64,000 bases of DNA. It comes from a virus. Lineage: Duplodnaviria > Heunggongvirae > Uroviricota > Caudoviricetes. The translations under genes were made by a program, and so were the position numbers. The notes beneath the pieces are model-generated. The model made no database searches. It was not told the DNA's origin and saw nothing but the letters and a program-made list of their open reading frames with translations. Shown one piece after another: positions 1 to 64,000 of the stretch. The number at the start of each line of letters is the position of its first letter. Position 1 is the first letter of the stretch. Where the stretch lies: IMG/VR virus record IMGVR_UViG_3300005613_000034; one strand, given 5' to 3'.

Positions 1-131
1 TTTTTATTTAAATCTTTTAGATTTGAATAATAATCTAAAACCTCTTTTTGATTAGAATGTTTAGGACAAAACCCATTAATAAACGCTAAATTTTCACAAT
101 TACTCACAACACATTTTATACAACCACTCAT
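1..131 (-). CDS. small Cys-rich protein, 5'-truncated by window (MSGCIKCVVSNCEN...)
   Basis: ATG at 131-129 preceded by junction motif; CxxC..C..H pattern; continues past window start. Confidence 0.4.
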   Translation of the reverse strand, partial: MSGCIKCVVSNCENLAFINGFCPKHSNQKEVLDYYSNLKDLNK

Positions 132-149
132 TTCTATTTCAACTCCTTT
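129..149 (-). repeat. conserved gene-junction motif copy (AAAGGAGTTGAAATAGAAATG; SD + KELK-stop + start)
   Basis: plus strand catttctatttcaactccttt. Confidence 0.8.
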
Positions 150-265
150 CCTCTCTTTCTTTCTTTCCATTTTCTTTTCATAGCTTTGCTAATATTCTTT
201 CTCCAACCATTCCAATCCTTAAAATGTCTAACCATCATCATACCCCTTAATATATTCAGTAACCT

Positions 266-290
266 CACTCATTTCTATTTCAACTCCTTT
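266..290 (-). repeat. conserved gene-junction motif copy
   Basis: cactcatttctatttcaactccttt; TAG stop of 275..613 inside motif. Confidence 0.8.
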
Positions 291-613
291 ATTAATTCCT
301 TAACTCTATCCTCATCAATAGCAACACAATCCAAAAAATCCTGATTACATGAATGCATTAACTTTCCAATTTCAGCAAAAGCTTTCATTTGGTTAAATTC
401 AGTTATTCCTGCCTGTTTAAAAAAATCAACTGCCTTCTTTCCGCCTCTCTCCCACAAAAACTCAAACAAATCATCTAACAGACTACTTTTACCTTGAATA
501 GAACCTTCCCAATAACCTTTATAATACTCAGAATCCTCATTATACTTTCTTTCTTCAGCACCCATTCTATCTCTTTCATAATCTTTCAAAAACTCTCTCA
601 TACCCATTCTCAC
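275..613 (-). CDS. hypothetical protein, cassette family (paralog of 40630..40908)
   Basis: MRMGMREFL...DRVKELIKELK versus MGMREFLEK...ERVKELIKELK; same N- and C-termini and shared flanks. Confidence 0.6.
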   Translation of the reverse strand: MRMGMREFLKDYERDRMGAEERKYNEDSEYYKGYWEGSIQGKSSLLDDLFEFLWERGGKKAVDFFKQAGITEFNQMKAFAEIGKLMHSCNQDFLDCVAIDEDRVKELIKELK

Positions 614-624
614 TTCAACTCCTT
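605..624 (-). repeat. conserved gene-junction motif copy (TGA variant)
   Basis: cattctcacttcaactcctt immediately upstream of ATG at 613. Confidence 0.75.
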
Positions 625-804
625 CTCAATTTTATAACTTAACCAATTAGACCTTATTTGAAAATATATTGCTTTTATTGGATTCGTTGTTGTTTGATAT
701 TTCAATTTATTAATTAAACCTTGTCTAAAGTAATAATTAACTTTCTGTCTTTGTTTTGAATTTAATTCATAATACCATTTTGGAATTGCTTCACAATCAT
801 TCAT
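610..804 (-). CDS. hypothetical small basic protein (64 aa) ending KELK
   Basis: ATGA overlap with downstream gene; junction motif at 3' end. Confidence 0.45.
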   Translation of the reverse strand: MNDCEAIPKWYYELNSKQRQKVNYYFRQGLINKLKYQTTTNPIKAIYFQIRSNWLSYKIEKELK

Positions 805-966
805 AACTATTACCTCTATCTTTAATTAAAAAAATTATTATGATTATTAAAATTATCAACCCAGTAAAAAACAAAACAAAAACATTCATTGGCTCAACAA
901 CACTTGAAGCAACAACAGGAACATTAACAAAAAAATTACAATCAATCATTTCAAACCACCTTCCTT

Positions 967-988
967 CATTCTCATTTCAACTCCTTTT
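967..988 (-). repeat. conserved gene-junction motif copy
   Basis: cattctcatttcaactcctttt. Confidence 0.8.
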
Positions 989-1154
989 CTATTTGTGCTT
1001 TAAATTTCCAACAACCGATATCTTTATGCTCCATTTCAAAATTAATATCAAAATTATCAGCATTTACCAAAATAGCTTCTTTAATCATTCTTTTAGCCAA
1101 CCTTTCAGAATCTCTCAAAATACAAACATTCATTTTACATTTACTCATTCTCAT
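972..1154 (-). CDS. hypothetical small protein (60 aa) ending KELK
   Basis: flanked on both sides by junction motif. Confidence 0.4.
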   Translation of the reverse strand: MRMSKCKMNVCILRDSERLAKRMIKEAILVNADNFDINFEMEHKDIGCWKFKAQIEKELK

Positions 1155-1166
1155 TTCAACTCCTTT
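1146..1166 (-). repeat. conserved gene-junction motif copy
   Basis: cattctcatttcaactccttt at start of 972..1154. Confidence 0.8.
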
Positions 1167-1279
1167 CTTTTTTTCATTGCTTTCAAAATCTTTAATCTTG
1201 TTTCCTTATTTAATGAAGCCCAAACTAAAAGAACACCAACACCAAACATCAACACTAACTCATCATCAATTTCAATTTT

Positions 1280-1300
1280 CATTCTCATTTCAACTCCTTT
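1280..1300 (-). repeat. conserved gene-junction motif copy
   Basis: cattctcatttcaactccttt; gives KELK-stop to the methyltransferase. Confidence 0.8.
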
Positions 1301-2430
1301 ATTTTTTGTTGTCCATTCAAAATACGAGCCTTAGCAATCTCAAAATACTCATGCTCTTTCTCAATACCAACAAAACCAAAACCCAAATTCCTACAAGCCA
1401 AACCAGTAGTTCCACTACCCATAAAAGGGTCTAACACAACCCCACCCTTAGGCGTAACAAGCCTAACCAAATACTCCATTAACTTAACAGGTTTTATAGT
1501 TGGATGCGAATTTTTTCTTTTAACTTTTCTATTTAAACCAATAGAAGAATTATTATTATCATTTCCACTCATACTATAATTTGAATCTTTAAAACTTTCT
1601 AATCCTTTATTTCTTTCCTTCTTACTTGCTTTCGCACAATAAAAAAAACGAGAAGGTTCTCCCAACATTTTTCCAGCTTCTTCATCTAACAAAACATTCG
1701 CAGGAAAACGCCCTTCTTCACAAGCAATTCTATCTTTACCTTGAGAAGTAAAACCACCTTTAAACAAAGTTTTACCAGCATTAAAATCATTACCCCATTT
1801 AGCAAAATCTTTATCTTTTTCAGATTTATAATCAATCCTACTTGCATCAATATTCAAACCACCAACACCCCAACGCAAAACATTCTCAACAATACTTTTC
1901 TCACTCAAAGGCTTACGAGCCAAAACAATCGGCTCATTCGCAGGTTTCAAACCACTACCCCAACCCTCCCACTCACTACAACCTTTTGTATAATTATAAT
2001 CAGGATTTGCTTTTCCACCATCCATATTTAAATTATTCCCAAGAGAACTGGCAACTCTACCACCATTCACAACCTCTCTTTCATTACCTAACTTCTTATC
2101 AATACCTTTACCAATATTATAAGATTTAGGAAAACCACTACCATACAACCACTGCAAACAATCACGAACCTCAAAACCAGCATCCTCAATAGCACAAGCC
2201 ATCCTATGATAGGTCCGAGTTCCACCAAAAGCAAGTAAGTGCCCGCCTGGTTTAACAACTCTTAAAACCTCTTTCCACATTTCCTTATTATAAGCTATTC
2301 CAGAAGCATCCCACTTCTTACCCATAAAACCAAGTTCATAAGGCGGGTCACAAACAACACTATCAATACTATTATCTTCCAACCTTTTTAACTGCTCCAA
2401 ACAATCCCCCTCAAACAAATCAAACCTCAT
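1285..2430 (-). CDS. DNA methyltransferase, beta-class N6-adenine/N4-cytosine amino-MTase
   Basis: motif IV VCDPPY near N-term, motif I LDPFMGSGTTGLAC near C-term (beta permutation); ends KELK-stop in junction motif. Confidence 0.9.
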   Translation of the reverse strand: MRFDLFEGDCLEQLKRLEDNSIDSVVCDPPYELGFMGKKWDASGIAYNKEMWKEVLRVVKPGGHLLAFGGTRTYHRMACAIEDAGFEVRDCLQWLYGSGFPKSYNIGKGIDKKLGNEREVVNGGRVASSLGNNLNMDGGKANPDYNYTKGCSEWEGWGSGLKPANEPIVLARKPLSEKSIVENVLRWGVGGLNIDASRIDYKSEKDKDFAKWGNDFNAGKTLFKGGFTSQGKDRIACEEGRFPANVLLDEEAGKMLGEPSRFFYCAKASKKERNKGLESFKDSNYSMSGNDNNNSSIGLNRKVKRKNSHPTIKPVKLMEYLVRLVTPKGGVVLDPFMGSGTTGLACRNLGFGFVGIEKEHEYFEIAKARILNGQQKIKELK

Positions 2431-2576
2431 TCTACCACCGCAACCTCATTAGTTTCCAAAACCTCATCCACACACTTTGCTAAATGCTTACCACAACACC
2501 ACAAACCATTAACCTTATACTTAGCCATACTTTTCCCACCATTCAAATTATTACAAAATTCACACTTAAAAATCAT
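2427..2576 (-). CDS. small zinc-finger protein (49 aa, CxxC..CC)
   Basis: MIFKCEFCNN...WCCGKH; stop TGA overlaps methyltransferase ATG; starts in junction motif. Confidence 0.4.
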   Translation of the reverse strand: MIFKCEFCNNLNGGKSMAKYKVNGLWCCGKHLAKCVDEVLETNEVAVVE

Positions 2577-2595
2577 TTCTCATTTCAACTCCTTT
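2574..2595 (-). repeat. conserved gene-junction motif copy (TGA-overlap variant)
   Basis: catttctcatttcaactccttt. Confidence 0.8.
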
Positions 2596-2678
2596 CTTTG
2601 ACATTTATTACAAAGTTGTTTATCAATTTCATTAGCAAATTCTAAATACCTTTCACAAAACTGACACTTCCATTTACT

Positions 2679-2700
2679 CATATTCTATTTCAACTCCTTT
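2679..2700 (-). repeat. conserved gene-junction motif copy
   Basis: catattctatttcaactccttt; gives VKELK-stop to PAPS-reductase-like gene. Confidence 0.8.
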
Positions 2701-3467
2701 ACAATCTTTGCTTTCTCAAAACAATTCAATTTAGTTTGTTTTAACAAAAATGCTTTCTTCACACTTTCACAACCATTCCAACATTCATACTTAGGCAACT
2801 TCTTAGGAATAAAACCTTTAGCAAACTCTCTTTCATATTCTTTCATACTTTTTTGAAAAATAGGTTCTCCATTTCTTTTTTCCCAAACTTTAGTTTTCTT
2901 CCATAAATCAGGATAATTCTTCCATAAAACATAAATACTCTTTTCATTCTGCTTAGGGCAAAAATAACAACCTAATCTATCAAAATTAACATATAAAGGA
3001 TTAAACAAACCCTTTTCATTTAAATAATTAATACAATCCTGTTCAGTCCATTTCCAATTAACAAGAGGATAATGTAACCTTCCTTCACTTGAACATCTTT
3101 GCTTTTCATCATAAGCAATCCCAACAAACATTTCATCATATTCTCCACATAACTTTTGTAAAGGTTTAATCTTAGATTCCCTGCTCCAATAACAAGGATA
3201 AATCCTCAAAGGAAAACCTCTCCTCATTCCTTCATTCTTTCCTCTTGTAACCTTTCCTTCAAACCATTCTTCAAAACTCTTTTCAGGGTAAACAAACTCA
3301 ATCTCACGACCCAAATAATTCTCAATCCTTTTTATATATTCATAAAGTTCAGGAAACTCAAAACCAGTATCAGCAAAAACTATTTTATCAACAGGGATGC
3401 CCAATTCAATCATTCTCAAAAGCATAGCAGTTGAATCTTTACCCCCTGAAAAAGAAACAATATTCAT
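2685..3467 (-). CDS. PAPS reductase-like PP-loop ATP pyrophosphatase family protein
   Basis: N-terminal SFSGGKDS PP-loop; 260 aa; ends VKELK-stop. Confidence 0.85.
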   Translation of the reverse strand: MNIVSFSGGKDSTAMLLRMIELGIPVDKIVFADTGFEFPELYEYIKRIENYLGREIEFVYPEKSFEEWFEGKVTRGKNEGMRRGFPLRIYPCYWSRESKIKPLQKLCGEYDEMFVGIAYDEKQRCSSEGRLHYPLVNWKWTEQDCINYLNEKGLFNPLYVNFDRLGCYFCPKQNEKSIYVLWKNYPDLWKKTKVWEKRNGEPIFQKSMKEYEREFAKGFIPKKLPKYECWNGCESVKKAFLLKQTKLNCFEKAKIVKELK

Positions 3468-3536
3468 CTTAATAACTCTCCATTCTATTTAAATCAATTA
3501 ACAAATCTTTAGCAGTATTCCTCAAATACCTTTCTC

Positions 3537-3779
3537 TCATTTCTTTTCACACTCCTCTATTCTTTTATAAATAGAATATTCTATAAACAAAGCAATAATA
3601 AATGCAAACAAACCTATAAAAAATAACCTAAACCAAAAAACCGAAAATATTATTGCTAAAAACCAACTTATTATCCATACAAAAGACAAAATGTTTGATA
3701 AAATAAGATTCAATGAATTATCATATTTTATTTCCTTTATTTTTAAATATTTATATTCTTCTTCAGACAATCTAATCAT
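3537..3779 (-). CDS. small membrane protein (2 TM)
   Basis: hydrophobic stretches WIISWFLAIIFSVFWFRLFFIGLFAFIIALFI. Confidence 0.45.
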   Translation of the reverse strand: MIRLSEEEYKYLKIKEIKYDNSLNLILSNILSFVWIISWFLAIIFSVFWFRLFFIGLFAFIIALFIEYSIYKRIEECEKK

Positions 3780-3795
3780 TCTTTCAACTCCTTTT
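3777..3795 (-). repeat. conserved gene-junction motif copy (shortened)
   Basis: cattctttcaactcctttt at start of 3537..3779. Confidence 0.7.
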
Positions 3796-4128
3796 CTTCA
3801 CAATAATAACATAAATCTACCCAACTTTTAGGAATATTCATAACACGCCCACATCTTTTACATTTATTCATTTCGAACCAACCCTTTCTTTTGTAGAAAC
3901 AATTAAATATAAGTTATTACAATAATACTTCATGGTTAATAAAACATTTAGACTTTTTGAAATAAAAGCAAGTTCTTCAAAATCTGCTTTAAGAAAAGCA
4001 AGAATGGACAGAGAAAAAACAGGTGATGTTGTTTCTGCTGTTCGTTTAATTGGCGGACAAAGACGAAATGCACGAAACAAAAAATACATGGTGTTTGGTG
4101 GAAGAAGAGAAAGATTCTGAATAAATTT

Positions 4129-4149
4129 CATTCTCATTTCAACTCCTTT
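4129..4149 (-). repeat. conserved gene-junction motif copy
   Basis: cattctcatttcaactccttt at start of 3868..4137 (MRM...). Confidence 0.75.
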
Positions 4150-5006
4150 CCTTTCTTATCTTTAGCATCAGCAATCTTCCTCTCCAAAGAATCACACAAC
4201 TGAAACAAAACAAACGCATTATCCTTAATCGCCCTAATCTCATCCTTAATCTCCATTCAAAACACCATCCACAAACTCCTGCAACTTACTATTTAATTTA
4301 GAAAAAAACTCAATCATATAAACACCCCTGTTTCAATTTCTTCTTGAATCATCTTTGAAACTTCATGCCTTTTACCTTTATACTTTTCTTCCAAAGATTC
4401 TTCAATAATTGTTTGGAAAACTTCAGAACTTAGTTTATCTAAAACTTTTTGTTCCAAAAATTTATGATTTTTTAAGTTTAAATGTTTTGTTGAATCAAAC
4501 TCAACTGAAACATTTTCAGACAATCTAACTTTCACAATCATCTTCTCCAACTCCATCTAACATACAACGAGAACAAATAAATTTTAGTTTTAATTTACCT
4601 TTATCTTCTCCACAATAATAACAACCTTTCATTTTTCCAACTCCTTCATTTGTGATTCTACTATTTTTTGTAATTTTTGACTAAAATTTTCTCCTTCTTG
4701 TTCTTGAACAAAAGTGTATTGTTTTGTGTTCAAGTAAATTGTTTCATTAGGCATTATTTATTCCCTCCTTTTGTGTTTAGTAAGGTTCTTGGAGAACCAT
4801 AACAATATCCTTTTTGATTAACAAATTCTTCCCAATTCATTCAACCACCCCTCTTAAAGTAAATTGTATTTTTATGTTTTCTTTAAGCATACCTTCAAGA
4901 ACTTTTAATTCGTGTTTTTCACATTCTTTAATGTCTGCTCTTATACTTTTTTCTTCCCTTAATAGCAAATCCAACAAATATTGCTTTTGAAACCTTGTTA
5001 AATTTT

Positions 5007-5378
5007 TCATTCAACCACCTTCTTTTTTATTAAATAAACTTTACCTGTTGGTTTGTGTTTCACACAAAAAACTCCACCATCATATCCTTCATACTTTGCT
5101 TCTCTTTTACAAGCACGACCTTGCTCAACATCTAACGCACCACAAAATTCAATACCATTAACTGACTGATAAGGTTTATCAGAATCAGCTTGAACAAACC
5201 CACATTTAGAACATTTACCTTCAACCCAATCATGTTCACAAGGGTCGCCATCAGGATTATACTCTTTATAACTTGAGTTAGTTCCTATTTGCAATCTATC
5301 CTTACAGATAGGACAAGTTGTGGTAAAAGTTGGTTTTTCATCAAAATTTAACTTACATTTGTCACAACTAAAACTCAT
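5007..5378 (-). CDS. Cys-rich putative zinc-binding protein
   Basis: CDKCK..CPICK..CEH..CSKCG..C..C patterns. Confidence 0.5.
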   Translation of the reverse strand: MSFSCDKCKLNFDEKPTFTTTCPICKDRLQIGTNSSYKEYNPDGDPCEHDWVEGKCSKCGFVQADSDKPYQSVNGIEFCGALDVEQGRACKREAKYEGYDGGVFCVKHKPTGKVYLIKKKVVE

Positions 5379-5490
5379 TCAACCACCCACAATTCAATCT
5401 TTTCAGTATCAAACTTTGATTTACTTAAAATAACATTTCCAAAAGTTACCAAGTAATCAAGTTCGCTTTTAGTTATACGCAACTGATGAT

Positions 5491-5694
5491 TCATTCAACC
5501 ACCTCTCCTTTTTCATCAAACTTTTCAGCTCTATCTTTCTTAACCTGTTCAGCAAAAGCCAAAAACTCATCAACAGGCATTAAGAAATACTGAAACCTTG
5601 TTGTCTTTAAATAATTTCTATCTGCTTGTAGTTCAACTATTCCTTTTCTACACAATCTTATTTTTCTATTACTAAATTCTTCAACCATTTTCAT
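5491..5694 (-). CDS. hypothetical protein (67 aa)
   Basis: ORF with palindromic operator-like site and TATA-like box upstream. Confidence 0.4.
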   Translation of the reverse strand: MKMVEEFSNRKIRLCRKGIVELQADRNYLKTTRFQYFLMPVDEFLAFAEQVKKDRAEKFDEKGEVVE

Positions 5695-5722
5695 CTCATC
5701 TCCTTTGTAACTCTTTGGTTAC

Positions 5723-5740
5723 TACATTAACTAATGTAGT
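5723..5740. promoter_or_regulatory. perfect palindrome CTACATTAACTAATGTAG, candidate operator, next to TTTATAAA TATA-like box
   Basis: 8-bp inverted arms; ~30-50 nt upstream of ATG at 5694. Confidence 0.4.
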
Positions 5741-5799
5741 AATGTATTTATAAAGGTATATGTTAAAATGCAACATAAACAACAAAAAAAAAAGAAAAA

Positions 5800-5819
5800 T
5801 AAGGGTTTTCAAACCCTTA
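5800..5819 (-). terminator. hairpin TAAGGGTTT-tc-AAACCCTTA followed by T-tract on minus strand
   Basis: 9-bp perfect stem overlapping stop of 5817..6128; A-run 5781-5799 on plus strand. Confidence 0.55.
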
Positions 5820-6128
5820 CTCAACAGAAGTAGTAGTATATTTAGTATCTTCCTTAGTAGTTCCTTGACGAGTAATCCTAATGTAAGGCTCTGGCTTCTC
5901 CATACATTTCTTAATACCCCTAACAATAGAAATACCAACTTCAAACTCTTTTTGTTCATCTTTCTTATTCAAAAAAGATAAATTATACCGGTCTTTCATA
6001 ACCCCAGCAATCTCTTTAACTTCTTTAGATATTTCAAGAGATTCTTTCTTAATATAAGTATCTCCTTCTGGGATTTTTTCAAATTTTGCTTCTATTTCTT
6101 CATTTTCAAAAAATTCGTTTGCTTTCAT
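5817..6128 (-). CDS. hypothetical protein (103 aa)
   Basis: ORF with terminator hairpin at 3' end. Confidence 0.45.
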   Translation of the reverse strand: MKANEFFENEEIEAKFEKIPEGDTYIKKESLEISKEVKEIAGVMKDRYNLSFLNKKDEQKEFEVGISIVRGIKKCMEKPEPYIRITRQGTTKEDTKYTTTSVE

Positions 6129-6442
6129 ATTGATAAACCTCCTTGCTCTAAATAATGAGCTATTTATCGTTTAAATTATAGTAAATAGTGTTTTTAAGTG
6201 TTTCTAAGGTTCTGTGCCGGTGTAAAATTGTAAAAAAGGAAAAAGATTGTTTCTTTCATCAATACTTTATTCCATTTGGTTTGGATTTCAAACCATATTA
6301 AGAGTAAATGGTTTGAATAACTAAGAATTATGTATCAATATGACCAACTAACCCATATATATTCCCTCCTAAGATGATTACAGAAATAATATATTAAAAT
6401 AGAAATTTACTAAGGTTAATTAGTCTTTTTGGTTTATCCAAA

Positions 6443-6465
6443 GTCTTACTCCTTAAAAGTAAGAC
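6443..6465 (-). terminator. 8-bp stem hairpin GTCTTACT..AGTAAGAC overlapping stop of helicase gene
   Basis: seen in sequence. Confidence 0.35.
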
Positions 6466-7756
6466 CATGAATAAAATACTGACGAGAATCCCCAACCTTC
6501 TCTCTTTTCTTCCAAACATTATTAGGATAAAGCTTATACAAATGTCTGAAAAAATGAACTTCAGTTTGAGAAATAATATTCTTCAACTTACAATACTCTC
6601 TATACTTCTCATAAAGAATAGTTGTTTCAATCCTAAAGTCTGGGTCTAACTCTAACTCATTATAAATGAATGAAGTAGCAGAATTAGAAAAGTGCATATA
6701 CTTAGACCTTTTTTCCTCAATACATTCATTTCTAATAAAATTATTGTTATCCAAAGCTGTTTTGTAAGCATCAAGACAACTTAAAAAGAAATTAAACATA
6801 TTCTCCTTAGTAATTAGCTTCTCCAACAACTCCCTATCTGGATTTGCTTCAAAAGAGTTTGGAAAGTTAATTATTATTATTCTCCTATGAAAACCATCTG
6901 AATCATCTGGAGTTTCTGGAACTTCATTACAACTTGCTATAATCTTAGCATAGTTTTTGAATTGAAATCCTTTCTTGAACTTTTCTTCAGCGTATATGGT
7001 ATCTCCACCAGTAAGCTCTTTTAATATTCCAACATCACTTAACGCTTTTTTTGGTAAATCTCCAAATATGTTTGCGTTCTTGCAATATAGTTGGGAAGCT
7101 GCGAATCTGTTTTGTGTTAAACTTTGTAGAGATAGTCCTGATATGTTTTTTTCTCCAAGCATTTCTCTTATAATGTTTAGATATACGCTTTTTCCATTTC
7201 CTCCTGCTCCATATAGTAGGAATAGGTTTTGGAAAGGCATTTTTCTATGAAATGAGTATCCGACTATTTCTTTTAGAAGTAAATGGTCTGTTTGGTTTTC
7301 TGTTATTTGTTCTATGAATTTGTCTATTGGGTTTTCTGTTATTGTATCTTCTTCTAACCACTCTACATTGTGCTTTGATAAAAACACGAATTGTGGGTCA
7401 TAAGGCATTGTTTTTCCTGTTGAAAAGTCATATATAACATTTTTTAGTGGTATAAGGTTAGCGTTTTCTCCTACTACTTCTCTTTTCTTATAAGTTTGTC
7501 TGCGAATGCTACCTAAAACCTCACTAATTAAATGATTTGATGTTCTTGTTGTTGCAACAATCTGAACAATCTCTTTCAACTCATCCTCACAAGGCACATA
7601 AACGCCTTCATCCCAATCAAAAGAATAAATCTCATCAGTATCAGAAAAAGTAATAATATGCTCTCTTTCAAGAATCCTTTTAGAAACTTCATTAGGATTT
7701 AACTTCTCAAAATACTTTAGTTCCTCTTGGTCTAAATTATACTTATGCTTGTTCAT
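6446..7756 (-). CDS. SF3 helicase, D5/P4-primase C-terminal-like NTPase (replication initiator)
   Basis: Walker A LYGAGGNGKS; SF3-like downstream motifs GDLP...DDSDGFHRRIIIINF. Confidence 0.8.
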   Translation of the reverse strand: MNKHKYNLDQEELKYFEKLNPNEVSKRILEREHIITFSDTDEIYSFDWDEGVYVPCEDELKEIVQIVATTRTSNHLISEVLGSIRRQTYKKREVVGENANLIPLKNVIYDFSTGKTMPYDPQFVFLSKHNVEWLEEDTITENPIDKFIEQITENQTDHLLLKEIVGYSFHRKMPFQNLFLLYGAGGNGKSVYLNIIREMLGEKNISGLSLQSLTQNRFAASQLYCKNANIFGDLPKKALSDVGILKELTGGDTIYAEEKFKKGFQFKNYAKIIASCNEVPETPDDSDGFHRRIIIINFPNSFEANPDRELLEKLITKENMFNFFLSCLDAYKTALDNNNFIRNECIEEKRSKYMHFSNSATSFIYNELELDPDFRIETTILYEKYREYCKLKNIISQTEVHFFRHLYKLYPNNVWKKREKVGDSRQYFIHGLTFKE

Positions 7757-7930
7757 TGTTCCACCTTCTCAATGAAACAAGCATCATAAGGAAAGTTTTT
7801 AGGCTGTCCAAACTTGTCTAAAAAAAGTATTCTATTATTCCTTTCTTGAAAAGTGTTTGTAGTGAATTTTCTATGTTCGCCATCAGGCATTCTTACTTGT
7901 ATTATATATTTCGTCAAAATCTCATCTCCT

Positions 7931-7951
7931 TAGCAACTTTTTAAGTTGCTA
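7931..7951 (-). terminator. hairpin TAGCAACTT-ttt-AAGTTGCTA between structural and replication blocks
   Basis: 9-bp perfect stem downstream (minus) of 7996..9129. Confidence 0.45.
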
Positions 7952-7995
7952 TAATTAGTAGTGCTTTAGTTTATTTAAATGTTTAGTTTGAAATT

Positions 7996-9129
7996 CTAAC
8001 TACATTCAAAATTTCCAGCGTTAGTAACTCCACAATTCCAAGTTGTCCCATCTGGAGAGTTCATCAAAACATTACCATCAGTTTTAACAGTTGTTGCTCC
8101 AAGAGAAGTAATAACATTAAAATCAGCATTTAATTCTAAAGCATTATCAGTATCAATAGTTAAATCAGTTCCATCATAATAAATTGAAGCGTCATCTCCT
8201 GCCCCGAATACTATCTTAGAATTATCATTGATTAATTTTAATTCATTGTTACTTGTAAGTTTCATTACCGCATCATTAGTTGTTACACTTGATGAATTTG
8301 TAGTTTTGTTAATTGCCCATATGAAATCTCCTACTCCCCCACTACTTGTTCTTTCGTAAAACATACCACCTTTATAATATCCACCTGCAGTTGTTGCACT
8401 CCATCTTATCCCGGCTGGTGAATTAGGAGTAGTTGTAGTTCTTTTAATACCTATACCTGCATTATCTTCATCTACATTAACTTGTAAAACATTTCTACTT
8501 TCTATAGATGATGAAGCCCAAGTCCCAATCATTGCAAAATTATATACACTCAATAATCCAGTATCTCTATTAAGCTCCATCTTAGTATCCATACCAGTTC
8601 CACCATTAGTATTAAATTGTAAATTATTTGTTGTTGCTCCAGTAAATCTAATTTCAGCTCCCAAATCTGCTCTTTCTAATAATTGCAACGCCGCATCTGT
8701 ATTAACTGCAGTTGCTCTTAATCTTGCAACTGGTGCTGCTGATAACAAATCTAAGGCATAAGAGGGTGTTGTCCCTATTCCTAAATTTCCACCATCTACT
8801 ACCAAGTCACCAGTTCCTACTTCTTGAGGATTAACAATCATATTAGTTCCATCATAATAAATTGAAGCATTATCAGTATCGCCAAAGAAATGTTTAAGAT
8901 TGTCTCCAATACTTAAATCACCAGTTAAAGGGTCATTAATAGTGTCTAAACGCAAATAATTATTATCTAAAACATTTTGATTAATATCAATAAAAACAAA
9001 ATTATCTCCACCGGGAATCCCCGAACCAGTGCAACCGAAAGTCAATATCAAGGCGGCTAGCAACAAAAGTATTATAAAAGGTTTGTTCATACTATAAAAT
9101 AGATTTTTGTTAATTATAAAGCTTTCCAT
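7996..9129 (-). CDS. secreted/lipoprotein-like structural protein with internal repeats
   Basis: signal peptide MNKPFIILLLLAALILTFGC-TGS; repeated ASIYYDGT(N/D)..segments; likely real start at internal Met MNKPF. Confidence 0.6.
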   Translation of the reverse strand: MESFIINKNLFYSMNKPFIILLLLAALILTFGCTGSGIPGGDNFVFIDINQNVLDNNYLRLDTINDPLTGDLSIGDNLKHFFGDTDNASIYYDGTNMIVNPQEVGTGDLVVDGGNLGIGTTPSYALDLLSAAPVARLRATAVNTDAALQLLERADLGAEIRFTGATTNNLQFNTNGGTGMDTKMELNRDTGLLSVYNFAMIGTWASSSIESRNVLQVNVDEDNAGIGIKRTTTTPNSPAGIRWSATTAGGYYKGGMFYERTSSGGVGDFIWAINKTTNSSSVTTNDAVMKLTSNNELKLINDNSKIVFGAGDDASIYYDGTDLTIDTDNALELNADFNVITSLGATTVKTDGNVLMNSPDGTTWNCGVTNAGNFECS

Positions 9130-9180
9130 TATATTTTCACACCTTGTACAGGTTTATTTTTCTTTTGTAAAAAGAAAAAG

Positions 9181-9474
9181 TTATGGGCCTATATAACGTT
9201 GCCCGGTTTGGAAGTCTGAGATTACACTCATGAAGAACAGAAGAACCATTAGAATTCCGCTCATTCCAACTAAAAGATTAATTGTTCCTGAATTACTTAA
9301 CGCAGACATATTTCCTGTTGTAATTGTATGAACAATATCATTTACAACCGGTAAAAACGCGGCTAACATAATCAATCCCATTACCAATGCAAAAAAACTA
9401 TACATTGATCCTTGGCCTTTGTTATCTTTCAAAAATGTTTTCATAAATACACCATTTCTTAACATAATATACAA
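9181..9474 (-). CDS. small hydrophobic 2-TM protein, paralog of 9516..9746 (candidate virion/capsid membrane protein)
   Basis: shared LPVxN(E/D)I...T..G motif and TM topology. Confidence 0.5.
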   Translation of the reverse strand: MYIMLRNGVFMKTFLKDNKGQGSMYSFFALVMGLIMLAAFLPVVNDIVHTITTGNMSALSNSGTINLLVGMSGILMVLLFFMSVISDFQTGQRYIGP

Positions 9475-9515
9475 TTTTCTTATTTATAAACCTTTCTGTT
9501 TTTGTTTAAACTTTT

Positions 9516-9746
9516 TTAGTAATCATACGCCCCCGGAGGTAAATAATTATCATCGGCTTGACTCATCTGAACATACATTACAATAGCCGCGGCAATCAAA
9601 ACTAAAATCATTGATCCTAACATTAGTCCTACCGTTCCCCCCATCGTATTAGTAATTCCTGGAATTAATTCATTCGCAACAGGTAAAAGTACTACTAAAG
9701 AAATCAATCCAACTACAAACATTACTGTTGCTGCATAATAAGACAT
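9516..9746 (-). CDS. small hydrophobic 2-TM protein, paralog of 9181..9474
   Basis: MSYYAATVMFVVGLISLVVLLPVANELIPGITNTMGG... Confidence 0.5.
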   Translation of the reverse strand: MSYYAATVMFVVGLISLVVLLPVANELIPGITNTMGGTVGLMLGSMILVLIAAAIVMYVQMSQADDNYLPPGAYDY

Positions 9747-9806
9747 AATATCACTAATAATTATAGTTCTCTTTTATATATAAACATTACTTTTTTCTGA
9801 AAAAGC

Positions 9807-12800
9807 TTATATTTTCATTTTTAAAAGTTTTTCATTTTCTTTTCCTAATACCGTTCGTTCGAACATATCATTTTTTAAAGCTTTTGCTTGAGCTCTATTT
9901 AATTGTTCTTGAGTTGGAATTGCATCATACCCGAAAAAACTTCCTTTTTTACCAATTGTTTCTCTTACCAATCCAATATTTTCGGCACTTGTAATTAAAT
10001 CTTTTTCTCCGAACGCGAATTTTCTAAACAAACTTGATTTTAATTGAATTAACGGAACTTTTCTTCCAGATTTTTCTCCTTTTTTCTTTTCCGGGTCTTG
10101 TTTCCCCCATCCACTACCAGCACCAAAAATTGGGCTAGCATATAAAGGATATTTATTATATGGTGGAATATACGGTGTAGGATCATATGGATATGGATCA
10201 TACGGTGTAGGATCATATGGATATGGATCATACGGTGTAGGATCATATGGATATGGATCATACGGTGTAGGATCATAAGGAGGTGGTTCATATGGAGGTG
10301 GTTCATATGGAGGAGGTTCATAAGGTGGGGGGGTTTCATATTTACTTGGATAATTTGGTTCTACATAATTTGGATCATTATATAAATTTTTATAATCATC
10401 AATATTATTTACATATTTTGTTTCTTTTAAAATTTTATCATATTCAGTAGTATCTCTTTCGGGCATTAAAATATTCCATCCATCATCAATTTTTTTATAA
10501 TAATCTTCTTTTACATTTTTATTTATATAAGGTGATTTTACAGTATTAATTTCTTCATATAACTCCGCTTGAGTTGGAACAGTGTTATCATATATAATTT
10601 TTAAAGAATCTTTTTGTTTTGGTGTTTGAACTTCAACTTTTGCGGCTTTTATTCCATAAATATCTTCTTTTACATTTTTACCAAGTGAAATTTTTCCTTC
10701 ACTAGGAGTAAATGTGGTTGTTTCTAAAAATCCTTGTTTCTTAAAAAAGTCTGCTTGTTTTTGATTAGCGGAAACCAATGTTTCGTTTTTCCCACTAAGA
10801 GAAATAATTGCAGTATTAACTTTTGGAACTTCATATGGATTTAAAATAGTTGTTTTTTCAACTGAAAATACAGGGCGAACATTTCCAATTAAATCAAATG
10901 CTTCTAACTGATTTCTAGTTCCTGCAGCTAAATTATTTTTAATATATTTTCCTGTTTGTGTTGTTGGGTTTAAAACTTCTTTTGGAGCATATTCAGAAAA
11001 ATATGAAAGTGCTTCTTTGTTTGCACCCCCAATAGTTTTAGACGCTGTGTGGGTATTTATACGTCTTAAAAATTTATCAAATGTTTTCTCATCCATAATT
11101 TTTTTAGCATCGGCCATTATATCACTAGTTTCTAATCTTTTTCCAGATTGATCTAATCTTAAAAAATTATTTTGATTAGATGGTTTTGTTATATAAGGAT
11201 CTGTACTATGTTGAATTTCGTGTAATAATGTACTTGTTTTATTTTTAATACCTTGAAATGGTTTAACAGAAATTGTTCCATCACTAGGTCTATAATATCC
11301 TAAAGATTTTATATCAAAATTTTTCTCCCATTGTAATAAAGATTCATCGGCACCTGTTAATCTAATAGCATCTCTATATCTAGCTGCATCGGCTGCCGAC
11401 CCAGTCAATTCAACACTTGGTGACATTAAATCAGATAAAATTAATTTTTGTTGAGGAATAGTTAAACTTGTTAAACTAAAATCTTTTAATGAAGGAATTG
11501 GTCTTGGTGCATCTCCTAAAACATTAGAATAACCTTCATATGCAACATTTTTAAACCAGTCAATATCTTTAGGTCTCCCAGATTCATAACCACCCATTAA
11601 TTTTCTACGCGCCTGTAATGCGGGGTTTAAAACATTTATACCTTCATCTGTTTTAACCCAACTTGTTGTTCTAGAAAAATCTTGAATATCACTAACTTTA
11701 TTTAATTGTTCATAAAGACCAGTAGCTTTTATTCCATGAATCGATGCAAAATGTTCAGAACCAGCATTTGCTGTTTTTATACTGACTTCCCATCCACCTT
11801 GCCCGGGGTGAATAACAATATCTGTTCTTGGATTGTTAGTAAAATATGTTCCTAAATCAATTTCTCCTTTATGCACATCAACATTTAATCCTTTTGAAGT
11901 AAATTCTTTTGCTATTTTTCCAGCTTGAGAATTAGTTGATAACCCTTCACCAAATAATGTTTTTACTACAACATCAAAATCTTTAGATTTTAAATCTTTA
12001 TTTTTAAATATTTTTGCGGCTTTATCTTTTGCATAAGAAAATGTACTAGATGTACTTCCACCCAATCCAACATCAGAAGAATTTTTTTGTAAATAAGATT
12101 TCATAGCTTCCAATGCTTTTTTTACCCGAGTCCCATCTTTTCCTTTAACTTGTTTTAAATCACTCCATTGAGAATATTCAATAGCTTCATCAAATGTTCT
12201 TGTTTTTGTTGTTTGTGCTGCCTTTCGTAAATCTTTATCAAAAGCTAATTCAATATCTGATGTTGCTTCTATTAACGTTGGTCTTTTTCCAGGTGAATTA
12301 AGAATTCTAAATTCTTTTTTATTTGATTTATTTAAAACAAATTCAGATTCTGGAATAAATGGAGTACCAGGAGTATTTATAACACTTCCCTCTTGAATAA
12401 TTACTTTTGATTCTGGGTTTCTAGCTATTTGTTTTATAATATTTTTAGATGTTGCTTTAGTAACTGGACTAAAAATTTTCTCCCCAATATCAGTTCCTAC
12501 TGGAGCAGCTAACATCATACCAGCTAATTCACTTCTTGCTTTACTACGTTCTTTAACATAAGTATCATATCCTTTTTCTGATGCAATATTATACAAATCA
12601 ACATTTGATTTTAATAAAGATCCAGTAAAATAAGCAGGTAAAACATATTTTCCTACAGTTTCACCAGTTTTTTCAATAAAAGCGAGTTTTTTATTAGCAG
12701 CAAAATTTGTTGTTGTTGTTTTTAAAGGATCTAAGACCCCGGAAAACCCACTTTGTTTAAATTGTTTGGCTGCTTCTGCAGCATCTTTAACAGTATATGT

Positions 12801-15038
12801 TGTGGTTTGAGTTCTTAATCCACCACTAAGTTTTTCAACAGCTTTTACATCCGCTGCATTAACAACCGTTTCCACTCCTTTCATTGCTGTTCCCAAAATT
12901 ACTCCAGTTCTAAGATTATCAGCAATAGTTTGGGCGCTCTGATCTTCTACTAGCATATTATATAAAGTTCCTTTTTGTAAAATTTTAGCGGCCGTTCCAA
13001 CAGTACCAATTTTTGGAAGTGGAGTAAATAAAATTGCTGATTCTGTAACAATTTCACCAAATGCTTCATGTTCGCCTTCCTTCTTTTTAACACCAGATTT
13101 AGAAACAATAACATATTTTTTATCCCACTCTTCTTTAGATAATGTTGCTGAATCAGCAAACGCTTGAGCATATAATTTATTTCCTTTAGGAGTTAAAAAG
13201 TATCCTTTCCCATCAGTAGAGTTATAAATTTTATTAATAATTGTATTATCCCCACGTAAAAAATCTTCTCTAGCTTTTTCAGCTAATTCAGGATCATTAG
13301 TAGCTCTAGCACTTGGAAGCCCTCTTAATACTTCACCACCAACAAACCTAGGAATTGAAAATAAAGATAATGTATCTCTAGCAACAGTAGGTAAAGTTCT
13401 TACTTTATCTGGCATATTAGCAAGTTTAGTTTCCAACATTTTTATATTTTTTTCATGATTTTCTTTCATATAAGGTAAAATTGCATTATCTCTATCATAT
13501 TTTTCCTTTTCTATTTGACGTCTAACAATTTCTTTTGCCCCCTCAGAAGAAATTTCTCCTTTACCAAAATCAATTTTATAATCAGTATCGCTTGGGGTAA
13601 TACCAAAAGTCGTCTTTTCCCCAGATATTGTAGAAGCCGCAAACTCAAGTGGTAAAACACTAATATTATAAGGAATTACTGCAGTATCTCCCACAAATTT
13701 TCCAACATCTAACACATTATCAGCTTTTTTATTTTTATCTAATTGATTATAAAATTTTCTTTCAACATTTCCCCAAAGTTCTCCAACAGTTTCATTCTCT
13801 CTTCTCATATCTTTATAATAAACTAAGTCCTCTTTAGCTTCTTTTAATTGATTAGTATCTTCAGTTAATTTAGCTAAAATATTTCCAATCCCATATTGAT
13901 TTTTATATTCATCATATGTTAATGTTTTATTTGTAGAAGAATCAAAATAAGGGGTTTTTTCATATTTTGTTTGTAATAATTTTTCATATTGTCCTTTATC
14001 TTTTTCAGATAATTTATCATATACCTCTTTAAATGTATCCCCTTTAATTAAATTAGCTTCTTTTGTATATTTATTAAATACATCTTCTTCTCTTTTTTGT
14101 ATATTAAATTTTTGATCTATACTTTTTATTTTTTCAACGTTTTTATTAATTGTAAATAACAACAATTCTTTCTCTGCTTCACTTAATGTATTATTAGGAG
14201 ATTCATACTTTTCAATATCAGTATTTGTTTTATCAACTAATTCTCTATATCCACTATAATTAACATCTGGATTTAATACTATATCTTTTCTAAATCCTTT
14301 ATATTCTTTTCCGGCTTCTGTATCAGGAATTTTTGTTCCAAGGTTAATTTGTGGCGTAGATTCATCTATAATAGATTGATCTAAACTTCTTGATGCTATA
14401 ACATTTCTAAAATATTCATCTTTTTTAATATTAGAAACATCTTTACCAGCAACAACATCTTGTGCAATCTTTGTAGCTAAATTACCACTTTTCATAATAT
14501 CAGTAATAGATTCATTCTGTTCAACTGTATTAAGTATATTTTTTCTTTCGTCTTGTAATTTAGAAAATTTTTCTCTAACTTCCTGTGATTCAATTGGATA
14601 ATTTGGTTTAGATGTTTTATTAAGTTTTACCTCACTCTTTTGCACAATTTTTACATTTTCGTTTCCTGCAGTTTTAAGATATTTAGAAGGTGGGGGAGCA
14701 CTAAAATATTTAGAAGTTGGTTTAGATGTAATATAAGAGCCGCCTTTTTTAACTCTTGGGGGTTGAGTAGTTCCAGCTTTACTAATAACAAGTTTTTTTG
14801 GAGGAGTGCTTTTAGGTTTAATATATTTAGAAAGTGGAGGCTGCGCGATAGGCTTAAAATAACTTCTATTTTCAGTAACAGTTCTTAATTCAGTAGGTGC
14901 TGATTGGCGAGCCTCTTCATAAGAAACTTTTCTATACCCCGCGCCTGGATCAACCGTAGAAGACATTCCTTGCCCGGTTTTAACATTAATATATTGCCCT
15001 GCACCACGATTAGCAGAAGAATTTACTGTAATGGCCAT
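9807..15038 (-). CDS. giant (1743 aa) putative virion-associated protein with HExxH motif and C-terminal Pro/Tyr tandem repeats
   Basis: LLHEIQHS motif; EPPPY x4 + DPTPYDPYPY x3 repeats; Lys-rich N-terminus. Confidence 0.7.
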   Translation of the reverse strand: MAITVNSSANRGAGQYINVKTGQGMSSTVDPGAGYRKVSYEEARQSAPTELRTVTENRSYFKPIAQPPLSKYIKPKSTPPKKLVISKAGTTQPPRVKKGGSYITSKPTSKYFSAPPPSKYLKTAGNENVKIVQKSEVKLNKTSKPNYPIESQEVREKFSKLQDERKNILNTVEQNESITDIMKSGNLATKIAQDVVAGKDVSNIKKDEYFRNVIASRSLDQSIIDESTPQINLGTKIPDTEAGKEYKGFRKDIVLNPDVNYSGYRELVDKTNTDIEKYESPNNTLSEAEKELLLFTINKNVEKIKSIDQKFNIQKREEDVFNKYTKEANLIKGDTFKEVYDKLSEKDKGQYEKLLQTKYEKTPYFDSSTNKTLTYDEYKNQYGIGNILAKLTEDTNQLKEAKEDLVYYKDMRRENETVGELWGNVERKFYNQLDKNKKADNVLDVGKFVGDTAVIPYNISVLPLEFAASTISGEKTTFGITPSDTDYKIDFGKGEISSEGAKEIVRRQIEKEKYDRDNAILPYMKENHEKNIKMLETKLANMPDKVRTLPTVARDTLSLFSIPRFVGGEVLRGLPSARATNDPELAEKAREDFLRGDNTIINKIYNSTDGKGYFLTPKGNKLYAQAFADSATLSKEEWDKKYVIVSKSGVKKKEGEHEAFGEIVTESAILFTPLPKIGTVGTAAKILQKGTLYNMLVEDQSAQTIADNLRTGVILGTAMKGVETVVNAADVKAVEKLSGGLRTQTTTYTVKDAAEAAKQFKQSGFSGVLDPLKTTTTNFAANKKLAFIEKTGETVGKYVLPAYFTGSLLKSNVDLYNIASEKGYDTYVKERSKARSELAGMMLAAPVGTDIGEKIFSPVTKATSKNIIKQIARNPESKVIIQEGSVINTPGTPFIPESEFVLNKSNKKEFRILNSPGKRPTLIEATSDIELAFDKDLRKAAQTTKTRTFDEAIEYSQWSDLKQVKGKDGTRVKKALEAMKSYLQKNSSDVGLGGSTSSTFSYAKDKAAKIFKNKDLKSKDFDVVVKTLFGEGLSTNSQAGKIAKEFTSKGLNVDVHKGEIDLGTYFTNNPRTDIVIHPGQGGWEVSIKTANAGSEHFASIHGIKATGLYEQLNKVSDIQDFSRTTSWVKTDEGINVLNPALQARRKLMGGYESGRPKDIDWFKNVAYEGYSNVLGDAPRPIPSLKDFSLTSLTIPQQKLILSDLMSPSVELTGSAADAARYRDAIRLTGADESLLQWEKNFDIKSLGYYRPSDGTISVKPFQGIKNKTSTLLHEIQHSTDPYITKPSNQNNFLRLDQSGKRLETSDIMADAKKIMDEKTFDKFLRRINTHTASKTIGGANKEALSYFSEYAPKEVLNPTTQTGKYIKNNLAAGTRNQLEAFDLIGNVRPVFSVEKTTILNPYEVPKVNTAIISLSGKNETLVSANQKQADFFKKQGFLETTTFTPSEGKISLGKNVKEDIYGIKAAKVEVQTPKQKDSLKIIYDNTVPTQAELYEEINTVKSPYINKNVKEDYYKKIDDGWNILMPERDTTEYDKILKETKYVNNIDDYKNLYNDPNYVEPNYPSKYETPPPYEPPPYEPPPYEPPPYDPTPYDPYPYDPTPYDPYPYDPTPYDPYPYDPTPYIPPYNKYPLYASPIFGAGSGWGKQDPEKKKGEKSGRKVPLIQLKSSLFRKFAFGEKDLITSAENIGLVRETIGKKGSFFGYDAIPTQEQLNRAQAKALKNDMFERTVLGKENEKLLKMKI
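10171..10325. repeat. tandem repeats: 3 perfect 30-bp units (+partial) then 3x 15-bp units, encoding DP(T/Y)PY / EPPPY
   Basis: tacggtgtaggatcatatggatatggatca x3; aggtggttcatatgg x3. Confidence 0.9.
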
Positions 15039-15076
15039 ACATTATAATAGAGCATATTCATTTAAAAGCTTTTTGT

Positions 15077-16438
15077 TCAATCATTCAAAAAAACTTTTTT
15101 TCTAGTAGTAGTATTAACCATTCTTGAAGCTCTAATAGGAGCACCTTGTTCACCGGTAACATAAGATTTTGTAGCGCTTTCTCTAATTTTAGCAACATCT
15201 TTTTTAGTTTCGTCAACAAGTGATTTAAAACGAGACGGAGCTTCCTGCTCACCATACAAAGCCCCTCTAAGATTTTCTAAACTTTTATTAACCTGCTGAG
15301 CTTCAACATTTCTTTTATATTCACTTAAACTTGTTTTACCACGTGAAATAGTACTAGGCCCACCAAGAGAAGCTTTTCTTTTAAACTTTTTCTTCAAAGC
15401 TCTATCCAACGATTCAGATCTTTTATCAAACCTACTTTGTTCAGAAGCTAAAATACCACCATAAATTTTTTCAATCAATTCTGCGCGCTTAGCTTCATAT
15501 TCAGCTTCATCAGTATAAGTTCCATAAACGGGTTCATACCCAATAGTATATCTTTCTTCATAAGAAGTAGGAACATCATATTCTCCAATAACCGCTTTAC
15601 CTGTTTCAGGATCATAATAAAGAATAGGAGGAGCATCTTTAGTACTTTGAGATTCAGTAATTGATACTTCCGGAGTATCTTTTAATACACCAGCTAAAAA
15701 TGGAGAAGTTCCACTAATATCAAAATAATTTTTATATTTATTAGGATCGGGGGCATAAACTGTAGTCCCAGATGAAGACCCACTAAATCCTGTAAATCCA
15801 CCAGACCCAGAAGGTAAATATTTAGACGCATTTTGAATTACTCCGCCTTTAACATCTCCCGCAGCATAAGCTTTAGAATAAGCTTCGGCTTTAGCATAAT
15901 TAGCTGTACCAGGTTTATAAGGATTAGATTTTAAAGGTAATGCCCCAGAAGATTGAGGTTTAGGAGCACTATAACTTGAACTTCCTCCACCACTAGATGA
16001 CCCACCACCAGACCCATAAGTAGCACCACGCGCAATATTAGAAGCTCTATAACTTGCATAAGATTGCCCTCTTAATAATCTTTGTCTATCTTTGTCAAAC
16101 GGATAACAATCAATGTTATTAGGGACTCCATCCCCATCAAAATCAAAATCTTTATACAAACCACGTTCACCAGGGAAATCCGGCTTATTCATATATTTTT
16201 TAGAAAGATTTAAAGCTTTATTCGCATATTTCTTAGCTTTTTTAGCAGAATACCCGCGTCTCATCAAATCTTTTTGAAACCTTTTAACTTGCCCGGGAGT
16301 CAATGATTGAGTTTTTGCTGGCATTTCATGAGCAAAATTATTTATCATATCAGCATCAGACATTAAATTTCCAATAGGTAAAGGATCAACTCTAACGCGT
16401 CTAACCTTTCCTTGAGAAAGTTTATCTAACCAATTCAT
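15077..16438 (-). CDS. hypothetical structural-module protein with calcium-binding-like DxDxDG motif and Gly/Ser-rich linker
   Basis: DFDGDGVPNNIDCYPFD; GSGGGSSSGGGSSS. Confidence 0.5.
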   Translation of the reverse strand: MNWLDKLSQGKVRRVRVDPLPIGNLMSDADMINNFAHEMPAKTQSLTPGQVKRFQKDLMRRGYSAKKAKKYANKALNLSKKYMNKPDFPGERGLYKDFDFDGDGVPNNIDCYPFDKDRQRLLRGQSYASYRASNIARGATYGSGGGSSSGGGSSSYSAPKPQSSGALPLKSNPYKPGTANYAKAEAYSKAYAAGDVKGGVIQNASKYLPSGSGGFTGFSGSSSGTTVYAPDPNKYKNYFDISGTSPFLAGVLKDTPEVSITESQSTKDAPPILYYDPETGKAVIGEYDVPTSYEERYTIGYEPVYGTYTDEAEYEAKRAELIEKIYGGILASEQSRFDKRSESLDRALKKKFKRKASLGGPSTISRGKTSLSEYKRNVEAQQVNKSLENLRGALYGEQEAPSRFKSLVDETKKDVAKIRESATKSYVTGEQGAPIRASRMVNTTTRKKVFLND

Positions 16439-16478
16439 ATTATAAATAAGAAGTTATTTATTTATAAACCTTTTGTTT

Positions 16479-16853
16479 TTAAAAGGAAAATTCATATCCG
16501 CACGCCTGAATTGCTGAATAAATAATCCACCCACAAAACAAAACCCCAAAAATATTAGACAAAAATGCTAACCAAGGAACAAAACTACCGAAAAATGCCC
16601 CAATTAGTGCAATACCAGTAACTAAAAAGAAGGCCCCTCGAGAAATATTATGAGTTGCTAAACTAACAACAGATCCGGTATTAACAAAAGAATAAGATTT
16701 TGCTGCACTATCTTCCATCCGTTCGACAAAAGTTAACTCCCAATCTTTACCCACATTATGTATGCCCGTTAAAAAACCTAAGAAAAAACACGTAGCTAAA
16801 AACCAAAAAATAATATTAAATTTTTTAGGTTTATCTAACTTTATTAATTTCAT
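16479..16853 (-). CDS. membrane protein (4 TM)
   Basis: start taken at internal Met MKLIKLDK to avoid overlap with upstream gene. Confidence 0.45.
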   Translation of the reverse strand: MKLIKLDKPKKFNIIFWFLATCFFLGFLTGIHNVGKDWELTFVERMEDSAAKSYSFVNTGSVVSLATHNISRGAFFLVTGIALIGAFFGSFVPWLAFLSNIFGVLFCGWIIYSAIQACGYEFSF

Positions 16854-17109
16854 TTTTATCACATTTATTTTTTTCTTTCTCTTCTTTTTCGAGTTCACAC
16901 ATGGCATCATTAATAAGTTTAGCTTCGCGTTGAGTTACTTTAGGACCAGTATAATAATCAAAACAAGATTCAAGAGAATCAATCATGCGAGCTTTACGTT
17001 TTTCTTTACGGAGTTCGCGCCAACAAATAAGACATAAAACACCATCTTCTTTAGTTATACTAGTTTTTTTTCCGCATCGTTCACAAATTATTTCAGGAAT
17101 AATTAACAC
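16831..17109 (-). CDS. zinc-ribbon protein (92 aa)
   Basis: CERCG...CLICW. Confidence 0.45.
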   Translation of the reverse strand: MLIIPEIICERCGKKTSITKEDGVLCLICWRELRKEKRKARMIDSLESCFDYYTGPKVTQREAKLINDAMCELEKEEKEKNKCDKNEINKVR

Positions 17110-17112
17110 CTT

Positions 17113-17301
17113 CTAAAATTTAGAAATATCAACTTTAAATTCAGGATCATCAAATTTTGCCATCATTTTCTTAAAATCTTTACTTTCATATAAATATCCA
17201 CAATCTAAACAAACATAACTAAAAATTTTTTTCCCGTCAATTGTTTGAGTTACTAAAATGTTTTTTGATTTACAATCATGACACTCTTTTATTTTATTCA
17301 T
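17113..17301 (-). CDS. zinc-ribbon protein
   Basis: CHDCK...CLDCG; start taken at MNKIKECHDC. Confidence 0.4.
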   Translation of the reverse strand: MNKIKECHDCKSKNILVTQTIDGKKIFSYVCLDCGYLYESKDFKKMMAKFDDPEFKVDISKF

Positions 17302-18016
17302 TAATACACCCCTGAATTTTATATAATACTTCTTCAATATTTTTATTAATATCTGTTTCCCAAAATCGCAAAACAATATAATTTTGTTCTTCTAATTTTT
17401 TTGTTATAGAAGCATCATATTTCCATTTTTTTCGAGCTTCTTGTTTTTTACGACCTGTACATATAATATCAGTTGGTTTATATTTAATTGGGTTACCATG
17501 ATAAAAATCACCATCTGCGAATATACATATATTTGGTTCAATAAATAAATCTGGAATACCAATTATTGTTTTGTGGGTTTTATATTTAATATTTTTTTTA
17601 TCTAATTCTTTTTGTAATTTTATTTCTAATTTATTATTTTTATATTTGTTTTTATTAAACATTTTTTTTAAATATTTTTTTGTTTTCCATAACTTTTTCA
17701 TTTTTTCGCTAATATTTCTTTTTCGTTCTTCATTTTCCCATGATTTTTTAATATTTTCTTTATGAGTATCTGAAATAATCCTCTTCTTTCCACTTATAGA
17801 TAATTTTTCTATATGAGATTTTGAAAATATTCTATTTTTTAATTTTTCACTTCTTTTTTTATTACTTTCTTTCGTTTGTGTATATAAACCTTTTTTTCCT
17901 TTATTCCAAGGAATTTGCCCAGTATGAATACCTTTATTCCAAGGTATGTTACCTTTTTTTACACTCATAATATCACTAATATAACATACTATAATGATAT
18001 ATATAATACTTATCAT
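17294..18016 (-). CDS. free-standing homing-endonuclease-like protein: NUMOD3 repeats + Vsr/PD-(D/E)xK-like nuclease domain
   Basis: two IPWNKG NUMOD3 motifs; C-terminal IFADGDFYHG resembling the Vsr DGxFWHG motif. Confidence 0.7.
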   Translation of the reverse strand: MISIIYIIIVCYISDIMSVKKGNIPWNKGIHTGQIPWNKGKKGLYTQTKESNKKRSEKLKNRIFSKSHIEKLSISGKKRIISDTHKENIKKSWENEERKRNISEKMKKLWKTKKYLKKMFNKNKYKNNKLEIKLQKELDKKNIKYKTHKTIIGIPDLFIEPNICIFADGDFYHGNPIKYKPTDIICTGRKKQEARKKWKYDASITKKLEEQNYIVLRFWETDINKNIEEVLYKIQGCINE

Positions 18017-18663
18017 TTAGACATCATAGTATTATAATCGCTAACAGATACAGCATCACAAATAGCATGCTGAACTAATTCAATATCTAATGCGGGCAGA
18101 TTTAAGTCGGTTTCATTTTTACAGGCGTCATAATCATTTTGACAATTATTTGCCCAATAACAAGCTTTAAAATCATCACGTAAAATATTATAATCTTGTT
18201 TTACAACTAAAAGATTAGCGTCAAAATTATTTTGTAAAAAATTAAAATCTGTTTGCAACTGAATATAATTTGAATCTAAATTATTTAAATCAGTCATAAG
18301 TTTATTAATATCTTCTTCTTGAAGAAGCAACTGAATAATTTTGTTGTTTAAATCCTGTTGACCAATATCATAATTTGTCGAAAGAGTATAATTTTCTTTA
18401 GACATATCATCTAACTGAGTTTTTATCGCCGCAATAGAAGCATCACGAGAAGAAACTTCGTTATTTAATGCAGTAACCTGAGCATCAAGATTCAATGCTT
18501 GAGATTGCGCAACTAAAAATGCGGCATTTAAATCAGAAACATTTTGTTCCAGATTAGTTGTTTGGAAATAAAGCCCATAAGAGGCTACTCCTAAAATTAA
18601 AAATCCTACAATAAAAATTGCACTTATTACAAAAAAATCATTTACTTCTATTTCAATCACCAC
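18013..18663 (-). CDS. N-terminally TM-anchored coiled-coil protein
   Basis: TM helix then Q/N/L-rich heptad-like region. Confidence 0.45.
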   Translation of the reverse strand: MVIEIEVNDFFVISAIFIVGFLILGVASYGLYFQTTNLEQNVSDLNAAFLVAQSQALNLDAQVTALNNEVSSRDASIAAIKTQLDDMSKENYTLSTNYDIGQQDLNNKIIQLLLQEEDINKLMTDLNNLDSNYIQLQTDFNFLQNNFDANLLVVKQDYNILRDDFKACYWANNCQNDYDACKNETDLNLPALDIELVQHAICDAVSVSDYNTMMSK

Positions 18664-18686
18664 AAAAAGTTATTACTGTTATATAT

Positions 18687-19412
18687 TTAATGTACGAATA
18701 CATTTAAAAAGGTTTCGGTAGTCTTGCTTCCGATACCATCAACCTTAAAAGACCCGTCATTCAGTGCTTTACGAAGAGAAGAAAAATCCGGGTAAATTTT
18801 TTCAATTGATTTAGCTTTCTCTTCACTTATATTAGGTAAAGACATTAAAACATTTCGGTAAGTATTATCTTTATGTTTAGCATGTGTTATTGCCATACCT
18901 CTTATCTCTTTTCCATCTGTAAGCTTTTCGGCAACCATTAACAAAAAATCAATAAATTCATCGTCATTTTTAACAAAAATCATTTCTACATTAGTATATC
19001 GCGCGGCAACACTAGACATAATTCCAAGAAGCTGATTTCGAGAAAAAGTTTTTACATTTTGTACTATTCCCATAGCTTTTAGCTTCGCCCGTTCTTTGTA
19101 AATAGCATCGATGTCACCAACGACAATTAAAAAATTTTTAGAAAAACTATTATTCATCTTATAAAGCTCTGAAAATATTCTTCCATTATAAATTGATCCA
19201 ACTAAATCACTAAAAATCTTTCGCTCAACACAAAATTTATGTCCTGTTTCTTTATTTTCAACAATATAATCTCCAATTTTAAGTTGTTTCATTTCATATT
19301 TAACTCCAGCGGCATCAAATTTTGGAATAATATTTTTATCAATACTATTTTTATGTTCTTCTCTATGATCAATTGTTATATTAAAATTATCTTTATTTAC
19401 CATATTTATCAC
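18687..19412 (-). CDS. XPF/Mus81/Hef-family ERCC4 nuclease with C-terminal HhH
   Basis: IGDYIV...CVERK signature (GDxnERKxxD); C-terminal DGIGSKTTETF HhH. Confidence 0.75.
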   Translation of the reverse strand: MINMVNKDNFNITIDHREEHKNSIDKNIIPKFDAAGVKYEMKQLKIGDYIVENKETGHKFCVERKIFSDLVGSIYNGRIFSELYKMNNSFSKNFLIVVGDIDAIYKERAKLKAMGIVQNVKTFSRNQLLGIMSSVAARYTNVEMIFVKNDDEFIDFLLMVAEKLTDGKEIRGMAITHAKHKDNTYRNVLMSLPNISEEKAKSIEKIYPDFSSLRKALNDGSFKVDGIGSKTTETFLNVFVH

Positions 19413-20031
19413 CTTTCTTTAAATTATCTTCAGCCCATAAAGGTTGTAAATTTTTATAATTAAAACATTTTTTCTGTTCTTCTAGTTTACTTAAATCAAA
19501 ACTTACACAAGGTTTAATATGATCAATATGCCAACCAAATTTTCCATAATTATCCCAAGACATTCCGTCCTTAAATTGTTTTTCTAAATGTTGTTTACAT
19601 TCTTCAATAGAACAACCTAAAAGTTCTTTTGTACAATCAGATTTATAATTTCCTTTTAATGCATGAATTATTCTCATTCTTTGATTTGTAGCAATTCTAA
19701 AATTAATATTATTTTTACGTCTATTTTTTAAATATAAATTAATTTTTTTTCTATTATTAATAGAATATATTTTTTTATTGTTTGAAATTTTTTCTTTATT
19801 ATTTTCTCTATATTTTTTATCAGATATTCTTTTCTTTTCAATATTATTTTTTCTATATTTTTTCATTTTTTCTTTCATTATTTCTTTATTTAATTTATAA
19901 TAATTATTTGTTTGTGTTTTTATTTTTTCTTTATTTTTTTCATAATATAATTTATTATATTTATCTGTTTGAATTTTTATTTTTTCTTTATTTTTTAAAC
20001 GATAATTTTTCATATATTCTTCTTTAGTCAT
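19393..20031 (-). CDS. HNH endonuclease with Lys-rich repetitive N-terminus
   Basis: GWHIDHIKPC...N..LQPLW..N..K HNH core. Confidence 0.8.
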   Translation of the reverse strand: MTKEEYMKNYRLKNKEKIKIQTDKYNKLYYEKNKEKIKTQTNNYYKLNKEIMKEKMKKYRKNNIEKKRISDKKYRENNKEKISNNKKIYSINNRKKINLYLKNRRKNNINFRIATNQRMRIIHALKGNYKSDCTKELLGCSIEECKQHLEKQFKDGMSWDNYGKFGWHIDHIKPCVSFDLSKLEEQKKCFNYKNLQPLWAEDNLKKGDKYGK

Positions 20032-21211
20032 GTAAAAATTCCTCCATAGTTTCTTTAATATATATTATATCATCTTTAGAAACACCAGGATGAATCCCAG
20101 TCCAAAATAATTTATTTGTAATATTATTTGTATAATCTAAACTACCAGAAACTTTATACTTTGAATCTTTATAAGCTTTTTGAAGAGTAACATTACCACC
20201 AAATAAAAGACGAGTAGCAATATCTTTTTCATTTAAATAAAGCATTAATTCTTTTCTAGAAACTAAAGGGTTTTTAATAATCATAGGAAACCCAAACAAA
20301 ACGGGGTCCGCGTGTTTATTAATTTTAATAAAATCAATTTCATCTTTTAATGGAGACATGATTTTCATATAATTTTTAAAATTTCTTCTCCGTGAAGAAT
20401 TAAATTTTGGAAGACGTTTGATTTGTTCAAGACCAAAAGCGGCCTGCATCTCTGTAGGTTTTAAATTATAACCAATAGAAGAATACATATATTTATGATC
20501 ATATTCAATGTCACCAAGTTTGAAGTTGAAACGATTTTTACAACGATTATCTTGCCCGGCCATACAAGAACAATCTCTCCCCCAATCTCTAAAACTTTTA
20601 ATATATTTTAAAGTCAAAGGATCTGAAGTAGCAACTGCCCCACCCTCACCAGCTAAAGTAATATGATGGGCTGGGTAAAAACTAGCTGTAGAAACATTAC
20701 CAAAACTTCCACATGGTTTATTTTTATAAGTAGATCCATAAGCATCGCATGTATCTTCTAACAAAAATAATTTATTATCTTTACAAAACTTTCGAACTTT
20801 ATTAGCTTCAAAAGGATTACCTAAAGTATGTGCTAAAACAACACCAACAGTCTTTTTACTCAAAGCTGTTTGGAGTAGTTCAATTGGGGCATTTAAAGTA
20901 TTATCAATATCAACAAAAACCGGAGTAAAACCAAGTTGAATAATAGGGTTAATAGTAGTAGGAAAATTACATGCGGGAGTAATGATTTCTCCACCTTTCA
21001 AATTATAACGTTTTTTTATAGCTTCAAGTGCCAATAAACTTGCAGATGAACCAGAGTTAGTCAACGCGGAAAATTTCTGCCCCATAATACCAGCAAATTT
21101 ATTTTCAAATTTTTCACCAGTTTTATTCAAACCTAAACGCCCATCTTCCAAAACATCTACTGCTGCGCCAATTTCATTATAATCATAAATAGCTTTACCT
21201 GTTAAAATCAT
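20024..21211 (-). CDS. DegT/DnrJ/EryC1/StrS-family PLP-dependent sugar aminotransferase
   Basis: ALTNSGSSAS..; 395 aa; family-typical layout. Confidence 0.8.
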   Translation of the reverse strand: MILTGKAIYDYNEIGAAVDVLEDGRLGLNKTGEKFENKFAGIMGQKFSALTNSGSSASLLALEAIKKRYNLKGGEIITPACNFPTTINPIIQLGFTPVFVDIDNTLNAPIELLQTALSKKTVGVVLAHTLGNPFEANKVRKFCKDNKLFLLEDTCDAYGSTYKNKPCGSFGNVSTASFYPAHHITLAGEGGAVATSDPLTLKYIKSFRDWGRDCSCMAGQDNRCKNRFNFKLGDIEYDHKYMYSSIGYNLKPTEMQAAFGLEQIKRLPKFNSSRRRNFKNYMKIMSPLKDEIDFIKINKHADPVLFGFPMIIKNPLVSRKELMLYLNEKDIATRLLFGGNVTLQKAYKDSKYKVSGSLDYTNNITNKLFWTGIHPGVSKDDIIYIKETMEEFLHD

Positions 21212-22146
21212 TTTCTTCCCCTCTTATAATATTTAATAGTCCATTTTATACCTTGTTCTACAGAAACTTTTGGTTTCCACCCAATTTTTGTTAATTTAGA
21301 ATTATCACAAATAAAATTAACAATACCAACTCGTTTATGAAATTCTGGAGGTATTTTATTTTTAATTTTAACCCCAGTCTCTTTTGAAATTATTTTCATT
21401 AAATCAATAAATTTTATGAATTTAGAATTGCCAGCAAAATAAATTTCCCCAGGCTTTCCTCTTTTACCAACTGTTACACAAGCATTAATAATATCATCAA
21501 TATAAATATAATCACGGAAAAAATCCCCCATGTTATAAACTTGTAAATTCTTTCCTTGAACAGCATTTCTAATCATATAATTAAAAGCCGCCTTCTTTTT
21601 ATTTTTACCTGGTTCGCCAGGCCCATAAACATTACAAAATCTTATAATAGAAATATCCATATCATAAATATTTGAATAAATTTTACAAAAATTTTCAGCA
21701 CAAAGTTTTGTAGCCCCATATAAACCAAGAGGTTCACAAAGATCTTTTTCATCAACCGGAATTTTGTTTACAGCCCCACAAACAAAAAATGTACTAGCAT
21801 AAACAATTTTAGCTTTTGGATTATATTTTCGACACGCTTCTAATAAACTCAATGTTCCTGTACAATTTGCTTTAATATCTCTTAATGCATCATTATCTTC
21901 AACAGCATAATTATCTGTAGTACCAGCTAAATCAATAATTATATCAAAATTTTTTACTTCTGTTTTAATATCTACCAAATCTTTTGTTTTATATTTAATA
22001 CCTACAATTTTACTAGTTGGTTTTTTAATATCAAAAGAAGTTACATTAAAACCATTATCTAAATATTTTGCGCACAAATGAGTTCCTATAAACCCATTAC
22101 CACCAATAATCAATACTGATTTAGATTTAAAATTCATAACTTTCAC
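21208..22146 (-). CDS. NAD-dependent sugar epimerase/dehydratase (extended SDR)
   Basis: N-terminal IIGGNGFIG Rossmann motif; YGATK catalytic YxxxK. Confidence 0.85.
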   Translation of the reverse strand: MKVMNFKSKSVLIIGGNGFIGTHLCAKYLDNGFNVTSFDIKKPTSKIVGIKYKTKDLVDIKTEVKNFDIIIDLAGTTDNYAVEDNDALRDIKANCTGTLSLLEACRKYNPKAKIVYASTFFVCGAVNKIPVDEKDLCEPLGLYGATKLCAENFCKIYSNIYDMDISIIRFCNVYGPGEPGKNKKKAAFNYMIRNAVQGKNLQVYNMGDFFRDYIYIDDIINACVTVGKRGKPGEIYFAGNSKFIKFIDLMKIISKETGVKIKNKIPPEFHKRVGIVNFICDNSKLTKIGWKPKVSVEQGIKWTIKYYKRGRK

Positions 22147-22287
22147 TTTTTATTTTTAAAATAATATAATCTCTTTTGTATTCGTTCTTCTAAAGGAATA
22201 AGATCAGAATCAAAAACAAAACCATTATATGTTCCAAGTCTTTCAAATCTTTTCTTACGTAACAACAAACGTGTTTCTTTACTCAAT

Positions 22288-22632
22288 CTAAACGCCCCGC
22301 GCCCCTTTTAATATATAACTCAATATCCCAATGATACCAAGAATAATCGACCCTACTAAAATTAAAGGAAGAAGTCCTAACATATTAGAAACTGATTTCC
22401 CATAAACTTCTGTATTTAAAGCACTTGTAATCTCACTATATACATATATCCCAATCAAAAAATATAAAATAGTAAATATAATTGAAGTTGGTTTTATATT
22501 AAAATTTTTAAGTACAGATAAAATTGCATCTTCTTGAACAGAAACAACCTTGTTGGTTTTATCATTATATTTTAATTTATTAGTATGTTTAGAAAAATCT
22601 GGAATGGCAATTTTTAATTTCATAAATATCAC
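22288..22632 (-). CDS. membrane protein
   Basis: 3 predicted TM segments. Confidence 0.45.
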   Translation of the reverse strand: MIFMKLKIAIPDFSKHTNKLKYNDKTNKVVSVQEDAILSVLKNFNIKPTSIIFTILYFLIGIYVYSEITSALNTEVYGKSVSNMLGLLPLILVGSIILGIIGILSYILKGARGV

Positions 22633-22672
22633 AAAAATAAAAAATAAGGCCCTGTGCGGGCCTTAAAAAAAG

Positions 22673-22960
22673 TTACTTTTTCTTCTCGTTAAAAAGTTCA
22701 TCTGTTTCTTCGATATACATTTTAACTCTAGCTGTAGGATCAATAGATTTCATAAGTCTATTATCACTCATAAGAATGTTAACAACCTCTGAATCAATAT
22801 TTACCTTATTTTTATCAGCGTGCTGTCTTAATTTACCTATATAATATGCAGCTTTATAAACCTCTACCCTAATATAAGGTTTTACGAATTTATATCCTAC
22901 AATTATACATGCGCAAAAAAACGCCAACGCAGCAAGATCTGTGAATGGACTATACACCAT
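22673..22960 (-). CDS. small membrane protein
   Basis: N-terminal TM LAALAFFCACIIVGY. Confidence 0.45.
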   Translation of the reverse strand: MVYSPFTDLAALAFFCACIIVGYKFVKPYIRVEVYKAAYYIGKLRQHADKNKVNIDSEVVNILMSDNRLMKSIDPTARVKMYIEETDELFNEKKK

Positions 22961-22961
22961 A

Positions 22962-23840
22962 TTAATTACCTCCTGTCTGTAGATCTATGAATGGAACCAC
23001 TCCACCACCCAACATATACTGTGGAACTGATCCGTCCCAACGTTGAACCGCTTCATAATCAATCAATTTTGCATTTTGAGAAAGTTGTTCTCTTACAACT
23101 TGTAATGCATATGCTTCTGAATCAGCTTTCTGCCGAATTGCATATGCTTCAGCGTCGGCTTCAAGTTTTACTCTTTCGTTCTGAGCTTCGGCTTGAGTGA
23201 TAGCTTGTTCTTTTTCAACTTTAATACGAACAAGTTCTCTTTCAGCTTTAAGTGCATCCTGCTCAGCCTTTACTTTAGCTTCAATAGCAAGATTAAATTC
23301 GGGGCTGAAATCAAAGTTTGTGATACTCAAATTTTGAACAGTTAAAGAATACCCAGATAATCTATTTTTCAAATTTTCTTCAATAGTATTCTTTACTAAT
23401 GCACGTTGAGTAATCAATTCTTCGGCTGTGAACTGAGCTGTCGCAGCTTTAACTGATTCTTCGATTGCCGGATCAATAACTCTAGATCGGTAATCATATC
23501 CAATAGTTTGGAATAATACATGAGCTTGATCTGCATTTACTTTATAATTCAAAGCAACAATTGTTTTTACAACCTGCAAATCTTTAGACGCAGCACTTGC
23601 ATCCGCCGATATTTTTTGAGTTTTAACATCAATTAGATTAACACCTTGAATAACAGGCATTTTAAAGTGAATTCCTTCTCCTAAAGAGTATGGTTCCACA
23701 GATCCTAATGTAGTTAGAACTCCTCTTTCACCCGGACCAACGATCGCGAATGAACTCAATCCAACAATAGCAACAATTACCACTAACAAAATTATGATAA
23801 CTTTACCTGCTGGAAAATTTACTTCTACTTCCTTTACCAT
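22962..23840 (-). CDS. SPFH/band-7 (prohibitin/stomatin/HflKC-like) membrane protein
   Basis: N-terminal TM, then SPFH core and Ala/Glu-rich coiled coil. Confidence 0.8.
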   Translation of the reverse strand: MVKEVEVNFPAGKVIIILLVVIVAIVGLSSFAIVGPGERGVLTTLGSVEPYSLGEGIHFKMPVIQGVNLIDVKTQKISADASAASKDLQVVKTIVALNYKVNADQAHVLFQTIGYDYRSRVIDPAIEESVKAATAQFTAEELITQRALVKNTIEENLKNRLSGYSLTVQNLSITNFDFSPEFNLAIEAKVKAEQDALKAERELVRIKVEKEQAITQAEAQNERVKLEADAEAYAIRQKADSEAYALQVVREQLSQNAKLIDYEAVQRWDGSVPQYMLGGGVVPFIDLQTGGN

Positions 23841-23890
23841 TTATTACACCTCTGTAAATATAATTATAACAAAACATTTAAAAACCTTAC

Positions 23891-24624
23891 TCAAAAAATG
23901 CTGCTAATGTAGTTTGAGAATTCTTGATGTTTACCACTCTTTTTTAAATTATCTTTAGCCCATAAAGGTTGGAGATTAGTATAATTAAAACATTTCTTCT
24001 GTTCACTTTCTTTAGATAAATCAAACGAACAACAAGGTTTAATATGATCAATATGCCAACCAAATTTTCCATAATTATCCCAAGACATACCGGGTTTAAA
24101 CTGACTCTCCAAATGTTTCTTACATTCATCAACTGTACAACCAAGTAATTCTTTAATTGATACACTTTTTTCATTTGTTTTTAAAGAATTTTTAAATCGC
24201 TTTCTTAAATTATCTAATAATTTAAATTCCCAATCATTTTTTAATCTTTCTTTTTTATATTCAATACATTTTTTAATAATTTTTTCTTTATTTTTTAAAT
24301 AATATTCTCTTGATTTTTTTCTATATAATTCCTTATTTTTAATATATCTTATATGTTGTTTTTCTTTTATAATTTTTTTGTTTTTTTCTCTATATTCTTT
24401 TTTATATTTTTTAATTTTTTCTAATATTTTTTCCTTATTTTTATTAAAATATATTTTTTTCTTTTCATATAATTCATCTTTATGATATTCATAATATTTT
24501 TTCCATCTTTTTTACATTCTTCTTTATTTTTTTCTCTATATCTTTTCCATTTACAATATTTAGAACAATATAAAATACGTTTATTTTTTGAAATAAATGT
24601 TTTATTACATAATTTACATTTCAT
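23891..24624 (-). pseudogene. second HNH endonuclease copy, apparently disrupted
   Basis: 73-aa intact C-terminal ORF near-identical to C-terminus of 19393..20031; upstream Lys-rich part in a different frame (24421..24624). Confidence 0.5.
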
Positions 24625-26513
24625 TTATTCACCACAAAAAAATCTGTTAATAAACTTTGATTTGATTTTATAAAATATTTTAGTTCTTTCCACACATTAG
24701 TTAAATCAATATCATCGATAGATAAATTATGTTCTTTAAATTCTTCGATAGTACAATAATTTTTTTTCAACCCAACACCAATCCCGCGGGTATTAGGAAT
24801 TAAAAAATGAATTCCGGGGCCATATCGTCTTGAAATTTGAGCTTGAATTTGGGATTCACTTTTATAACTATCCGCTGGTTTAGCAGTATACCTAATTTCA
24901 GCTAAAGAAATATCGGTTTGCAATAATTCATTGATTAAATTTCTTAAATATGTTTCAGAAAATTTTACTTTACGTTCTTTAGAAATTCGGGGAACAAGAA
25001 TTTCCCAAAAAAGTTTACGAGTAATAGCCGACAAACTTTTCTTTCGTACACCGAGATTTTTAACTTTTATCTTTCCATCGATCGTTCTATAAATATAATT
25101 TTTTTTAATCAATTTTTTAGGTTTATTAATATAATCATATTTATCCATTTCACTATCTGTAACTTTATCTCCTGCATCACCTTTAAAAAACCACATATCT
25201 GTTATTTCATCATCAATACCCATATCAAAATGTTCATAAGGAAAAGGAACATTATCTTTAATTTCTTTAATTATTTCATCTTTAACCCCTAACATTTTTT
25301 CTTTATCATCAAATGGATCAACAAGATAACATGAATCAGTATCAGTATAAATAACATCATACCCTGCTTTCATAAATTTTTTTCTAGATAATTTAATCCA
25401 TTGGCGACCAATACGAGTTACATCCGCTGCTGAAGTACGATTATATAAATTAGCAAAACAAGGATTACCCAAAAGACCATAAGCCGCATTCAACTGAATT
25501 TTCAAAGAATATTCGCGGGCATCACCATTCTTTTTAAATACAACACGATCTTCATACATTGATTTAATCAATTTTTCAATGTCTCCTTGTTTTTCTTTAT
25601 TATATTTTCCTTCAACTTTAAATTTTCCATTACCATCCCACCCATTAGGATCAGGAGAAAAAATATTGCACTGATGCATAATACTTGGGTAAAGAGAATT
25701 AAAATCTAAACAATAAATTTTTCCGGTTGCGTGTTCTGTTGATGGAAATGAAACATACCCGCCACCATATGTAACTTTATCTTTAACATTAGAATATTCT
25801 TCTTTCCATCCCATTGCATTACAAATAGATTTATAAGTGAATACGGCAGTACTACAAGTTAAATAAGTTTTCTTTTCAACATCTTCAGATGGAACATAAT
25901 CACGAAAACTTTTAAAATAATCTTCGCACCACTCATACATTTTTTTAGTAACTTCAAGATCTCTCATAGTGTAATCTTCAATTAATATTTTTTCTTCGTC
26001 TGTCCATTCATTCGGTTCTTTTTTAAGAAGACTATAATCAAAATCATCAATTTTTGCTGTACTATCATCAACAACACCAATTGTTCGTGAAATAAAATCA
26101 AGAGAATACCGCATTAACAAATCATTAAGCATACCAGCTTTTACTTTCATTGCAGACGAGCGTTTTTTAAATAACATTAATAAATCAAAATTTACTTTAT
26201 TTTTAAAACGAAAAATTCCATCTTTATCTTTATTAATCATGTCAGAAAATCCATTATAATACATTACTTGAGTGTCATACCCATCCATTACATCCCCATG
26301 AAAAACACCACCAACACTATTAAACCCAACAAGATATTTATGACGATTAATCATATTTCGTATTTCATTTTTATCATATAACAAATAATATTTTTCATCA
26401 TCAAAACTATAACACCCAAAAACACGAAGTTTATGAGTACTAGTAGATTTACCAAGATCGGCGGCTGTCTCAAGATCCCAAATTAATACTCCATTAAATA
26501 TTTCATTTACCAT
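24621..26513 (-). CDS. family B DNA polymerase (compact, 630 aa)
   Basis: Exo I IWDLET; motif A DFNSLYPSI; motif C YTDTDS. Confidence 0.85.
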   Translation of the reverse strand: MVNEIFNGVLIWDLETAADLGKSTSTHKLRVFGCYSFDDEKYYLLYDKNEIRNMINRHKYLVGFNSVGGVFHGDVMDGYDTQVMYYNGFSDMINKDKDGIFRFKNKVNFDLLMLFKKRSSAMKVKAGMLNDLLMRYSLDFISRTIGVVDDSTAKIDDFDYSLLKKEPNEWTDEEKILIEDYTMRDLEVTKKMYEWCEDYFKSFRDYVPSEDVEKKTYLTCSTAVFTYKSICNAMGWKEEYSNVKDKVTYGGGYVSFPSTEHATGKIYCLDFNSLYPSIMHQCNIFSPDPNGWDGNGKFKVEGKYNKEKQGDIEKLIKSMYEDRVVFKKNGDAREYSLKIQLNAAYGLLGNPCFANLYNRTSAADVTRIGRQWIKLSRKKFMKAGYDVIYTDTDSCYLVDPFDDKEKMLGVKDEIIKEIKDNVPFPYEHFDMGIDDEITDMWFFKGDAGDKVTDSEMDKYDYINKPKKLIKKNYIYRTIDGKIKVKNLGVRKKSLSAITRKLFWEILVPRISKERKVKFSETYLRNLINELLQTDISLAEIRYTAKPADSYKSESQIQAQISRRYGPGIHFLIPNTRGIGVGLKKNYCTIEEFKEHNLSIDDIDLTNVWKELKYFIKSNQSLLTDFFVVNK

Positions 26514-26514
26514 A

Positions 26515-26736
26515 TTATAACCTCTTAATAATTAACTGATGTCTAAAATTTTCTTTAAAACATTCTAAACAAATAATAAATTTAGTATAATGCGGAAGTT
26601 GTTTATATAATTCCGGGCTTGATAACAAACTACCACCATTCTTATTTACACCTTTATTATAAACATCTTTGCCACACCATTCACATTTACCAATAGGAGG
26701 ATAATTTCCTGGAGGTCTTCCGCGTTTAGCTTTCAT
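26515..26736 (-). CDS. small zinc-finger protein
   Basis: CEWCG...CLEC; start taken at MKAKRGRPP. Confidence 0.4.
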   Translation of the reverse strand: MKAKRGRPPGNYPPIGKCEWCGKDVYNKGVNKNGGSLLSSPELYKQLPHYTKFIICLECFKENFRHQLIIKRL

Positions 26737-29554
26737 TAGAACCACCTTCAGTTGCAAAAAGATTATCTTTAGCAAAATCTCCAAAAATAATTTTTAAAGG
26801 TTTATCATTATTAACTAAAATAAATCTTTTACCATCAATTTCAGAAATTTCAATTGAATAAGATTGTGCCAACTTAGAAGAATGTTTCAACGCCCTATAA
26901 TTAATTTCCGGAGTCCCCCTATTTTCAGGTTTATAAGAATTATCTTCCAAAATATATTTTTCTAAGCCAACGAAAGGAATTTCCTTGTCACTCCCATTTC
27001 TTCTAACATAAGAATAAACAGCATATAAAAAACATTTAATTTCCGCGGCCTCATCATCAAACAAAGATTTAATATATCTTTCCATAATACTATTAGTAAT
27101 ATCCCCTTCAATCATTTCTTTAAAACTATTAATGTTAATACCTTGAATAATATGTAAATATTTTTTAGCAGAATCAATCAATTTTTTAAAATCAATATCA
27201 TCATTGATTAAATCATTCATATATTCAAGAGCCGCAAGACGAAGAGCCATACCATTCATGTGTTTATGACTTGAAACATTACCAACCAAAAATTCTTTAA
27301 AGCTTTGCATATCAGTGTGTTTAGCTAATTCAGTCAATGCATCTTGGTAATTTTTTTCGAAAGGAGCATCTAAAAATTTTAACACGCTTGGGTTTTTTAA
27401 TAATAATGAAAACTTTTTAGAAGTAATGAATCTTAAATACTCAAATTTTGCTTCTAAATCATTAACTTCATCTTCTGTAAGTTTACTATCTCCAGAAATT
27501 CTTTTAGTGTTTGGGTCGAAAACAACAAGAGCGATTCTTGACCCCAAAGCAGCATAATTATTAGTAATTAATTTTAATGTTGAATCAAACTGACTAACAA
27601 TTTTTATTTCGTTTATTCGTTCGCTCGCTAACAAATCATCTTTAGGATTTCCGAGAAAAGTTAAAGATGATAACCCGCGGCAAGTAATACTTTTTTTACC
27701 AACATCAATATTAACTTCACCGCTTTCCATAAAACTCAATAATTTACCATACATCATTTTAGATTCATCTTCTTGGATTTCATCAAGATAATAAGGATTA
27801 GTATTTTCGTGAAGAGTCCCACGATTAATTTCATCACTTGTAGAAAATCCTAAAAGATTTTTAACAGTAGTTCTAATTGCATTGTGCCCAAACCGACTAC
27901 TAATAGTTGATTTTCCAGCTTTAGTTCCAGTGAATAAAAATTTATGATTGTTATAATACTGATATTTTTTATAATCTGAAATAGACATATCCGGAACAAA
28001 GAAGTCAGATTCAAATGCTAATGATACTTTATCATCAACATTCATACCCATTCTAACATAATGTTCAACAATATCTTTTAAATCTTCATTAGATAAAGAT
28101 TTCATATCAGCCTCATCAATACCATGCCCAATAGTATAAAAAATACAATTAGTAGATTTAGCATCTTGTTCTATTAAATAATCAAAAACAGTTTTATTAT
28201 TATCATTCAATTTTTTAATGAACGTATCAACCCGTTTATTCTTTATACCTTGGGAAATAAGAATTTTTTCCAGAATGTGCTCTTCAGGGGGATTTTTTAA
28301 AAATATTGAATATAATCTTTTATTAGATTTAAGAGGAATAAGATAACGTTCGTTATCCCCTTCTTTCAAATCACTTTCATTTTCAGTAAAACAATAACTA
28401 GAAAAGTTACCAGCTAAAAATTTTATCTCGAATAAATTATAAACATATTCTTTACGAGTAGTATTATGAATACCACTTGTAACGATTCCATGCTGATAAA
28501 AAATTTTTTTAACTTCAAAAGACGCGCGGATTGCACGTTTAACACTTCTATTAGTTTTTTCATTATACCTAAAATTATTATACGGACATAAAGAACAAAC
28601 ATCTTTTAAATTATGTTCTTTACAATAATTACTAATCTCACCACAATTAAAAATACGAAACTCATCATTTTTAAATTTTTCATCCCAACCAACAAACTCC
28701 TGCTCATCCATCCCCTGAACTTTCAAAAAATTCTTTCTCAAATCTTTATTACCACTAAAATTAGTATAAACAGAAAGATTTTTAATCAATGTTGCATGAC
28801 GACTACCTTCTGGCATTTTTTCCTGTAAACAAATTTCATCAAAAAATTTACATTTCCTAGCACCCTCGATACTCGCGCTAGTTTTAATACCATTAACTTC
28901 TTTAACATTAGAAGATTCAGCAGACTTATTTTGTTTATAAAGCGCTTCAATAAAATCAATAAATTCATCATTATCATCATATCCAGTATAATCCATCCAA
29001 TAAGAAAGTTTTTCTGCAGAATTATTATAAGTTCCGATGACACGAGTAACACGAGAAAGATTAAATGTTTTACTATCAACCGCAAATTTATCAATCAAAA
29101 AATTTTTAAAATACTCAATTTTTTTCTTAATTGTTTCACGATTAGATTCATTAACTTTAATTCTTTTAAACGGTATTAAAATATGGTATCCTCGGCCACT
29201 AAACGCCAAAGAAGTTTTAATACCATTATCTTTAAGTTTATTATTCAATGAATAAACATCTTTTTGAAGTGCTTCATCGGAAATATGGTCTCCGTGAGCA
29301 TCAAAATCAATAAAAATAGTACTAAGATATTTTACATCTTCATCACGCTTACCAGATTCAATACGTTCATTGATTCCAGTATAAACATCTTTCCCCTCAT
29401 CTGATAATTCAATCACTTTATTGATATATTCAGTTTTTGTTTTAACAAATGAAGATTTTGCGGGATTGAATACCCGAATTTCTGTTTCTTTTTCATGATT
29501 TAGTATATTATAATACTTTTCAATGTCATCTCTATTATTTCTTTCCGATACCAT
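26726..29554 (-). CDS. primase-polymerase (AEP prim-pol) fused to C-terminal P-loop NTPase/helicase-like domain (pRN1 ORF904-like replicase)
   Basis: IFIDFDAHG and AFSGRGYHILIPF prim-pol motifs; later Walker A FTGTKAGKST. Confidence 0.8.
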   Translation of the reverse strand: MVSERNNRDDIEKYYNILNHEKETEIRVFNPAKSSFVKTKTEYINKVIELSDEGKDVYTGINERIESGKRDEDVKYLSTIFIDFDAHGDHISDEALQKDVYSLNNKLKDNGIKTSLAFSGRGYHILIPFKRIKVNESNRETIKKKIEYFKNFLIDKFAVDSKTFNLSRVTRVIGTYNNSAEKLSYWMDYTGYDDNDEFIDFIEALYKQNKSAESSNVKEVNGIKTSASIEGARKCKFFDEICLQEKMPEGSRHATLIKNLSVYTNFSGNKDLRKNFLKVQGMDEQEFVGWDEKFKNDEFRIFNCGEISNYCKEHNLKDVCSLCPYNNFRYNEKTNRSVKRAIRASFEVKKIFYQHGIVTSGIHNTTRKEYVYNLFEIKFLAGNFSSYCFTENESDLKEGDNERYLIPLKSNKRLYSIFLKNPPEEHILEKILISQGIKNKRVDTFIKKLNDNNKTVFDYLIEQDAKSTNCIFYTIGHGIDEADMKSLSNEDLKDIVEHYVRMGMNVDDKVSLAFESDFFVPDMSISDYKKYQYYNNHKFLFTGTKAGKSTISSRFGHNAIRTTVKNLLGFSTSDEINRGTLHENTNPYYLDEIQEDESKMMYGKLLSFMESGEVNIDVGKKSITCRGLSSLTFLGNPKDDLLASERINEIKIVSQFDSTLKLITNNYAALGSRIALVVFDPNTKRISGDSKLTEDEVNDLEAKFEYLRFITSKKFSLLLKNPSVLKFLDAPFEKNYQDALTELAKHTDMQSFKEFLVGNVSSHKHMNGMALRLAALEYMNDLINDDIDFKKLIDSAKKYLHIIQGININSFKEMIEGDITNSIMERYIKSLFDDEAAEIKCFLYAVYSYVRRNGSDKEIPFVGLEKYILEDNSYKPENRGTPEINYRALKHSSKLAQSYSIEISEIDGKRFILVNNDKPLKIIFGDFAKDNLFATEGGSNES

Positions 29555-29570
29555 TTATTCTTTCCTCCTA

Positions 29571-29771
29571 TCAGTTAATATCTTCTATCCAATCTAAAAT
29601 AAACTTTTTATTAATCCCCCTCCGTTTATTTTCAAGGTCTATACCAATTATAAAATTAGGTGTTTCGCGCTCGAAGTCAATTGTATAAACACTGTTCTTT
29701 TCAAACCCTTTGTTTATCATAATTTTATATTTAACTCCTTCTTCAAAACATCCTTCAAATGAATTTTCCAT
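29571..29771 (-). CDS. hypothetical protein (66 aa)
   Basis: first ORF downstream of origin-like region. Confidence 0.4.
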   Translation of the reverse strand: MENSFEGCFEEGVKYKIMINKGFEKNSVYTIDFERETPNFIIGIDLENKRRGINKKFILDWIEDIN

Positions 29772-29904
29772 AAAAATTTCCTCCTCTGTATAAATTATGA
29801 GTGAAACAATTTATAAAGCTTACCACAAATATAAACTTTATTTTTCATATAATTTATTCAATTTTTAAGTGATTTTTACGAAGTCCCGTTTTTGCCAATT
29901 TTCT

Positions 29905-30145
29905 GGCACCCTGGATACCTGAAATACCTTTGAGTTGTAGTGTATATATATATATATTTATGTTTTACTTACTACTAAACCTTGGGTATTTGAGGTATTT
30001 TGGGTATTTTATTCAAAAAAAATTTTCAAATTTGAATACCTATCCCCACTTTTCTACCCTTAAAACGCATTTAAACTTTTTCAATTGGCTAAATGTTAAA
30101 TTTCAATTTTTATAAATCTTATAAATCGTATAAATCTTATAAAAT
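29905..30145. promoter_or_regulatory. candidate replication origin / control region: (TA)8 tract flanked by GGTATTT boxes in both orientations plus CTTATAAATC direct repeats
   Basis: tatatatatatatat at 29943-29958; gggtatttgaggtattttgggtatttt at 29984-30009; inverted aaatacc copies 29911-29928 and 30033-30040; tataaatcttataaatcgtataaatcttataaaa 30111-30144. Confidence 0.5.
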
Positions 30146-30234
30146 TGGTACAATCATCGAATATAAAAAATTTTCACCCCTTTAAATCGGCGATTAGAGG
30201 CATTATATGAGTACCATTTTTTTGAGAAAAAGGG

Positions 30235-33200
30235 TTATTTTTTTGGTAAAATATCGCCCGCAGTTAGACACTTTGGACAAAATTTATGATTACCAGAAAT
30301 ATATCCGTGTAGTGGGCACACACTGAAAGTTGGGGTGATTGAGACATATGGTATTGAATAATTAGTAAAAATTTTCTTAATTAGATTTTTTACTGATTCA
30401 CCATTAGCTTTATGTTCACCTAAAAATATATGAAAAACCGTATTATGAACGAAAACCATACAATCATTACCAGCTAAATAATTATGGTTGTTTTTTGTTG
30501 TTAAATCATAAAACATATTATCTTTAACATTATGTTTATTTATAGATTTAACACGCGTTACAGGTAAAAATCTGGTATTTCTATTAGATTTTTGTGTTTT
30601 TATATAATTTTTATCTTTTGTTAAATTTAAGTTGTTTTTTTCTTGTGTTAAATAATAACTTGGTATTTGAAATATATAAATTAAAACTTCATTTATTTTT
30701 TTAGGTTGTCTTTTTCGTAATGAAAATGGAATTCCTGCTATAGAAAAAATTTCTTTTAAATCATTTTTAAGATTTTCTGATACAGTATAATATTCTCCTG
30801 TTCCTTGTTTTTTATTAATATGCCCATCTGAGTCTAATAATCCACTAATAAAGTGAAAAACATTATTTTTATTAAAATTATTTTTTATATAATTTGAAAC
30901 ACGAACATTATATGTTTTAGAACCAGGTTTAAATCCACATAATTTAAAAAAATTAATTATATTTTCTTTTGATGTTGGCAAAATCTTTAAATTTTTAGTC
31001 CTTTTATCTATATGTGACTTTGATATATTGGAATTGAAATTATTATTAAGAACATTTATAATTTTATTTATTGTTTTATCATTAGTTGAAAAAAATCTAA
31101 TTTTTTCTTTTTTAATATTATTATTCCCTCTATTATCATAATATGTACTCATACTACCATCCCCAATATAAAATCCTAACAACCACATTAAATCATTATT
31201 AATTTTTGAAGATTTATTTTTATATAAATTTGTTGATGTTTTTAAAATATAATCATTTTTTAATAATTCATCTGCTCGTTTTTCTATTATTTTTTTTGTT
31301 TTTTTATCATATACAAAAAATGGGTGCCAATTAGATGTAACAATATCTAAACCAAATTCACCAATTATTTTAATTTTATCTTTTTTAGAAACATCTATTT
31401 TCATTGCATCTATAACATCATCCCATTCACTAACATTTTTTTCTTTATTATAACTTAAAACTTTTAAATTTTTTAATTTTTTAAAATTATAAACTAAATC
31501 TTCAATTTTCATTAATCCTTTATTTGTTAAAATATCATTTCCTTTTTCTATACATCCACCGTTATAAATAGTTTGAATATCGTTCTGATTATCTAAAATA
31601 TTGAATAAATTCTTTTTAGAATCAACTTTTACTTGTGTTGAATTTGTGTAATATGGCGCCGCTTTATATTTTTCATAATTTTCGTTATTAGCGACTATTA
31701 TATCTGCATATTTTTTCTTGTCTTGTGCAGCAAATCTTCGGGTTACTCCTTCTGCTGGTGTAGCTTCCAAATTATATTCTTGCCCATCTTCTGCTTTATA
31801 TTGTTCTAATCTATTTTTCATATGATTCATTACTTTAATTGTAAATGCTTTACCTTCTTTAGATAATATATCCTTCCCTAAAAAGTTTTCGCATGATTCA
31901 TTCATACCATTCAATCCTATCGTGTTGAAATGGTTTGTCCAATATTGCCCTGTGTTTTGTTTGATATGGCGCATATAAAATTTTGTAAATGGAAAAAGTC
32001 CTTGTTCTGTCCATTTTTCAACAAACTTTCGTTTTTGTCTTAAAATTGTTGCTGACGCGTCCATTAATTCATCTAATCTATTAAAATAATCTCTTTCTGA
32101 ATGAGCAAGGTATCCTATTCTTGGCATATTTATAGTTACTACTCCCACCGAACCAGTTAACGGGTTTGCTGCAAACAACCCTCCTCCCCTTTTATTTAAT
32201 GTTTTTTTCTCTAACCGTAATCTGCAGCACATACTTACAGTATCTTCTGGGCTCATATCTGAATTAATATAATTTCCAAAATAAGGTATTCCATATTTTG
32301 CTGTAGCATCCCAAATTATTTTATGATTAGGATTATTCCAGTCAAAATTTTTATCAATATTTATTGTAGGAATTGGAAATGTAAAAACCTTTCCATTTTT
32401 ATCCCCTTCTAGATAAACTTCAAATAAAATTCTATTGAATAAATCAATTTCGGGTTGGAAATCTTTATAATTAACATTTTGAATTTTTCCACCTATAATA
32501 ACAGGAAGATTTTCCATATGTTTCGGGGGAGTTAAATCAAGCGTTATATTTGAGAAAGTTGATTGCCCACCAGATCTTGTGGTTACATTCATATTAAATA
32601 CAAATTCCTGTAGTGCTTGTTTAACTTCTTTTTCTGTTAATCCATCAAATCTAATAAAAGGGGCTAAATATGTATCAAAATTTGCAAATGCTTGGGCCCC
32701 AGAAAATTCATTTTGTGTTGTAAATAGAAAATTGACTATCTGCCCTAATGCACTTCTAAAATGTTTTGGGGGTGCTGATTCAATTTTTGATTCTACTCCT
32801 CCAAATCCTGTCAACAATAAATCTCTTAAATCCCATCCTTGACAATATGTACTTAAAGATCCTAAATCATGAATATGTAAATCTCCTTCAAAATGATATT
32901 TTGCAACTTCGGGGGCGAACACTTTATTCAACCAATATGTAGAACTAACTTTTTGTGCTATATTATGATTTAATCCTGATAATGAATATCGTGAATTTGA
33001 ATTTTCTTTTACTCTCCAATCAGCTTGGTTTAAATAATTATCTATTACAGCAGTATCTTCTACTATATTTTTAAAATTTCTTAAACTTTCGTGTTGGTGT
33101 CTATATAAAATATAAGATTTTGCAACTTTATCATGCCCGCGTTTAATAAGTGTCCTTTCGATAATGTCTTGAATTTCTTCAACAGACATCTCTTTTTTCT

Positions 33201-33360
33201 TTTCTTTTTTAATATTTTTTAAAATTTCATGTAGTAACACATCAAATTTTTCTTTATCATTGCCGCCTACACTTTTAACAGCATTCCATACGGCCCTTTC
33301 TATCTTTTCTTCATGAAATTTTTCCCTAGCTCCGTTTCTTTTTATAATAAATTCTATCAT
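30235..33360 (-). CDS. nrdD: anaerobic ribonucleoside-triphosphate reductase (class III, NrdD-like) with N-terminal ATP-cone, interrupted by an intein
   Basis: ATP-cone IIKRNGAREKFHEEKIERAV; SMCCRLRL resembling the NrdD thiyl-Cys region; C-terminal Cys cluster plus GY; extein ~670 aa. Confidence 0.75.
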   Translation of the reverse strand: MIEFIIKRNGAREKFHEEKIERAVWNAVKSVGGNDKEKFDVLLHEILKNIKKEKKKEMSVEEIQDIIERTLIKRGHDKVAKSYILYRHQHESLRNFKNIVEDTAVIDNYLNQADWRVKENSNSRYSLSGLNHNIAQKVSSTYWLNKVFAPEVAKYHFEGDLHIHDLGSLSTYCQGWDLRDLLLTGFGGVESKIESAPPKHFRSALGQIVNFLFTTQNEFSGAQAFANFDTYLAPFIRFDGLTEKEVKQALQEFVFNMNVTTRSGGQSTFSNITLDLTPPKHMENLPVIIGGKIQNVNYKDFQPEIDLFNRILFEVYLEGDKNGKVFTFPIPTINIDKNFDWNNPNHKIIWDATAKYGIPYFGNYINSDMSPEDTVSMCCRLRLEKKTLNKRGGGLFAANPLTGSVGVVTINMPRIGYLAHSERDYFNRLDELMDASATILRQKRKFVEKWTEQGLFPFTKFYMRHIKQNTGQYWTNHFNTIGLNGMNESCENFLGKDILSKEGKAFTIKVMNHMKNRLEQYKAEDGQEYNLEATPAEGVTRRFAAQDKKKYADIIVANNENYEKYKAAPYYTNSTQVKVDSKKNLFNILDNQNDIQTIYNGGCIEKGNDILTNKGLMKIEDLVYNFKKLKNLKVLSYNKEKNVSEWDDVIDAMKIDVSKKDKIKIIGEFGLDIVTSNWHPFFVYDKKTKKIIEKRADELLKNDYILKTSTNLYKNKSSKINNDLMWLLGFYIGDGSMSTYYDNRGNNNIKKEKIRFFSTNDKTINKIINVLNNNFNSNISKSHIDKRTKNLKILPTSKENIINFFKLCGFKPGSKTYNVRVSNYIKNNFNKNNVFHFISGLLDSDGHINKKQGTGEYYTVSENLKNDLKEIFSIAGIPFSLRKRQPKKINEVLIYIFQIPSYYLTQEKNNLNLTKDKNYIKTQKSNRNTRFLPVTRVKSINKHNVKDNMFYDLTTKNNHNYLAGNDCMVFVHNTVFHIFLGEHKANGESVKNLIKKIFTNYSIPYVSITPTFSVCPLHGYISGNHKFCPKCLTAGDILPKK
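30442..31554 (-). mobile_element. intein (371 aa) with LAGLIDADG homing endonuclease
   Basis: N-splice GG|CIEKGNDILT; LLGFYIGDGS and ISGLLDSDGHI LAGLIDADG motifs; C-splice VFVHN|T. Confidence 0.8.
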
Positions 33361-33416
33361 TTCATCACTTCCAAAAAAAGTATATAATTATACTATTTTA
33401 TAATATTTAAATCTTT

Positions 33417-33662
33417 CTAAACAATAGAAATAGGGGATTTTTCTGGTTGTTCAACAACATCTTCTTCGTTTACCCCATCATATTTTTTTACCATTTTTTT
33501 AAACTCTTTTAATAAAATTATTGATTTATTTAGAGACCCGATTTGCCCATAACGATATTCATTAGTATCGTTTGAACGAGTATTACATTGTTTAACTTCT
33601 TTTTTTAGAATGTCTATCATATAATCAATTTCATCCAAAACAAAAGATTTTAAATCACTCAT
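33417..33662 (-). CDS. hypothetical protein (81 aa)
   Basis: ORF in operon context. Confidence 0.35.
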   Translation of the reverse strand: MSDLKSFVLDEIDYMIDILKKEVKQCNTRSNDTNEYRYGQIGSLNKSIILLKEFKKMVKKYDGVNEEDVVEQPEKSPISIV

Positions 33663-33919
33663 TATATTTCTTCTCCATCTATTATATCTCGTAATTCTCT
33701 TCGAATAATATTTACAACTCTTGTTTTAACAAAATGATCTGCTTCATTTTTCTTGAATATTGAATATATTTCTTCTTTAATTTTTTCTATTTTTATTTGA
33801 GTTTTAGTGTTTTTTTCACCGATTTTTGTTTCACTTCGTAATTTATCTTCCATTCGATATTTTTTCTTTGGGGTATTTGGCATTGAATACATTTTAACAC
33901 ACCATACTCCTTGTTGCAT
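33662..33919 (-). CDS. hypothetical basic protein (85 aa)
   Basis: ORF, ATGA-type overlap. Confidence 0.35.
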   Translation of the reverse strand: MQQGVWCVKMYSMPNTPKKKYRMEDKLRSETKIGEKNTKTQIKIEKIKEEIYSIFKKNEADHFVKTRVVNIIRRELRDIIDGEEI

Positions 33920-34148
33920 TTGTTATTGGTTGTTCTTTTTCAGTTTCGATTTCACCATTTTCATCTGTAATAGCTACAATTAATTTTATTTTTTCTCCGT
34001 TGTTATTACTCATATCCATTATTATTTGCGAAGATTTTTTGTCCATCATTTCATATAGAACATAAAACATTACATCTTCAAATTTTATTCCATCTTTTTT
34101 CATTTGTTTTATTTTTTTTATCATATCTTTACTTTTTATTTGTTTCAA
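33894..34148 (-). CDS. hypothetical protein (84 aa)
   Basis: ORF. Confidence 0.35.
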   Translation of the reverse strand: MKQIKSKDMIKKIKQMKKDGIKFEDVMFYVLYEMMDKKSSQIIMDMSNNNGEKIKLIVAITDENGEIETEKEQPITNATRSMVC

Positions 34149-34612
34149 TCTATCACCACCACTTTATATCCTAAAATATAATCTTTAAAAAAATTTATTC
34201 TGTCTTCAGAAATACAATGTTCTCCTTTATTACATGCCATATAAAATGCATATTCTTCTGCAAAATTTTCTTCAACATTTGTTTTTGAATATTCAGTTAT
34301 AAAATAATTACTATCTTTAAATATATTAATATATTCTTTTCTTTGTATATCATTTAAATATTTAAACCAAACATGATGCCCGATTTCATGGTTTGCTATA
34401 TAATGTAATTCATCCGGGGAATAATTTTTTCCATAAAACATTACCATATCTGTTGGTGGAAAATAAATCCCCCCATGCCCAATATAAATATATACCAAAG
34501 ACCCAAATAATCCGATAAACATTGCCGATGTTGTTAAATAGAAAAGAAATGACGGAAATGTCAACATATATCTTCCATCTGGCGCTCTTTCAGCCGATTT
34601 AAACAGATTCAT
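34145..34612 (-). CDS. membrane-anchored putative zinc metalloprotease (HExxH)
   Basis: N-terminal TM helices; HEIGHH then EE ~35 aa downstream. Confidence 0.5.
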   Translation of the reverse strand: MNLFKSAERAPDGRYMLTFPSFLFYLTTSAMFIGLFGSLVYIYIGHGGIYFPPTDMVMFYGKNYSPDELHYIANHEIGHHVWFKYLNDIQRKEYINIFKDSNYFITEYSKTNVEENFAEEYAFYMACNKGEHCISEDRINFFKDYILGYKVVVID

Positions 34613-34734
34613 TTTTTCTTACTCTTTTTTGGTGGGTTATATTTATCATATATATAGTTATTCAATTTATTATTTATTCCTATAAACACTAATAATAATA
34701 GTATTCCTATCGTTTCCAATTCATTTCCCATAAA

Positions 34735-35487
34735 TTATCCCTCCCATTCTAAGTCAACTTGTGATTGTTTTTGTTTATTATCTAAAATCAACATTGGGCT
34801 TCCCATTTTAACCATTCTATATCCGTTTTGTTCTGCATAAGACTCATCCCATTTAAGATAAGCTCCTGTAAGAATATAGTGTTTAAAAATATCTTCAAAT
34901 TCTCCATTAACAACTTCTCTTTTTGGCATTGTTGTATCGAATAATTCGTGGACGTGCCCCATAGCATAAATATCTGCATCAAATGTTTCTGCTTGTCTTT
35001 GAATAATTTTAATTCTACCCGCAGTCATCTGAGAACTTCCATGACCATGCCATGTATAAATTCTATATTTTTGTTTACCAACTTCAACATCACATAAACA
35101 CATATTTCTAACATAAGGGACTCCTAAACTATCAGCCATTGTTTCCCCAATATCAAATCCATCAAATCTAAATGAACGTTCTTCATGATTACCTCTATGT
35201 GAATAAAGAATTTGTTTTTCAATTGGCTTTAATTTTGCAATAATATCCTTTACTTGTTTAGACGGATTCAATGTCTGTTCATAAACACCAGAACCAACTG
35301 AATTAGCAGAAGCGTTTTCAATTAAATCCCCCATTAAAATAACTTTTATATCTTTATTTTTTTTAATTTTTTCAATGGCAGCATCAAATGCTTTTGTGTC
35401 TGAATATACGCTTCCATGGTGAATATCACCAAGGAAAACAATTTTTACAGGTTTCTTTCCATTAAATTTATATTTCAAATACTTCAT
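34735..35487 (-). CDS. calcineurin-like metallophosphoesterase
   Basis: GDIHHG, GDLIEN, GNHE, GHVHE motif series. Confidence 0.85.
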   Translation of the reverse strand: MKYLKYKFNGKKPVKIVFLGDIHHGSVYSDTKAFDAAIEKIKKNKDIKVILMGDLIENASANSVGSGVYEQTLNPSKQVKDIIAKLKPIEKQILYSHRGNHEERSFRFDGFDIGETMADSLGVPYVRNMCLCDVEVGKQKYRIYTWHGHGSSQMTAGRIKIIQRQAETFDADIYAMGHVHELFDTTMPKREVVNGEFEDIFKHYILTGAYLKWDESYAEQNGYRMVKMGSPMLILDNKQKQSQVDLEWEG

Positions 35488-35714
35488 TTCGTTTCAACTC
35501 CATTTAGTTTTCTCTTTAACCTTTTTAAAGCGTTAATATAATTTTTGTGTTTTTCTTTATATCTTCGTTGAGTTATTCTTCTTTTTTCTCTATTATTTTC
35601 AACCCAAACTTGATAATCCCATTTTATTTCTTCTTTATGTTCTTCTCTCCAATTTTTCAAAAACTTTTTTTGTATTTCCTTATTCTTATAAGGCATTTTA
35701 TCACTCCTTATCAT
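35484..35714 (-). CDS. small basic protein (76 aa)
   Basis: Lys/Arg-rich; W-rich. Confidence 0.35.
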   Translation of the reverse strand: MIRSDKMPYKNKEIQKKFLKNWREEHKEEIKWDYQVWVENNREKRRITQRRYKEKHKNYINALKRLKRKLNGVETK

Positions 35715-35937
35715 TAATAAAATTTCCTATAACCGCAATAATAAAAATTGGAATTAAAACAATCCCAAGTAAAATTAAAAAAGGTAATGCAACTATCCAT
35801 GAAATTATTTCTAATATTTTACATTTTGTTGGTGAAAGACATGGAATATCGTGAGGATTATAACCTAAATCCATTCTTTCTATATTTTCTTGGCAGTTAG
35901 CACAAAAATGTGATTCATACCATTTAAAAATTCCCAT
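35701..35937 (-). CDS. small membrane protein
   Basis: C-terminal TM IISWIVALPFLILLGIVLIPIFIIAVI. Confidence 0.4.
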   Translation of the reverse strand: MGIFKWYESHFCANCQENIERMDLGYNPHDIPCLSPTKCKILEIISWIVALPFLILLGIVLIPIFIIAVIGNFINDKE

Positions 35938-36665
35938 TATTTATCTCTCCCCGCTTCTTTACATTTAACTTTATGTCTACAATATTTACAGTTTCCTCTT
36001 TCATCCATTAAAGGATAATCTACAGGGGGAACCGTTTCTGTTTCTAATGCTGTATCAAGTTGAATTGCAAAATTTACCATTTCATCAAAAGTTTCTTGAG
36101 AAAATTTTACTGTATGTTGTACAACTTCTAAATTTCTTTTATCAATGTAAACAACCATTCCATGGTCTGCTAATGTACATGCTAAATAATAATTAATTTG
36201 ATCAATATGCTCTTTTTTCGGCCCGTTTATTTTATTATAATAAGAGTTTGCAGTAGTTTTATAATCAACAATAATTGGTTTTTCATCCCCCTTCAAATAA
36301 AAAATTGTATCAAGTCTTCCAGAAATTAGAATTTGTTTTCCATTTGTTTTATCTAATGGTAACAAATAATGAAATGCTTTTTCATTTTCTATATGATCAA
36401 GTTTATCTCCAATAACATCCTTTACATTATCTTGTACAAGTTCATGTAAAACATTTCCAAGTAAAAAAACTCGCATAGTTCTATCGTCAAATTCTTCAGG
36501 ATAAAGTCTTGAGAAATAAGAATTACGGACACATCCACTTAATTCTGTAGGAGAATATTTATGTTCCATTTTTTTATGGAAACTACCATCTCCTTTTCTT
36601 GCAATTTTATTTAAAATTTCTTGGAAATCTAAAGTTTTTTCGAATTCAGTTAAATTATCACTCAT
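35937..36665 (-). CDS. Cas4/RecB-family PD-(D/E)xK nuclease with Cys cluster
   Basis: IVDYKTT D/ExK motif; one N-terminal Cys plus C-terminal CKYCRHKVKC. Confidence 0.65.
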   Translation of the reverse strand: MSDNLTEFEKTLDFQEILNKIARKGDGSFHKKMEHKYSPTELSGCVRNSYFSRLYPEEFDDRTMRVFLLGNVLHELVQDNVKDVIGDKLDHIENEKAFHYLLPLDKTNGKQILISGRLDTIFYLKGDEKPIIVDYKTTANSYYNKINGPKKEHIDQINYYLACTLADHGMVVYIDKRNLEVVQHTVKFSQETFDEMVNFAIQLDTALETETVPPVDYPLMDERGNCKYCRHKVKCKEAGRDK

Positions 36666-36735
36666 ATATATATCATCTATGTAAAGGTTTATAAATATAA
36701 TGTAGCCAGTTTATTCTGGCCACAAATCATTTAGT

Positions 36736-37014
36736 TTATTCAGAATTTTCTGAAACTACTGCTTTTTCGTATGTTTTTTGAAGTGCCAAAATTACTTTTG
36801 GTAAATCATTGATTCTATACGAATCAGTATTTTTCCAATCGTTTCCATCTTTATAAGATCTCTGGATTGAAACTGTGTAGAATGGAACTCCTTCTTTCGA
36901 CTTGTTTTCCCAAGTTGAAACTTTAATTCCTCCTACTTTTTCATTGTGAACTGGAGCGTTTTTCTTTTCTCCCTGTTCTTGATTTGCTGTATTTCCGAAT
37001 GCCATATAAATCAC
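36736..37014 (-). CDS. hypothetical protein (92 aa)
   Basis: ORF. Confidence 0.4.
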   Translation of the reverse strand: MIYMAFGNTANQEQGEKKNAPVHNEKVGGIKVSTWENKSKEGVPFYTVSIQRSYKDGNDWKNTDSYRINDLPKVILALQKTYEKAVVSENSE

Positions 37015-37465
37015 CTCTTTACGTTACGGCGTTCGTTTCTTTTCTAAAAAAGAAACTATTAGTATATATATTATGCACCGTTTAATTTATAAACCTTTTC
37101 ATAATATTGATTTTCGAATATCTTTTAAAGGATATGCGTCTTTATCAATACTTTCTTGTGCATCACGTTCTTCATAAAATTCGTTTATTACTTCGTTTAA
37201 TTCATCGTCAGATAAATATCTTTCGCTTATTGATTGGATTAAAATTAGTGTCATATTTATACCTCTATATAAATAGAGTATAGAAACATTTAAAAACCTT
37301 TCTATTATTTATGTTCATTCCAAAAAGCTATAAGCTTTTTTATAGCACCTTCATAAGTACCGGCTTTCATTTCATAATAAACTTTAGTCAGTGCTCTATG
37401 AGTGTCTTCATGAATTCCAACACTTTTTAATTTTTCTTTTTGTTTTTTAACTTCTTCTTCCATAT

Positions 37466-37768
37466 TTAATCCTCCTTGGATTTATCAAACATATCAAATA
37501 TTGAATCGTTTTTATCATTAACTATTTTAACTTTATTAATATATTTTTGAAGTTCTCGTTTATCAGTTACACCCATACCATAAACAATATCATTAGAAAC
37601 TTTATCATACATAATTCTATTTCCAACAATATTTTTTATAACAATTTTTTCGGGGGCTTTATCGGCATCAGTGGGCACACTAATCCAATAAGCCATCATA
37701 AGTTTACTGAACGCTTTTTCATTTTTTATTATACTTTCTAAATTCATCGAGTCAATTTTTTCATTCAT
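37466..37768 (-). CDS. hypothetical protein (100 aa)
   Basis: ORF. Confidence 0.4.
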   Translation of the reverse strand: MNEKIDSMNLESIIKNEKAFSKLMMAYWISVPTDADKAPEKIVIKNIVGNRIMYDKVSNDIVYGMGVTDKRELQKYINKVKIVNDKNDSIFDMFDKSKED

Positions 37769-37909
37769 AGTCAGTCCTCCTAACTTCCTTCATATTTTAT
37801 TTTAAAAAACAATGGGCGAATTGATTCATTAATGTTGGCGACTGGATCTTCATCCAGCGCCACAGATTCATCAAAGTCATCTTCTAATTCACTTTCTTTC
37901 ATTTTTATT

Positions 37910-38128
37910 TTATTCAACATATTGATATTCCTCCATATCATATCCTTCTAAAGAATCATCTGTTGTACCAAACTCATCTTCTTCCTCTTCTTCTTGTTCT
38001 GGCGAAACCAATAATGTCGCTTGAGCTAAAAGTGCGTCATCTTCAAAATATTCATCAACAGCAGCAGCTCCATCTTCTATTGTGTCATTATACTCGTTAT
38101 CATATCTATTCATATTAAATACCTCCAA
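37910..38128 (-). CDS. highly acidic small protein (72 aa)
   Basis: EQEEEEEDEFGTTDDSLEGYDMEEY; very high Asp/Glu content. Confidence 0.45.
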   Translation of the reverse strand: MEVFNMNRYDNEYNDTIEDGAAAVDEYFEDDALLAQATLLVSPEQEEEEEDEFGTTDDSLEGYDMEEYQYVE

Positions 38129-38338
38129 GTATTTATAAAATTTATATCACGAAATCTTTTTAAACCTTTCTATGGTTTGCGGTAGTTCACTCTTCTTCAA
38201 ATTCAGCATCGATGATTACATCATCAACATAAAACCATTTATCACAGGAATTACATATCCAAATCCCATCGGTTTCATTGGCACACTGAATATCGTTACT
38301 ATCACAATGTGGACATTCTTTTCCCATATTATCACCCC

Positions 38339-39292
38339 CTACATTTTTTCAATTACAAGGTATTTTTCAATTATTTCTAAAGCGATTTCATTAAATTTTT
38401 GGTGTTCTTTTGCCCATTTAAATTCGTTTCTTTTAAAATCATCTATTGCCTTTTTAAATTCTTCTTTATGATTATTTAAAAATATATATTCAAAAACACA
38501 AGAATTTTTTTCATTTGCTTCTTTGGGAAGACGATGCCACCTTGAATTAAAAATTGTTTTATCATTAAAATTTTTGTTTGTTACAAATATTCCAATCCCA
38601 CCTTCATAACAACTTAAACATATATATGCTCCATGTTTTATATTCAATATTTTTGTTTCATCTTCTGTGATATTGACTAACGGAACTTTTGTTTTTGAAT
38701 TTAAAATTTGGTATAATTCTCTATTTTTATATTCAGTTTTTAATTTTGAAAATACATCTTTACCATAATCATTTAAATATGTTTCAAATTTTTCATATAC
38801 ATCTGGGTAATCATATAGACATTCCATTAAAGATGTTCCTATTCCAGAATATCCATCTAAATTAGAAAAATGCATTATTCCATCATCCCATGTTCCTTTG
38901 TTACCCCGCGAAATTTCTAATGGATTATTTCTATTTGAAAGTAGTTGTGAAAGAGAAAGGTTTTTATTACTACCAACAGTTCTTTTTAAAAGAATATTAG
39001 TTGGTTTTCTTTGTGGCGCTGGGATAAATTCATTATTCATACTTGAATAATCTTTTCGTACAAAAATAGAAAATGGGGTTTTATCTTTATATAAATATTT
39101 CATAACTATTTTATAATAATTTTTTATTTCTCTATCATAAGAACAAACTTTTATAATTTCATTATTACATAAACCTATATCGGTTAATATTTTTTCTGTT
39201 TCTTCAGAATTAATTATATCATAAATTTCTTTTATATTAATCATAATATTCCTCCCGTTTATGGTTTTCTCTAATTTCTTCCCAAGCTTCAT
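38339..39292 (-). CDS. hypothetical protein (317 aa)
   Basis: long ORF, no motif recognised. Confidence 0.45.
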   Translation of the reverse strand: MKLGKKLEKTINGRNIMINIKEIYDIINSEETEKILTDIGLCNNEIIKVCSYDREIKNYYKIVMKYLYKDKTPFSIFVRKDYSSMNNEFIPAPQRKPTNILLKRTVGSNKNLSLSQLLSNRNNPLEISRGNKGTWDDGIMHFSNLDGYSGIGTSLMECLYDYPDVYEKFETYLNDYGKDVFSKLKTEYKNRELYQILNSKTKVPLVNITEDETKILNIKHGAYICLSCYEGGIGIFVTNKNFNDKTIFNSRWHRLPKEANEKNSCVFEYIFLNNHKEEFKKAIDDFKRNEFKWAKEHQKFNEIALEIIEKYLVIEKM

Positions 39293-39409
39293 CTATTAAA
39301 AATACATTTTTATACCATTCTTCAAATGGCATATCTATAGGTTCATCTCCTTGTGCTTCCAAATCTCGATTTAAACAATCATATTCCCATTTTCCAAGTT
39401 CTTTCATAT

Positions 39410-39619
39410 TCATTCGTTTACCTCCTTTAGGTATCTTTCAATTATACAACTATCGGACATTTCGCTAGGCCCAAAACTATCGTATCTTGTTCCTCCTTGT
39501 TCATCTAAATATTTTTCAGCATCTTCTTTTGTATTAAAATCTTTTTCTCTATAAATTACTCCGTATTTATTTCCATGTTCATCTATATAATAGGAATTAA
39601 AAACGACTACAAATTTCAT
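39410..39619 (-). CDS. hypothetical protein (69 aa)
   Basis: ORF. Confidence 0.35.
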   Translation of the reverse strand: MKFVVVFNSYYIDEHGNKYGVIYREKDFNTKEDAEKYLDEQGGTRYDSFGPSEMSDSCIIERYLKEVNE

Positions 39620-39837
39620 TACACCACCTCTTTTTTAAATATTTCTTGTAACTCTTCAAATTCAATGCTTTCACCGCATTCACTACAAGTTATTTCTAAA
39701 GTGCTTCCGTCACTATCTCTTTCAAGTGCATTAAAATCTAATCCTCCAGAACCATCATTTTCTACAGTTCCTTCTTCTATTACATCTTCTTTATAACAAA
39801 ACACTGTATCTTTTTTACATTTCGGGCATATACTCAT
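39619..39837 (-). CDS. zinc-ribbon protein
   Basis: CPKCK...CSECG. Confidence 0.45.
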   Translation of the reverse strand: MSICPKCKKDTVFCYKEDVIEEGTVENDGSGGLDFNALERDSDGSTLEITCSECGESIEFEELQEIFKKEVV

Positions 39838-39850
39838 TCTTCCATCTCCT

Positions 39851-40459
39851 TTATTTTATTTGTTCATAAATAATATTTTCACTATTAAGCTTATAACACT
39901 TTCGGCAAGTATTACAATTCAATGCCCCACAATTAATTTTATCTTTATGTTTATCTCGGCAAACATTGAATACTTTGTCAAATTTTTCCGGTACTTTTGT
40001 TATTGGTTTATCTACTATCGGGTTGCTATAAACTATAATCATATTATTTGGTTTTTCATTTTTTTCTAAAACATTAGTTACAATATCGTTCCTTTTAGTA
40101 TAAAGACTGAATGTTATTGTTTGATTTTTTTCTGCTATGTTCATAAGATTTTTCATGTGTTGTTCGTTTATGAGTTCCCCGTGAGCGTGAATACGAACAA
40201 TGTCGTTCTTCTTAAATGAAGGGATTTGTTCTTGGGATATTTCATTTTGAAGAATTTGTGTATTACGCTCAAACGCAGGAACACAATTCTTTCTATAAGC
40301 TTTAAGCATAGCACAACTATAACAATCTTTACATATAACATTTTTATTTCCGCTGTTATGCATTCTTTGACAGAACGCATTACTTAGTGGGTTTGTGTTA
40401 ATCGCTGGTATATCTTTCATTTTTCCACTCATTACACTTATTTTTATTTTATCAGTCAT
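39851..40459 (-). CDS. Cys-rich protein (202 aa)
   Basis: multiple CxxC pairs CKDCYSC, CNTCRKC. Confidence 0.45.
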   Translation of the reverse strand: MTDKIKISVMSGKMKDIPAINTNPLSNAFCQRMHNSGNKNVICKDCYSCAMLKAYRKNCVPAFERNTQILQNEISQEQIPSFKKNDIVRIHAHGELINEQHMKNLMNIAEKNQTITFSLYTKRNDIVTNVLEKNEKPNNMIIVYSNPIVDKPITKVPEKFDKVFNVCRDKHKDKINCGALNCNTCRKCYKLNSENIIYEQIK

Positions 40460-40627
40460 AATATTACCTCTTCAAAATTACAATCAAAATCATCTAAATT
40501 TCCACCTTTATATTTATTCTTACAAACAGGGCAAACAATCTTAATATCTTTATCACCATATTTAATAATATCTTTACTCAAAATAACATTACACTTTTCA
40601 CACTTCAACATATCCAATTCAATACTC

Positions 40628-40646
40628 ATCTATTTCAACTCCTTTA
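40628..40646 (-). repeat. conserved gene-junction motif copy (distant, 40 kb from array)
   Basis: catctatttcaactccttt followed by attaattccttaactc, as at 266-300. Confidence 0.8.
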
Positions 40647-40908
40647 TTAATTCCTTAACTCTTTCCTCATCAATCTCAACACAACGCAAAAAATCCCTTT
40701 TTCTTTTATCTCCATCTCCAATTCCAATAAAATTATTCTTTATTGCTTTATCCCAACAATCATTTAAATAAATAGAATAAGCCTTTGCAAATCCAATAGC
40801 ATTATCTTCCCACAAAAAATCAAACAAATCATCAACAAGAACAGCATCTTTACAATAACCTATTTGCCCACCAAAACTTTTCTTTTCCAAAAACTCTCTC
40901 ATACCCAT
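40630..40908 (-). CDS. hypothetical protein, cassette family (paralog of 275..613)
   Basis: shared MGMREFL start and RVKELIKELK end plus flanking junction motifs. Confidence 0.6.
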   Translation of the reverse strand: MGMREFLEKKSFGGQIGYCKDAVLVDDLFDFLWEDNAIGFAKAYSIYLNDCWDKAIKNNFIGIGDGDKRKRDFLRCVEIDEERVKELIKELK

Positions 40909-40925
40909 TCTATTTCAACTCCTTT
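40906..40925 (-). repeat. conserved gene-junction motif copy (distant)
   Basis: cattctatttcaactccttt at start of 40630..40908. Confidence 0.8.
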
Positions 40926-41121
40926 ATAATAATTTTTTTCTAATATATCCAACGCGGACATAATCTTCATAACTAATGTCTTTCATAAAATCTAAATCTT
41001 TAATTGTTCCCCCACCCCGCCTAACAATATCATGTAAATCCGCAACATTAATATATTGATTATCCGCTAAATGTTTTAAACTATGTTTTACAAATTTTTT
41101 ATTCTTCATATCCAACACCAA
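40924..41121 (-). CDS. hypothetical protein (65 aa)
   Basis: ORF upstream of junction motif. Confidence 0.35.
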   Translation of the reverse strand: MVLDMKNKKFVKHSLKHLADNQYINVADLHDIVRRGGGTIKDLDFMKDISYEDYVRVGYIRKKLL

Positions 41122-41282
41122 AAATAATTACATTTCCATTATCAGAATCTTGTTCAACATATGTTTCTTTATATATGTTATTCCATTCTTCATCTGATGC
41201 AACTTTCACTTCTTCGTTTTCATCTACTGATTTTAATAGTTTTATTAATTCTTTTACTTTCATTTATTTCACCTCGCTTTAG

Positions 41283-41344
41283 TGGATAGAGAAGGATTCG
41301 AACCCTCTAACGCGTAATGTTTAGCACCTCTAAACTATCTATCC
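41283..41344 (-). ncRNA. tRNA-like minihelix / degenerate tRNA (acceptor stem + T-arm intact; D and anticodon arms replaced by one short hairpin)
   Basis: 5' GGATAGA / 3' TCTATCC-A acceptor; T-arm GAGGG-TTCGAAT-CCTTC; 62 nt total, too short for a canonical tRNA; overlaps ligase stop. Confidence 0.45.
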
Positions 41345-42438
41345 ATCGGATTTATATTGATTGCTACTGGAAATCGCGGCACCCCGTCTTCCGAAAGGTT
41401 TTGGTATCGGATTGTTGCGAGCTTACCTATATATTTATCTTTGTCAATCAACAATTGTTTGTAGTATTCTTCGCCCCCTTTAATTCCTGCACCAAATTCT
41501 TTTCCATTTTTATCAATAACAATCAATTTTCCTGCCATCCCCGAACGATTACCACTACCCTCAACAATATCTTTTATAACAAATTCTTCATCCACAAACT
41601 CTTTATATTTCAAAAGATATTTACTTCTCTTATTTTCATATTCAGAATTTGGAATTCTAACCATAACTCCCTCATATCCTTGTCTTACATAATTATCGTG
41701 AGCCGCCTGAACTTCTAAATGATTATTAGCTTCTTCATTTTCAACAAATTTTAAATATTTCATATCCCCAAACTTATTGATTTCATCTTTAATTAAATTA
41801 AATCTATTTACAAAATTCCAAGTTTCATTTTTCATATCACCATCAAAAATCCAATACTTAATCAATTTTTCGCTATCGGCTAAATCTTGACTTGTTGGTT
41901 TTTGTTGTTTAACTAATGAAATAACTTTTTCAAATGTTTCATCGTGTGCATAAACTTCTCCGTCTATAATCCAGTCCGGATGTTCATCAAAGAACGGTTT
42001 TAATGCTTTGCTTATATGTGGGCATGACTTATATTCTTTCCCATTCCTTGTATATAATCCATCTTTAGTTGCAATCATTCGACACCCATCTATTTTTGGG
42101 CTTACCAAAACCGGAAACGGAACACTATCTTTGTATTGAGTATATTTATGTGCTAACATAGGGTCAAAATATTTCTTTGCCGTATCAATCGCGTTGATGT
42201 CTTCGGTGTATCCTTTATCAATTTTCTTCTGCCATTTTGCTTTGGCTTCAAGCTGTGCTTGTTCTTCGGGTGTCGTTTCATTACTTCGCCCAATATTTTT
42301 TCCTTCACAAATAGTAGGCTTTGATTGAATCAATTTTCCCCCAACTTGCCCAATTATTGTATAAAAGGTATTTCCTTTAACAACAATTTCGTATTGTTGT
42401 ATTGCACCCGTTGTTGTTCTTTTATATATCTTATTCAT
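41335..42438 (-). CDS. ATP-dependent DNA ligase
   Basis: motif I KIDGCR; motif III-like KYWIFDG; EGVMVR; LLKYK motif V. Confidence 0.85.
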   Translation of the reverse strand: MNKIYKRTTTGAIQQYEIVVKGNTFYTIIGQVGGKLIQSKPTICEGKNIGRSNETTPEEQAQLEAKAKWQKKIDKGYTEDINAIDTAKKYFDPMLAHKYTQYKDSVPFPVLVSPKIDGCRMIATKDGLYTRNGKEYKSCPHISKALKPFFDEHPDWIIDGEVYAHDETFEKVISLVKQQKPTSQDLADSEKLIKYWIFDGDMKNETWNFVNRFNLIKDEINKFGDMKYLKFVENEEANNHLEVQAAHDNYVRQGYEGVMVRIPNSEYENKRSKYLLKYKEFVDEEFVIKDIVEGSGNRSGMAGKLIVIDKNGKEFGAGIKGGEEYYKQLLIDKDKYIGKLATIRYQNLSEDGVPRFPVAININPMDR

Positions 42439-42637
42439 TTAAATCTTCTCCATATATTTCTTTTAAATTTTCAATATCTTCATCATCAAGTTCAATAATT
42501 TTAATAGTAACCCCACATTCTAAACAATGATATATTTCTTCACCCTGTCCAAAATATCCTTCTATCATTTTTTTATTACATTTTGTACAATTCATTTTTA
42601 TGCCCCCGCTAAAATTAATCCTGTTAATATTCCACAT
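42431..42637 (-). CDS. zinc-ribbon protein
   Basis: CTKCN...CLECG. Confidence 0.4.
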   Translation of the reverse strand: MWNINRINFSGGIKMNCTKCNKKMIEGYFGQGEEIYHCLECGVTIKIIELDDEDIENLKEIYGEDLNE

Positions 42638-42668
42638 CCGAATATCATTATATATGTCATATCTTCAC

Positions 42669-42899
42669 TCATTTTTTCATCTCCTTTTTAAACATACTAA
42701 AAGGATATTCCAAATTAGTATATTTCTCTGTTTTTCCATCCATTTGAAAAACTAATTCAACATCAGCATAAACTAATTCTTTCTCTTTATCTATTGTAAT
42801 ATTGTTTACATTAATATATCCACCATTACAATAATGTATTCCACTATGTCTTTCTTCATAAGTTTCAATTAATTCTTTAATTTCTTTTTTATTCATCAT
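42669..42899 (-). CDS. hypothetical protein (76 aa)
   Basis: ORF. Confidence 0.35.
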   Translation of the reverse strand: MMNKKEIKELIETYEERHSGIHYCNGGYINVNNITIDKEKELVYADVELVFQMDGKTEKYTNLEYPFSMFKKEMKK

Positions 42900-43394
42900 T
42901 TTAATCCTCCTCTAATACCAATTATTCCAATAACCATATTCTTTTTCAAATAAAGTTTTAAGATATTCAGCTTGTTCTAAATTACCTTCACAATATCTTG
43001 CATTATAACATTCATTTAAAAGCAATGCCTCTCCTTCATCTTCTATCTCTTGAATATCATTATACATATCTATATCATTAGCCATCTAAATTAACCTCCC
43101 GCTCTCCATTTAATTTATTTATAATAGATGTATAATCATTTACATCATTTTCCATTTCTATTTTTATATCTAATGCAGATAATAAAATATTTATTTCATT
43201 ATTATCTAATTCAATCATTTTTTCACCTCTTTATAGTTCTGCTACTATTTCTTCTTCAATTTCTTCTCCACATAAAGGGCATTTATAAACGGTAGTTTCT
43301 TCTTCATAATCATATTCAATACCATTATAATTTCCCTCAACAGAAAATTCAACATAAAAAATTTTCTCCCCACAATTAGGGCATTCAATACTCA

Positions 43395-43745
43395 TTAATA
43401 TTCACCTCCAATAATTTCAAAATCATTATTTGGTTCTGGTTCATAATCATATTCTGAACGAATTGAATACGCACCCAGATTTGAATTTATTATTTCACAT
43501 AATTTACCAAGATTTTCCATTGACGTTCCCATGTATCTTGTGAACCCATGCGCATTTCCTTTTTTATAAATATATAAATATGCATAATTACCATTTGAAG
43601 GAACCCCATTCTCATCAATATTTCTAATCCCCCAAGTTTTATAATTTTTATCATCGCTATATATAGTTGCGTATGGGGATAAAGATAATATTGTATCGAT
43701 TGTTTTATAAGGTAAATCCGATTTAAAATCATAATCTGTACTCAT
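43395..43745 (-). CDS. hypothetical protein (116 aa)
   Basis: ORF. Confidence 0.4.
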   Translation of the reverse strand: MSTDYDFKSDLPYKTIDTILSLSPYATIYSDDKNYKTWGIRNIDENGVPSNGNYAYLYIYKKGNAHGFTRYMGTSMENLGKLCEIINSNLGAYSIRSEYDYEPEPNNDFEIIGGEY

Positions 43746-43757
43746 ATTTTTATCCTC

Positions 43758-44036
43758 CTATAAAAAATCCGCTAATAATTTCCCGAAAAATTTTTCGTCA
43801 TTATTTTTTAGATAATGCATTATACAATTAAAATGAATTAGCGTTTTTTTATCTATTGTTTTTTTATCAAAAATACTTTTAGAGTTTTCAACTATAACAA
43901 AAACCGTTTCTTTATTTTTAATTTTGTTTTCACATACACTACAAACACAATCCCCAAATATACTTTTATCAAAATCTGGGGCTATTCCAAGATGGCTTCC
44001 ACTATTAAACTCATTTATTTTTTCTTTTCTTGGCAT
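43758..44036 (-). CDS. Cys-containing hypothetical protein (92 aa)
   Basis: CVCSVCEN... Confidence 0.35.
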   Translation of the reverse strand: MPRKEKINEFNSGSHLGIAPDFDKSIFGDCVCSVCENKIKNKETVFVIVENSKSIFDKKTIDKKTLIHFNCIMHYLKNNDEKFFGKLLADFL

Positions 44037-44221
44037 TTTTTATTCCTCCTTTTAACAGATATTTCTTTAAAAGTTTCAATACAATTTTCACATATATCAA
44101 GAACTTCTTCTGTATTGACTAAGAACCACCCGCGTTTCAATAAAGCATATTCATGAAATTCTTCTGGTTTTATTTCTTTATCACATAAATCACATATTAT
44201 TGTATGTTTTTTCATATTCAA
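44015..44221 (-). CDS. zinc-ribbon-like protein (68 aa)
   Basis: CDLCDK...CENC. Confidence 0.35.
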   Translation of the reverse strand: MNMKKHTIICDLCDKEIKPEEFHEYALLKRGWFLVNTEEVLDICENCIETFKEISVKRRNKKCQEKKK

Positions 44222-44547
44222 TCCTCCAAAAATGTTTTCAAATCTTTTTTAAAATCTTTTAAATCAGATTCTGAAAAATCATATAATTGCCCACGCCCAT
44301 CCACATCAGCTTCTTTAAACCACATATCAATAAATTCGTCTAAAGAAACTTTCTCTTCTTTATACCCTTCTATTTCACCAATAAATACTCCGGCGTCATC
44401 AAGTTTATATAACTCAATCATTTCGTTTGGAGTCATTCCAAATTCATTGGCTATTCCATATTGACTTTCGGGGGATAAATCTTCCCACTGAATTCCTATT
44501 TTAACTTTTTTTGTTTTTGTATATATTCCCATTTTAAATACCTCCAA
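44218..44547 (-). CDS. hypothetical acidic protein (109 aa)
   Basis: ORF, ATGA overlap. Confidence 0.4.
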   Translation of the reverse strand: MEVFKMGIYTKTKKVKIGIQWEDLSPESQYGIANEFGMTPNEMIELYKLDDAGVFIGEIEGYKEEKVSLDEFIDMWFKEADVDGRGQLYDFSESDLKDFKKDLKTFLED

Positions 44548-44551
44548 GTAT

Positions 44552-45457
44552 TTATATTTTGTTTAATAATATATATTTACCCGCAATCTTTTTAAGTTCT
44601 TCGTTTATATTTTCCATATGCTGTTTATGGGTTTTAATGTATTCAATATTTTCATTTATAAGAGAAATTATTTCATCTTTATAAAATATTGCAATTATTT
44701 TACTTTCTTTTCTATCCCAAGAAATTTTTTGATTATAATAATTAAATATATCTCTGGTTTGATATCCTTTATTTCTTCCAATAGATACTCCATTTCCAGT
44801 TAAATACAATTTATCTTGTTCATGTAATTCTTGGTAATAATATCCAAAAAATTTTGTATTAAAAGAGTCTTTTGTTATATTACTAATTTCATTTAGTTTT
44901 TCTTGTGGTATATTTATTTCAATATTTTTATAACAATCCATTTTATTATTTATTAATATTTTTTTTATTTTTTCTAAACAGATTTTTCCCTCGTCAGTCA
45001 TAACTTCTTTTATATCATTAAAAAGAATTTCGTTATTAAAAAATCCCCAAAAAGAATAATCTCCATCAAACAAAGAACCTAATGTTGTTATATTTCCATT
45101 TTGATTCCACGCATACCCTATTCCTTTTTTTGATATTTGAATATATCTTCCTGTATAATGTAATTGTCCTAAATGAGTTTTGGTTTGTTTTTTATAAAAA
45201 AATTTTATTATATTATTTATATCATTAGCTATTAAATGTTCTTTTGAATAATATTCTAAATATTTTAAATTATTAATATAAGTTGTTTCAATTTCTTTAA
45301 TAACATTAGAATTATTTATTAATATTTTATCAACTTTATTTTCTGCATTCTGTGAATTTTCATCTCTCATCTTTGTTATTATATTTTCAATTTTATCTTG
45401 TTCTTTTCTGTATGTTAAATTAATATTATTTATATCTTCTATTAATTTTTTATCCAT
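44552..45457 (-). CDS. tandem paralog A of unknown family (KFFYKKxTKT / ISK(K/R)GIG motifs)
   Basis: NNIIKFFYKKQTKT...IQISKKGIGY; C-terminal GKYILLNKI. Confidence 0.55.
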   Translation of the reverse strand: MDKKLIEDINNINLTYRKEQDKIENIITKMRDENSQNAENKVDKILINNSNVIKEIETTYINNLKYLEYYSKEHLIANDINNIIKFFYKKQTKTHLGQLHYTGRYIQISKKGIGYAWNQNGNITTLGSLFDGDYSFWGFFNNEILFNDIKEVMTDEGKICLEKIKKILINNKMDCYKNIEINIPQEKLNEISNITKDSFNTKFFGYYYQELHEQDKLYLTGNGVSIGRNKGYQTRDIFNYYNQKISWDRKESKIIAIFYKDEIISLINENIEYIKTHKQHMENINEELKKIAGKYILLNKI

Positions 45458-45475
45458 GCGCTTCCCTCCAGATAA

Positions 45476-46282
45476 TTATATTAGTTGTGTAGTAAAATAT
45501 TTTGCACCAAGTTGGTTAAAATCTTCTATAAATTTTTCAAAGGTTTTATTTTTATTTCTTGTGTCTTCTCCGTTTTCATTTACAAATTCTGTTATTTCAT
45601 TAATATAAATTCCAGTTAAAGTTTTAGATAAAAAAGAATCACTAAAGTTTATTGACTTATTTGAATAACAAAATAAATCTATAGTTGTTTCCCAAGTATC
45701 GGTAGCACTTGAAGACAATTGAATGTTTGGTTCATCTGTATCACATTCTAAATATAAATATTCAATTTCTTCTTCTTGGTTTCCTATTATTTTTTTAACA
45801 TTATCATCTAATACAATTTTCATTGACTTATCTTTTATTTCACCACTATCTAAATTTTTATTTTTTTCAATTAATTTTTTTAATTTTTCAAAAAAATCTT
45901 TACCTTCATCATTAAGATTTTTTATAAGATTTTTATATACAGATTTTGTTGTTAAAATGTATTCTAATGAATTATCTTTTCCAAATAAATCTTCTAAAAG
46001 TTTCATATTTCCAAATCCATAAACAAATCCTATTCCTCTTTTAGATATTTGATAATTAATGCTACTAAGATATTGAGTTGGTTTTTTATAAAATGTTGTT
46101 TTCGTTGGCTTTTTATAAAAAAATTTTATAATACTATTCAATTGTTTTAACATTTTTTCTTTATTTTCATTATTATAATAATGTCTTAATTTTATGCTTT
46201 CCAAATCATGTTTAAGTAATTCAGCATTCTTTTCGGCGTTATTATTAAATTCTATAATGTTTTCAACTTCTTTTGTATTCAT
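45476..46282 (-). CDS. tandem paralog B of same family
   Basis: LNSIIKFFYKKPTKT...YQISKRGIGF. Confidence 0.55.
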   Translation of the reverse strand: MNTKEVENIIEFNNNAEKNAELLKHDLESIKLRHYYNNENKEKMLKQLNSIIKFFYKKPTKTTFYKKPTQYLSSINYQISKRGIGFVYGFGNMKLLEDLFGKDNSLEYILTTKSVYKNLIKNLNDEGKDFFEKLKKLIEKNKNLDSGEIKDKSMKIVLDDNVKKIIGNQEEEIEYLYLECDTDEPNIQLSSSATDTWETTIDLFCYSNKSINFSDSFLSKTLTGIYINEITEFVNENGEDTRNKNKTFEKFIEDFNQLGAKYFTTQLI

Positions 46283-46296
46283 ATATTTCCCTCCAT

Positions 46297-47121
46297 TTAT
46301 AATGCTTTTATTAATAAATATTTTGAAGACAAATCATTAAATTCATTAATAAAGTTTTCCCATTTTTCATTTTCAACTTTCAATATTTTAGCGACATCGT
46401 TTGTAATCTTTTTTAATTCATCAAAATAAATTAATGTTATAATTTGACTATCAAAAGAGTTTGCATAATCAATACCTTTATAACCTTTCCCATATTGAAA
46501 CAACCTATATTCATTTCTAAAATAATCTTCTTTTTCATTACTATCAATCACATATAATTTAACTACCCCACGTTCGTTTACCATTTCAATTTTATTTATA
46601 TTTTCTGTGCCAGTAATTAAATTTACTAAACTATTTGATTCAATATCAAATACATCTTTTGTTGGTTTATATTTTAATTCATATTTTTTAATTAAATTTT
46701 TAAGTTCTTTAAAATATGTTTTTCCATTATCGTTTAATTTTTCATACACTTCATTAAACAACTCTTCGTTTTCAAAAACAATTGCCATAGGATAGTCTTC
46801 ATCAAAAAACTTATAAAATAATTCCATATTAGAACCCGAATAATACCCAGTTCCTATTCCTCGTTTTGAAAATTGAATGTGTCTTTCGGGATTGTATCCC
46901 CTATTATTATCATTTAATTTATATTTTTTAAGTTCTGTTTTTGTTTGTTTAGAATAAAAAAACTTCATAATATTATTTATATCAGAAGCTATTTTTTTAT
47001 TTGACTCATACCCATTATCAGAAAATAAAGTTATCGTATCTAAATCTTCTTTTAATTCATTAATTTTATCTCTGTTTTTTACTATATATTCTTCTGTTTG
47101 TTTAAATGTTGTGCAATCCAT
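46297..47121 (-). CDS. tandem paralog C of same family
   Basis: INNIMKFFYSKQTKT...IQFSKRGIGT. Confidence 0.55.
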   Translation of the reverse strand: MDCTTFKQTEEYIVKNRDKINELKEDLDTITLFSDNGYESNKKIASDINNIMKFFYSKQTKTELKKYKLNDNNRGYNPERHIQFSKRGIGTGYYSGSNMELFYKFFDEDYPMAIVFENEELFNEVYEKLNDNGKTYFKELKNLIKKYELKYKPTKDVFDIESNSLVNLITGTENINKIEMVNERGVVKLYVIDSNEKEDYFRNEYRLFQYGKGYKGIDYANSFDSQIITLIYFDELKKITNDVAKILKVENEKWENFINEFNDLSSKYLLIKAL

Positions 47122-47123
47122 TT

Positions 47124-48314
47124 TTAATCCTCCATTTCAAATAAAATTGATTTACCATATTTTGGGCGTTCACAATTATTATCTGTTAAAACAAAAATTG
47201 TTTTCCCAAATTTATAATCAACTTGATTAATATCACTATATCCATCTGTAAAACAAACCAAAACATTAGTTCTGTTTTTCTTTACATAATCCATTATAGG
47301 TTGATGACTTGTTCCACCACCACCAACCGGCTTAAGATTCTTTATATCACGCAAATTCATATTATTAAATGAATATTCTTTTTTTAATTCATCATCGTGA
47401 TATAACACTTTAACTTTAATATTATGGAATGAATTTACAATATTATATATTTGTCCTAAGAACATACTCAATTCTTTGTTTCTGATTGAGCCACTTGTGT
47501 CTATTGCTATTGTAATATCCATACTTTCTTTTTGAATATAAGGCATATAAACTCCCGTTGAAAAACTTCTTTTTGATGGGCGTGAATATGAATAGTTATG
47601 CCCGATTTCATTAGTCATATATCTTGCAAGAAGCGTTTTCCAATTTACTTTATTTGATAAAGTTAATTCAACCAATCTATCAAAATCAGCACTTCCTTTT
47701 CCTTGTGTTTTTGCAAACGCACTTGCTTCTGCTAATACCTGTTTCCAATCAGTTTCAATTTCAAGTCCTTCTGTTTGTCCTTGTTGCCCAACTTCATTTT
47801 TATTATCTTCATCTTCTGATATATGAATATCAAACCCTTTTAAAAGTTCTTTAAGTTTTTCTTTTTCATCTACCAAAGGTTGAAGTTCTTTATAAATCAT
47901 TTCTGCTGTTTTTTTATCTATATCATTTATTGTTATAGATAATATTTCTATTTGATTATTTCTTGGAACTAATCCTTTTGGTAATTGCATTTTTCCATTA
48001 CTTATCATATTATTTACAACAATATCAGTAGCCCAATTAAACATTTGTGCATCTCTTTTATCTCGTCTTTTAATATGTTCTAACGCACAATGCATTGCTT
48101 CATGGCAAAGAACCCCTTCAAGTTCTTCGTCAGATAATTTCATTACCCATTCAGTGTTGAAATAACAAGTTCCATATTGATTAACCCCCATAGTTGGAAC
48201 TCCTTTATTATCTTCTACAAAGCCCATATGATTTGTAATAAAAGAAAAGAACGGGGCTTTTTCATATAGTTGTATTTTTGCTCTTATTATTCTTTCTTTC
48301 GCCGTTAAACCCAT
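47124..48314 (-). CDS. VWA-domain protein with N-terminal HExxH metallopeptidase-like region (partner of MoxR ATPase)
   Basis: CHEAMHCALEH; MIDAS AIDTSGS; C-terminal VWA-like fold. Confidence 0.7.
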   Translation of the reverse strand: MGLTAKERIIRAKIQLYEKAPFFSFITNHMGFVEDNKGVPTMGVNQYGTCYFNTEWVMKLSDEELEGVLCHEAMHCALEHIKRRDKRDAQMFNWATDIVVNNMISNGKMQLPKGLVPRNNQIEILSITINDIDKKTAEMIYKELQPLVDEKEKLKELLKGFDIHISEDEDNKNEVGQQGQTEGLEIETDWKQVLAEASAFAKTQGKGSADFDRLVELTLSNKVNWKTLLARYMTNEIGHNYSYSRPSKRSFSTGVYMPYIQKESMDITIAIDTSGSIRNKELSMFLGQIYNIVNSFHNIKVKVLYHDDELKKEYSFNNMNLRDIKNLKPVGGGGTSHQPIMDYVKKNRTNVLVCFTDGYSDINQVDYKFGKTIFVLTDNNCERPKYGKSILFEMED

Positions 48315-48327
48315 TACATCACCTCCG

Positions 48328-49398
48328 TTATGCTAAATATTTTATATATTCTTTACTCAATGGTTCCCATTCTTTTAGTTTTAACAACTCTGTTCCAATT
48401 CTTGTTGGACGATATGCCTTACATAATTTCAATGTTATAGCAACAAATTCTGGGTCGAATTTATGACATATTTTAATTATTGATTTCAAACTATCTGGTT
48501 TTGATGCATACTTACTTGCAAATCCTCCAGCCAAAGCATATTTTGTATCAACCCTTTCTGGTGTCTTAAACTTTTCCGGTTCAGCAAGAATTTTATCAAT
48601 ATTCAATTTCTCTTGCATTTTTCTATATGCAATAAATTCTGTTGCTACACCATCTCCAACACACGAAGCCAATAACATTTTTTCTTCTTTTTCATTCAGA
48701 TTAAGTTTTACTTTCAAATTATTGCTTCCCATTTCCCAACTTCTTGGGGTTCCAAATGCATCTTGCGACTTTTCGGGGTCGAAGTTATGCAAATATTCTC
48801 CTTTGAAATTAATAAAACTGATTACATCTGGGTGAATATTGTTTTGTGTTGCCCACGCAATCCATTCATCTGGTGTTGGTTTTCTTAATGTTAGATGTGT
48901 AAATCTATTACATAGTGGGGCAGGCATATCAAAGATATTTGCTTTATCTTCTGTTCCATTTCCCGCTGATATAATTAACCAACCTTCTGGTATTTCTATA
49001 TCATCTATTTTTCTATCTCTGATTATTTGATAAGCCGCGGCTTGAACACTTGGGTTAGCCAAATTCAGTTCATCAAAGAACCATATGCCGTGTGAGTTTC
49101 CTCGTGGCATTGTAGTTGGTTTTAACCAATTAGTTGTTCCATTTTTTAAATCAGGAACGGGTATTCCTCTTAAGTCAGTTGGTTCATATTGACTTAATCT
49201 GCTGTCTATTAAACCGAATTTTCCTTCTTCCCAGCCGTTTTCAACAAATTCCATTTTCTTTTCTTCGGCAATGGTTTTTGCTACGGCTTTTATAATATCC
49301 GATTTTCCAATACCCATTGTTCCTTTAATGTGTAATGGTTGTTTTGTTTCGTAAGCAACTCTTATTGCTCGTTCTAATTCTTTATGGTTTACTTCCAA
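48328..49398 (-). CDS. MoxR-like AAA+ ATPase
   Basis: Walker A GTMGIGKS; Walker B IWFFDELN; 13-nt gap to VWA gene. Confidence 0.8.
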   Translation of the reverse strand: MEVNHKELERAIRVAYETKQPLHIKGTMGIGKSDIIKAVAKTIAEEKKMEFVENGWEEGKFGLIDSRLSQYEPTDLRGIPVPDLKNGTTNWLKPTTMPRGNSHGIWFFDELNLANPSVQAAAYQIIRDRKIDDIEIPEGWLIISAGNGTEDKANIFDMPAPLCNRFTHLTLRKPTPDEWIAWATQNNIHPDVISFINFKGEYLHNFDPEKSQDAFGTPRSWEMGSNNLKVKLNLNEKEEKMLLASCVGDGVATEFIAYRKMQEKLNIDKILAEPEKFKTPERVDTKYALAGGFASKYASKPDSLKSIIKICHKFDPEFVAITLKLCKAYRPTRIGTELLKLKEWEPLSKEYIKYLA

Positions 49399-49748
49399 AC
49401 AAATCCCTCCTTGTGTTTGTAAATATTATTCTTTTTGTGATACAGCTAATGCTGTTCCTACAAATATAATAATTGATGTTTCATCTATTGAAAATTGCCC
49501 ATTAGTTAGTGTTTGTATTATATAAGCAATTATAATTTGCATTATTAATACTATAAAATATGCTTTATTCATTTTACCACCCAATATTCTATGAATGCTG
49601 TATAACTAAGTCTTGTTTCAGTATATGTAATTCTTTTTACATCTTCTTTTGATAAAATCTTATTTACTTCATTTTCAAATTCTTCTGGAAATTCTCTTGT
49701 TATTATTTTTAATTTTAGTTTTCTATCTTTATATGGTAATCCAACCAT

Positions 49749-49931
49749 TTATTTCATCTCCTTATTTGCAAATTTTCTTGCGTCTTTAAAAATTCTTTTA
49801 GCACAATCTTTACATATACGGGCGTGTAATTCTTCCCCAAATATATCGTATACTAAAGATTTCAGCTCTTCTCCTTTCCAAAGTGAAGTTTTGTTTTCTT
49901 TTCCACAACTATCGCAGTATTCTTTTTTCAT
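49749..49931 (-). CDS. zinc-ribbon protein (60 aa)
   Basis: CDSCG...CKDC. Confidence 0.4.
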   Translation of the reverse strand: MKKEYCDSCGKENKTSLWKGEELKSLVYDIFGEELHARICKDCAKRIFKDARKFANKEMK

Positions 49932-49947
49932 AATTAAATCCCTCCAA

Positions 49948-50634
49948 TTATAATTTTGCTATTACCAAATATTTTGAACATTCATCTTCATATTCTTTTA
50001 TTATTTTTTCTAATTTAATTGATTTCTTTTTATGTTCAGATTTTAATTCTTTTAATAAAGGGGTTAATTCTTTTTTTAGTTCCCTCTGTAAAAAAAATCC
50101 TTGCATTTGATAAGTATAATATTGATAACAAAATTTTAATCTTAAATAATTACCATATTTTATTTTATTTTTTATATAAATATTTCCAGTTGTTCCAACA
50201 AACAATTCACATTTTACTTTTTGTTTAGAAAAATTATTATAAAAAAAAATACATTCTGCTAATCCTTTATTAATAATAATTTCGTGTCTATTGATTTTTT
50301 TAAAATTAATATCTGTTCTATTTGCTTTACCATAAAACAATAATGCTTTTTCTATAAATTCAATTTCGTGTTTTGGAATTTTTGTTTCATAATTATGTTT
50401 AATAAAATGATAACCCGTTTTATAATCCCTCATATACGCATTATACCAACGATTAATCAATCCCTTATTTCTCATTTCGGCAACTAAAACAGGGCAACAT
50501 ATTTTTATATCATTCGCAAGTCGTTCAATAAAATTTTCTGATATTGGGGTTTTAAGTCCTAAACAAAATGTTTCATCTTTTGTTAGCTTAATATGTTTTC
50601 GGTTTAACATTTTTACTATATTTTGATATTCCAT
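49948..50634 (-). CDS. fourth, diverged member of the 44552-47121 paralog family
   Basis: similar length and C-terminal SKYLVIAKL ending; weaker internal similarity. Confidence 0.4.
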   Translation of the reverse strand: MEYQNIVKMLNRKHIKLTKDETFCLGLKTPISENFIERLANDIKICCPVLVAEMRNKGLINRWYNAYMRDYKTGYHFIKHNYETKIPKHEIEFIEKALLFYGKANRTDINFKKINRHEIIINKGLAECIFFYNNFSKQKVKCELFVGTTGNIYIKNKIKYGNYLRLKFCYQYYTYQMQGFFLQRELKKELTPLLKELKSEHKKKSIKLEKIIKEYEDECSKYLVIAKL

Positions 50635-50803
50635 TTATTTCACCTCAACACTAACTTCAATATCTCCACCACAAAATTGGCAAAGACTTTTTCCTACCCC
50701 AGCAATAGATATTTTATCAGAAGATACATTATATTTTGTTTTTAATTTATTAATTAATTGTATCATTTCTGTTCCATTATATATTTCGTCTATTATTATT
50801 GTT

Positions 50804-51067
50804 TTATTCATTTTTTACCCCCTCCCCATTATTATATTCTATTGATAGTCCCCCACACCCACAATTATAATTTCTTAGAATTATATCTTTATCTTGTATA
50901 TTATATTTTTGAGCCATATGAATTACTTTATTTAAAAAATCAGTAAAATTTATTTCATCTTCTATTTCTATTGATATTTCTCCTTTGTTTATTTCAGTAT
51001 ATCCTATTTCATCTATGAATGTTTCCATTATTCTTCCACCCCCAAAATTACTCTTATTTTTCTCCAA
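50804..51067 (-). CDS. hypothetical protein (87 aa)
   Basis: ORF. Confidence 0.35.
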   Translation of the reverse strand: MEKNKSNFGGGRIMETFIDEIGYTEINKGEISIEIEDEINFTDFLNKVIHMAQKYNIQDKDIILRNYNCGCGGLSIEYNNGEGVKNE

Positions 51068-51177
51068 GTGGCTGGGCGTATATGTTCATATTTTTTATTT
51101 TTAGTTCCTTTCTTTTTTAAAAATGTTATAATATCTTTATGAACACCCGTTTGTTTCATTTCTTCCCATTCCATTAT

Positions 51178-51414
51178 TTATTCCCCCTCTAATGTTTCTA
51201 TATACATACTCAAGCTTTCAGTAATGTTTGTTTGTCCTTCTGGAATAACTTCGTCAGCCCCCCTAACAATTACTTTAACTTCAACAATCTTTTCAATTAT
51301 ATCCCCCAACAAATCCTGAACAAACGGATATGCTTCAGCCATTAATTCAGCATTAGCAACAAAGTCTTCAGCTTTATTAAGTTCATCTATTATCTGTTTT
51401 TTCCTACTTACCAT
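51178..51414 (-). CDS. hypothetical protein (78 aa)
   Basis: ORF. Confidence 0.35.
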   Translation of the reverse strand: MVSRKKQIIDELNKAEDFVANAELMAEAYPFVQDLLGDIIEKIVEVKVIVRGADEVIPEGQTNITESLSMYIETLEGE

Positions 51415-51478
51415 TAATCCACCTCTTTATAATGCATAAATAACAATTTCTTTAATAATATCATCAATACTTTCCATT

Positions 51479-51679
51479 TTAATCATTCCTATACAATTCC
51501 TTTTTACATTTACTACAAATTACTTTATAACTTTCTGAACCATAAATCTCTTCATCTCCCCACAATTCTCCTGTGGTGGCTTCAACATAAAACACTTTTT
51601 CCTGAACAACCATAAATTCAGTGCTTCCACACTCGCATTTATCATCTGTTTCAACATAAAACTCTCCTGCTTCGCCCAT
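51479..51679 (-). CDS. zinc-ribbon protein (66 aa)
   Basis: CECGS...CSKCK. Confidence 0.4.
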   Translation of the reverse strand: MGEAGEFYVETDDKCECGSTEFMVVQEKVFYVEATTGELWGDEEIYGSESYKVICSKCKKELYRND

Positions 51680-52316
51680 TTAATCCATCTCCTCTAATTC
51701 AACAATCTTTCCATACAACTCATCTATTTCAGTTGTATATTCTTTAACACTGCTTAATGCGTTTTTAATTATTTGTATCTCTTCTTTTGTAAAATCATAT
51801 ATCATTTAATCACTTCCTCGCCTTGTTTAACAACTTTTGTTCTACATTCAAACACTGACTTATAAGTTTTCGCCCATTCTTTCGCTACATCTTCTTTTTC
51901 AAAGTCAGTTGCTAATATTTCCCAATCGTTGTTTTGATAGTATAAAATATTATACATCGGTTTCACCTCCGTTTAATATAGCCACGCTTACTATTATTAT
52001 TCTTCATTTGTTTATAGTAAGCTAATTCCCACGAATGTATTTTTGTTTTATTTTTGTTCCTACAATTAATTAAACACATATTTTTTGTGTCTAAATAAAA
52101 CTTTCCTTCTTTCGTTTTTACAACTTCCAAATAAACCCCCCCTTAATCAGTTGTAGTAATCAATAGGGGATAGTTTCCATATTATTCAATACAATTTTCC
52201 AACCTAAAATCGTCATACTGACGACTACCTATATATTTAGTGCATACTTATAGCTACGCACAGATTGAATAATATTTCCGTGTCTATCCCCCGTATTTAC
52301 AAGAGATTAAGTGGAT

Positions 52317-52502
52317 TTATTTTTCTGTTGCAAATTTCTTGATTTCTTCAAGGTTTGCAAGGATAAGGTTTGCTTTTCCTTTTCCTATATGTAGGTTTCC
52401 AAAAGATTTTGTTTCATCTCTACCAATAGTCAATATTGGCTTACCTTTAAACTCGCTGTATGCAACGAATGGTTTTGGTTCAGGTTTTAATTTGATTTCC
52501 AT
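52317..52502 (-). CDS. small protein, N-terminal EIKLKP family
   Basis: MEIKLKPEPK.. similar to MVEIKLKPDK.. of 53002..53289. Confidence 0.4.
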   Translation of the reverse strand: MEIKLKPEPKPFVAYSEFKGKPILTIGRDETKSFGNLHIGKGKANLILANLEEIKKFATEK

Positions 52503-52727
52503 TTATTGAACACCCCCGTTTAGTAGTTCTTCAATTTTTGTTTTTTCTGATGGACATAGTGAAACATATTTGTCAAGAATTTCTGTCTTAACAAATGTAT
52601 CTACATCTGTCCTTTCGTTTATTTCTGCCTTTGACTTTACATAGTCAAGAGCAACTGCTACATTTTTAGACATTTTAAATGCCTTTCTTGTAGTATTCTC
52701 GTCCTTTTTTGCATTTACTTCTACCAT
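52503..52727 (-). CDS. hypothetical protein (74 aa) with structured 5' leader
   Basis: preceded by 21-nt repeat, GC hairpin and GGAGGGA SD. Confidence 0.4.
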   Translation of the reverse strand: MVEVNAKKDENTTRKAFKMSKNVAVALDYVKSKAEINERTDVDTFVKTEILDKYVSLCPSEKTKIEELLNGGVQ

Positions 52728-52759
52728 ATATATCCCTCCAATAGTAGTTTTTAGCCCGT

Positions 52760-52780
52760 GCTTTGATGAGTAATCTCTGC
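52760..52780. repeat. 21-nt repeat GCTTTGATGAGTAATCTCTGC, copy 1
   Basis: identical copies at 52922-52942 and 53312-53332. Confidence 0.85.
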
Positions 52781-52793
52781 TCGGACATATTAC

Positions 52794-52817
52794 GGGATAG
52801 TATCTCCATACTACCCC
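52794..52817. other. GC-rich hairpin GGGATAGTAT-ctcc-ATACTACCCC next to repeat copy 1
   Basis: 10-bp stem (1 mismatch) in AT-rich DNA. Confidence 0.5.
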
Positions 52818-52921
52818 TTTCTATATATTCATTCAATCTATTTCAACATTATCAGAGATGATACTTTTTACCTGACGCTGATATCTGCGTATATCACAGT
52901 CATCTTCAAATGTTGGCTCTC

Positions 52922-52942
52922 GCTTTGATGAGTAATCTCTGC
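52922..52942. repeat. 21-nt repeat, copy 2
   Basis: identical sequence. Confidence 0.85.
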
Positions 52943-52963
52943 AAGAACATTTAGGATAGGTTA

Positions 52964-52985
52964 GGGGGTAGATTTTACTACCCCC
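52964..52985. other. GC-rich hairpin GGGGGTAG-atttta-CTACCCCC next to repeat copy 2
   Basis: perfect 8-bp G/C stem. Confidence 0.5.
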
Positions 52986-53001
52986 AATAATAAAAGAAGA
53001 T

Positions 53002-53289
53002 TTATGCCCATCTATTACAGGTTTTATCTACATAATGGAAACCATAATAATAGTTCTTTCCTACTTTCAACTGATTTATAGTTCCGTTTTCTTTTCTTGT
53101 TTTATTCAGAATGCAATTTATGGCGTTCTGTTCTGCATTCAAACGGCTTTCAGTATCCCCTAAATTATAGCGTCTTTGTTCCATTAAGAACATTCTGCCC
53201 ATATTCTGAGTAGAAATATTTGCTACAACTCTTAAAGTTGATTTCCGTATGAATGTAGATTTGTCTGGTTTTAATTTTATTTCTACCAT
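53002..53289 (-). CDS. small protein, N-terminal EIKLKP family (start taken at MVEIK)
   Basis: annotated Met at 53340 lies inside the 21-nt repeat; MVEIKLKPDK follows the GAGGTGG SD. Confidence 0.45.
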   Translation of the reverse strand: MVEIKLKPDKSTFIRKSTLRVVANISTQNMGRMFLMEQRRYNLGDTESRLNAEQNAINCILNKTRKENGTINQLKVGKNYYYGFHYVDKTCNRWA

Positions 53290-53311
53290 TAATCCACCTC
53301 TTTTTTCATTT

Positions 53312-53332
53312 GCTTTGATGAGTAATCTCTGC
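53312..53332. repeat. 21-nt repeat, copy 3
   Basis: identical sequence ~20 nt upstream of GAGGTGG SD and ATG 53289. Confidence 0.85.
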
Positions 53333-54105
53333 AAACGCATAAAGAGTATAGGTAAATCTAATATCGTATCTTTCTATCGTTGGTTTCATAAACCGAACAT
53401 TCAATTAATCAATATTTAGATTAATAGATGTTAAAAATTAGAAAGAGAATTGAATTAAATTTACCCATAATTCTTTATTTCTCTATCTATTAGCTAATTG
53501 CGTTTTTTCACTAATAGAATTAGGACTTTCACCTGTTTTAAGTATTCATTAAATACTTACTTCCGACACTAACTTCATAAGTAGAAACTTTCAAAAACTA
53601 TATTTAGTTTTATCCCGTGTGCCTTATAGTTTAACCTTTTTACAAATAGAACGCTATTTGCAACTGATTAAACCTTTTGCGTTCCAAAAAGAAATTAATT
53701 CTTTTTAGTGAATAGGTTTTTTTGCCTATTCTTAAAGTGCATTACTTACATTTTTTTAAATCTTAAAATAAAACTTTTTTTCTCGTGTTAATCCACGAAA
53801 AGAAAAAATTTTAAGTTATTGGTTGCGACTTAAAAAAATTTCGTGCAATTTAATTTTTCTTGTGGAAATAAAAAATCTCATAACCACTCAACCAAAAATT
53901 TAATTTTTGGATTAAAGAAAAAGCCATTAAAAAAATGCTTCCTCTCTACAAATAGGAATAAAAAAAATCTCTCATTCTAATATATAAACTTTTGCTTAAA
54001 ATTTTCGGTGTGTTTCTCAAAAAGTGGGTTTAAGTGCATTATAACAATATACATAACGCACAAAATCCCTAAAACTTATACATAACTCATCTCCAAAATT
54101 TTTTT

Positions 54106-54130
54106 GAGAACGGGCTTAAAACCCGTTCTC
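54106..54130 (-). terminator. hairpin GAGAACGGG-cttaaaa-CCCGTTCTC overlapping stop of 54116..54451
   Basis: 9-bp perfect stem. Confidence 0.45.
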
Positions 54131-54451
54131 ATATTGTAAATAAGGCATATAATCTATTTTTTCTTTTATTAAAATTGGCTCAATCTCTCTTAATTGCCTT
54201 ACTTTATCTTTTTGTATTTCTCTATTATAAAGAGTTATTTCAGTTTTTTCTTTTTGTTTGCCTATTCTATAAGACATTTTCTTAATGGCGTTTGACGGAT
54301 AAAAAACCTTATATGCTACATTATTATTTGTTATTTGGTAATATCCGTTCGTTTTTCTTATTTGTTTTTGTAATAAGTCAGCATTTGCTTTTAACTTATT
54401 TATTTCTTCTTTATTTCTCTTTTCTTCTGTTCTTTTTCTTTCTTCTTTCAT
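54116..54451 (-). CDS. hypothetical Lys/Glu-rich protein (111 aa)
   Basis: first minus-strand gene after strand-switch region. Confidence 0.4.
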   Translation of the reverse strand: MKEERKRTEEKRNKEEINKLKANADLLQKQIRKTNGYYQITNNNVAYKVFYPSNAIKKMSYRIGKQKEKTEITLYNREIQKDKVRQLREIEPILIKEKIDYMPYLQYENGF

Positions 54452-54842
54452 TTAATCACCTATTTATATATATTTTCGGGAATAAAGCAACATAACGGAT
54501 TAAAGCGATTAATAAAGGCAGAAAAACCCCTTAAAAATAAAAAGAAGGTTAAACTGAACTTGGATTTTGAAACAAAGCCCAAAATGAGCTTTAAATCAAA
54601 AATAAACCTTAAAATTAGGTTTAAATCCAAAAACCAATATTTCACGCAAAAAAGCAGTTATGCTGAAATGCCCGAAAATGTTAATTTTATTAACAAATAT
54701 GATATACTAACGGAAAGAGAGTTTATATAGAATGTGTGAATTTTGCTGTAATATATGGACAGGAAAACAGGGTTTATATGTATCAAAATATACAGGAATA
54801 ACTAATTAACTGAACAAAATGAACATTAACTAAGCGTAGTGA

Positions 54843-54894
54843 ATGAGTGAATTGTTATGTAGAAGTGGCGAAAATGAGCTGTTATGTAGAAGTG
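54843..54894. repeat. two direct repeats AATGAG..TGTTATGTAGAAGTG (~23 bp) in strand-switch region
   Basis: 54843-54868 and 54871-54894. Confidence 0.8.
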
Positions 54895-54935
54895 AATATA
54901 GGTGAACTAGCGCAAACGGAGGGCTACATCCCCCT

Positions 54936-54990
54936 TAAATTATATAAATTATATAAATTATATAAATTTTATAAAGTTTATAAATTTTAT
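54936..54990. repeat. tandem TTATATAAA / TTTATAAA AT-rich repeats (iteron or DUE-like)
   Basis: aaattatataaattatataaattatataaattttataaagtttataaatttta; related copies 55075-55125. Confidence 0.8.
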
Positions 54991-55591
54991 ATGAGAGTGG
55001 TTTTCACCAAAAAATTCAATCCTCATAGAGCGCGAAATTAAAAAAAATTGAAAAAATGGCGAAGCACTATATCCATATAAATTTTATATGATATATAAAT
55101 TTTATAAATTTTATAAGAGATTTCTAGTACATCGATCACATCAAAAAGAAACAATCTTTTTCTTTTGTCTAAACTCTTTAAACAATTACAGTACTATATA
55201 AACAAAAAGCTTTGTGTGGCGGCATTCAAGACCAGCTGAAATTCCAAATTTTTGAGTTTTGGCTCGTAGTTAAAAATTAGGGTAAGGGTAGTAGTCGAAA
55301 AAGTGTTCAAAATAGCATGAAACAACACTTGTTTACCTTATTGCACTATTGTTAAATTTGGTTTCGGGGTGGCTTTAGACCCCCGTAGAATAAACGCAGA
55401 CCCCCAATACACCTATTTTACGGCACCCTGATATAGGTAGGGGCAAAAAACGATTTTTTGTGAGGGAGACTTTATCAAATTTTACAAAAATGTTTTGAGT
55501 TGATGCCCAGGAGACCCTTTTTAACAGTTGCCCAGGCCATTTCTGGACCAGAGTAAAAACATTTATATACTTTGATGCACTATAATATATA

Positions 55592-56644
55592 ATGACATCA
55601 AAAAAATCTGATATTGATAGAACAAATCTTTCTGACATACCTTCATATAGCAAAATGTTTGATAAAATAAAATCAATAGACATCAACGAATACAAAGGAT
55701 ATACCCGGAAAAGAATGATTTGGGTAAAGGCAGCCGCTACTATTCTACTATTAACGGGGTGTAGGGTTACTGAATTACTTTTACTTAGAAAAAAAGATAT
55801 TCGATTCTTTGGATTTAATAATAATGAATTGGTTGGGCAGTTTGATATTTCCCAGATTGCATCAATGCAATTTAATTTATATACCGAGAAGAACCGTAAA
55901 AACAAGTATAGAGTTGTTCCTGTTGTAAAAAACAGTTTTTTTATTGACATGATATCTATTGTATATGATTTTTATAAAACCTTTGATTATGATGAGACAT
56001 ATTTATTCCCACTCACAAGGCAGGGGGTATGGAATGGTATAAAGGCGGTTTTTGGAAATAATATGTTTCCACACTTCCTTAGACACATTTCAGTAACTAA
56101 TGATACTAAAGCTGGTATTTCTCCATCTATTATTAAATCTAAATATGGGTGGACGGATCTTAGACCACATTCAATTTATTCACACTTGAATTGGTTTGAT
56201 ATTCAAACCGCACAAACTTCTGCATGGGGGGAGGCCGCACCCGCTCCAAAAGCCATTATTATTGAACGCCCTAGTTGGATGAAAGGGTCTTATGCCCAAA
56301 TGACCAATTATAATAAAAAAGTTGAGCATGCATTACATAATAATCAAGATTTTGTTCCGCGAGATTTTGATACTATTGAAGAAGCACTTAAAAATAAAGT
56401 TGAAATGGGGGATTCAATAGATGGTAAAATTGTTGTTATTTTGTCTAGAGAGACCGATTTTGATAAAGCTAAAAAGAGGTTTGACGGGAATAAATATATA
56501 TTGATTTATGCTAAAAGTAAGGAAGCTATTAAAAAAATGGAAAGTGTTACTAATGCGTCCGCTCAAAAACGAAGCCCGAATCCAACCCCCCAACCTCCAA
56601 CAAAAACAGTTCCTAAAAATACTCCTCAATTAGCTATGGTGTAG
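55592..56644 (+). CDS. tyrosine recombinase / integrase
   Basis: box I-like LLLTGCRVTELLLLRKKDI (Arg); HFLRHISVT (H-x-x-R); HSIYSHL (Tyr); ~120-aa Pro-rich C-terminal extension. Confidence 0.75.
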   Translation: MTSKKSDIDRTNLSDIPSYSKMFDKIKSIDINEYKGYTRKRMIWVKAAATILLLTGCRVTELLLLRKKDIRFFGFNNNELVGQFDISQIASMQFNLYTEKNRKNKYRVVPVVKNSFFIDMISIVYDFYKTFDYDETYLFPLTRQGVWNGIKAVFGNNMFPHFLRHISVTNDTKAGISPSIIKSKYGWTDLRPHSIYSHLNWFDIQTAQTSAWGEAAPAPKAIIIERPSWMKGSYAQMTNYNKKVEHALHNNQDFVPRDFDTIEEALKNKVEMGDSIDGKIVVILSRETDFDKAKKRFDGNKYILIYAKSKEAIKKMESVTNASAQKRSPNPTPQPPTKTVPKNTPQLAMV

Positions 56645-56845
56645 ATATCTTTTTAAAGTCTTCTGTACATTAATATTATATGGTGACGCGTAAACCAATG
56701 CGAGAAATTGAATTAGATGCATTTGCATTGATTCGTGAATTTGACGATACTCTTGAATATATGGAGAAGAGAATTTTTTATATGAGGCGAAAAGTTGCTG
56801 AAATTAGAAAAGAATTAATAAAACAAAGACCTGATTTTGTAGGAG

Positions 56846-57172
56846 ATGATTGAATTGAGTAAAATTGTGTTGTTATCTAAAGTTAAATTTTCGTTAGGAA
56901 TTATCGGAATGATGTTTAGAAAGAAAAAATTGATTCCACACGTTTTTAAAAAACGGGGGTTTTTTACTGTAAATTCAATGCATGGGTGGTTTATGAGTTA
57001 TCCGATTGACATAATTTTTTTGAATGATAAAAATATTGTCGTAGACAAAGCTTGTTTTGGCCCTTTTGGTGGTTATACTTCTAAGGTTAAAGGAATTGTT
57101 TATGCTGTTGAGGCAATGGAAGGCGATTTTGATGAAATTGAATTGGGAGATACTGTTTTGTGGAATGGGTGA
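56846..57172 (+). CDS. DUF192-like small protein
   Basis: ...ACFGPFGGYTSKVKGIVYAVEAMEGDFDEIELGDTV pattern. Confidence 0.4.
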   Translation: MIELSKIVLLSKVKFSLGIIGMMFRKKKLIPHVFKKRGFFTVNSMHGWFMSYPIDIIFLNDKNIVVDKACFGPFGGYTSKVKGIVYAVEAMEGDFDEIELGDTVLWNG

Positions 57173-57178
57173 TTTTTT

Positions 57179-57544
57179 ATGAGTAAAATTTTATATGGTG
57201 GATTAATTATAATAGCAATAGTTGTAATTGTTATAGGTTGGGGGATTATTTCTGAACCGAAGGTTAATGTTGATAATTTAGCAGAATGTTTGACTGAAAA
57301 AGGTGTTATAATGGCAGGAACGGATACTTGTGCGGCATGTCAAGAACAAAAGCGCCAATTTGGGGATGCATTTGATAAAATCAATTACAAGAATTGTGAT
57401 TATGAAGGAGAGTGGTGTAAACAAAATAATATTACCGGGTTTCCAACATGGGTTTTTCCGGATAGAACCTATTATCGGGGGGTTCAAAATTTAGGGTTTT
57501 TACAACAAGTTTCTGGATGTGAATTATATGAAAAAGAAAAATAA
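57179..57544 (+). CDS. membrane-anchored thioredoxin-fold protein (CxxC)
   Basis: N-terminal TM; GTDTCAACQEQK. Confidence 0.55.
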   Translation: MSKILYGGLIIIAIVVIVIGWGIISEPKVNVDNLAECLTEKGVIMAGTDTCAACQEQKRQFGDAFDKINYKNCDYEGEWCKQNNITGFPTWVFPDRTYYRGVQNLGFLQQVSGCELYEKEK

Positions 57545-57801
57545 AGTAATTTTGTCACGTGAACAAGTTGCTTTGATGTCATTTGGTATTGGTGTTGGGG
57601 TGGGTATTTGTTTGACTTTACGTTGTCTGGAGTGATTGAATGTTTTTTCGGATCTCCGGCTTGTCAGGCTTCTACAGCGTGTGGTATTCCCGATTGTATG
57701 TTAGCTACGCTAAGTATTGTTATTTTGGTTATTGTTGTTGTGTTTGGTTGGCAGGCGTTTTCTAGTTAAGTTTTTAAACATGTCGCCACATATTTAATAT
57801 A

Positions 57802-58044
57802 TTGGTGGAGATGATAAAAATGAATAAGTTAATAATAATTGGAATAACTTTAATCCTAATAATTTCGTTATTTGGGTGTACTGAAAGTAAAAAAGAAGGA
57901 TTCAAGACCGAAGATTGTGAAAATGATTGTGAAAGTTTAGGGCAAAAATATTTTAAATATAATTATTCAATGGGTGGGTACGGCCCAAGTATTGTACAAT
58001 GTTGGTGTGTAAACGATGAAAATGTTGTACAACAGGTATGGTGA
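57802..58044 (+). CDS. small Cys-rich lipoprotein-like peptide (80 aa)
   Basis: signal plus SLFGC-TES lipobox-like site; 6 Cys in mature part. Confidence 0.5.
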   Translation: MVEMIKMNKLIIIGITLILIISLFGCTESKKEGFKTEDCENDCESLGQKYFKYNYSMGGYGPSIVQCWCVNDENVVQQVW

Positions 58045-58050
58045 TAAAAA

Positions 58051-58479
58051 ATGAGTAATAATGAAGATTTAGTTGAAAGAGTTGATTGGGAAAAAATTCA
58101 ACCAATGTCTAGATATGCCGGGGGGCATGATGATCAAATGGAAGGGTTATTAAAAAATTCTACTGTTTTAGCTCATTGGAATGAAGGGGATTATCAAGGA
58201 AGTGTTGCGACATGTGTCCAATTGAATGATACTAAAGAAATAGTGATTTTTTGTGATTATTATGGTTCTTGTAGTGGGTGTGATGCGTGGGAAGATGCTT
58301 CTGATGAAGAAGCTTTAAGAATGTGTAAAGGTCTTGCAGCTGGGGCAAAAATATTTAAGAATATTGAAGAATGTAAAGAATTTTTATCTCTAGAAAAATA
58401 TGAATCTAATGATTATGAATGGGACTGTTGTTCAAAAGAATTACTTGAAGAACTTGAAAATGGTGAAAAAGATGACTAA
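58051..58479 (+). CDS. hypothetical Cys-rich protein (142 aa)
   Basis: FCDYYGSCSGCDAW; stop overlaps next ATG. Confidence 0.45.
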   Translation: MSNNEDLVERVDWEKIQPMSRYAGGHDDQMEGLLKNSTVLAHWNEGDYQGSVATCVQLNDTKEIVIFCDYYGSCSGCDAWEDASDEEALRMCKGLAAGAKIFKNIEECKEFLSLEKYESNDYEWDCCSKELLEELENGEKDD

Positions 58480-59032
58480 AAAACTCAACATTGGATGTGG
58501 GAATCAATACGAAAAAGGTTGGGTTAACACCGAAATTGTTGAAGGGTGTAAAGCCGATTTTTATTTTGATGCTGGGAGAGATCCGTGGCCTTTTCCAGAT
58601 AATACTTTTGAACGCATGAAAGCTGAACATGTTTTTGAACATTTACCAGATTATGATGCAAGAATGCATTTTTTACGCGAAGCTCATAGAGTTTGTGAAC
58701 CAGGGGCAAAAATTTTCTTAGCAATGCCATATTCAAGCAGTGGTGGAACTTGGAATGACATGCAACATATTCGACCATTTGGGGCCGCAAGTTTTGATTA
58801 TGTTTCAGTCAATCCTTCTTCGAAGGTTTCTATTATGCATGACCAGGAAGTAGGTGATCTTGTGGGGGCATTCAAACAAAAGACTACGATAAAATTCGGG
58901 CGATTTTATACAAAATTCCTTTTCCTTGAATTTTTTGCAAATTGGTGGCACACTCGTCATATTTATGAGTTGTTATTTCAATATATTTTCCAAGCACAAG
59001 AATTACACGCTCATTTAGAGGTGGTAAAATAG
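58472..59032 (+). CDS. class I SAM-dependent methyltransferase
   Basis: LNIGCGNQ motif I; start taken at MTKKLNIGCG (ATGA overlap). Confidence 0.65.
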   Translation: MTKKLNIGCGNQYEKGWVNTEIVEGCKADFYFDAGRDPWPFPDNTFERMKAEHVFEHLPDYDARMHFLREAHRVCEPGAKIFLAMPYSSSGGTWNDMQHIRPFGAASFDYVSVNPSSKVSIMHDQEVGDLVGAFKQKTTIKFGRFYTKFLFLEFFANWWHTRHIYELLFQYIFQAQELHAHLEVVK

Positions 59033-59167
59033 AATTGTGCCCAGAATGCGGTAGTTGTAGATCGATGAAATTTTATGGAAAAGGAGCAAAAAAAGGATTA
59101 GGAATAAAAATGCTCGTTATACACTGCGAGTATTGTGGGGCAAAACAAATAAGTTGGGTGAAAACAG

Positions 59168-60208
59168 ATGACATATAAAAGAAAATTAAAAAAATTATTG
59201 AAAGTCGTTTCGACAGGAAATTTTTCATATTTATGGGCCCCCAAAAGAATTCAATTTATTCCTACACTAAAATGTAATCTTAATTGTAAAATGTGTCATC
59301 AGAAAGATATTAAACATGCTGGAGAACGCGAAATGTCTTTAGCGGAAATTAATAATAAATTACGAGAACTCAAAAATATGGGTATTCATCAAATTGCGTT
59401 TGTTGGTGGAGAAGTTTTTGTAAATAAAAGACGCGGGTTTGAGATCCTTGATTTGGCGGAACAACACAAATTTTTATTTAGTGTAGCTACAAATGGGTTT
59501 AGACTTGAAGATGAAGATATTGAAAAACTTGCAAAATATCGGGGGCTTGTAGAAGTTGATATTTCGGTTGATGGGCCACAAGAAGTGCACGATAAAATTC
59601 GCGGAGTTCCGGATGCTTATATGTGGGCTGAACATGCTATAATTAAATGTAAAGAGTTAGATATCCCGGTTGCAACAGTTACTGTTATTCAAAAAGATAA
59701 TATAAAATGGTTACCTTGGTTAGCAAGAAAACTTGCAATAAATGGAGTTGTACAAGCAACTTTTGTATATGAATATTCAGTATCCGAAAAAGAAATTGAA
59801 GATACAAAAAAGATTATTCACTCGTTAACTGGAAAAAGTTCTACGATTTTTGCTAGTCATAGTGTTGGTAAGAATACTTTTAAGTATTCGTTGAAAGATT
59901 TGGTGGATAAGTTTTCTCAGATGGAATTTTTTGCTAATTATCATGGGATGAAACTTAATTTACAGGCGCGGGATTTAGATGTGTTAAAATCTGTAAAAAA
60001 TAAGTCTATAACAAAAGATTTTGATTGTAGTTGTGAAAGTATTAGCGAATTGAATCAAGTTGATTGGACTGGGGCGTTTGATTTTTGTCCGTTTATTAGA
60101 ATTGATGGTGCGTCTAAAGAAGAAGTTTTAGAAGTTCAGAAAAAGATTAAAACGCTTCCAATTTGCGATCGTTGTTGTGGTTTGACTATAGGGGAGTTGA
60201 AAAAATGA
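59168..60208 (+). CDS. radical SAM protein with C-terminal SPASM/twitch-like Cys cluster
   Basis: CNLNCKMC CxxxCxxC; C-terminal CSCES..CPF..CDRCCG. Confidence 0.8.
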   Translation: MTYKRKLKKLLKVVSTGNFSYLWAPKRIQFIPTLKCNLNCKMCHQKDIKHAGEREMSLAEINNKLRELKNMGIHQIAFVGGEVFVNKRRGFEILDLAEQHKFLFSVATNGFRLEDEDIEKLAKYRGLVEVDISVDGPQEVHDKIRGVPDAYMWAEHAIIKCKELDIPVATVTVIQKDNIKWLPWLARKLAINGVVQATFVYEYSVSEKEIEDTKKIIHSLTGKSSTIFASHSVGKNTFKYSLKDLVDKFSQMEFFANYHGMKLNLQARDLDVLKSVKNKSITKDFDCSCESISELNQVDWTGAFDFCPFIRIDGASKEEVLEVQKKIKTLPICDRCCGLTIGELKK

Positions 60209-60390
60209 GTTTAAGAAGTTGGCATCAAGTAGTGGGGAGTTTTGGGTTTTTAATTTTAATAGCATTTTTGGGGCAATTACTTGAATCAAGGTCAATTTCA
60301 ATTTTTATATTAATGATAATGCTTTTTATTTGTGGAATGTTTTTTGGTTATGGAATACTCATTCCAGTAAAAGAGGATGTGAAAAAATGA
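60205..60390 (+). CDS. small membrane protein
   Basis: 2 TM; start taken at MSLRSW after GGAG. Confidence 0.4.
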   Translation: MSLRSWHQVVGSFGFLILIAFLGQLLESRSISIFILMIMLFICGMFFGYGILIPVKEDVKK

Positions 60391-60680
60391 CTTTAGATAT
60401 GTATGGAAATCCTGTTTTGCCGTGGTATGCTAAATTTGGGTTCATTCTTGGAGCAATAATTGCATTTATACAAATCCCACTTATAATATCACATTTTTTA
60501 CAAATAGAAAATGTTGAACAACCAATAAGGCCGATTGTAACTTCTTTGCCAGATGCAATTGATATTATATTAACTTCTTGGTGGATTATGTTATGGGTAT
60601 TAATTTTGGCTATATTAATAGGAATTATTTCAGCAGTAATAGAAATGTATGGGTTGCCGCGGGAGGATGAGATACATTGA
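60387..60680 (+). CDS. small membrane protein
   Basis: 2-3 TM; start taken at MTLDMYG. Confidence 0.4.
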   Translation: MTLDMYGNPVLPWYAKFGFILGAIIAFIQIPLIISHFLQIENVEQPIRPIVTSLPDAIDIILTSWWIMLWVLILAILIGIISAVIEMYGLPREDEIH

Positions 60681-61624
60681 ACCCCAAAAAAATTATAAAA
60701 GGAACAATATATAATTCAATGTTTCGCTTTGTGCGAACCCCATGCAAAGTATTGATTATTAATGACGGGGCTTTGGGAGATTTTATCCACGGGCTTCCTT
60801 TTGTTAATATTTTACAGGAAGAAGGGTATGATGTTACGATTTTGAGTAATGAAAATTATAAAAGTCGGCTTGGATATAAAATTACTAATGATTATAATGT
60901 TATTGATGATAAAGAATTTAAAATGATTTTTTTGATGAACGAAAAACCTCATGACAAAAAATTTTGGTTTAAAAATACATTTGATTTTAATGCCCGCAGA
61001 AGCATTTTAAAGGCACTTGGGCTTTGGAGAGAAAAACATTGGGCTGATTTTTATTTATTTTGGGCAGAAGATTTTTTAAAAAAGAAAATTGTTTATAAAC
61101 ATTTTTATAAATCTTCTAAAGAAGATATTGTTTTTCACGCGGGTTCTTCTAATCCGGCAAAAAATTGGGATATAAAAAATTTTATAACAGTTTATAAATC
61201 AATAAAATCTGATAACAAATATTTTATTGTGGGCCCAGATGATACACATTTAATTCCATATCTTGAATATTATAATTGTGAATATATTATAAGTAATTCA
61301 TTGAATCAATTGTTAGAAATTGCATCTAAAACAGCGGTTTTTATTGGTAATGATTCTGGGGTTGGGCATGTTTTTTCATTATTTGATGGAAAAATTGTAA
61401 GTATTTTTACTATAGGATGTGGATATACCCATTTCCCGTTTAATAAAAATACTTTATTTTATTTTGATTATCATGTATTTAAAAAATATTTAGTTGTAGA
61501 TAAAATAATCCCAATAAAACTCACCCCACAAACATTGATTAGTGCTATAAATCAATTTTTGAATGATGAATATGTATATTTTTATAATTTTTATTATGGA
61601 AAAGAGTCGGCAAAACATTTATAA
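60677..61624 (+). CDS. glycosyltransferase family 9 (heptosyltransferase-like)
   Basis: N-terminal LIINDGALGDFIHGLP; C-terminal GNDSGVGH. Confidence 0.65.
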   Translation: MNPKKIIKGTIYNSMFRFVRTPCKVLIINDGALGDFIHGLPFVNILQEEGYDVTILSNENYKSRLGYKITNDYNVIDDKEFKMIFLMNEKPHDKKFWFKNTFDFNARRSILKALGLWREKHWADFYLFWAEDFLKKKIVYKHFYKSSKEDIVFHAGSSNPAKNWDIKNFITVYKSIKSDNKYFIVGPDDTHLIPYLEYYNCEYIISNSLNQLLEIASKTAVFIGNDSGVGHVFSLFDGKIVSIFTIGCGYTHFPFNKNTLFYFDYHVFKKYLVVDKIIPIKLTPQTLISAINQFLNDEYVYFYNFYYGKESAKHL

Positions 61625-61662
61625 ATTGTTCGCTAGACTATATATATGGAGATGATAGTTAG

Positions 61663-62064
61663 ATGGCGTTTTTAGATAAAGTTTTTATTTTTGGATTCGT
61701 TTTTTTGTTGATTTTTGCATTTGTGGCAAACACAGCACAACACGAATTTGCGCACAAAACATTCAATGAAAAATATGGAATTGAGTCCGAATATTTTATG
61801 AATTTACCTTGGAGTGTTGGGGTTAGAAGTTATGGTGAACAACCTGCAGATTTAAAGTTGTTACATGGAATGAATGAGGTTGTAAATTATAATTTAGCTC
61901 CATTTTTAATGAGTATTATAGCTTTACTTGGAATGGGGTTTTGGTTTATAGGTAATAAAATCGATGAACATGTAAAAGATTTAAAACAACATGGAATAAC
62001 TATAGAAGCAATTTCTACTAATGCAAGAGAAGAAGTTATATTAGATGAGGTGAAAATAATATGA
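61663..62064 (+). CDS. membrane protein with HExxH motif
   Basis: TM helices; QHEFAHK. Confidence 0.45.
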   Translation: MAFLDKVFIFGFVFLLIFAFVANTAQHEFAHKTFNEKYGIESEYFMNLPWSVGVRSYGEQPADLKLLHGMNEVVNYNLAPFLMSIIALLGMGFWFIGNKIDEHVKDLKQHGITIEAISTNAREEVILDEVKII

Positions 62065-62336
62065 TAAAATTTTTTCCAAAGAAACCAAAAAAATGTAGTA
62101 TATGTCTTGAAGAGAAGATTATATATAAATCAATGAAAAAGGGGTTAACATCTTTTGATTATTGTAAAGATTGTTATGATGATTATTATAAAAAAATAGA
62201 AAGTCGGGTTACACAACAAGTTCAGGCCGCTGTAAAAGCAGGTAGGAAAATTGGAATGAAAGATGCTCTTGATATTACTAAAAAAGTAACAGCAGAAATT
62301 GAAGCAGAAAATGAGGCGGAAAAAAATGATAGTTGA
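62061..62336 (+). CDS. zinc-finger protein
   Basis: CSICL...CKDC. Confidence 0.4.
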   Translation: MIKFFPKKPKKCSICLEEKIIYKSMKKGLTSFDYCKDCYDDYYKKIESRVTQQVQAAVKAGRKIGMKDALDITKKVTAEIEAENEAEKNDS

Positions 62337-62727
62337 TTTTTTAAATTCTGTATTTACAGCTAATTGGCCAGCATATTTAAGTATATTAATAATATTTTTA
62401 ACAATTGAATGGTTTTATTTTAATAAAGATAGTGGTAAAGAAATAAAAGAAATGGGGTATTATTGTTATAAAATATTTTGTATTTTGACTGGGGTAGTTG
62501 TAGGACTTATTGCGTCAGTAGCTGTGTTGTTAATAATAGCAATGTCAGATATAGGATTAAAAACATTAAAAACATTTATTATTAATACACCAAATATATA
62601 TTTTATTTATTCTATAATTGGTATATTTGGGCTTATTGTGTTCATTATTATTAATGTTCAAATAAGAAAATATGTAGATAAAAGGAGGCGAAAAAATGGC
62701 AATAAAAAAGAAACAAGAAAAAATTAG
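62326..62727 (+). CDS. membrane protein (4 TM)
   Basis: start taken at MIVDFLNS. Confidence 0.4.
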   Translation: MIVDFLNSVFTANWPAYLSILIIFLTIEWFYFNKDSGKEIKEMGYYCYKIFCILTGVVVGLIASVAVLLIIAMSDIGLKTLKTFIINTPNIYFIYSIIGIFGLIVFIIINVQIRKYVDKRRRKNGNKKETRKN

Positions 62728-62986
62728 TATTCCTATGATTATATTAGGGGTTCTAATAATTTTTGGTATAGGATCTGTATTTGGGGCTGGGTTAATAATC
62801 TTAAATGAAAGTCCTACAGAATATCACCAAGAATTTGGATTGTCTGAAAGTGATTTCAATAAATTAATAGCACTTGAATATGAAGGCGGGTTTTGTGAAA
62901 GACTTGGATTAGAATCAAATGTTTTAGTTCAAGATTTAAATGGAACTCCATATGGTGTACCAATATGTGTGGCAGGTGAAAAATAA
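62696..62986 (+). CDS. N-terminally anchored/secreted small protein
   Basis: TM/signal then soluble domain with 2 Cys. Confidence 0.4.
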   Translation: MAIKKKQEKISIPMIILGVLIIFGIGSVFGAGLIILNESPTEYHQEFGLSESDFNKLIALEYEGGFCERLGLESNVLVQDLNGTPYGVPICVAGEK

Positions 62987-63052
62987 TGAAATGCCCAAAC
63001 TGTGGAAGTGAAGAATATAACTCTAATGGAAACTTGAATCAATGTTTGGAAT

Positions 63053-63268
63053 GTGGAATTTTTTTTCAAAACACTAATGAGGAAGATAAAAATGAGTAAA
63101 AAAAATTTAAACCCGGGTGGAGAAGATGCGGTGAAATGCGGGTGCACTTGCGCGGTTTTAGATAATGGTCGTGGGAATCCTGAACTTGGGAGAATTCGCG
63201 GGTTTTATATAACAAAAGGATGCCCATTACATGATAGAGAAGAAGATAAAATTAGGTGGGATGATTAG
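63053..63268 (+). CDS. hypothetical Cys-containing protein (71 aa)
   Basis: CGCTCAVL...GCPLH. Confidence 0.35.
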   Translation: MEFFFKTLMRKIKMSKKNLNPGGEDAVKCGCTCAVLDNGRGNPELGRIRGFYITKGCPLHDREEDKIRWDD

Positions 63269-63270
63269 AT

Positions 63271-63606
63271 ATGATAGAAGTTATATTAATATGTATTTTT
63301 GGGGTAATTTTTGGTGAAATAATTTATTTATTTGTTATTCCAAAAAAGGATTTAGAAAAAGATGGTTATTTTATTTCTAAATTATTTGCACTAACAATGG
63401 GGGTTTGTATTCCAACGATTGGATACATCGGGTTCTTAATGTTATCACAAATAGATGAAGTAATTAAACTGTTAATGAATACTGTTATGTCTCCTACAGT
63501 TTTAGGACTTTTGGGGGCAATTGGGGTGCTATTAATAGTGTTCGGATATTTCAAATTGAATGAAATGTTAAGAAGATATCTTGACAAGAGACGTGAAAAT
63601 CAATGA
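63271..63606 (+). CDS. membrane protein (3-4 TM)
   Basis: hydrophobic segments. Confidence 0.4.
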   Translation: MIEVILICIFGVIFGEIIYLFVIPKKDLEKDGYFISKLFALTMGVCIPTIGYIGFLMLSQIDEVIKLLMNTVMSPTVLGLLGAIGVLLIVFGYFKLNEMLRRYLDKRRENQ

Positions 63607-63875
63607 GAAAAATATGTGTAGATTTTGACAAAACACTATGCAGTGATGATAAATTTGGAAAACCAAATAAAAAAGTTGTAGCTTACCTGAAACGTGAACA
63701 ACGTTTTGGGGCGCAACTTTATATCAACACTTCCAGAACAAATTTACATCATCAAGAAATAATTAATTGGTTAAAAAAACACAAATTATTTGATATGTTT
63801 TTTAATATTTATTATAAAAAACCAGAAGCTGACGTTTATGTTGATGATAAGGCATTAAATGTTAATGATATATAG
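63603..63875 (+). CDS. small HAD-superfamily-like phosphatase domain protein
   Basis: motif I CVDFDKTLC (DxDxT). Confidence 0.5.
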   Translation: MRKICVDFDKTLCSDDKFGKPNKKVVAYLKREQRFGAQLYINTSRTNLHHQEIINWLKKHKLFDMFFNIYYKKPEADVYVDDKALNVNDI

Positions 63876-63948
63876 GGGCGGGTAGCTTAGTGGTTGGAGC
63901 ACTCGACTGATAATCGAGAGGTCGGGAGTTCAAGTCTCCCCCTGCCCA
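63876..63948 (+). tRNA. tRNA-Ile (anticodon GAU)
   Basis: GGGCGGG/CCTGCCC acceptor with one G-U pair; D stem GCTT/GAGC; anticodon arm CTCGA-CTGATAA-TCGAG; T-arm GGGAG-TTCAAGT-CTCCC; discriminator A. Confidence 0.85.
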
Positions 63949-63952
63949 TTCA

Positions 63953-64000
63953 AGCCCCGTAGTGTAGCGGCCAAGCATTCAGGACTTTGAATCCTGCGAC
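63953..64000 (+). tRNA. tRNA-Gln (anticodon UUG), truncated at window end
   Basis: A1-start AGCCCCG acceptor, archaeal-type; anticodon arm CAGGA-CTTTGAA-TCCTG; CGAC variable region. Confidence 0.7.

Follow-up and report, generated by a model that had tools for sequence, protein, structure and literature searches.

A fixed linker of about 21 bases, carrying a stop, a ribosome-binding site and the next start, joins dozens of unrelated small genes and probably drives their shuffling

One fixed linker of about 21 bases, which supplies a stop, a ribosome-binding site and the next start, joins dozens of unrelated small genes in a 64,000-nt stretch of Caudoviricetes DNA (the window, Table 1). The first-pass annotation had proposed that this linker is a cassette junction associated with gene shuffling, and the comparison with close relatives bears this out: gene content, order and number differ between linker copies. 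Because close relatives carry the same genes in differing orders and numbers between linkers, we conclude that the linker marks cassette boundaries and probably drives their shuffling. The best explanation for the operon is that it holds small accessory genes of an uncultivated, low-GC virus-like element.

We confirmed that the repeated KELK linker is real. The minus strand of window 1-4200 carries 10 copies of the sequence AAAGGAGTTGAAAT followed by GAGAATG or AGAAATG; beyond this interval there are two weaker copies (4538-4647) and two copies at 40.6 and 40.9 kb, and at least six more lie to the left of the window. Allowing up to two mismatches, the 14-mer AAAGGAGTTGAAAT has 19 matches in the window, 19 of 19 on the minus strand, compared to 3.0 ± 1.7 in shuffled sequences, none of which (0 of 100) reached 19. 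The exact 11-mer AAGGAGTTGAA is found 12 times in the window (10 in 1-4200 and 2 at 40644 and 40924), with no copy on the plus strand. Thus, the earlier count of at least 12 copies in 4.6 kb holds only when the degenerate copies (4629-4647 and 4538-4554) are included, while the exact copies number 10. All copies lie on the coding strand at gene boundaries. The array that they join continues past window position 1 for roughly 1.9 kb more (L060 and L045); L060 and L045 are joined through an overlap of 100 nt, which is a mobile cassette. Its coding strand has a GC skew of 0.4-0.8 and a C content of 3-8%. The genes share one orientation with no consistent promoter among them; a scan of the minus strand of 1-8000 found no terminator inside the array, the sole one lying upstream of the first gene, where there is also a candidate promoter box; boxes resembling TTTATAAATA precede other first genes by about 30 nt.

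Table 1. Positions of linkers, cassettes and other array features in the window.
Feature	Position	Strand	Remarks
Operon-like array, about 27 small genes	1..5694	-	ORF chain, 4-nt overlaps or 2-nt gaps
Terminator-like hairpin and T run, just upstream of array	5797..5822	-	Sole such minus-strand site in 1-8000
TTTATAAATA box, candidate promoter about 50 nt upstream of first array gene	5745..5754	-
KELK linker, TAG type	127..149	-
KELK linker, TAG type, AAAGGAGTTGAAATAGAAATGAG	268..290	-
KELK linker variant GAAGGAGTTGAAGTGAGAATG	605..625	-	First ATG replaced by GTG, second ATG retained
KELK linker, TGA type	967..987	-
KELK linker, TGA type	1146..1166	-
KELK linker, TGA type	1280..1300	-	End of methyltransferase gene
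KELK linker AAAGGAGTTGAAATGAGAAATG	2574..2595	-	First ATG out of frame (MRNDF-stop)
KELK linker, TAG type	2679..2700	-	End of PAPS-reductase-like gene
KELK linker variant AAAGGAGTTGAAAGAATGA	3776..3794	-	..KELKE-stop
KELK linker, TGA type, AAAGGAGTTGAAATGAGAATG	4129..4149	-
Weak variant GGAGTTGGAGAAGATGA	4538..4554	-	Right direct repeat beside 35-aa cassette
Weak variant GAAGGAGTTGGAAAAATGA	4629..4647	-	Left direct repeat beside 35-aa cassette
KELK linker, TAG type	40627..40645	-	ATG directly after
KELK linker, TAG type	40906..40925	-	Untranslated
VVE linker variant GGTGGTAGAATGA	2427..2439	-	Exact switch point to other methyltransferase in strain variant L032
VVE linker	4837..4849	-	Left edge of block common to L091
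VVE linker	5007..5019	-
VVE linker	5375..5387	-
VVE linker GGTGGTTGAATGA	5491..5503	-
Mini-ORF MRMKEGGLK-stop, nine codons	946..975	-	KELK linker fused directly to GAAGGTGGTTTGAAATGA (946-963)
'FLWERGGK...QDFLDCVAIDE' family cassette, copy A	275..607	-
'FLWERGGK...QDFLDCVAIDE' family cassette, copy B	40630..40908	-	KELK linker on each side
DNA methyltransferase cassette, N6_N4_Mtase (Pfam)	1285..2430	-	Added ..KIKELK tail
PAPS-reductase-like cassette, PAPS_reduct (Pfam)	2685..3467	-	Added ..KAKIVKELK tail
35-aa CxxC cassette	4525..4632	-	Present in window, missing from relative L091

The upstream gene gains a K-E-L-K tail because the site lies in frame within that gene. Nine ORFs end in KELK-stop (134-241, 275-607, 610-804, 972-1154, 1151-1288, 1285-2430, 2580-2681, 2685-3467 and 4134-4256), and two end in the variants KELKE (3776-3871) and KELEK (4629-4754). 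We agree with the earlier proposal that this C terminus is dictated by the nucleotide element, on four grounds: the Pfam domain of the methylase stops at residue 367 of 381; a 70% identical PAPS-reductase homologue (L002) is without the tail; two linker copies, the one at 40906-40925, where the upstream gene stops at a TAA just ahead, and another in L060, follow an upstream stop and are untranslated; and a homologue in L093 keeps RKRKELK internally, with reading continuing past it. The genes ahead of the linker were also described correctly as nonhomologous: Pfam confirms the methyltransferase (N6_N4_Mtase) and the PAPS-reductase-like protein (PAPS_reduct), and an all-against-all BLASTP of the array proteins detected only a weak resemblance of CxxC mini-proteins to one another and no true paralogs.

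Two further linker types had been missed. The sequence GGTGGTTGAATGA (ending ..VVE-stop; 4837-5503, with a variant at 2427-2439) connects the first four array genes, and a third type, GAAGGTGGTTTGAAATGA, lies at 946-963. The mini-ORF that contains this third linker looks like an empty cassette or a deletion scar; it includes a 27-nt stretch identical to the start of an L060 gene, the 18-mer of 946-963 is also found in L037, and the family member P0128 ends ..KEGGLK.

The linker combines an extended Shine-Dalgarno site with a stop and a start, all at constant distances from one another. Both subtypes place the stop at offset 7-9 and the ATG at offset 12-14 after AAGGAG, so counted that the AUG of the next gene lies 11-12 nt past it; the upstream ORF contains the Shine-Dalgarno site of the downstream gene, and only a few bases separate stop from start. 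The sequence ATGAGAATG is present in only about half of the copies, the remainder carrying ATAGAAATG. Because the stop and the conserved ATG stand at equal offsets in both types, the conserved start is the second ATG; in the linker at 2574-2595, moreover, the first ATG is out of frame, so that the next gene can begin only at the second. In L091, the orthologue of MRMKCEYCNN begins MKCEYCNN, and P0150 begins MKIEIDD. Thus, the true start is probably the second ATG and the "MRM" mostly a by-product, so the suggestion that the linker gives the downstream gene an MRM start probably assigned an untranslated segment to the protein. In mRNA, AAAGGAGUUGA would pair at 10 of 11 bases with the conserved 3' tail of 16S rRNA, which may not be the tail of the host; with this same tail, the predicted duplex is -10.8 kcal/mol, and sister junctions give -9.6 to -13.2 kcal/mol. 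The Shine-Dalgarno site is unpaired in 8 of 12 local folds. These features suggest that the junction would drive translation of the next gene. A translational-coupling element had been offered as the alternative to cassette shuffling, and it too is probably correct, with Shine-Dalgarno site, stop and start at fixed offsets; the two readings are compatible, not mutually exclusive.

We found that gene content and order between linker copies clearly vary among relatives (L091, L089, L094 and L032), which was the check proposed at the outset. L091 matches the window lineage at 98.1% and 93.5% identity in the flanks, yet only 7 orthologous cassettes are common to the two (about 31 versus about 17 in all). 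In L094, L089 and the window, shared cassettes that are 91-100% identical follow one another in three different orders. Two cassettes that adjoin in L089 (97.5% and 95.7% identical) are ~968 nt apart in the window and L060; this indel comprises four to five small ORFs and runs exactly from linker to linker, and the two L089 alignments overlap by exactly the 24-nt junction, the only sequence they share. L032 is 100% identical as far as GGTGGT[A/T]GAATGA and then continues into a different methyltransferase, an allele swap exactly at the linker. For the 35-aa cassette, which lies between direct junction repeats in the window, the two L091 alignments overlap by 19 nt. Copy A of the FLWERGGK family is 97.5% identical in L089 with different neighbors; copy B, 40 kb from the array and of array-like composition (skew 0.79), is at 40.6-40.9 kb in the window and L090, while its counterpart in L089 (85.5% identical) lies inside the array. 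The VVE-type block of L091 has three different genes, yet keeps the VVE junctions and the 5' position, and three-gene units without internal standard junctions remain together. The related contigs are short metagenome assemblies; a repeat of 21-34 nt is unlikely to have produced chimeric joins at k=141 but may have done so in the older JGI contigs. Indels and replacements between close relatives (L032, L089, L091 and L094) are thus bounded by the repeated junction, and cassette turnover bounded by junctions is shown.

Of 46 homology-block ends, 27 lie within 25 nt of a junction core, where 6.8 would be expected and 2000 randomizations never exceeded 15, a statistic that cannot separate homology-driven exchange from random recombination followed by selection for intact genes because junctions coincide with gene boundaries. 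Variable crossover points, the VVE junctions kept around replaced genes in L091 and the cohesion of three-gene units that have no standard junction inside also favor a homology-driven mechanism. We infer that identity of the linker sequence causes the exchanges, by homologous or microhomology recombination, and we favor, with somewhat better than even confidence, a translational junction that would double as a short homology patch for cassette exchange. On the mRNA, AAAGGAGUUGA presents an extended Shine-Dalgarno site, next the upstream stop (UGA or UAG) at a fixed offset, and then the AUG; the sister junction leaves a ..V-V-E end on the upstream gene. The many identical DNA copies in the same orientation would serve as short homology patches, recombination between them would delete, insert, replace or move the units in between, and stop, ribosome site and start would automatically be correct in each recombinant. 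Genes for nucleases of the kinds usual in recombination lie nearby (ERCC4 at 18687-19412 and PD-(D/E)XK at 35937-36665); a search of the 64 kb turned up neither a single-strand annealing protein nor a RecA-like recombinase.

The same data could arise if the linker were a lineage-typical, strongly selected ribosome-binding site with stop and start, the turnover coming from illegitimate recombination with selection for breaks at gene boundaries, which we consider unlikely, though well short of negligible. The distant relative L086 repeats a junction of its own, AAGGAAGTGAAAAAATGA, about 10 times, and the predicted pairing energy is the same (-10.9 kcal/mol); FLWERGGK family members end in many junction-like tails (KELE, KEKVKE, KEGVKE and KGEL); and some breakpoints, such as window 797-804 versus L094, fall at boundaries that have no standard junction. 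However, selection for pairing would prefer G over the invariant mismatched T in AAGGAG-T-TGA and would not fix the spacer and stop-to-start bases in more than 20 copies, and Shine-Dalgarno sites and spacers are varied at other window genes. This explanation also sits poorly with the junction-to-junction indel of L089 and with the retention of junction type per block when genes are replaced. The extra conservation could instead mark an operator or cleavage site of a global factor (a RegA-like repressor, or a RegB-like nuclease at GGAG), with shuffling as a side effect. Invariant bases outside the rRNA-pairing part (TTGAAAT, and GA or AA ahead of the ATG) are consistent with this, and an equal question was raised for the start-associated sequences of Cluster K mycobacteriophages (PMC3203893). 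We regard such a site as improbable: no candidate factor emerged, the small array proteins matching no Pfam or PHROG family; Rfam gave no match; and block-wise junction conservation and junction-to-junction indels would be left unexplained.

A third possibility, that a small tyrosine recombinase at the array 3' end cuts and joins at the junction, would make this a new type of integron-like system in an uncultivated, possibly archaeal, virus-like element, with a 21-nt coding-embedded attachment site that is also stop, ribosome-binding site and start. The earlier statement that no integrase lies nearby was mistaken: one tyrosine recombinase is at window 55592-56644, and a 233-aa Phage_integrase-family protein lies just past the array 3' end, convergent to the array, at the same position in two related genomes (L045 12859-13560 and L091 6716-7417). 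The cassettes appear promoterless and are in a single orientation, and one, between two junction copies, has moved 40 kb. Against this, the junction is without dyad symmetry, and crossover points are not fixed: they lie within the junction, some 15 nt inside the next gene or some 30 nt upstream. The array-end protein scores about 25 (24.9) bits with the XerA/integron-integrase model, for which the cutoff is 220, and lies far from the promoter; the simpler reading is that it is the element's own integrase. We therefore give a site-specific system very little credence.

In integrons, each cassette carries at its 3' end an attC site, an imperfect inverted repeat of 57-141 bp, an IntI-type tyrosine recombinase adjoins attI and the cassette promoter and is transcribed divergently, and cassettes recombine attC x attI by IntI. 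The array resembles an integron in being a tandem set of unrelated and mostly small genes that point the same way, appear promoterless and are predicted to be expressed from one end, with cassette content that varies between close relatives. Unlike an integron, it has no attC-type imperfect palindrome (a repeat search found no inverted repeat at or near the asymmetric junction of about 21 nt); the nearer recombinase is at the 3' end and convergent, not by the promoter; neither tyrosine recombinase resembles an integron integrase; and the crossovers are unfixed and the linker is within coding sequence. We thus reject the integron assignment.

The 'linker' idea of modular phage evolution reportedly goes back to Susskind and Botstein in 1978, and in lambdoid phages short conserved boundary sequences at gene borders have been proposed as crossover points. 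We had initially noted no described system of exactly this architecture, yet analogues are described, the closest being the PeSL (promoter-early stem-loop) cassettes of T4-type phages (Arbiol et al. 2010, PMC2839356; Comeau et al. 2014, PMC4122927) and mycobacteriophage start-associated sequences (Pope et al. 2011, PMC3203893). As with PeSLs, short conserved expression signals recur between ORFan genes of hyperplastic regions, and the repeats delimit the segments that close relatives have gained, lost or replaced. Exchange is proposed to proceed by homologous recombination of one repeat with another, without a dedicated recombinase (PMC2839356, PMC4122927), and every gene that moves would bring working expression signals with it. 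PeSLs, however, are intergenic transcription signals, a sigma-70-type promoter (-35/-10) and a terminator hairpin (PMC2839356, PMC4122927), whereas the junction here, within one operon, is a ~21-nt translation signal that lies partly in the upstream coding sequence and sets the last four residues of that gene. Its TTGAAA resembles a -35 box, a properly spaced -10-like hexamer is present in only 3 of 10 copies, and no junction copy has a hairpin; the composite PeSL motif of early promoter and stem-loop terminator is therefore not what is repeated. PeSL mini-circles were shown by inverse PCR, while exchange here is read from sequence comparison. Start-associated sequences likewise are asymmetric short repeats with an AGGAG core; all point the same way and precede the ATG of many unrelated non-structural genes by a few bases, sometimes with the upstream stop codon within the repeat, and 16S rRNA pairing accounts for only part of the conservation in both. 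Their 13-bp consensus, GGGATAGGAGCCC (PMC3203893), differs from the linker, only the AGGAG core being common; they have neither the fixed stop position nor the imposed C-terminal peptide; and they are scattered over half a genome, whereas the linkers join a tandem array. No cassette shuffling at these sites is reported in that paper (PMC3203893). Finally, coupled stop-start junctions also place the downstream Shine-Dalgarno site in the 3' end of the upstream gene and keep stop and start only a few bases apart, but ordinary ones vary from gene to gene, whereas here a single linker sequence recurs more than 20 times, its copies identical at 14-21 bases.

By direct reading, the repeated element described in the first-pass annotation is present on the minus strand of window 1-6000. 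Searching the window for AAAGGAGTTGAAAT with at most two mismatches gave 19 minus-strand sites and none on the plus strand, against 3.0 ± 1.7 in shuffled sequences, and the exact 11-mer AAGGAGTTGAA occurs 12 times with no copy on the plus strand. The same junction family was recovered by a repeat search, its likeness fading ~10 nt beyond either side; no inverted repeat was associated with it. Along the ORF chain, ..KELK-stop ends nine genes and variant tails end two more, and one 21-base junction is used more than 20 times. We considered and rejected a promoter (the –10 box is unconserved) and an attC-like hairpin (inverted repeats are absent) as identities for the junction, and an Rfam search of window 1-6500 gave no match. 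Scans of IMG/VR returned no match to the exact 21-mer and one, by chance, to a degenerate 20-mer; a degenerate 21-mer gave 73 metagenome and genome matches, mostly single chance ones, of which only the contigs L017, L032, L037, L043, L045, L048, and L060 were informative. The motif was not found in the papers of the literature library searched.

Features of the array and of related contigs (positions in the window unless a contig is named)
Feature	Position	Strand	Remark
Array	1-5694	minus	Small-gene chain
Exact 11-mer AAGGAGTTGAA	10 copies in 1-4200; 2 at 40644 and 40924	minus	
Second junction GGTGGTTGAATGA			..VVE-stop; ends the array's first four genes and one later gene
Third junction type GAAGGTGGTTTGAAATGA	946-963		
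Nine-codon 'empty cassette'	946-975		
'FLWERGGK' family, copy A	275-607		
'FLWERGGK' family, copy B	40630-40908		
N6_N4 DNA methylase	1285-2430		Pfam
PAPS-reductase domain protein	2685-3467		Pfam
Segment with reversed skew	3868-4137		
62-aa basic ORF	3932-4120	plus	TTAAATATA box ~30 nt upstream
89-codon open ORF		minus	Links junction 4129-4149 to next ATGA at 3871
35-aa cassette	4525-4632		
Terminator-like site	5797-5822		Ahead of array
tRNA-like 3' half	~41285-41330	minus	..AGAGGGTTCGAATCCTTCTCTATCCA..
Small tyrosine recombinases	55592-56644; L045 12859-13560; L091 6716-7417; L093 1951-2481	plus (window copy)	Pfam Phage_integrase, 32 bits

Several observations bear out the claim that the nucleotide element itself imposes the KELK tail. 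Of the 381 residues of the methylase protein, the domain itself takes up none beyond residue 367; a PAPS-reductase homologue from another phage, 70% identical, finishes nine residues sooner and lacks the tail; two junction copies lie directly past a TAA stop and hence are untranslated; and in the related contig L093, read-through of a decayed copy gives ..RKRKELKDKSEYKENNKR. As a caution, shared C-terminal peptides can come from nucleotide elements instead of ancestry.

The junction occurs as two subtypes, AAAGGAGTTGAAAT-GAGA-ATG and AAAGGAGTTGAAAT-AGAA-ATG, both with the upstream stop (TGA or TAG) at equal offset and an ATG 11-12 nt past AAGGAG. In the TGA subtype, the 'first ATG' is merely AAA+TGA. 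We take the second ATG to be the probable start, in place of the MRM start first assigned, because the first ATG is out of frame in copy 2574-2595, its position is held by GTG in copy 605-625, the L091 orthologue of the L045 protein MRMKCEYCNN begins MKCEYCNN behind a TAG-type junction, and the L093 homologue of MRMKIEIDD.. begins MKIEIDD... The sequence AAAGGAGTTGA matches at 10 of 11 bases the complement of the conserved 16S 3' tail, from which that of the host may differ. Predicted duplex energies with the 16S tail were –10.8 kcal/mol for the junction and –9.6 to –13.2 for sister junctions, and –10.9 for AAGGAAGTGAAAAAATGA (..KEVKK-stop), a junction of the distant relative L086 that recurs there ~10 times. 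SD sites and spacers vary among the other genes of the window; the 21-mer is therefore more than the generic ribosome site of the lineage. We conclude that the junction provides a stop, an SD, and a start, with the distances between them fixed. In L086 (NCBI GCA_004196315.1, SDBT01002215.1; primase 48% identical), the region 4265-9563 holds ~25 small genes with 4-nt overlaps, including a multi-copy family starting MTWAG/MNWAG.

Apart from the methylase and the PAPS-reductase domain protein, the small array ORFs have no Pfam or PHROG match, and the array products are not paralogues of one another. Because of this lack of paralogy and the two clearly different enzyme folds, we rejected the idea that a single gene, duplicated in tandem, gave rise to the array. 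Looking up the methyltransferase for exact matches gave no record, and a homology search with a concatenated query of 25 small proteins found no match. An alternative genetic code was unneeded, the long ORFs being intact under table 11. PAPS-reductase relatives in IMG/VR (L002-L008) belong to different phages without the junction; in L002 1960-7006, from the unrelated phage with the closest homologue, the two large ORFs directly after it, of 792 and 849 aa, read by eye, are probably terminase and portal, and intein-like insertions seem to interrupt both. The coding strand of array genes contains 3-8% C with a GC skew of 0.4-0.85 (0.1-0.3 for other genes). This C-poor bias covers window 1-5700 and 40460-41262 (minus strand) as well as L032, L037, L017, and L091, and is common to both methyltransferase alleles. 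Avoidance of mRNA structure was rejected as its cause, the mean MFE per 120 nt being –16.4 in the array and –14.3 to –17.1 elsewhere. The sole array segment with reversed skew contains a plus-strand and a minus-strand ORF (table), neither with a family or PDB match.

Comparing gene content and order among relatives, which the first-pass annotation had proposed as a check on cassette turnover, gave a positive result in L032, L091, L089, L094, L017, and L037/L043. The strain variant L032 is 100% identical from window 4200 to the junction GCGGTGGT[A/T]GAATGA at 2427-2439, and right after the ATGA it carries a different, shorter methyltransferase. The L091 array, flanked on the left by sequence 98.1% identical to window 8000-5674 and on the right by sequence 93.5% identical to the integrase side of L045, spans 3.6 kb with ~17 genes, compared to ~7.6 kb and ~31 genes for the array studied here; only seven cassettes (90-100% amino-acid identity) and one distant paralogue correspond. 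The first block of L091 comprises three genes unrelated to the window's four, all ending ..VVE with the same junction, and its distal block carries the KELK junction. In the window, direct repeats GGAGTTGGA(A/G)AA(G)ATGA stand on both sides of the 35-aa cassette, which L091 lacks; the two L091 alignments overlap by 19 nt. In L089, the family-A cassette (97.5% identical) is joined directly to the MIQMCNKCG cassette (95.7%), which in the window plus L060 is farther on by ~968 nt, a distance of four to five small ORFs; the stretch covered by both L089 alignments is exactly the 24-nt junction. L094, L089, and the window carry the same cassettes (91-100% identity) in three different orders, and public metagenomes show near-identical cassettes in four or more different arrangements. 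The same junction and mosaic pattern surround other cargo in L017 and the pair L037/L043. Over all pairs, 27 of 46 homology-block ends (~23 independent, since ends were counted from both directions) fell within 25 nt of a junction core, where chance gave 6.8 and at most 15 in 2000 randomisations. We conclude that near-identical genomes differ by the gain, loss, replacement, and relocation of junction-bounded units.

Family copy B, of array-like composition, lies between two junction copies; it adjoins the ligase both in L090 (99.8% identical) and in the window, and its counterpart in L089 (85.5%) is inside the array. Just downstream of the ligase gene, the upstream edge of this small island with its two distal junction copies is marked by a tRNA-like 3' half, at which ARAGORN called no tRNA and which may be a relic of a former attachment site. 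Searching with an HMM of the two family copies found 25 clusters among 1.84 billion representatives. Their C-termini track different junction types (KELK, KELKKK, KELE, KEKVKE, KEGGLK, KEGVKE), and junction-linked arrays are therefore widespread in this uncultivated clade.

The window is the replication and nucleotide-metabolism part of a low-GC (30%) virus-like element, encoding a D5-type primase-helicase, family B polymerase, NrdD, ATP-dependent ligase, HNH endonuclease, ERCC4 nuclease, and PD-(D/E)XK nuclease. Against isolated viruses, amino-acid identity is at most 30% for the primase and 25% for the polymerase, and primase relatives were not found in IMG/VR. No terminator-like site lies inside the array, one being found ahead of it. 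The array runs on at the left of the window: L060 comprises window 1-1685 plus 820 nt with further copies, and L045, which overlaps the L060 end by 100 nt, adds two KELK genes followed by a terminator and, convergent to the array, a tyrosine recombinase of 233 aa. L091 has the same array-end structure, and one small tyrosine recombinase is conserved right past the array 3' end, contrary to the initial report of no integrase nearby. All of these recombinases score far under the XerA, XerC/D, and integron-integrase cutoffs. Of L045, 1-997 is 99.9% identical to window 7964-8961 (the C-terminal part of a 377-aa protein and a 488-aa protein) and the rest is unrelated to the window. Joined with window 1-7963 and the L060 extension, L045 would close a ~23.4-kb circle, near the 21,978 nt of L091, and the primase-array-integrase module may be a separate ~22-kb element or a module common to a larger genome. 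Short-read assemblies break at repeats of such arrays, which calls for caution. Ahead of the first genes of blocks (16438, 36665, 55592, 5694) stands a TTTATA(A/T)ATA-like box, ~30 nt from the ATG (~50 nt at 5694, the first array gene); SD is absent at 16438, 36665, and 55592 and present at 5694 and at internal genes. This box pattern, an ERCC4 nuclease with its best match to archaeal Hef/Xpf, the family B polymerase, and the ATP-dependent ligase hint at an archaeal host.

We infer that crossovers, by homologous or microhomology recombination, would take place on the repeated 21-mer itself, for the following reasons: Indels extend from one junction to another, and the junction is all the sequence that is shared. 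Blocks keep their junction type while genes change, units of several genes with no standard junction inside are passed on as a whole, and a nine-codon 'empty cassette' exists. Finally, crossover points vary, lying inside the junction, ~15 nt into the next gene (two genes share ATGGATGATTTTGAAG), or ~30 nt upstream, which is also evidence against a site-specific enzyme. Random recombinants filtered by selection would look similar because junctions coincide with gene boundaries, and some breakpoints at non-standard boundaries favor that explanation. The original interpretation of a recombination-competent cassette junction is supported in its main point, with corrections on start codon, tyrosine recombinases, and described analogues.

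An old 'linker' hypothesis places the exchange of phage genes at short conserved sequences lying between the genes; to our knowledge, it has few clean natural examples. The more than 20-fold reuse of the junction, the multiple arrangements, and the translatable recombinants make this hypothesis directly testable. The junction would also ensure that every recombinant can be translated, and it is a natural counterpart of a standardised assembly overhang. It differs from integrons in having no inverted repeats and in recombinases below the integron-integrase cutoff. Although the first-pass annotation knew of no described system with precisely this architecture, analogues have been described. Closest in working are the promoter-early stem-loop (PeSL) cassettes of T4-type phages (PMC2839356, PMC4122927), whose definition excludes the junction because it has neither promoter nor stem-loop. 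The start-associated sequences (SAS) of Cluster K mycobacteriophages (PMC3203893) resemble the junction in position and content, but the junction differs in sequence, stands as copies in a tandem array, and fixes the upstream C-terminus.

Follow-up and report, generated by a model that had tools for sequence, protein, structure and literature searches.

A conserved five-gene block with paired small hairpin proteins as a candidate morphogenetic module of large archaeal virus-like elements

Five open reading frames (ORFs) occupy positions 7996 to 16438 of the window (the whole 64-kb stretch of DNA analysed), all on the minus strand and all as described in an initial annotation of the sequence. 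In order, they encode a 453-aa protein, a giant protein of 1743 aa, two small hydrophobic proteins of 76 and 97 aa (hairpins A and B) and a secreted repeat protein. The 453-aa protein (15077..16438, minus strand) is basic (pI 9.5), with neither a transmembrane (TM) segment nor a signal peptide. Its DxDxDG calcium-binding-type motif, present as DFDFDGDGVPNNIDCYPFD, lies in a conserved N-terminal region (aa 33–136, DFDGDG..DC.PFD) that is followed by a Gly/Ser-rich low-complexity stretch, and homologues keep it as MDFDGDGV..DC.PFD. No Pfam, PHROG or NCBIfam family matched this protein, the comparison with TSP_3 reaching only E = 0.21; homologues are found directly upstream of the giant gene at four related loci, one of which has two copies.

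The giant protein (9807..15038, minus strand) is also basic (pI 9.0) and has no Cys, TM segment or signal peptide. Homologues of 1402–2501 aa occupy the same position in relatives, and conservation across the family is confined to ~90 aa at either end, most of the protein having no recognisable domain (AF2 pLDDT 39.5 for aa 940–1200). The basic N-terminal region (aa 5–93, 14760..15026, minus strand, pI 10.2) shares 33–45% identity with the N-termini of six related giants. The basic C-terminal domain (aa 1654–1743, 9810..10079, minus strand), with its family signature ..LIQLKSSLFRKFAFGEKDL..GSFFGYD..PTQEQL.., is 43–76% identical across 20 non-identical loci, and its end always lies just upstream of the small hairpin genes. 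Ahead of this domain, the EPPPY and DPTPYDPYPY repeats noted earlier form a low-complexity linker, encoded by an in-frame array of 15/30-nt units (10170..10322, minus strand; repeat family D1) that specifies (E/D)P(P/T/Y)PY units and four PPPY. Related giants have Pro/Tyr-rich or Ser-rich linkers at the matching place, one with ten PPxY motifs (nine PPTY, one PPPY), while a 99% identical giant differs solely by a 20-aa indel within the array.

The middle of the giant differs between relatives. An optional module at aa 1263–1368 (10935..11252, minus strand) contains the protein's single HExxH motif (HEIQH, aa 1273–1277, 11208–11222), within the LLHEIQHS reported previously, and was found only here and in three relatives, as LLHEIQHS in L021 and LIHELAHK in L013 and L014. 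Its similarity to putative metallopeptidase families was weak and below threshold (DUF6782, E = 0.021; M90, E = 0.23). Three homologues instead carry NUDIX domains (E = 4 × 10−18 to 3 × 10−15) where the window giant has HExxH. The initial annotation regarded the giant as a fibre or spike, but a basic protein without signal peptide or TM segment, conserved only at its ends and exchanging enzyme modules in between, does not resemble one, and its sequence indicates that it is probably not a fibre.

Hairpin A (9516..9746, minus strand, 76 aa) consists of two hydrophobic helices without Lys or Arg and an acidic Tyr/Pro tail. Hairpin B (9181..9474, minus strand, 97-aa ORF) has two hydrophobic helices after a basic N-terminal extension ending in KGQGS; judged from the promoter position, its start most likely lies at 9465 (94 aa) or 9444 (87 aa, MKTFLKDNKGQGS). 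The proposed paralogy of these two-TM proteins was well founded, with 26% identity (E = 1 × 10−5) and an hhalign probability of 96.6% (E = 5 × 10−10) versus 0.5% for the reversed control, and each has two hydrophobic segments. Structure prediction, which had been suggested as a check, returned for one of them a two-helix hairpin (AF2, helices 3–35 and 37–63, mean pLDDT 85). The family comprises 24 representative clusters among 1.84 billion proteins, nearly all of 69–98 aa. A Pro at the end of helix 1 (LLPV in A) is invariant in 30 of 30 members, and the same position is Pro in SSV1 VP1/VP3, His1 VP21 and the capsid protein of Halorubrum spindle-shaped virus BLv25. The B family additionally has a conserved [KN][GA]QGS just before helix 1, a motif absent from the A family that resembles K[GA]EG[S/V/F] of fusellovirus VP1 precursors and RGQAG of the BLv25 capsid protein. 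We consider both to be candidate capsid proteins, A with a VP3-like layout and B laid out like VP1, possibly with a propeptide that is cleaved off.

The fifth gene (7996..9129, minus strand, 377-aa ORF) encodes an acidic protein (pI 4.2) with repeated ..DASIYYDGT.. motifs. Translation most likely starts at M14 (position 9090), giving 364 aa (7996–9090) with the signal peptide MNKPFIILLLLAALILTFGC. The lipobox-like FGC site noted at the outset is present as LTFGC, and L[T/F][F/L/M]GC is kept in the same-position proteins of four relatives. The sole family match was to phrog_29834, of unknown function (E = 4 × 10−6). The downstream slot of the module is always taken by a secreted or lipobox protein, in some relatives by a signal-peptide protein with a C-terminal anchor together with a secreted repetitive giant. 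From these sequence features, the putatively lipid-anchored product is a better adhesin or spike candidate than the giant.

Each of the five genes has its own archaeal BRE/TATA promoter, mostly placed for leaderless mRNA, which supports an archaeal host. Upstream of the 453-aa gene, the TATA box of AAAGGTTTATAAATAA (16458..16473, minus strand) lies 22 nt 5′ of the ATG, which implies a leaderless mRNA, and the identical 16-mer precedes the 97-aa gene (9480..9495, minus strand; repeat family D12). The 38-nt spacer before the giant gene contains the BRE/TATA-like element AAAAGCTTTTAAATGA (15059..15074, minus strand), with the TATA box 21 nt 5′ of the ATG, and a promoter and Shine-Dalgarno survey detected no Shine-Dalgarno sequence before this gene. 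The TATA box of the 76-aa gene (GTTTATATATAA, 9774..9789, minus strand) is 30 nt upstream of the ATG, and TATA-like elements occur at the same position upstream of orthologues in relatives. For the secreted protein, the TATA box of AAAGCTTTATAATTAA (9110..9125, minus strand) precedes the internal ATG at 9090 by 22 nt.

The C-terminal domain of the giant precedes hairpin A, hairpin B or both at 22 metagenome loci; in the longer ones, a 453-like gene also lies upstream and a gene for a secreted protein downstream. Within the module, hairpin B shows the highest conservation (62–85% identity in relatives). No relatives of the module were present in IMG/VR, among the 185,579 genomes of GTDB or in isolate phage and virus records (INPHARED). 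Absence from GTDB counts against a chromosomal gene cluster, and absence from IMG/VR means that the related contigs were called viral by no virus-detection pipeline.

Hairpins A and B are small, with two hydrophobic helices and a short polar loop, as are capsid proteins of the VP1/VP3–VP21 type. The proposed fusellovirus VP1/VP3 layout held in that the two paralogs are adjacent and one has an N-terminal extension, but membership of the VP1/VP3 or His1 families was not demonstrated. There was no match to Pfam PF06281 (VP1_VP3), PF25665 (His1_capsid) or PHROG 11172 and 5402, even at E = 10. PAV1 ORF121, reportedly proposed by Krupovic and colleagues in 2014 as a member of this type, likewise fails the curated capsid models, which indicates that this test has low sensitivity. 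Profile hidden Markov models (HMMs) of A, B and A+B all placed His1 VP21 at the top of the 149 ORFs of SSV1, His1 and PAV1, with weak scores (A+B: E = 0.0016, 11.7 bits, colinear over both helices), and the annotated BLv25 capsid protein came first among 43 ORFs (E = 0.00045 with B, 0.0011 with A+B, 0.22 with A). The accepted fusellovirus-to-halspivirus link, put through the same test, did not score higher (E = 0.01 and 0.044). Segment-preserving shuffles reached the real score in 10 of 2000 cases for A+B against VP21 and 14 of 2000 for B against BLv25 (P ~ 0.005–0.007), as good as for the fusellovirus-to-halspivirus control. HH-suite and Pfam did not confirm this ranking of halspivirus-type capsids: hhalign probabilities against fusellovirus, His1, PAV1 and His1+BLv25 profiles (0.4–12%) were no better than for reversed controls, and reverse searches were non-specific, with neither the fusellovirus HMM nor VP21 placing the hairpins first in the window.

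Beyond the block, the window carries a virus-like complement of genes for PolB, an AEP primase-helicase, a D5-like helicase, NrdD, ligase, nucleases, methyltransferases and tRNA, and it also encodes a PAPS reductase. The sole large unknown, a 942-aa ORF, reads by eye as an AEP primase-polymerase with a Zn finger and a Walker-A helicase. The integrase is XerA-like, with a score below the cut-off, and nothing like the morphogenesis ATPases of fuselloviruses, halspiviruses or wyrdviruses was detected in the window. Of the archaeal tRNAs originally claimed, one complete tRNA-Ile stands (63876–63948), whereas a second tRNA-like start (~63953) is cut by the window end and a further element (41283–41344) is degenerate. 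In agreement with the initial annotation, no terminase, portal or HK97 capsid gene was detected among ORFs of at least 200 aa in the window (Pfam, PHROGs and/or NCBIfam), so these searches did not place the window in the Caudoviricetes.

Taken together, we favor the interpretation, at roughly even odds (~50%), that the block is the morphogenetic module of undescribed large (at least 64 kb) archaeal viruses of anoxic habitats that assemble at a membrane and are not tailed icosahedra. The earlier proposal of a large non-tailed archaeal virus lineage gains plausibility from the conserved module, the promoters and the lack of tailed-virus hallmarks in the window. Under this interpretation, the five genes would be strongly expressed from their own, mostly leaderless BRE/TATA promoters, and hairpins A and B would enter the host membrane and build a capsid or envelope lattice like that of His1 VP21 or SSV1 VP1/VP3, paralog B first shedding its basic extension at the K-G/A|Q-G-S junction. 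The acidic lipobox protein, given its export signals, may be lipid- or membrane-anchored on the particle surface as an adhesin. The 453-aa and giant proteins would remain cytoplasmic and be packed inside the particle with the DNA through the basic ~90-aa ends of the giant, whose swappable middle enzymes (HExxH zincin-like or NUDIX) might then act in the next host cell like phage polyvalent proteins.

An unlikely alternative is a mobile element that is not viral, such as a large plasmid or one that spreads in vesicles, in which the block would provide membrane and surface proteins for vesicles, cell–cell contact or exclusion. The haloarchaeal plasmid pR1SE is reported to spread in membrane vesicles, and such an element would fit the lack of matches to any known capsid family and the absence of relatives from IMG/VR. 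The window has a D5-like helicase and a PAPS reductase; enigmatic archaeal elements of 44–85 kb, in which a primase-SF3 helicase occurs together with PAPS reductase and no capsid of a known kind is encoded, were judged “perhaps more likely plasmids” (Medvedeva et al., bioRxiv 10.1101/2021.07.29.453957). However, partition, conjugation (VirB4/VirD4-like) and plasmid replication-initiator genes were not detected among the scanned ORFs of the window, whereas tRNA genes, NrdD, ligase, PolB and many nucleases fit large lytic viruses more, and halspivirus capsid proteins were repeatedly, though weakly, the best HMM match.

It is similarly improbable that the element is a tailed or icosahedral virus with an accessory membrane or host-interaction module, comprising holin-like or superinfection-exclusion hairpins, a lipoprotein exclusion factor and a giant that is an injected effector or tape-measure-like. 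The element extends past both window ends, with its termini outside, such that capsid genes of another type could lie beyond the window, and only 20 kb of a related 71-kb contig and part of another of 36.7 kb were read. Giant mosaic proteins with enzyme modules are known in tailed phages as polyvalent or ejection proteins, MoxR-like ATPase and VWA pairs also occur there (phrog_1297), and Foldseek matches to the hairpin model were limited to generic helical hairpins, among them phage holins and membrane proteins, none with a significant E-value. Against this, the 71-kb and 36.7-kb relatives, both from JGI, would be expected in IMG/VR if they bore hallmark genes and are not there, and tailed-virus modules do not typically contain exported structural-type proteins with lipid anchors or hairpin genes with promoters of their own. 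The conservation of hairpin B also suits a capsid protein better than a holin, and there is no endolysin nearby. Finally, hairpin B is very unlikely to be a type IV pilin-like protein whose class III signal peptide is cut at K-G|Q, with the block encoding a surface filament or an apparatus for adhesion. Its conserved basic N-region, [KN][GA]Q and hydrophobic helix resemble archaeal prepilin cleavage sites. However, the protein contains another TM helix and lacks a globular domain, residues +2 to +4 (G-S-M) depart from the hydrophobic pattern usually seen there, and the motif is missing from paralog A. Among the scanned window ORFs, those of at least 200 aa and a few shorter ones, neither an assembly ATPase nor a platform protein or prepilin peptidase was detected.

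Almost all known non-tailed archaeal viruses are extremophile isolates whose genomes are small. Because such viruses have tiny, hydrophobic capsid proteins, they escape metagenomic pipelines. The five-gene signature, consisting of the giant C-terminal FRKFAFGE...FFGYD and the two hairpin families (LLPV, KGQGS), retrieves a whole lineage of large elements absent from IMG/VR, INPHARED, GTDB and the Pfam, PHROG and NCBIfam libraries. It also defines targets for proteomics and cryo-EM and for assigning hosts through CRISPR spacers. Should the module form particles, archaeal viruses with hairpin capsids would span a several-fold larger range of sizes, mesophilic anoxic hosts would be added, and giant modular cargo proteins would enter archaeal virology. 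A bolder and rather doubtful version of the morphogenetic-module interpretation is a new lineage of family level or higher, with genomes of 64–71 kb or more, a membrane-associated capsid of two hairpin proteins whose relationship to those of His1 and SSV is very remote, and a packaged polyvalent effector of 1400–2500 aa that brings its exchangeable zincin-like or NUDIX modules into the next host, which would make it the first of its kind among non-tailed archaeal viruses. More speculatively still, the tandem PPxY motifs could serve as ESCRT-recruiting late-budding motifs if the host has ESCRT.

Among known systems, the giant may be compared with polyvalent proteins, which Iyer and colleagues reportedly described in 2017 from phages and conjugative elements and which, to our knowledge, are not described for non-tailed archaeal viruses. 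Both are very large, with conserved ends and a mosaic middle of swapped enzyme modules, although searches of the giant revealed neither a MuF-type domain nor any other packaging domain of a known kind. Fuselloviruses have an SSV-type integrase, and halspiviruses combine protein-primed PolB with terminal inverted repeats. Family criteria for Fuselloviridae and Halspiviridae include genomes of ~13–24 kb and a DnaA-like AAA+ ATPase, whereas the element here exceeds 64 kb, making it 4–5 times larger than fusellovirus genomes, and the scanned window ORFs include no DnaA-like ATPase, whether of the SSV type or otherwise. The Fuselloviridae (SSV1, PF06281) are alike in having adjacent paralogous hairpin genes, VP1 with a propeptide ending before helix 1 and VP3 without one, and a nearby gene for a large protein (the end-filament protein VP4), but no sequence match to the hairpins was obtained, and the giant differs from the terminal fibre in its enzyme-like modules and lack of export signals. 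Fusellovirus assembly reportedly proceeds by budding at the membrane (literature cited in bioRxiv 10.1101/2021.07.29.453957).

The Halspiviridae (His1 VP21, PF25665) and BLv25 share with the hairpins a mature capsid protein of ~75–80 aa with two hydrophobic helices joined by a polar loop and a Pro closing helix 1 (LLP), in BLv25 also an N-terminal extension that contains RGQAG ahead of helix 1, and downstream genes annotated in His1 for signal-peptide and membrane-anchor proteins. They differ in their 13–14.5-kb genomes, in the single capsid protein of His1 compared with two paralogs here, in the lack of a PF25665 match or an HH-suite signal above controls for the hairpins, and in having no equivalent of the giant, the largest annotated proteins being a 717-aa DNA polymerase in His1 and a 427-aa protein in BLv25.

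Wyrdviruses of Asgard archaea, compared by published description, are likewise known only from sediment metagenomes, and have one or two His1-like capsid paralogs of ~80 aa beside an adhesin gene and variable replication modules that include PolB; their genomes are smaller, with WyrdV1 at 15.6 kb, related contigs above 10 kb and the three groups described as relatively small (≤20 kb) (bioRxiv 10.1101/2021.07.29.453957). Unlike the hairpins, their capsid proteins are detectable by HHpred, and they have a conserved ATPase. The enigmatic 44–85-kb elements of Asgard archaea, also compared by published description, carry TFB, PCNA, Rad51-like or Topo mini-A genes, which the scanned window ORFs lack, but they are alike in size class and in having no recognisable capsid, and they share the primase/SF3-helicase, PAPS reductase, methyltransferases, nucleases and an origin in anoxic sediment metagenomes.

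All five minus-strand genes between 7996 and 16438 were present as the initial annotation described them: a 453-aa protein with the motif DFDFDGDG..DC.PFD, a giant protein of 1743 aa, two membrane proteins of 76 and 97 aa with two hydrophobic segments apiece (hairpins A and B), and a 377-aa lipoprotein whose single N-terminal hydrophobic segment ends in LTFGC. Family scans of window ORFs of at least 200 aa found no terminase, portal or HK97 capsid gene, in agreement with that annotation. The best explanation, to which we assign a probability of about 0.5, is that these genes form the particles of a so far undescribed lineage of large archaeal viruses without tails.

Just six close homologues of hairpin A were found in 5.8 billion clusters, and the giant protein had one homologue, 99% identical. 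A hairpin profile search of 1.84 billion representatives recovered 24 clusters, nearly all of 69–98 aa, which divided into two families, A resembling the 76-aa protein and B the 97-aa protein; B members have a near-invariant [KN][GA]QGS motif ahead of helix 1. In partial genes upstream of hairpin homologues, only the last ~90 residues of the giant were conserved, and this C-terminal domain matched 22 loci in a metagenome scan, two of them identical to the window. Throughout the relatives the genes were ordered 453-like gene, giant, hairpin A, hairpin B, with hairpin B the most conserved module gene (62–85% identity). The slot downstream held a lipobox protein, a protein with signal peptide and C-terminal anchor followed by a second, secreted and highly repetitive giant, or a Vsr-like nuclease in opposite orientation. 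IS200/IS605-type transposase-like genes (HxH recognized by eye) directly followed the hairpin genes at three related metagenome loci (L011, 2111–2380; L018, 10928–11347; L019, 6344–6763), and in a 71-kb relative, L024, two tandem 453-like paralogs (3–2699) lie upstream of a 2501-aa giant. Related contigs include Ga0247841_10000941 (71 kb) and Ga0315274_10001425 (36.7 kb).

Hairpins A and B are true paralogs, with an A-to-B hhalign value of 96.6% against 0.5% for the reversed control, and AF2 predicted a confident two-helix hairpin. An invariant proline ends helix 1, as it does in VP1/VP3 of the fusellovirus SSV1, VP21 of the halspivirus His1 and the capsid protein of halspivirus-type BLv25. 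The B extension, ending K-G/A-Q-G-S, has counterparts in K-G/A-E-G-S, located in the region where fusellovirus VP1 precursors are known to be cleaved, and in RGQAG of the BLv25 capsid protein; mature B is predicted to start at QGS. HMMs of A, B and A+B each placed His1 VP21 top of 149 ORFs, comprising all ORFs of SSV1, His1 and PAV1 (A+B: E = 0.0016, alignment colinear across both helices), and each placed the annotated BLv25 capsid protein top of 43 ORFs (E = 0.00045 for B, 0.0011 for A+B and just 0.22 for A). Put through this test, the accepted fusellovirus-to-halspivirus link was no stronger (E = 0.01 and 0.044), and segment-preserving shuffles attained the real score in 10/2000 and 14/2000 trials.

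The proposal that these are capsid proteins of a non-tailed archaeal virus was partly supported: paralogy, predicted fold and HMM ranking speak for it, other comparisons against it. Pfam and PHROG capsid models did not match the hairpins, hhalign against known capsid profiles was not distinguishable from reversed controls, and Foldseek searches of PDB and BFVD with the hairpin model returned only generic helical hairpins, holins among them, at E > 1. With composition correction, pairwise BLASTP against SSV1 VP1/VP3, His1 VP21 and PAV1 ORF121 yielded no significant match, and reverse searches of known capsid proteins against the window were non-specific. Searches of PDB sequences with phmmer/hmmsearch returned no meaningful match to the hairpin profile, the giant, its core profile, or the 942-aa and 364-aa proteins described below. 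A SpoIIIAC match of the 97-aa protein (22.8 bits, cut-off 24) was taken as a hydrophobic chance match. Homology of the hairpins to known capsid proteins is suggestive, if unproven, and a capsid-like role is their most likely function. Separately, a third small two-helix membrane protein, of 111–114 aa, adjoins an SPFH gene (22288–22632, minus strand) and is kept in L018 (1384–1719); it was the best window match of a fusellovirus VP1/VP3 HMM, though not a significant one (E = 0.026).

The giant protein had been likened to a fibre or spike; its properties do not fit an exported fibre: it is basic (pI 9.0, its ends especially so), has no cysteine, transmembrane segment or signal peptide, and is conserved across the family only in its N-terminal ~90 and C-terminal ~90 residues, with a mosaic middle. 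Its one HExxH (HEIQH, aa 1273–1277) belongs to a module found only in the window and the related loci L021 and L013/L014, with only weak metallopeptidase similarity, and a NUDIX domain is clearly recognizable in three other homologues. These features fit an internal cargo protein that would carry enzyme modules swapped between relatives, in the manner of phage polyvalent proteins; better candidates for an adhesin are the exported proteins downstream. The motif GGS...DFDVVV, read by eye, raised the idea of a Pol-beta-type nucleotidyltransferase at aa 940–1200, a segment for which AF2, run without an alignment, gave an unusable model (pLDDT 39.5). Ahead of the C-terminal domain lies a linker that is rich in Pro/Tyr in some relatives and in Ser in others; in the window its EPPPY/DPTPY units are an in-frame tandem array of 15/30 nt, and its copy number differs between near-identical genomes. 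The giant proteins of the window and of ENA contig k141_970554 differ solely by a 60-nt (20-aa) indel in the Pro/Tyr repeat at 10179–10238 (aa 1587–1606), which reflects either copy-number polymorphism or assembly collapse.

A separate archaeal-type promoter precedes each of the five module genes. The 16-mer AAAGGTTTATAAATAA occurs exactly upstream of both the 453-aa and 97-aa genes and as near variants upstream of the lipoprotein and giant genes, and the element upstream of the 76-aa gene is TTTATATA; a TATA-like element likewise precedes its orthologues in relatives. Leaderless mRNAs are implied by the TATA boxes, 21–30 nt before the ATG, and by the lack of any Shine-Dalgarno sequence at the module genes; a GGAGG-type Shine-Dalgarno sequence occurs instead at about half of the remaining window ORFs. 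Promoter positions led us to correct two start codons, such that the lipoprotein would begin at MNKPF (364 aa) and the 97-aa ORF at 9465 or 9444.

The window (G+C ~30%) carries nearly all genes on the minus strand from 54.6 kb down to position 1 and on the plus strand from 55.6 kb on. Family scans of all ORFs of at least 200 aa revealed genes for replication and nucleotide metabolism of the kind that large virus-like elements typically carry, with a D5-like helicase, family B DNA polymerase, ATP-dependent ligase and ERCC4, Vsr-like and PD-(D/E)XK nucleases, together with a Dam-type methyltransferase, PAPS reductase, SPFH protein, sugar-modifying enzymes, a MoxR-like ATPase with a VWA/metallopeptidase partner, and a XerA-like integrase scoring below cut-off. 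The gene for the anaerobic ribonucleotide reductase NrdD (30235–33360, minus strand) is split by an intein that contains a LAGLIDADG homing-endonuclease domain; as a class III reductase, the enzyme implies an anaerobic host. The sole large ORF of unknown function (942 aa; 26726–29554, minus strand) had no family match in Pfam, PHROGs or NCBIfam, and by eye reads as a putative AEP primase-polymerase (IFIDFDAHGD, SGRGYH) with a Cys-rich Zn-finger region and a Walker-A helicase (GTKAGKST).

The strand switch coincides with a GC-skew sign change in a ~950-bp non-coding region (54650–55590) that contains two arrays of 9-nt TATAAATT(A/T) repeats (54936–54991 and 55076–55116) and may be a replication origin or divergent promoter region. 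A 285-nt direct repeat (77% identity; 19402–19686 and 23927–24211), each copy adjoined by AT-rich repeats of ~45–57 nt, flanks a cassette of aminotransferase, epimerase, two small membrane proteins and the SPFH protein. Beside the MoxR-like pair, three neighbouring ORFs without assigned function (301, 268 and 274 aa) may be paralogous, as short DNA repeats are common to their gene ends and to a 228-aa ORF (44552–47121 and 49948–50634, minus strand, for the whole set). A degenerate 62-nt tRNA-like element (41283–41344, minus strand) overlaps the 3′ end of the ligase gene; it scored 37.6 bits against Rfam tRNA with permissive filters and was missed by ARAGORN and the default Rfam scan.

Capsid genes may instead lie beyond the window, a reading we consider unlikely. 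The element extends past both ends: virus-type genes occupy the position 1 end, and the opposite end carries a HAD-like gene, then tRNA-Ile and, 4 nt on, a second tRNA-like sequence (AGCCCCGTAGTGTAGCGGCCAAGCAT...CTTTGAA...; 63953–64000, plus strand) cut by the window end, which points to a tRNA array. It is similarly improbable that the element is non-viral, given its virus-like repertoire. No relatives were found in IMG/VR (scans with six different queries), in 185,579 GTDB genomes (both hairpin families as queries) or, by tblastn of the 97-aa, 364-aa and PolB proteins, in isolate phage and virus records; the contig names were not found in the literature. A Borg-like element was considered in view of the tandem repeats, the low GC and the use of a single strand in each arm, and was rejected for its few high-quality tandem repeats and virus-like gene content.

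The element falls outside the definitions of Fuselloviridae and Halspiviridae in genome size, ATPase and curated capsid models. Likened by description, it resembles the 'enigmatic' 44–85-kb elements of Asgard archaea (bioRxiv 10.1101/2021.07.29.453957) in size and in having no known capsid. The way the candidate morphogenetic module would work is closest to that of the corresponding modules of halspiviruses, fuselloviruses and the wyrdviruses of Asgard archaea.

Follow-up and report, generated by a model that had tools for sequence, protein, structure and literature searches.

How can an anaerobic ribonucleotide reductase (RNR) serve a mobile element whose nrdD gene stops short of the glycyl-radical loop, and on whose replicon no gene for the activase NrdG is found in 70 kb of sequence? 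The question is raised by a 64,000-nucleotide stretch of DNA (the window; IMG/VR record IMGVR_UViG_3300005613_000034), whose carrier is a mobile element, probably a virus. The radical glycine is Gly580 in phage T4 NrdD and Gly681 in Escherichia coli NrdD, and to our knowledge every characterised NrdD, the P. copri enzyme (Gly711) included, has its glycyl-radical loop within the catalytic chain itself. The window protein ends before this loop. More generally, glycyl-radical enzymes are defined by their own C-terminal radical glycine, with the pyruvate formate-lyase (PFL) repair protein GrcA as the only known exception (PMC13450708). The locus comprises the following features:

30235..33360, minus strand: nrdD precursor ORF, 1041 aa plus TAA stop, with an ATG start; ATP-cone, NrdD core and intein, without a glycyl-radical domain
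33088..33351, minus strand: ATP-cone, aa 4-91, the allosteric activity site (Pfam PF03477, E 1.4e-22)
31555..33360, minus strand: N-extein, aa 1-602, comprising the ATP-cone and most of the alpha/beta-barrel core
32830..32853, minus strand: STYCQGWD, whose conserved Cys is the family-invariant column C174 of alignment A1
32212..32235, minus strand: SMCCRLRL finger loop, aa 376-383, a double-cysteine MCCR motif with the thiyl-radical cysteine
30442..31554, minus strand: class 1 intein, aa 603-973, 371 aa, with Cys1, block B SNWHPFF, block F/G FYDL..NHNYL..VFVHN and a Thr +1 nucleophile
31153..31191, minus strand: LAGLIDADG motif 1 (LMWLLGFYIGDGS), aa 724-736
30820..30858, minus strand: LAGLIDADG motif 2 (FHFISGLLDSDGH), aa 835-847
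30238..30441, minus strand: C-extein, aa 974-1041, comprising TVFHIFLGE, the Zn ribbon and a clade-specific tail, LTAGDILPKK
30268..30318, minus strand: Zn ribbon CPLHGY...CPKC, aa 1015-1031
29772..30234, minus strand: non-coding gap of 463 nt downstream of nrdD, where split-type relatives have a mini glycyl-radical ORF and nrdG

Judged by its sequence, the product of the ORF is a class III (anaerobic) RNR catalytic core, NrdD, and the earlier note was right to place this 1041-aa ATP-cone protein in class III and not class II. Pfam NRDD (PF13597) matches the 1041-aa ORF over aa 119-605 and a second stretch (E 1.5e-164), and the NCBIfam profile NF006126, a similarity at equivalog level, is matched by the clade member P0002 over positions 3-653 of 684 (E 7e-285). 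With the 371-aa intein taken out, the 670-aa protein aligns end to end with P0002, an intein-free homologue likewise of 670 aa (100% coverage, 71% identity). Sequence matches to PDB entries agree with this placement, and the AlphaFold model (mean pLDDT 78; finger loop and Zn ribbon of low confidence) matches the P. copri, S. thermophilus, T. maritima and T4 NrdD structures in Foldseek (8P2C, 9D3X, 4COI, 1H7A), with target-normalised TM-scores against class III NrdDs of 0.5-0.69. The protein shares with the class III NrdDs of phage T4, E. coli, T. maritima, P. copri and S. thermophilus (PDB 1H7A, 4COI, 8P23, 9D3X) the ATP-cone, the ten-stranded barrel, the finger loop and the Zn ribbon. Neither ORF nor domains could be due to chance, given these E-values and the length of 1041 codons in DNA of 28% G+C.

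Conservation within this core is extensive: 165 of the 169 family-invariant columns are retained, among them the two cysteines of the finger loop, the one in STYCQGWD, NLEATPAEG and the Zn ribbon. The SMCCRLRL stretch, noted earlier as resembling the thiyl-radical region, indeed retains the invariant M378, C379 and C380 of alignment A1; of the two classes of finger-loop motif, MGCR and MCCR (PMC9669993), it belongs to the latter, as in T. maritima. The STYCQGWD cysteine occupies the position of the conserved active-site cysteine, the beta-A assignment being our own, and the Zn ribbon keeps the invariant C644, H647, C657 and C660. Constraint was judged by the conservation of invariant columns rather than by dN/dS (window versus the related locus L003), as 71% amino-acid identity implies that synonymous sites are saturated. 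Because 165 of 169 invariant residues are kept, the core is probably still a working enzyme.

The intein that interrupts this gene is clear-cut. As the earlier note had recognised, it measures 371 aa and has canonical junctions (YNGG|CIEKGN and VFVHN|TVFH) and both LAGLIDADG motifs, forming a selfish element that sits inside a metabolic gene carried by a mobile element. It matches Intein_splicing (aa 611-973, E 2.9e-15) and LAGLIDADG_3 (PF14528, E 7.4e-13); the splicing residues C603, SNWHPFF and VFVHN|T are in place, block B residues W, H, P, F and F being shared by 95% or more of 16 homologous inteins, and both LAGLIDADG motifs carry an acidic residue (GDG, SDG) within a matched endonuclease fold. 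The insertion falls within the invariant YxGG|TVxH motif of NrdD, and excision restores YNGG|TVFH with the invariant G601, G602, V604 and H606. Splicing from the 1041-aa precursor is predicted to proceed by an N-S acyl shift at Cys1, transesterification to Thr+1 and cyclisation of Asn, rejoining YNGG|TVFH and releasing a 670-aa core with ATP-cone, alpha/beta barrel with MCCR loop and Zn ribbon.

Intein-free alleles exist in the nearest relatives (P0002 and P0003, 70-71% identity), while homologous intein sequences occur in other NrdDs (n=30, 38-59% identity), all from uncultured metagenomes. The splice site YTGG|C...HN|TV is common to all 27 homologues whose sequence includes a junction, and three of the 30 sequences are mini-inteins. 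No homologous intein was detected in cultured phages (50,697 phage records); an nrdD intein has been described in Clostridium phage c-st (PMC3653736). Together with the G+C content of the intein (19.4%, versus 30.3% for the extein), the mini-inteins and the allelic inteins at the same site in about 30 other NrdDs are indirect pointers to splicing and homing. PI-PfuI from the Pyrococcus RNR (PDB 1DQ3) shares the Hint splicing domain and two-motif LAGLIDADG endonuclease, likewise at an invariant RNR motif (sequence E 2.2e-20; Foldseek target TM 0.64), but the YxGG|T insertion site in NrdD differs from those of known intein-encoded LAGLIDADG RNR systems. The intein had also been counted as a third type of homing endonuclease in this genome, a tally not borne out when the remaining ORFs were scanned against Pfam and PHROG, which gave only ERCC4/HNH-like and Vsr/DUF559-like ORFs. 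In itself the intein is ordinary, one more allele at a recurrent insertion site, and it matters less than the orphan core and the two-piece architecture discussed below. As a side observation, inteins have entered this NrdD clade independently at three or more sites, of which one is the radical cysteine.

The core ends abruptly. The ORF stops 10 residues past the second CxxC (CPKC) of the Zn ribbon, immediately short of the EVYSRVVGY stretch that follows in relatives, and it contains no same-chain RVxG[YFW] loop. Its alignment to P. copri NrdD ends at about residue 702-708, short of the radical Gly711, and positions 654-684 of NF006126 are absent throughout the clade. A glycyl-radical-domain HMM run against the six-frame translation of the window found nothing above noise (best 5 bits), and neither Gly_radical nor activase families appeared in a Pfam scan of 80 further ORFs. 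The replicon likewise yielded no NrdG in searches of the window and 6.2 kb beyond it, 70 kb in total of an element that two ENA contigs tiling the window (31,048 and 33,604 nt) indicate to be at least about 87 kb; at its left end the window is open. The 6.2 kb past the window (L170) and the clade relatives (L003 and L165-L168) are also devoid of both glycyl-radical peptide and nrdG. The 463-nt gap contains no mini glycyl-radical ORF in any frame; it holds the motif ATTCGATGATTGTACCA and ATACC-type repeats shared with L003.

Several candidates for the missing parts were rejected. A group I intron with a second exon past the stop, as in T4 nrdD, finds no counterpart in Rfam at gathering thresholds or at E<=10. 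Read-through of the TAA would reach in-frame sequence that lacks a radical loop and meets a new stop after 26 codons. A conserved 66-aa ORF (29571..29771) is unlike the loop and travels with a primase-like gene. The sole phmmer match to an NrdG query is a CxxxCxxC motif in a 346-aa radical-SAM protein (59168..60208) that is unrelated; it is SPASM/PTO1314/NirJ-like and lies 26 kb from nrdD in a methyltransferase/epimerase/glycosyltransferase module conserved in relatives.

Related genomes suggest where the missing loop may reside. Among 120 homologues, 35 go on with EVYSRVVGY and 85 end, as the window protein does, just after the second Zn-ribbon CxxC. Such a split, in which a gene for a stand-alone peptide of 42-100 aa and nrdG lie nearby, is seen in about a quarter of the related nrdD loci from cells. 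In locus L001, for example, nrdD is followed after 57 nt by a 46-aa ORF (MVKTKCEVYSRVVGYIRPV...) and then by nrdG. Such a peptide ORF was found in 30 of 162 related loci, sometimes after nrdG or upstream of nrdD, with the consensus CEVYSRVVGYxRPVxxWNxGKxxEFxxR; it lies within about 3.6 kb of nrdD in all 30, even where the two genes are not adjacent (L009, L059, L036, L079). The peptides are annotated as genes by both NCBI and JGI, though database entries such as OQA31791.1 and MDY3869528.1 are named only 'anaerobic ribonucleoside-triphosphate reductase'. When 1.84 billion representative proteins were searched with the peptide, each of the best 150 matches had a length of 46-138 aa, and the stand-alone peptides form at least 150 distinct clusters at 50% identity.

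On this comparative evidence the split architecture is real and widespread, extending over DPANN archaea, Patescibacteria and several other phyla. Stand-alone peptides accompany truncated nrdD genes in DPANN archaea, Patescibacteria, Synergistales and others, the core being truncated at the same point as in the window protein. Within the searchable literature, a two-piece NrdD is apparently undescribed. Unlike split-nrdD cellular genomes, in which peptide gene and nrdG lie beside the core, the clade of the element (nine proteins, six loci) has neither, the only clade for which this holds; an ORF of 42-100 aa of the type CEVYSRVVGY...WNxGK is absent from the window, L170 and all clade relatives. 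The nine clade members are 62-71% identical to the window extein and share its end point, and their C-terminal tail is conserved as C-L-x-x-x-D-[IV]-[ILV]-P. In the large cellular sister clade that stands nearest, all members are of the split type.

The reading we prefer, with a probability of about 0.5, is that the window encodes the active core of a two-piece class III RNR, from which the intein splices out and for which the host supplies a free glycyl-radical peptide and the NrdG activase. In this scheme the peptide would be activated by the radical-SAM enzyme NrdG, and its Gly loop would dock into the barrel beside the finger-loop cysteine, starting nucleotide reduction. Both peptide and activase would be drawn from the host, which is probably an archaeon of DPANN type or some other organism with split nrdD; this supply by the host is the step that we purely infer. 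The element would thereby add allosterically regulated catalytic capacity of its own to dNTP synthesis while leaving out the parts that generate the radical. More tentatively, at somewhat under even odds, the element may be seen as carrying only the catalytic core and hijacking a host peptide of about 46 residues together with its activase, with a widespread two-piece RNR behind it. No experimental demonstration of activity in trans by a stand-alone NrdD radical peptide was found for any organism in the searchable literature. Borrowing the peptide is not the norm among viruses, as all six other viral contigs with split nrdD keep their own peptide gene within about 3.6 kb. As regards the activase, nrdG lies within 10 kb of nrdD in 26 of 81 viral loci versus 75 of 80 cellular loci, a precedent for dependence on the host.

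This reading has partial parallels in known systems. GrcA (YfiD), the spare part of PFL, is likewise a small separate protein that supplies a glycyl-radical loop in trans to a large barrel enzyme, and a 2026 review limits the known autonomous proteins of this kind to formate lyases (PMC13450708). However, GrcA rescues full-length PFL that has been cleaved by oxygen, whereas the NrdD core never has the loop, which would make the peptide an obligatory subunit; past the RVxGY-type loop, the two share no sequence relationship. Among RNRs, the split class II enzymes NrdJa/NrdJb of P. aeruginosa and Thermus phage phiYS40 provide a precedent for a catalytic subunit in separate polypeptides, and phages with nrdD but without nrdG one for RNR sets that lack a partner, presumably using that of the host (PMC3653736). 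Splits of the NrdJa/NrdJb type divide the core; none detaches only the radical loop or leaves the radical site wholly to the host.

It is unlikely, though the open left end of the window and the implied genome size of at least about 87 kb leave room for it, that the element encodes its own peptide and NrdG more than 30 kb from nrdD, outside the 70 kb examined. Peptide genes that are not adjacent to nrdD, as in the four loci named above, lend this some support, but none of the 30 split loci places the peptide farther away than about 3.6 kb, and the peptide is missing from six loci in two subclades of this lineage, which include a complete contig of 11.7 kb and tight MazG-nrdD-AdoHcyase operons. 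Quite unlikely, in our view, is that the truncated NrdD is no glycyl-radical enzyme at all and serves another role (nucleotide binding or sequestration, regulation, or as a decoy for a host factor) or uses a different radical donor. Consistent with such a departure are the lack of a radical domain or activase within reach, the clade's own conserved tail, the uncharacterised 346-aa radical-SAM protein that the lineage conserves and the AdoHcy-hydrolase-like gene that abuts nrdD in subclade 2. The retention of 165 of 169 invariants is nonetheless the pattern expected from catalysis and docking of a radical loop, and the radical-SAM protein, with its SPASM/PTO1314-like character and its place in a distant sugar/methyl module, does not resemble an activase.

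An assembly error, frameshift or recent pseudogenisation is a very improbable cause of the truncation. A chance-looking string (VFQVSRVPENWQKRDF) about 300 nt downstream in another frame might be taken for the severed loop, but it has no HMM score and no start codon; moreover, the nine clade sequences, independent and from different samples, share the same end and conserved tail, and an independent ENA contig encodes an identical 1041-aa protein. Hardly credible is a self-contained NrdD with its glycyl radical on the C-terminal GY, a reading invited by the position of this dipeptide beside the C-terminal cysteines. The cysteine cluster with GY to which the earlier note drew attention is present (CPLHGY...CPKC), but it is a Zn ribbon and not a glycyl-radical motif: the GY belongs to the invariant CP(x)HGY, which every homologue has and which precedes the true RVxGY. 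The alignments thus refute this reading, the P. copri alignment ending before Gly711 and the glycyl-radical-loop HMM having no match to the ORF.

If the preferred reading, a host-completed two-piece NrdD, is true, a separate radical-loop subunit would change the picture of activation, oxygen repair and regulation in anaerobic dNTP synthesis. After damage, a peptide of 46 residues could be renewed rather than an enzyme of 670. The protein-borne radical would be treated as a diffusible, exchangeable cofactor, and the peptide would be to RNR what the spare-part protein GrcA is to PFL, except that it would be an obligatory subunit. The core-only element would then be the first parasite to rely on its host for a protein-radical cofactor, and the need for a host with split nrdD would provide a handle for host prediction. 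As to the element itself, queries with its 942-aa primase-like protein and PolB found no relatives in IMG/VR. The right-hand 9 kb of the window was considered as host flank and rejected, since the same integrase-led module recurs on small contigs of relatives, followed by many small ORFs of unknown function.

The nrdD precursor ORF described in the earlier note is present at the locus with all the sequence features listed there; Pfam assigns four families to it (slashes mark splice points):

30235..33360, minus strand: nrdD precursor ORF, 1041 codons
aa 4-91: ATP-cone (Pfam E 1.4e-22)
aa 119-605 and a second stretch: NRDD (Pfam E 1.5e-164)
aa 603-973 (window 30442..31554, minus strand): intein, 371 aa, junctions YNGG/CIEKGN and VFVHN/TVFH
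aa 611-973: Intein_splicing (Pfam E 2.9e-15)
within the same protein: LAGLIDADG_3 (Pfam E 7.4e-13)

The encoded protein is a class III ribonucleotide reductase rather than a class II enzyme, given its structural and PDB matches, retained invariant columns and MCCR loop. A PDB sequence search recovered P. copri NrdD (2e-31), and an AlphaFold2 model of the 1041-aa precursor (36-sequence alignment, mean pLDDT 78) matched the class III enzymes of P. copri, S. thermophilus, T. maritima and phage T4 in Foldseek (target TM 0.5-0.69). Deletion of the intein leaves 670 aa, which align over their full length with the intein-free homologue P0002 (670 aa, 71% identity). The NrdD core is highly constrained, with 165 of 169 family-invariant columns retained in a 23-sequence family alignment, including the STYCQGWD cysteine, M-C-C-R finger loop, NLEATPAEG, GG-V-H--GE and the CxxH...CxxC Zn ribbon. 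The double-cysteine MCCR loop is one of two dominant class III motifs (PMC9669993). The earlier reading of a NrdD that carries an intein is right.

No radical loop is present on the core. The ORF ends in ...CPLHGYISGNHKFCPKCLTAGDILPKK followed by a stop, and the C-terminal GY previously taken as the glycyl-radical motif is the invariant HGY within the Zn ribbon. Homologues whose C-terminus is complete continue, 4-12 residues past the second CxxC, into the radical loop, (C)EVYSRVVGYLRPVxQWNxGKxxEF. The glycyl-radical domain of P. copri NrdD comprises a Zn site and then a buried Gly loop with the radical glycine Gly711 (PMC11226230); alignment of the window protein to this enzyme ends at about residue 702, before that glycine. 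On the 684-position profile NCBIfam NF006126, P0002 covers positions 3-653 and a stand-alone peptide covers 648-683.

Such truncation is a widespread architecture, not damage. Among the best 120 homologues, 85 end directly past the Zn ribbon and the remaining 35 carry the loop in fused form. On the 178-kb contig of P0010 (59% identical), nrdD is followed by 57 nt with a Shine-Dalgarno sequence, a 46-aa ORF (MVKTKCEVYSRVVGYIRPVSNWNDSKQAEFSDRKKFDSALESCKTC) and nrdG; its neighbouring genes (ThyX, SHMT, RPA, PcrB) suggest that this contig derives from an archaeon. A purpose-built radical-loop HMM was run on 162 related loci (81 from IMG/VR, 80 from GTDB species representatives and L002, a contig-lookup locus). 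The loop is fused in 132/162 and is a separate short ORF in the other 30, namely 22 cellular loci, six viral contigs, L001 and L002 (the set includes L001, L085, L089, L097-L101, L108, L109, L114, L116, L127, L129, L131, L143-L146, L152, L155, L160, L161 and others). The split cellular cases include Woese- and Pacearchaeota, Synergistales, Pyramidobacter, Falkowbacteria, Elusimicrobium, Acetothermia, Trichloromonas and gammaproteobacterial MAGs; the stand-alone genes (42-100 aa) adjoin truncated nrdD in numerous phyla of both archaea and bacteria, and the peptide is very conserved across phyla. Read-through or frameshifting is ruled out as an explanation, since in some loci the peptide ORF lies downstream of nrdG or upstream of nrdD. 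A phmmer search of 1.84 billion representative proteins with the 46-aa peptide gave 2,693 matches, the best 150 of which are all 46-138 aa long; NCBI and JGI annotate these peptides merely as 'anaerobic ribonucleoside-triphosphate reductase'. Spare-part glycyl-radical proteins are known for formate lyases only, according to a June 2026 review (PMC13450708). No paper describing a two-piece NrdD was found in the searchable literature, and the architecture is apparently uncharacterised. The orphan core, devoid of a radical domain and carried by a mobile element, points to this architecture.

The clade to which that orphan core belongs is the exception. Relatives have a gene of its own for the radical loop; within 70 kb, this element has no such gene. 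In a neighbour-joining tree, the window protein and eight others (P0002-P0009) form a long separate branch whose nearest large clade is wholly split-type. All nine share an identical end point and the conserved tail C-L-x-x-x-D-[IV]-[ILV]-P. The loop HMM found nothing in six frames of the window (best 5 bits, E>2), no NrdG was found there, and Pfam searches of 80 further window ORFs yielded neither family. Both are also absent from L170, a contig of the same sample that overlaps the window from 53344 and runs 6.2 kb past its end, and from the clade relatives L003 and L165-L168. L003 is syntenic with the window (nrdD, a gap of ~380 nt, a 62-aa ORF and a 946-aa ORF), and L165-L168 (subclade 2) carry truncated nrdD in tight MazG-nrdD-AdoHcyase operons with 4-10-nt spacers, the last gene being for AdoHcy hydrolase, an adenosine/NAD-binding enzyme. 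Among the 161 other loci compared, the only one without a radical loop is cut by a contig end. The earlier interpretation is partly supported: it holds for the NrdD and its intein and fails for the radical motif, and the activase is absent from the 70 kb searched. The gap downstream of nrdD (window 29772-30234; L003 3439-3814) contains in both genomes the 17-mer ATTCGATGATTGTACCA and a triple ATACC-type repeat of 9-10 nt, in differing order; it gave no Rfam match, terminator or convincing ORF.

We infer that the enzyme works in two pieces. The intein would splice out to leave the 670-aa core, which would bind a free, NrdG-activated glycyl-radical peptide whose Gly loop enters the barrel beside the finger-loop cysteine; peptide and activase would be supplied by the host. 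Host dependence is supported indirectly by the strong conservation of the peptide and by the scarcity of nrdG near viral nrdD (within 10 kb in 26/81 viral loci versus 75/80 cellular loci), and capture of the large ORF alone from a split host operon would be an easy evolutionary step. Against host supply, six other viral split-nrdD contigs retain their own peptide gene and the genome of the element extends past the 70 kb searched. That the element encodes both peptide and activase in another part of its genome seems unlikely. Somewhat more doubtful still is a core that has been repurposed or draws its radical from a different source: the loop is indeed gone, but the retained invariants include the finger-loop and STYCQGWD cysteines. 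An artefact or pseudogene is highly improbable, an identical 1041-aa protein being encoded on an independent ENA contig. The self-contained enzyme envisaged earlier had the C-terminal GY in its favour and, with that residue pair assigned to the Zn ribbon, can scarcely be entertained.

Judged by its sequence, the intein conforms to the standard homing picture, being a new allele at a repeatedly occupied site and in other respects ordinary. It has Cys1, block-B SNWHPFF, two LAGLIDADG motifs (GDG, SDG), block F/G FYDL..NHNYL..VFVHN and Thr+1, the last being the native, nearly invariant Thr of the NrdD YTGG-T-V-x-H motif. Its G+C content is 19.4% versus 30.3% for the extein. Structural matches of the insert include PI-PfuI, Thermococcus and Pyrococcus VMA inteins and PI-SceI (Foldseek), and its PDB sequence match is PI-PfuI (2.2e-20). 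An intein-only search returned 30 homologues (38-59% identity), every one within NrdD proteins, fused and truncated alike, with source names including Nanoarchaeota and Patescibacteria; all 27 whose sequence includes the splice junction occupy the identical YTGG/C...HN/TV site, and three have been reduced to mini-inteins of 146-166 aa by loss of the endonuclease. The closest relatives of this nrdD are intein-free, and no homologous intein was found in 50,697 phage records. Inteins in nrdD have been reported before, Clostridium phage c-st being one case (PMC3653736). Two further sites in the same NrdD clade hold unrelated inteins: TRVGFQ/C (320-321 aa; P0004, P0032, P0041, P0089, P0117) and SM/C...HN/CCR, at the radical cysteine in the thiyl-radical finger loop (326-389 aa; P0008, P0020, P0062, P0104). 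About ten ORFs of ~500 aa on metagenome contigs (P0130-P0141) begin with MKKYKV..IIQAG..APYYTNS, which leaves only ~55 residues ahead of the intein site. They look like a second way of splitting nrdD, in which one ORF holds the N-terminal core and another the C-terminal part with the intein.

The window is almost wholly one mobile element, encoding a family-B DNA polymerase, a 942-aa primase-like protein, a D5-type helicase, an ATP-dependent ligase, a PD-(D/E)XK nuclease, an Mre11-like phosphoesterase, a DNA methylase, PAPS reductase and sugar-modifying enzymes. Neither a capsid nor a terminase could be recognised, and most ORFs have no counterpart in Pfam or PHROG, so the element is only likely to be a virus. 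Other features are:

55592..56644: integrase gene, at the flip in gene orientation and GC skew
59168-60208, plus strand: 346-aa radical-SAM protein, SPASM/PTO1314-like
9482-9495, 16460-16473, 37085-37098 (minus) and 36683-36696 (plus): exact copies of the 14-mer AAAGGTTTATAAAT

The right-hand module (55592-61624; integrase, methyltransferase, radical SAM, GT9) belongs to the element and is not host flank, because it recurs in the relatives L171 and L172. Its radical-SAM protein, with homologues found only on small contigs, was rejected as an activase on account of its SPASM/PTO1314-like type. The degenerate pattern AAANNTTTATAWAT of the BRE/TATA-like AAAGGTTTATAAAT has six matches, mostly upstream of ORFs, against 1.2 expected (0/100 shuffles reach six). 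This enrichment and the archaeal affinity of the most closely related cellular NrdDs together give a hint, no more, that the host is an archaeon. Two clusters of 9-nt iterated repeats (ATATAAATT/TTATATAAA; 54930-55120), in a non-coding gap (~54650-55590) upstream of the integrase at the orientation and GC-skew flip, may be an origin or att region. An ORF at 18687-19412 (minus strand) has an ERCC4-type nuclease match and a weaker match to a PHROG HNH endonuclease family; with another small ORF matching Vsr/DUF559, it makes up the only other endonuclease-like genes found. A 1743-aa ORF (9807-15038, minus strand) without Pfam or PHROG match includes a tandem array at 10134-10342 in which a 15-nt (5-codon) unit occurs nine times, and a 285-nt direct repeat (77% identity; 19402-19686 and 23927-24211, 4.5 kb apart) flanks sugar-modification genes and a Band-7 gene.

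Follow-up and report, generated by a model that had tools for sequence, protein, structure and literature searches.

In a 64,000-nucleotide stretch of phage DNA (hereafter, the window), a 13-nt sequence recurs at the boundaries between small genes. We consider it likely that this sequence, which we call the junction, does two things at once: it would serve as a translation signal, combining the stop of one gene with the ribosome-binding site (RBS) of the next, and as a crossover point for recombination through short homology. The genes between copies of the junction would then be cassettes, and a 92-aa gene flanked by two satellite copies would be such a cassette in an ectopic position.

The window comes from a large phage that had not been described before. 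All genes from ~54.5 kb to position 1 lie on the minus strand, in a 54-kb block that contains replication and nucleotide-metabolism genes as well as many small ORFans. This block encodes a D5-type primase, a DNA polymerase, NrdD, an ATP-dependent ligase, a MoxR ATPase with its VWA partner, and Cas4/RecB-like and Mre11-like nucleases. A megablast search of 38-46 kb against GenBank phages found nothing, and the best protein matches among GenBank phages are ~37% identical. Exact-protein look-ups of the methyltransferase and of the 57-aa gene listed below returned no match, and scans of IMG/VR for the exact junction 21-mer and 19-mer returned one chance match only, in an unrelated contig of 39% GC. 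The features of the window that we discuss are as follows.

134..4256, minus strand: main array of small genes, continuing beyond the window's left edge, with ten junction copies
136-148, 277-289, 612-624, 974-986 and 1153-1165, minus strand: main-array junctions (motif matches)
1287-1299, 2582-2594, 2687-2699, 3781-3793 and 4136-4148, minus strand: main-array junctions (motif matches)
275..607, minus strand: 110-aa paralog of the 92-aa gene (ORF 275-613, listed as 112 aa from a GTG at 613)
1285-2430, minus strand: N6/N4 DNA methyltransferase, ending ...KELK-stop
2685-3467, minus strand: PAPS-reductase-like protein, ending ...KELK-stop
4837..5503, minus strand: block with a second homogenised junction type, GGTGGTTGAATGA, and VVE-stop tails
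40456..40629, minus strand: 57-aa zinc-ribbon-like gene, served by the downstream satellite junction
40629..40647, minus strand: downstream satellite junction, in which AAG GAG TTG AAA TAG is the KELK-stop of the 92-aa gene
40630..40908, minus strand: 92-aa gene, MGMREFL...RVKELIKELK-stop, whose last four codons and stop are the downstream junction
40909..40927, minus strand: upstream satellite junction, ATAAAGGAGTTGAAATAGA, with AAGGAG at 40924-40919 and the ATG of the 92-aa gene at 40908-40906
40924..41121, minus strand: 65-aa ORF on the upstream side of the satellite (61 aa when counted from the ATG at 41109), ending ...RKKLL-stop
55592-56644: tyrosine recombinase, the window's integrase
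63876-63948: tRNA-Ile, the sole match in Rfam and tRNA scans

The exact 13-mer AAGGAGTTGAAAT occurs on the minus strand at 40632-40644 and 40912-40924. An initial annotation of this DNA, whose motif tctatttcaactccttt reads on the minus strand as AAAGGAGTTGAAATAGA followed by ATG, had reported two copies here, bracketing a 92-aa gene that resembles the gene at 275..613. Both observations are correct: the satellite copies at 40629-40647 and 40909-40927 are identical over 19 nt and form direct repeats with a spacing of 280 nt, and the gene that they bracket (40630-40908) is homologous to the one in the array (BLASTP, 40% identity, E = 6e-13). The features were also said to share a strand, as indeed they do, with the correction that it is the minus strand. 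When at most one mismatch is allowed, the junction matches 14 times in the window, 14 of 14 on the minus strand, against 0.34 matches expected; none of 100 shuffled controls contains 14 matches. Twelve of the copies are exact and two are near, and positions 1-4300 hold ten of the 14.

The anatomy of the junction is uniform. On the coding strand it runs AAGGAGTTGAAAT(GA/AG), that is, AAG GAG TTG AAA T(GA/AG), followed by 0-3 nt and ATG. The four junction codons are the last four of the upstream gene (K-E-L-K), and the TGA or TAG is that gene's stop. The AAGGAG forms a Shine-Dalgarno (SD) site 9-12 nt 5' of the ATG; a start codon stands behind each copy, and at each copy with a following gene the ATG lies 2-5 nt past the 13-mer. 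For example, the downstream satellite junction doubles as the SD of the next gene, which starts at an ATG (40629-40627) immediately adjoining the stop of the 92-aa gene. At ten of the 12 exact copies the junction is the in-frame KELK-stop end of an upstream ORF of 34-386 codons, and at an eleventh (3781-3793) the ORF reads through to KELKE-stop. Apart from this read-through, the copy at 40912-40924 alone among the window's exact copies does not form the in-frame KELK-stop end of a real upstream gene: the TAA of the upstream gene (40926-40924) overlaps the first A's of the motif at this junction, and the KELK-stop found there, one of 11 ORF ends in the window that read this way, closes a mere 9-codon remnant.

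A KELK-stop tail is thus common to ten unrelated proteins, among them the DNA methyltransferase and the PAPS-reductase-like protein. All 11 tails are encoded by AAG-GAG-TTG, with no synonymous variation. Among the long ORFs of the window, AAG, GAG and TTG make up only 13%, 12% and 19% of the lysine, glutamate and leucine codons, respectively, and the genome-wide preference is strongly for AAA, GAA and TTA. Since these codons are rare elsewhere yet invariant in the tails, we conclude that what is conserved is the DNA or RNA, and not the peptide. Homology of the methyltransferase to its relatives stops near residue 370 of 381, and the relatives' tails are all different; by this comparison, the KELK tail is an add-on to the enzyme.

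The sequence AAAGGAGTTGA agrees at 10 of 11 positions with the complement of what we take to be the near-universal 16S rRNA 3' end, AAAGGAGGTGA, bearing in mind that the host's own 16S may differ. On this same assumption about the host, whose 16S may differ, AAGGAG and TGA would be able to pair with the near-universal anti-SD tail, and AAAT(R)(R) would not. In 61-nt windows the junction RNA folds with energies of -0.2 to -3.4 kcal/mol, no more stable than shuffles (z-scores of at least 0), and its SD is essentially unpaired. A search of the junctions for inverted repeats, dyad symmetry and hairpin potential found none. Promoter-like sites are not enriched, with 21 against 26.8 expected in 39000-43000 and 30 against 26.3 expected in 1-6500. 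The sole promoter-like element of the junction is the -35-like hexamer TTGAAA, which is followed by a -10-like partner in only three copies. Terminator-like sites number zero near the satellite and one in 1-6500, where it lies outside the array. The site scans, the inverted-repeat search and the RNA folding together lead us to reject the junction as a promoter, a terminator, a hairpin or an attC site. The simplest reading is that the junction would be primarily a translation signal, a strong and open RBS in the classical stop-start geometry of translational coupling. [quoted passage not shown] The initial annotation had overlooked that the junction is in the first place an RBS joined to a stop.

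Strong SDs of the GGAGG type are found on most other genes in the window. A junction-like sequence, GGAGTTGAAAAAATGA, is present at 60193, in the plus-strand module.

The 92-aa gene sits between the ligase and a GP88-like gene, with one junction copy on each side. The 65-aa ORF upstream of it (40924..41121) yielded no family assignment. When the 30 nt upstream of the left satellite junction are compared with the array cassettes, the alignment scores 11, no significant excess over the mean of 5.6 (sd 3.8). We therefore dropped the notion that the tail of a neighbouring cassette was carried along with the satellite; as there is no upstream homology beyond chance, the left edge of the transplanted unit would be the junction itself. 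Base composition was likewise discarded as evidence that the 92-aa gene came from the array, because depletion of C is also seen in most small ORFs, including its neighbours. Only the preference for AAG, GAG and TTG codons sets the array and the 92-aa gene apart, being stronger in them. Relatives whose GP88 is 70-78% identical have neither the family gene nor a junction at this place, and no empty site was found among them: they are rearranged in the region, L011 having its ligase on the other side of GP88, and hence cannot be used as an unoccupied site.

How are the two family members in the window related? The 110-aa paralog (ATG at 607) is flanked by junctions at 612-624 (one mismatch) and 277-289, and the two proteins have MGMREFL and RVKELIKELK in common. 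Their genes agree in nucleotide sequence over three blocks only: a 3'-terminal one of 68 nt (92.6% identity), a 5'-terminal one of 38 nt (94.7%) and a central one of 26 nt (96%). The remaining ~150 nt cannot be aligned. What had been taken for a matching flank, attaattccttaactc, is really the coding 3' end of the gene (RVKELI of RVKELIKELK). The satellite had further been viewed as a duplicate of the gene at 275-613; a recent one is contradicted by the 40% protein identity and by the coexistence of both types in the related sequence L005. To judge by these alignments, the two genes are old paralogs and not a recent copy.

They belong to an uncharacterised family, seen only in metagenomes, for which a word-indexed search returned 24 homologs and an exhaustive profile search at least 142 clusters at 50% identity, of ~90-130 aa. 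The N-terminus is conserved as M..(K/R)EF(L/W); a second conserved block, LFxFLWERGGKQF, is followed by a hypervariable middle and then by a conserved C-terminal block, AQDFLDC(V/L)A...E(E/D)(R/K)VKELIKEL. The similar ends and unalignable middle of the window's two genes therefore reflect the normal pattern of the family. The element VKELIKEL, being part of that pattern, is ancestral to the family and not made by the junction. The 92-aa protein is divergent, with DNAIG in place of the nearly invariant RGGK motif.

The family is itself mosaic. If we denote two N-terminal segments by A and B, and three middles by x, y and z, then P0013 is A+x, P0018 is B+x, P0016 is B+y and P0011 is A+z. In addition, P0008 has a chimeric middle, and P0003, which is the family gene of L006, joins an N-terminal half of the 110-aa type to the middle of P0007. 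This mosaicism, as far as sequences can tell, points to crossovers in the conserved blocks. Synonymous sites in those blocks carry the same codons across distant lineages, which as a test of recent gene conversion is not decisive.

Related sequences indicate where exchange has taken place. L001 and L008 come from ENA ERZ27256772, and L005 comes from JGI 3300005346. L001 matches window positions 50908-40623, with no mismatches over the first 9,444 nt and then two 6-mismatch patches, in the 3' end of the ligase and in the 3' half of the 92-aa gene. L001 and the window agree across the downstream satellite junction and are unrelated from window position 40628 on; that is, the homology ends at the first codons of the 57-aa gene. 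The next gene in L001 encodes a DUF7336 protein ending ...EELK, and a further junction lies at the end of the contig. Since L008 is from the same sample and resumes at window position 40538, inside the 57-aa gene, that phage carries one or more extra cassettes at the satellite. In its 3' half, the 92-aa gene of L001 is the L005 allele, and the extra DUF7336 cassette of L001 is identical to one that stands behind a different family paralog in L006. These two matches indicate that the crossover in L001 made use of the junction and of the family gene's conserved 3' block.

What L005 shares with the window is exactly the junction, the 110-aa gene and the next junction (356 nt, 97.5% identity), and both flanks are unrelated. 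A counterpart of the 92-aa gene (85.5% nucleotide identity) lies in the same L005 array, two cassettes on, so that the paralogs are 480 nt apart there as compared with 40 kb in the window. L002 is 98% identical to window positions 8000-5674 and 93-99% identical down to 4120; past the first KELK junction it has nine different cassettes, including an MT-A70 methyltransferase, most of which end in (L)EKELK-stop. In L006 the window's cassettes stand in another order, and the DUF7336 cassette is again behind the family gene. The breakpoints that separate L001, L002, L005 and L006 from the window coincide with the repeats. Short gene-conversion patches occur elsewhere too, and general mosaicism is high.

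These comparisons support the view that junction-bounded genes behave as exchangeable cassettes, at least as read from their alignments. The initial annotation had proposed mobility of the cassette, through duplication or transposition by recombination at the junctions. Exchange as such is backed by L001, L005 and L002; the matching termini, being family blocks, give no evidence that junctions were copied along with the gene. For transposition we found no sign of an enzyme dedicated to it or to integration, and no adjacent recombinase. Recombination at the junctions survives in part, in that breakpoints lie at or near them and at least one crossover fell inside the conserved 3' part of the family gene.

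The junction type differs between blocks and between lineages. In the block at 4837..5503, GGTGGTTGAATGA is found at 4837-4849, 5007-5019, 5375-5387 and 5491-5503, with a 1-mismatch copy at 2427-2439, giving five copies against 0.14 expected. Here the stop TGA overlaps the next ATG. This VVE block adjoins the KELK block in the window. L002 repeats a unit of ~30 nt, GAACTTGA(A/G)AAGGAGTTGAAATAGAATG, which includes the rarer leucine codon CTT. The junction of L004 is CAAAAGGGTGAATTATG, with tails reading KQKGEL-stop, and the junction tails of L007 read KVKE-stop. The family protein takes the local type of tail in each lineage: ...KELIKELK, ...KELIKQKGEL and ...LIEEKEKVKE. Read-through variants of the tail (KELKE, KELKKK and KELKW) are tolerated. 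Such homogenisation by lineage and by block goes beyond what SD selection alone would produce, and it fits either spread by recombination or co-variation with a lineage-specific factor.

The account that we favour, and think probable, joins these observations as follows. A ribosome finishing one small gene would be held by SD pairing and restart on the next gene, so that a promoter-less run of small genes could be translated from one unstructured mRNA. The 13-30 nt that recur at the gene boundaries would offer crossover points for short-homology recombination, as would the conserved ends of the paralog family, which span 68-85 nt. Any gene lying between two junctions would then be a cassette that may be inserted, deleted, replaced or relocated, and the 92-aa gene would be an array-type cassette placed ectopically between the ligase and the GP88-like gene. 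A satellite of this structure would result if an excised cassette entered by a single crossover, or if an unequal exchange took place, at an SD-like site. The mechanism of recombination and the direction of the move, like the coupling, we infer from the arrangement of the sequences.

If this account is correct, a newly captured gene would be expressed at once, with no promoter of its own, and there would be a reason for the common C-terminal tail on unrelated proteins. Phage genomes are rich in small, fast-changing accessory genes, many of which act in host takeover or anti-defence; the motif would provide a sequence signature for plastic arrays of this kind in metagenomes. It would also carry a warning for annotation, since tails of the KELK type would be by-products of the junction.

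A more far-reaching version, which we put forward tentatively and regard as possible without expecting it to be true, is an enzyme-free, integron-like form of gene capture, in which one sequence is RBS, stop and crossover point, and junction 'dialects' (KELK, VVE, KQKGEL and KVKE) limit exchange. A gene that acquired the junction and a KELK tail would thereby become an expressed cassette, placeable at any copy, and the mosaic paralog family would display the same principle inside a gene.

Among known systems, the closest are the PeSL cassettes of T4-type phages, in function, and the SAS of mycobacteriophages, as a motif. PeSL (promoter-early stem-loop) cassettes occupy hyperplastic regions of T4-type phages; the PeSL are intergenic transcription signals, each a sigma-70-like promoter with a terminator stem-loop, and PeSL mini-circles were shown (Arbiol et al. 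2010, PMC2839356; Comeau et al. 2014, PMC4122927). In both cases short expression signals are repeated between small, non-essential ORFans of a large phage, the insertions, deletions and replacements among close relatives end at the repeats, and a gene with its signal is the shuffled module. The junction described here differs in being a translation signal (SD, stop and start) that overlaps the upstream coding sequence, and both a strong sigma-70-like promoter and a stem-loop terminator, for which we tested, are absent from it.

SAS were described in Cluster K mycobacteriophages as a 13-nt consensus, GGGATAGGAGCCC, present in 11-19 copies, 3-7 bp before the ATG; they are scattered over the right half of the genome, half of them have an extra inverted repeat (ESAS), and a role in translation is presumed for them but not proven (Pope et al. 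2011, PMC3203893). The junction resembles them as an asymmetric 13-nt motif, present in many copies and a single orientation just 5' of the ATG of non-structural genes, with an AGGAG core, an upstream stop that sometimes falls inside the motif and, if the host's 16S is of the usual kind, conserved positions that an SD would not explain. However, GGGATAGGAGCCC and AAGGAGTTGAAAT are unrelated, as are the phage groups and the hosts, and the junctions here are packed at consecutive gene boundaries, in frame (KELK-stop), and tied to cassette exchange; the junction is therefore an analogue of SAS and not a member.

Ordinary translational coupling (PMC12548453) likewise has an SD located within the upstream gene, at 9-12 nt from the ATG, with the stop 0-3 nt before the start. 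Ordinary coupled genes, however, have their own junctions, whereas here one 13-19-mer is reused at a dozen unrelated genes. Shuffling of genes is itself known in other phages; what is new is that the expression signal extends into the reading frame of the upstream gene and gives unrelated proteins the same C-terminal tetrapeptide.

In our judgement it is rather unlikely that the junction reflects convergent optimisation of an RBS and has no role in recombination, the cassette differences having arisen by illegitimate recombination followed by selection. The motif is, after all, an unstructured SD at the correct spacing, strong GGAGG-type SDs precede most other genes in the window, and the similar GGAGTTGAAAAAATGA in the plus-strand module fits a simple preference for that RBS sequence. 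Moreover, L008 has a 356-nt insertion after the GP88 gene with its breakpoint at AAAGGAG, an ordinary, non-KELK SD. Because indels of small genes thus occur at ordinary SDs as well, the location of breakpoints at junctions could partly reflect selection for intact genes. But the identity between copies exceeds the needs of an SD, extending to TTGAAAT, to a fixed frame and, in L002, to ~30 nt with CTT. The copies are also clustered in blocks, KELK beside VVE, and uniform junctions differ by lineage, with one protein family taking the local tail in each.

We consider it improbable that the junction is a regulatory operator, whose non-SD part binds a phage or host protein, or a small RNA, that switches a set of genes through translation or mRNA cleavage. 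In T4, RegA and RegB act on early mRNAs. An operator would account for the conservation at the nucleotide level and for the presence of an invariant 13-15-mer on a specific subset of genes, the others using GGAGG-type SDs; the parallel with SAS, for which such a role was proposed (PMC3203893), is also close. No candidate factor was found, however, and since the motif varies between close lineages the factor would have to co-vary with it. An operator alone would also leave the cassette swaps unexplained; it can coexist with the crossover account that we favour, and does not exclude it.

A dedicated site-specific system, in which a recombinase inserts and excises cassettes at the junction in the manner of an integron, is very unlikely. 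As with integrons (attC/IntI), the genes are in the same orientation, apparently promoter-less and bounded by a repeated site, and their content varies between relatives. A tyrosine recombinase may lie just beyond the array of L002, on the opposite strand (a weak match to Pfam Phage_integrase), and another is encoded at 55592-56644 in the window. The latter lies far from both array and satellite, however, at 51 kb and 15 kb respectively, and no intI-attI-Pc platform adjoins the array inside the window, beyond which the array's far end lies. The junctions have none of the dyad symmetry or hairpin potential of such sites, and lack the imperfect palindrome of attC. At least one exchange, moreover, crossed over in ordinary homologous coding sequence, and exchange here is consistent with ordinary homologous recombination. 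We can hardly credit, finally, selection on the C-terminal KELK peptide itself as a tag for sorting, stability or interaction, with the nucleotide repeat as its by-product, since the same four terminal residues on unrelated proteins, which would suggest it, are encoded without synonymous variation in 11 of 11 tails despite the preference for AAA, GAA and TTA, are replaced by chemically different tails in other lineages (VVE, KQKGEL and KVKE), and tolerate read-through to KELKE, KELKKK and KELKW.

Neither Pfam nor PHROG has a match for the paralog. A search with the family profile gave no relatives among IMG/VR or GTDB genomes, and in JGI metagenomes it matched just two short loci. A Foldseek search of BFVD with the AlphaFold model of the 92-aa protein returned no match. 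The model itself, of moderate quality (pLDDT 72), is all-helical. As an unannotated group of at least 142 clusters with a hypervariable core, the paralog family is a candidate for diversifying selection.

The 92-aa minus-strand gene at 40630..40908 and the 110-aa array gene at 275..607 belong to a paralog family known from metagenomes only, and this family is itself mosaic. Among seven members (P0008, P0011, P0013, P0016, P0018, P0007 and P0003, the last encoded on the related contig L006), N-terminal and middle segments re-assort, and the joins lie within two conserved blocks, FLWERGGKQF and QDFLDCVAIDEE. Such mosaicism would be the cassette principle at work within a gene.

The KELK junction, in which a Shine-Dalgarno motif and the KELK end of one gene precede the next ATG, is not the only uniform junction in the window:

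4837-5503 and 2427-2439, minus strand, second junction type GGTGGTTGAATGA

Five copies of GGTGGTTGAATGA are present, versus 0.14 expected, and they constitute a separate block adjoining the KELK block. The proteins at these junctions end in VVE, and their stop overlaps the following ATG. The related metagenome contig L002 also has this junction type.

Two stretches of the main array depart from its regular form. Directly past the first KELK junction, at 3868-4137, the 'coding' strand becomes pyrimidine-rich; the 89-aa minus-strand ORF found there has a non-genic appearance, and the opposite strand carries another ORF:

3932-4120, plus strand, 62-aa ORF

Searches of Pfam and PHROG with this stretch gave no match, and its RNA fold z-score is -0.54. 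An inverted cassette is one possible reading of the stretch, non-coding DNA another. The second stretch is 134-274. At the junction at 277-289, the ATG opens an ORF of only 14 codons, and the KELK-ending ORF at 134-268 lies in a different frame from that ATG, starting instead at GTG or at internal ATGs; 134-274 resembles a cassette that has been frameshifted or is decaying.

Around the satellite site, i.e. the 92-aa gene with its two flanking junctions, we compared the window with three related contigs. The ligase at 41335-42438 has a counterpart in L011 (6388-7137; 85% amino acid identity), as does the GP88-like gene (78%). In L011 the ligase is downstream of GP88, whereas in the window it is upstream; therefore, the modules surrounding the satellite site are themselves in a rearranged order. 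Relative to L001 and L008, which come from a single sample, 4-6 mismatches cluster per 25-73 nt at the ligase 3' end and within the GP88-like gene (41392-41464 and 40286-40310), in surroundings that are 100% identical. These clusters look like short gene-conversion tracts, with related phages as the probable source. L008, which represents a near-identical phage, also has a 356-nt insertion behind the GP88-like gene (694-1049, versus ~39846-39867 in the window). The insertion carries three small genes, and its breakpoint lies at an ordinary AAAGGAG Shine-Dalgarno motif rather than at a KELK junction.

The replication block appears to hold a second paralog family: four proteins of 228-301 aa (44552-47121 and 49948-50634), without match in Pfam or PHROG, share C-terminal ends of the form KY(L/F/I), and the genes of one pair also match over 57 nt with 84% identity.

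Across the whole window, coding-strand C amounts to 1.7-7% in many small minus-strand ORFs, versus 12-13% in ligase and GP88. In the array genes and the 92-aa gene, K, E and L are encoded by AAG, GAG and TTG in 39-62% of cases, versus 11-18% in large genes. GC skew reaches -0.59 within 1-4000.

Three very large ORFs have no match whatsoever in Pfam or PHROG, which stresses the novelty of this phage:

9807-15038, 1743 aa
15077-16438, 453 aa
26726-29554, 942 aa

The strand switches at ~54.5 kb, and a plus-strand module occupies 54500-64000:

55592-56644, plus strand, tyrosine recombinase
59168-60208, plus strand, radical-SAM protein
63876-63948, plus strand, tRNA-Ile(GAT)

The end of the radical-SAM protein, GGAGTTGAAAAAATGA, resembles the KELK junction.
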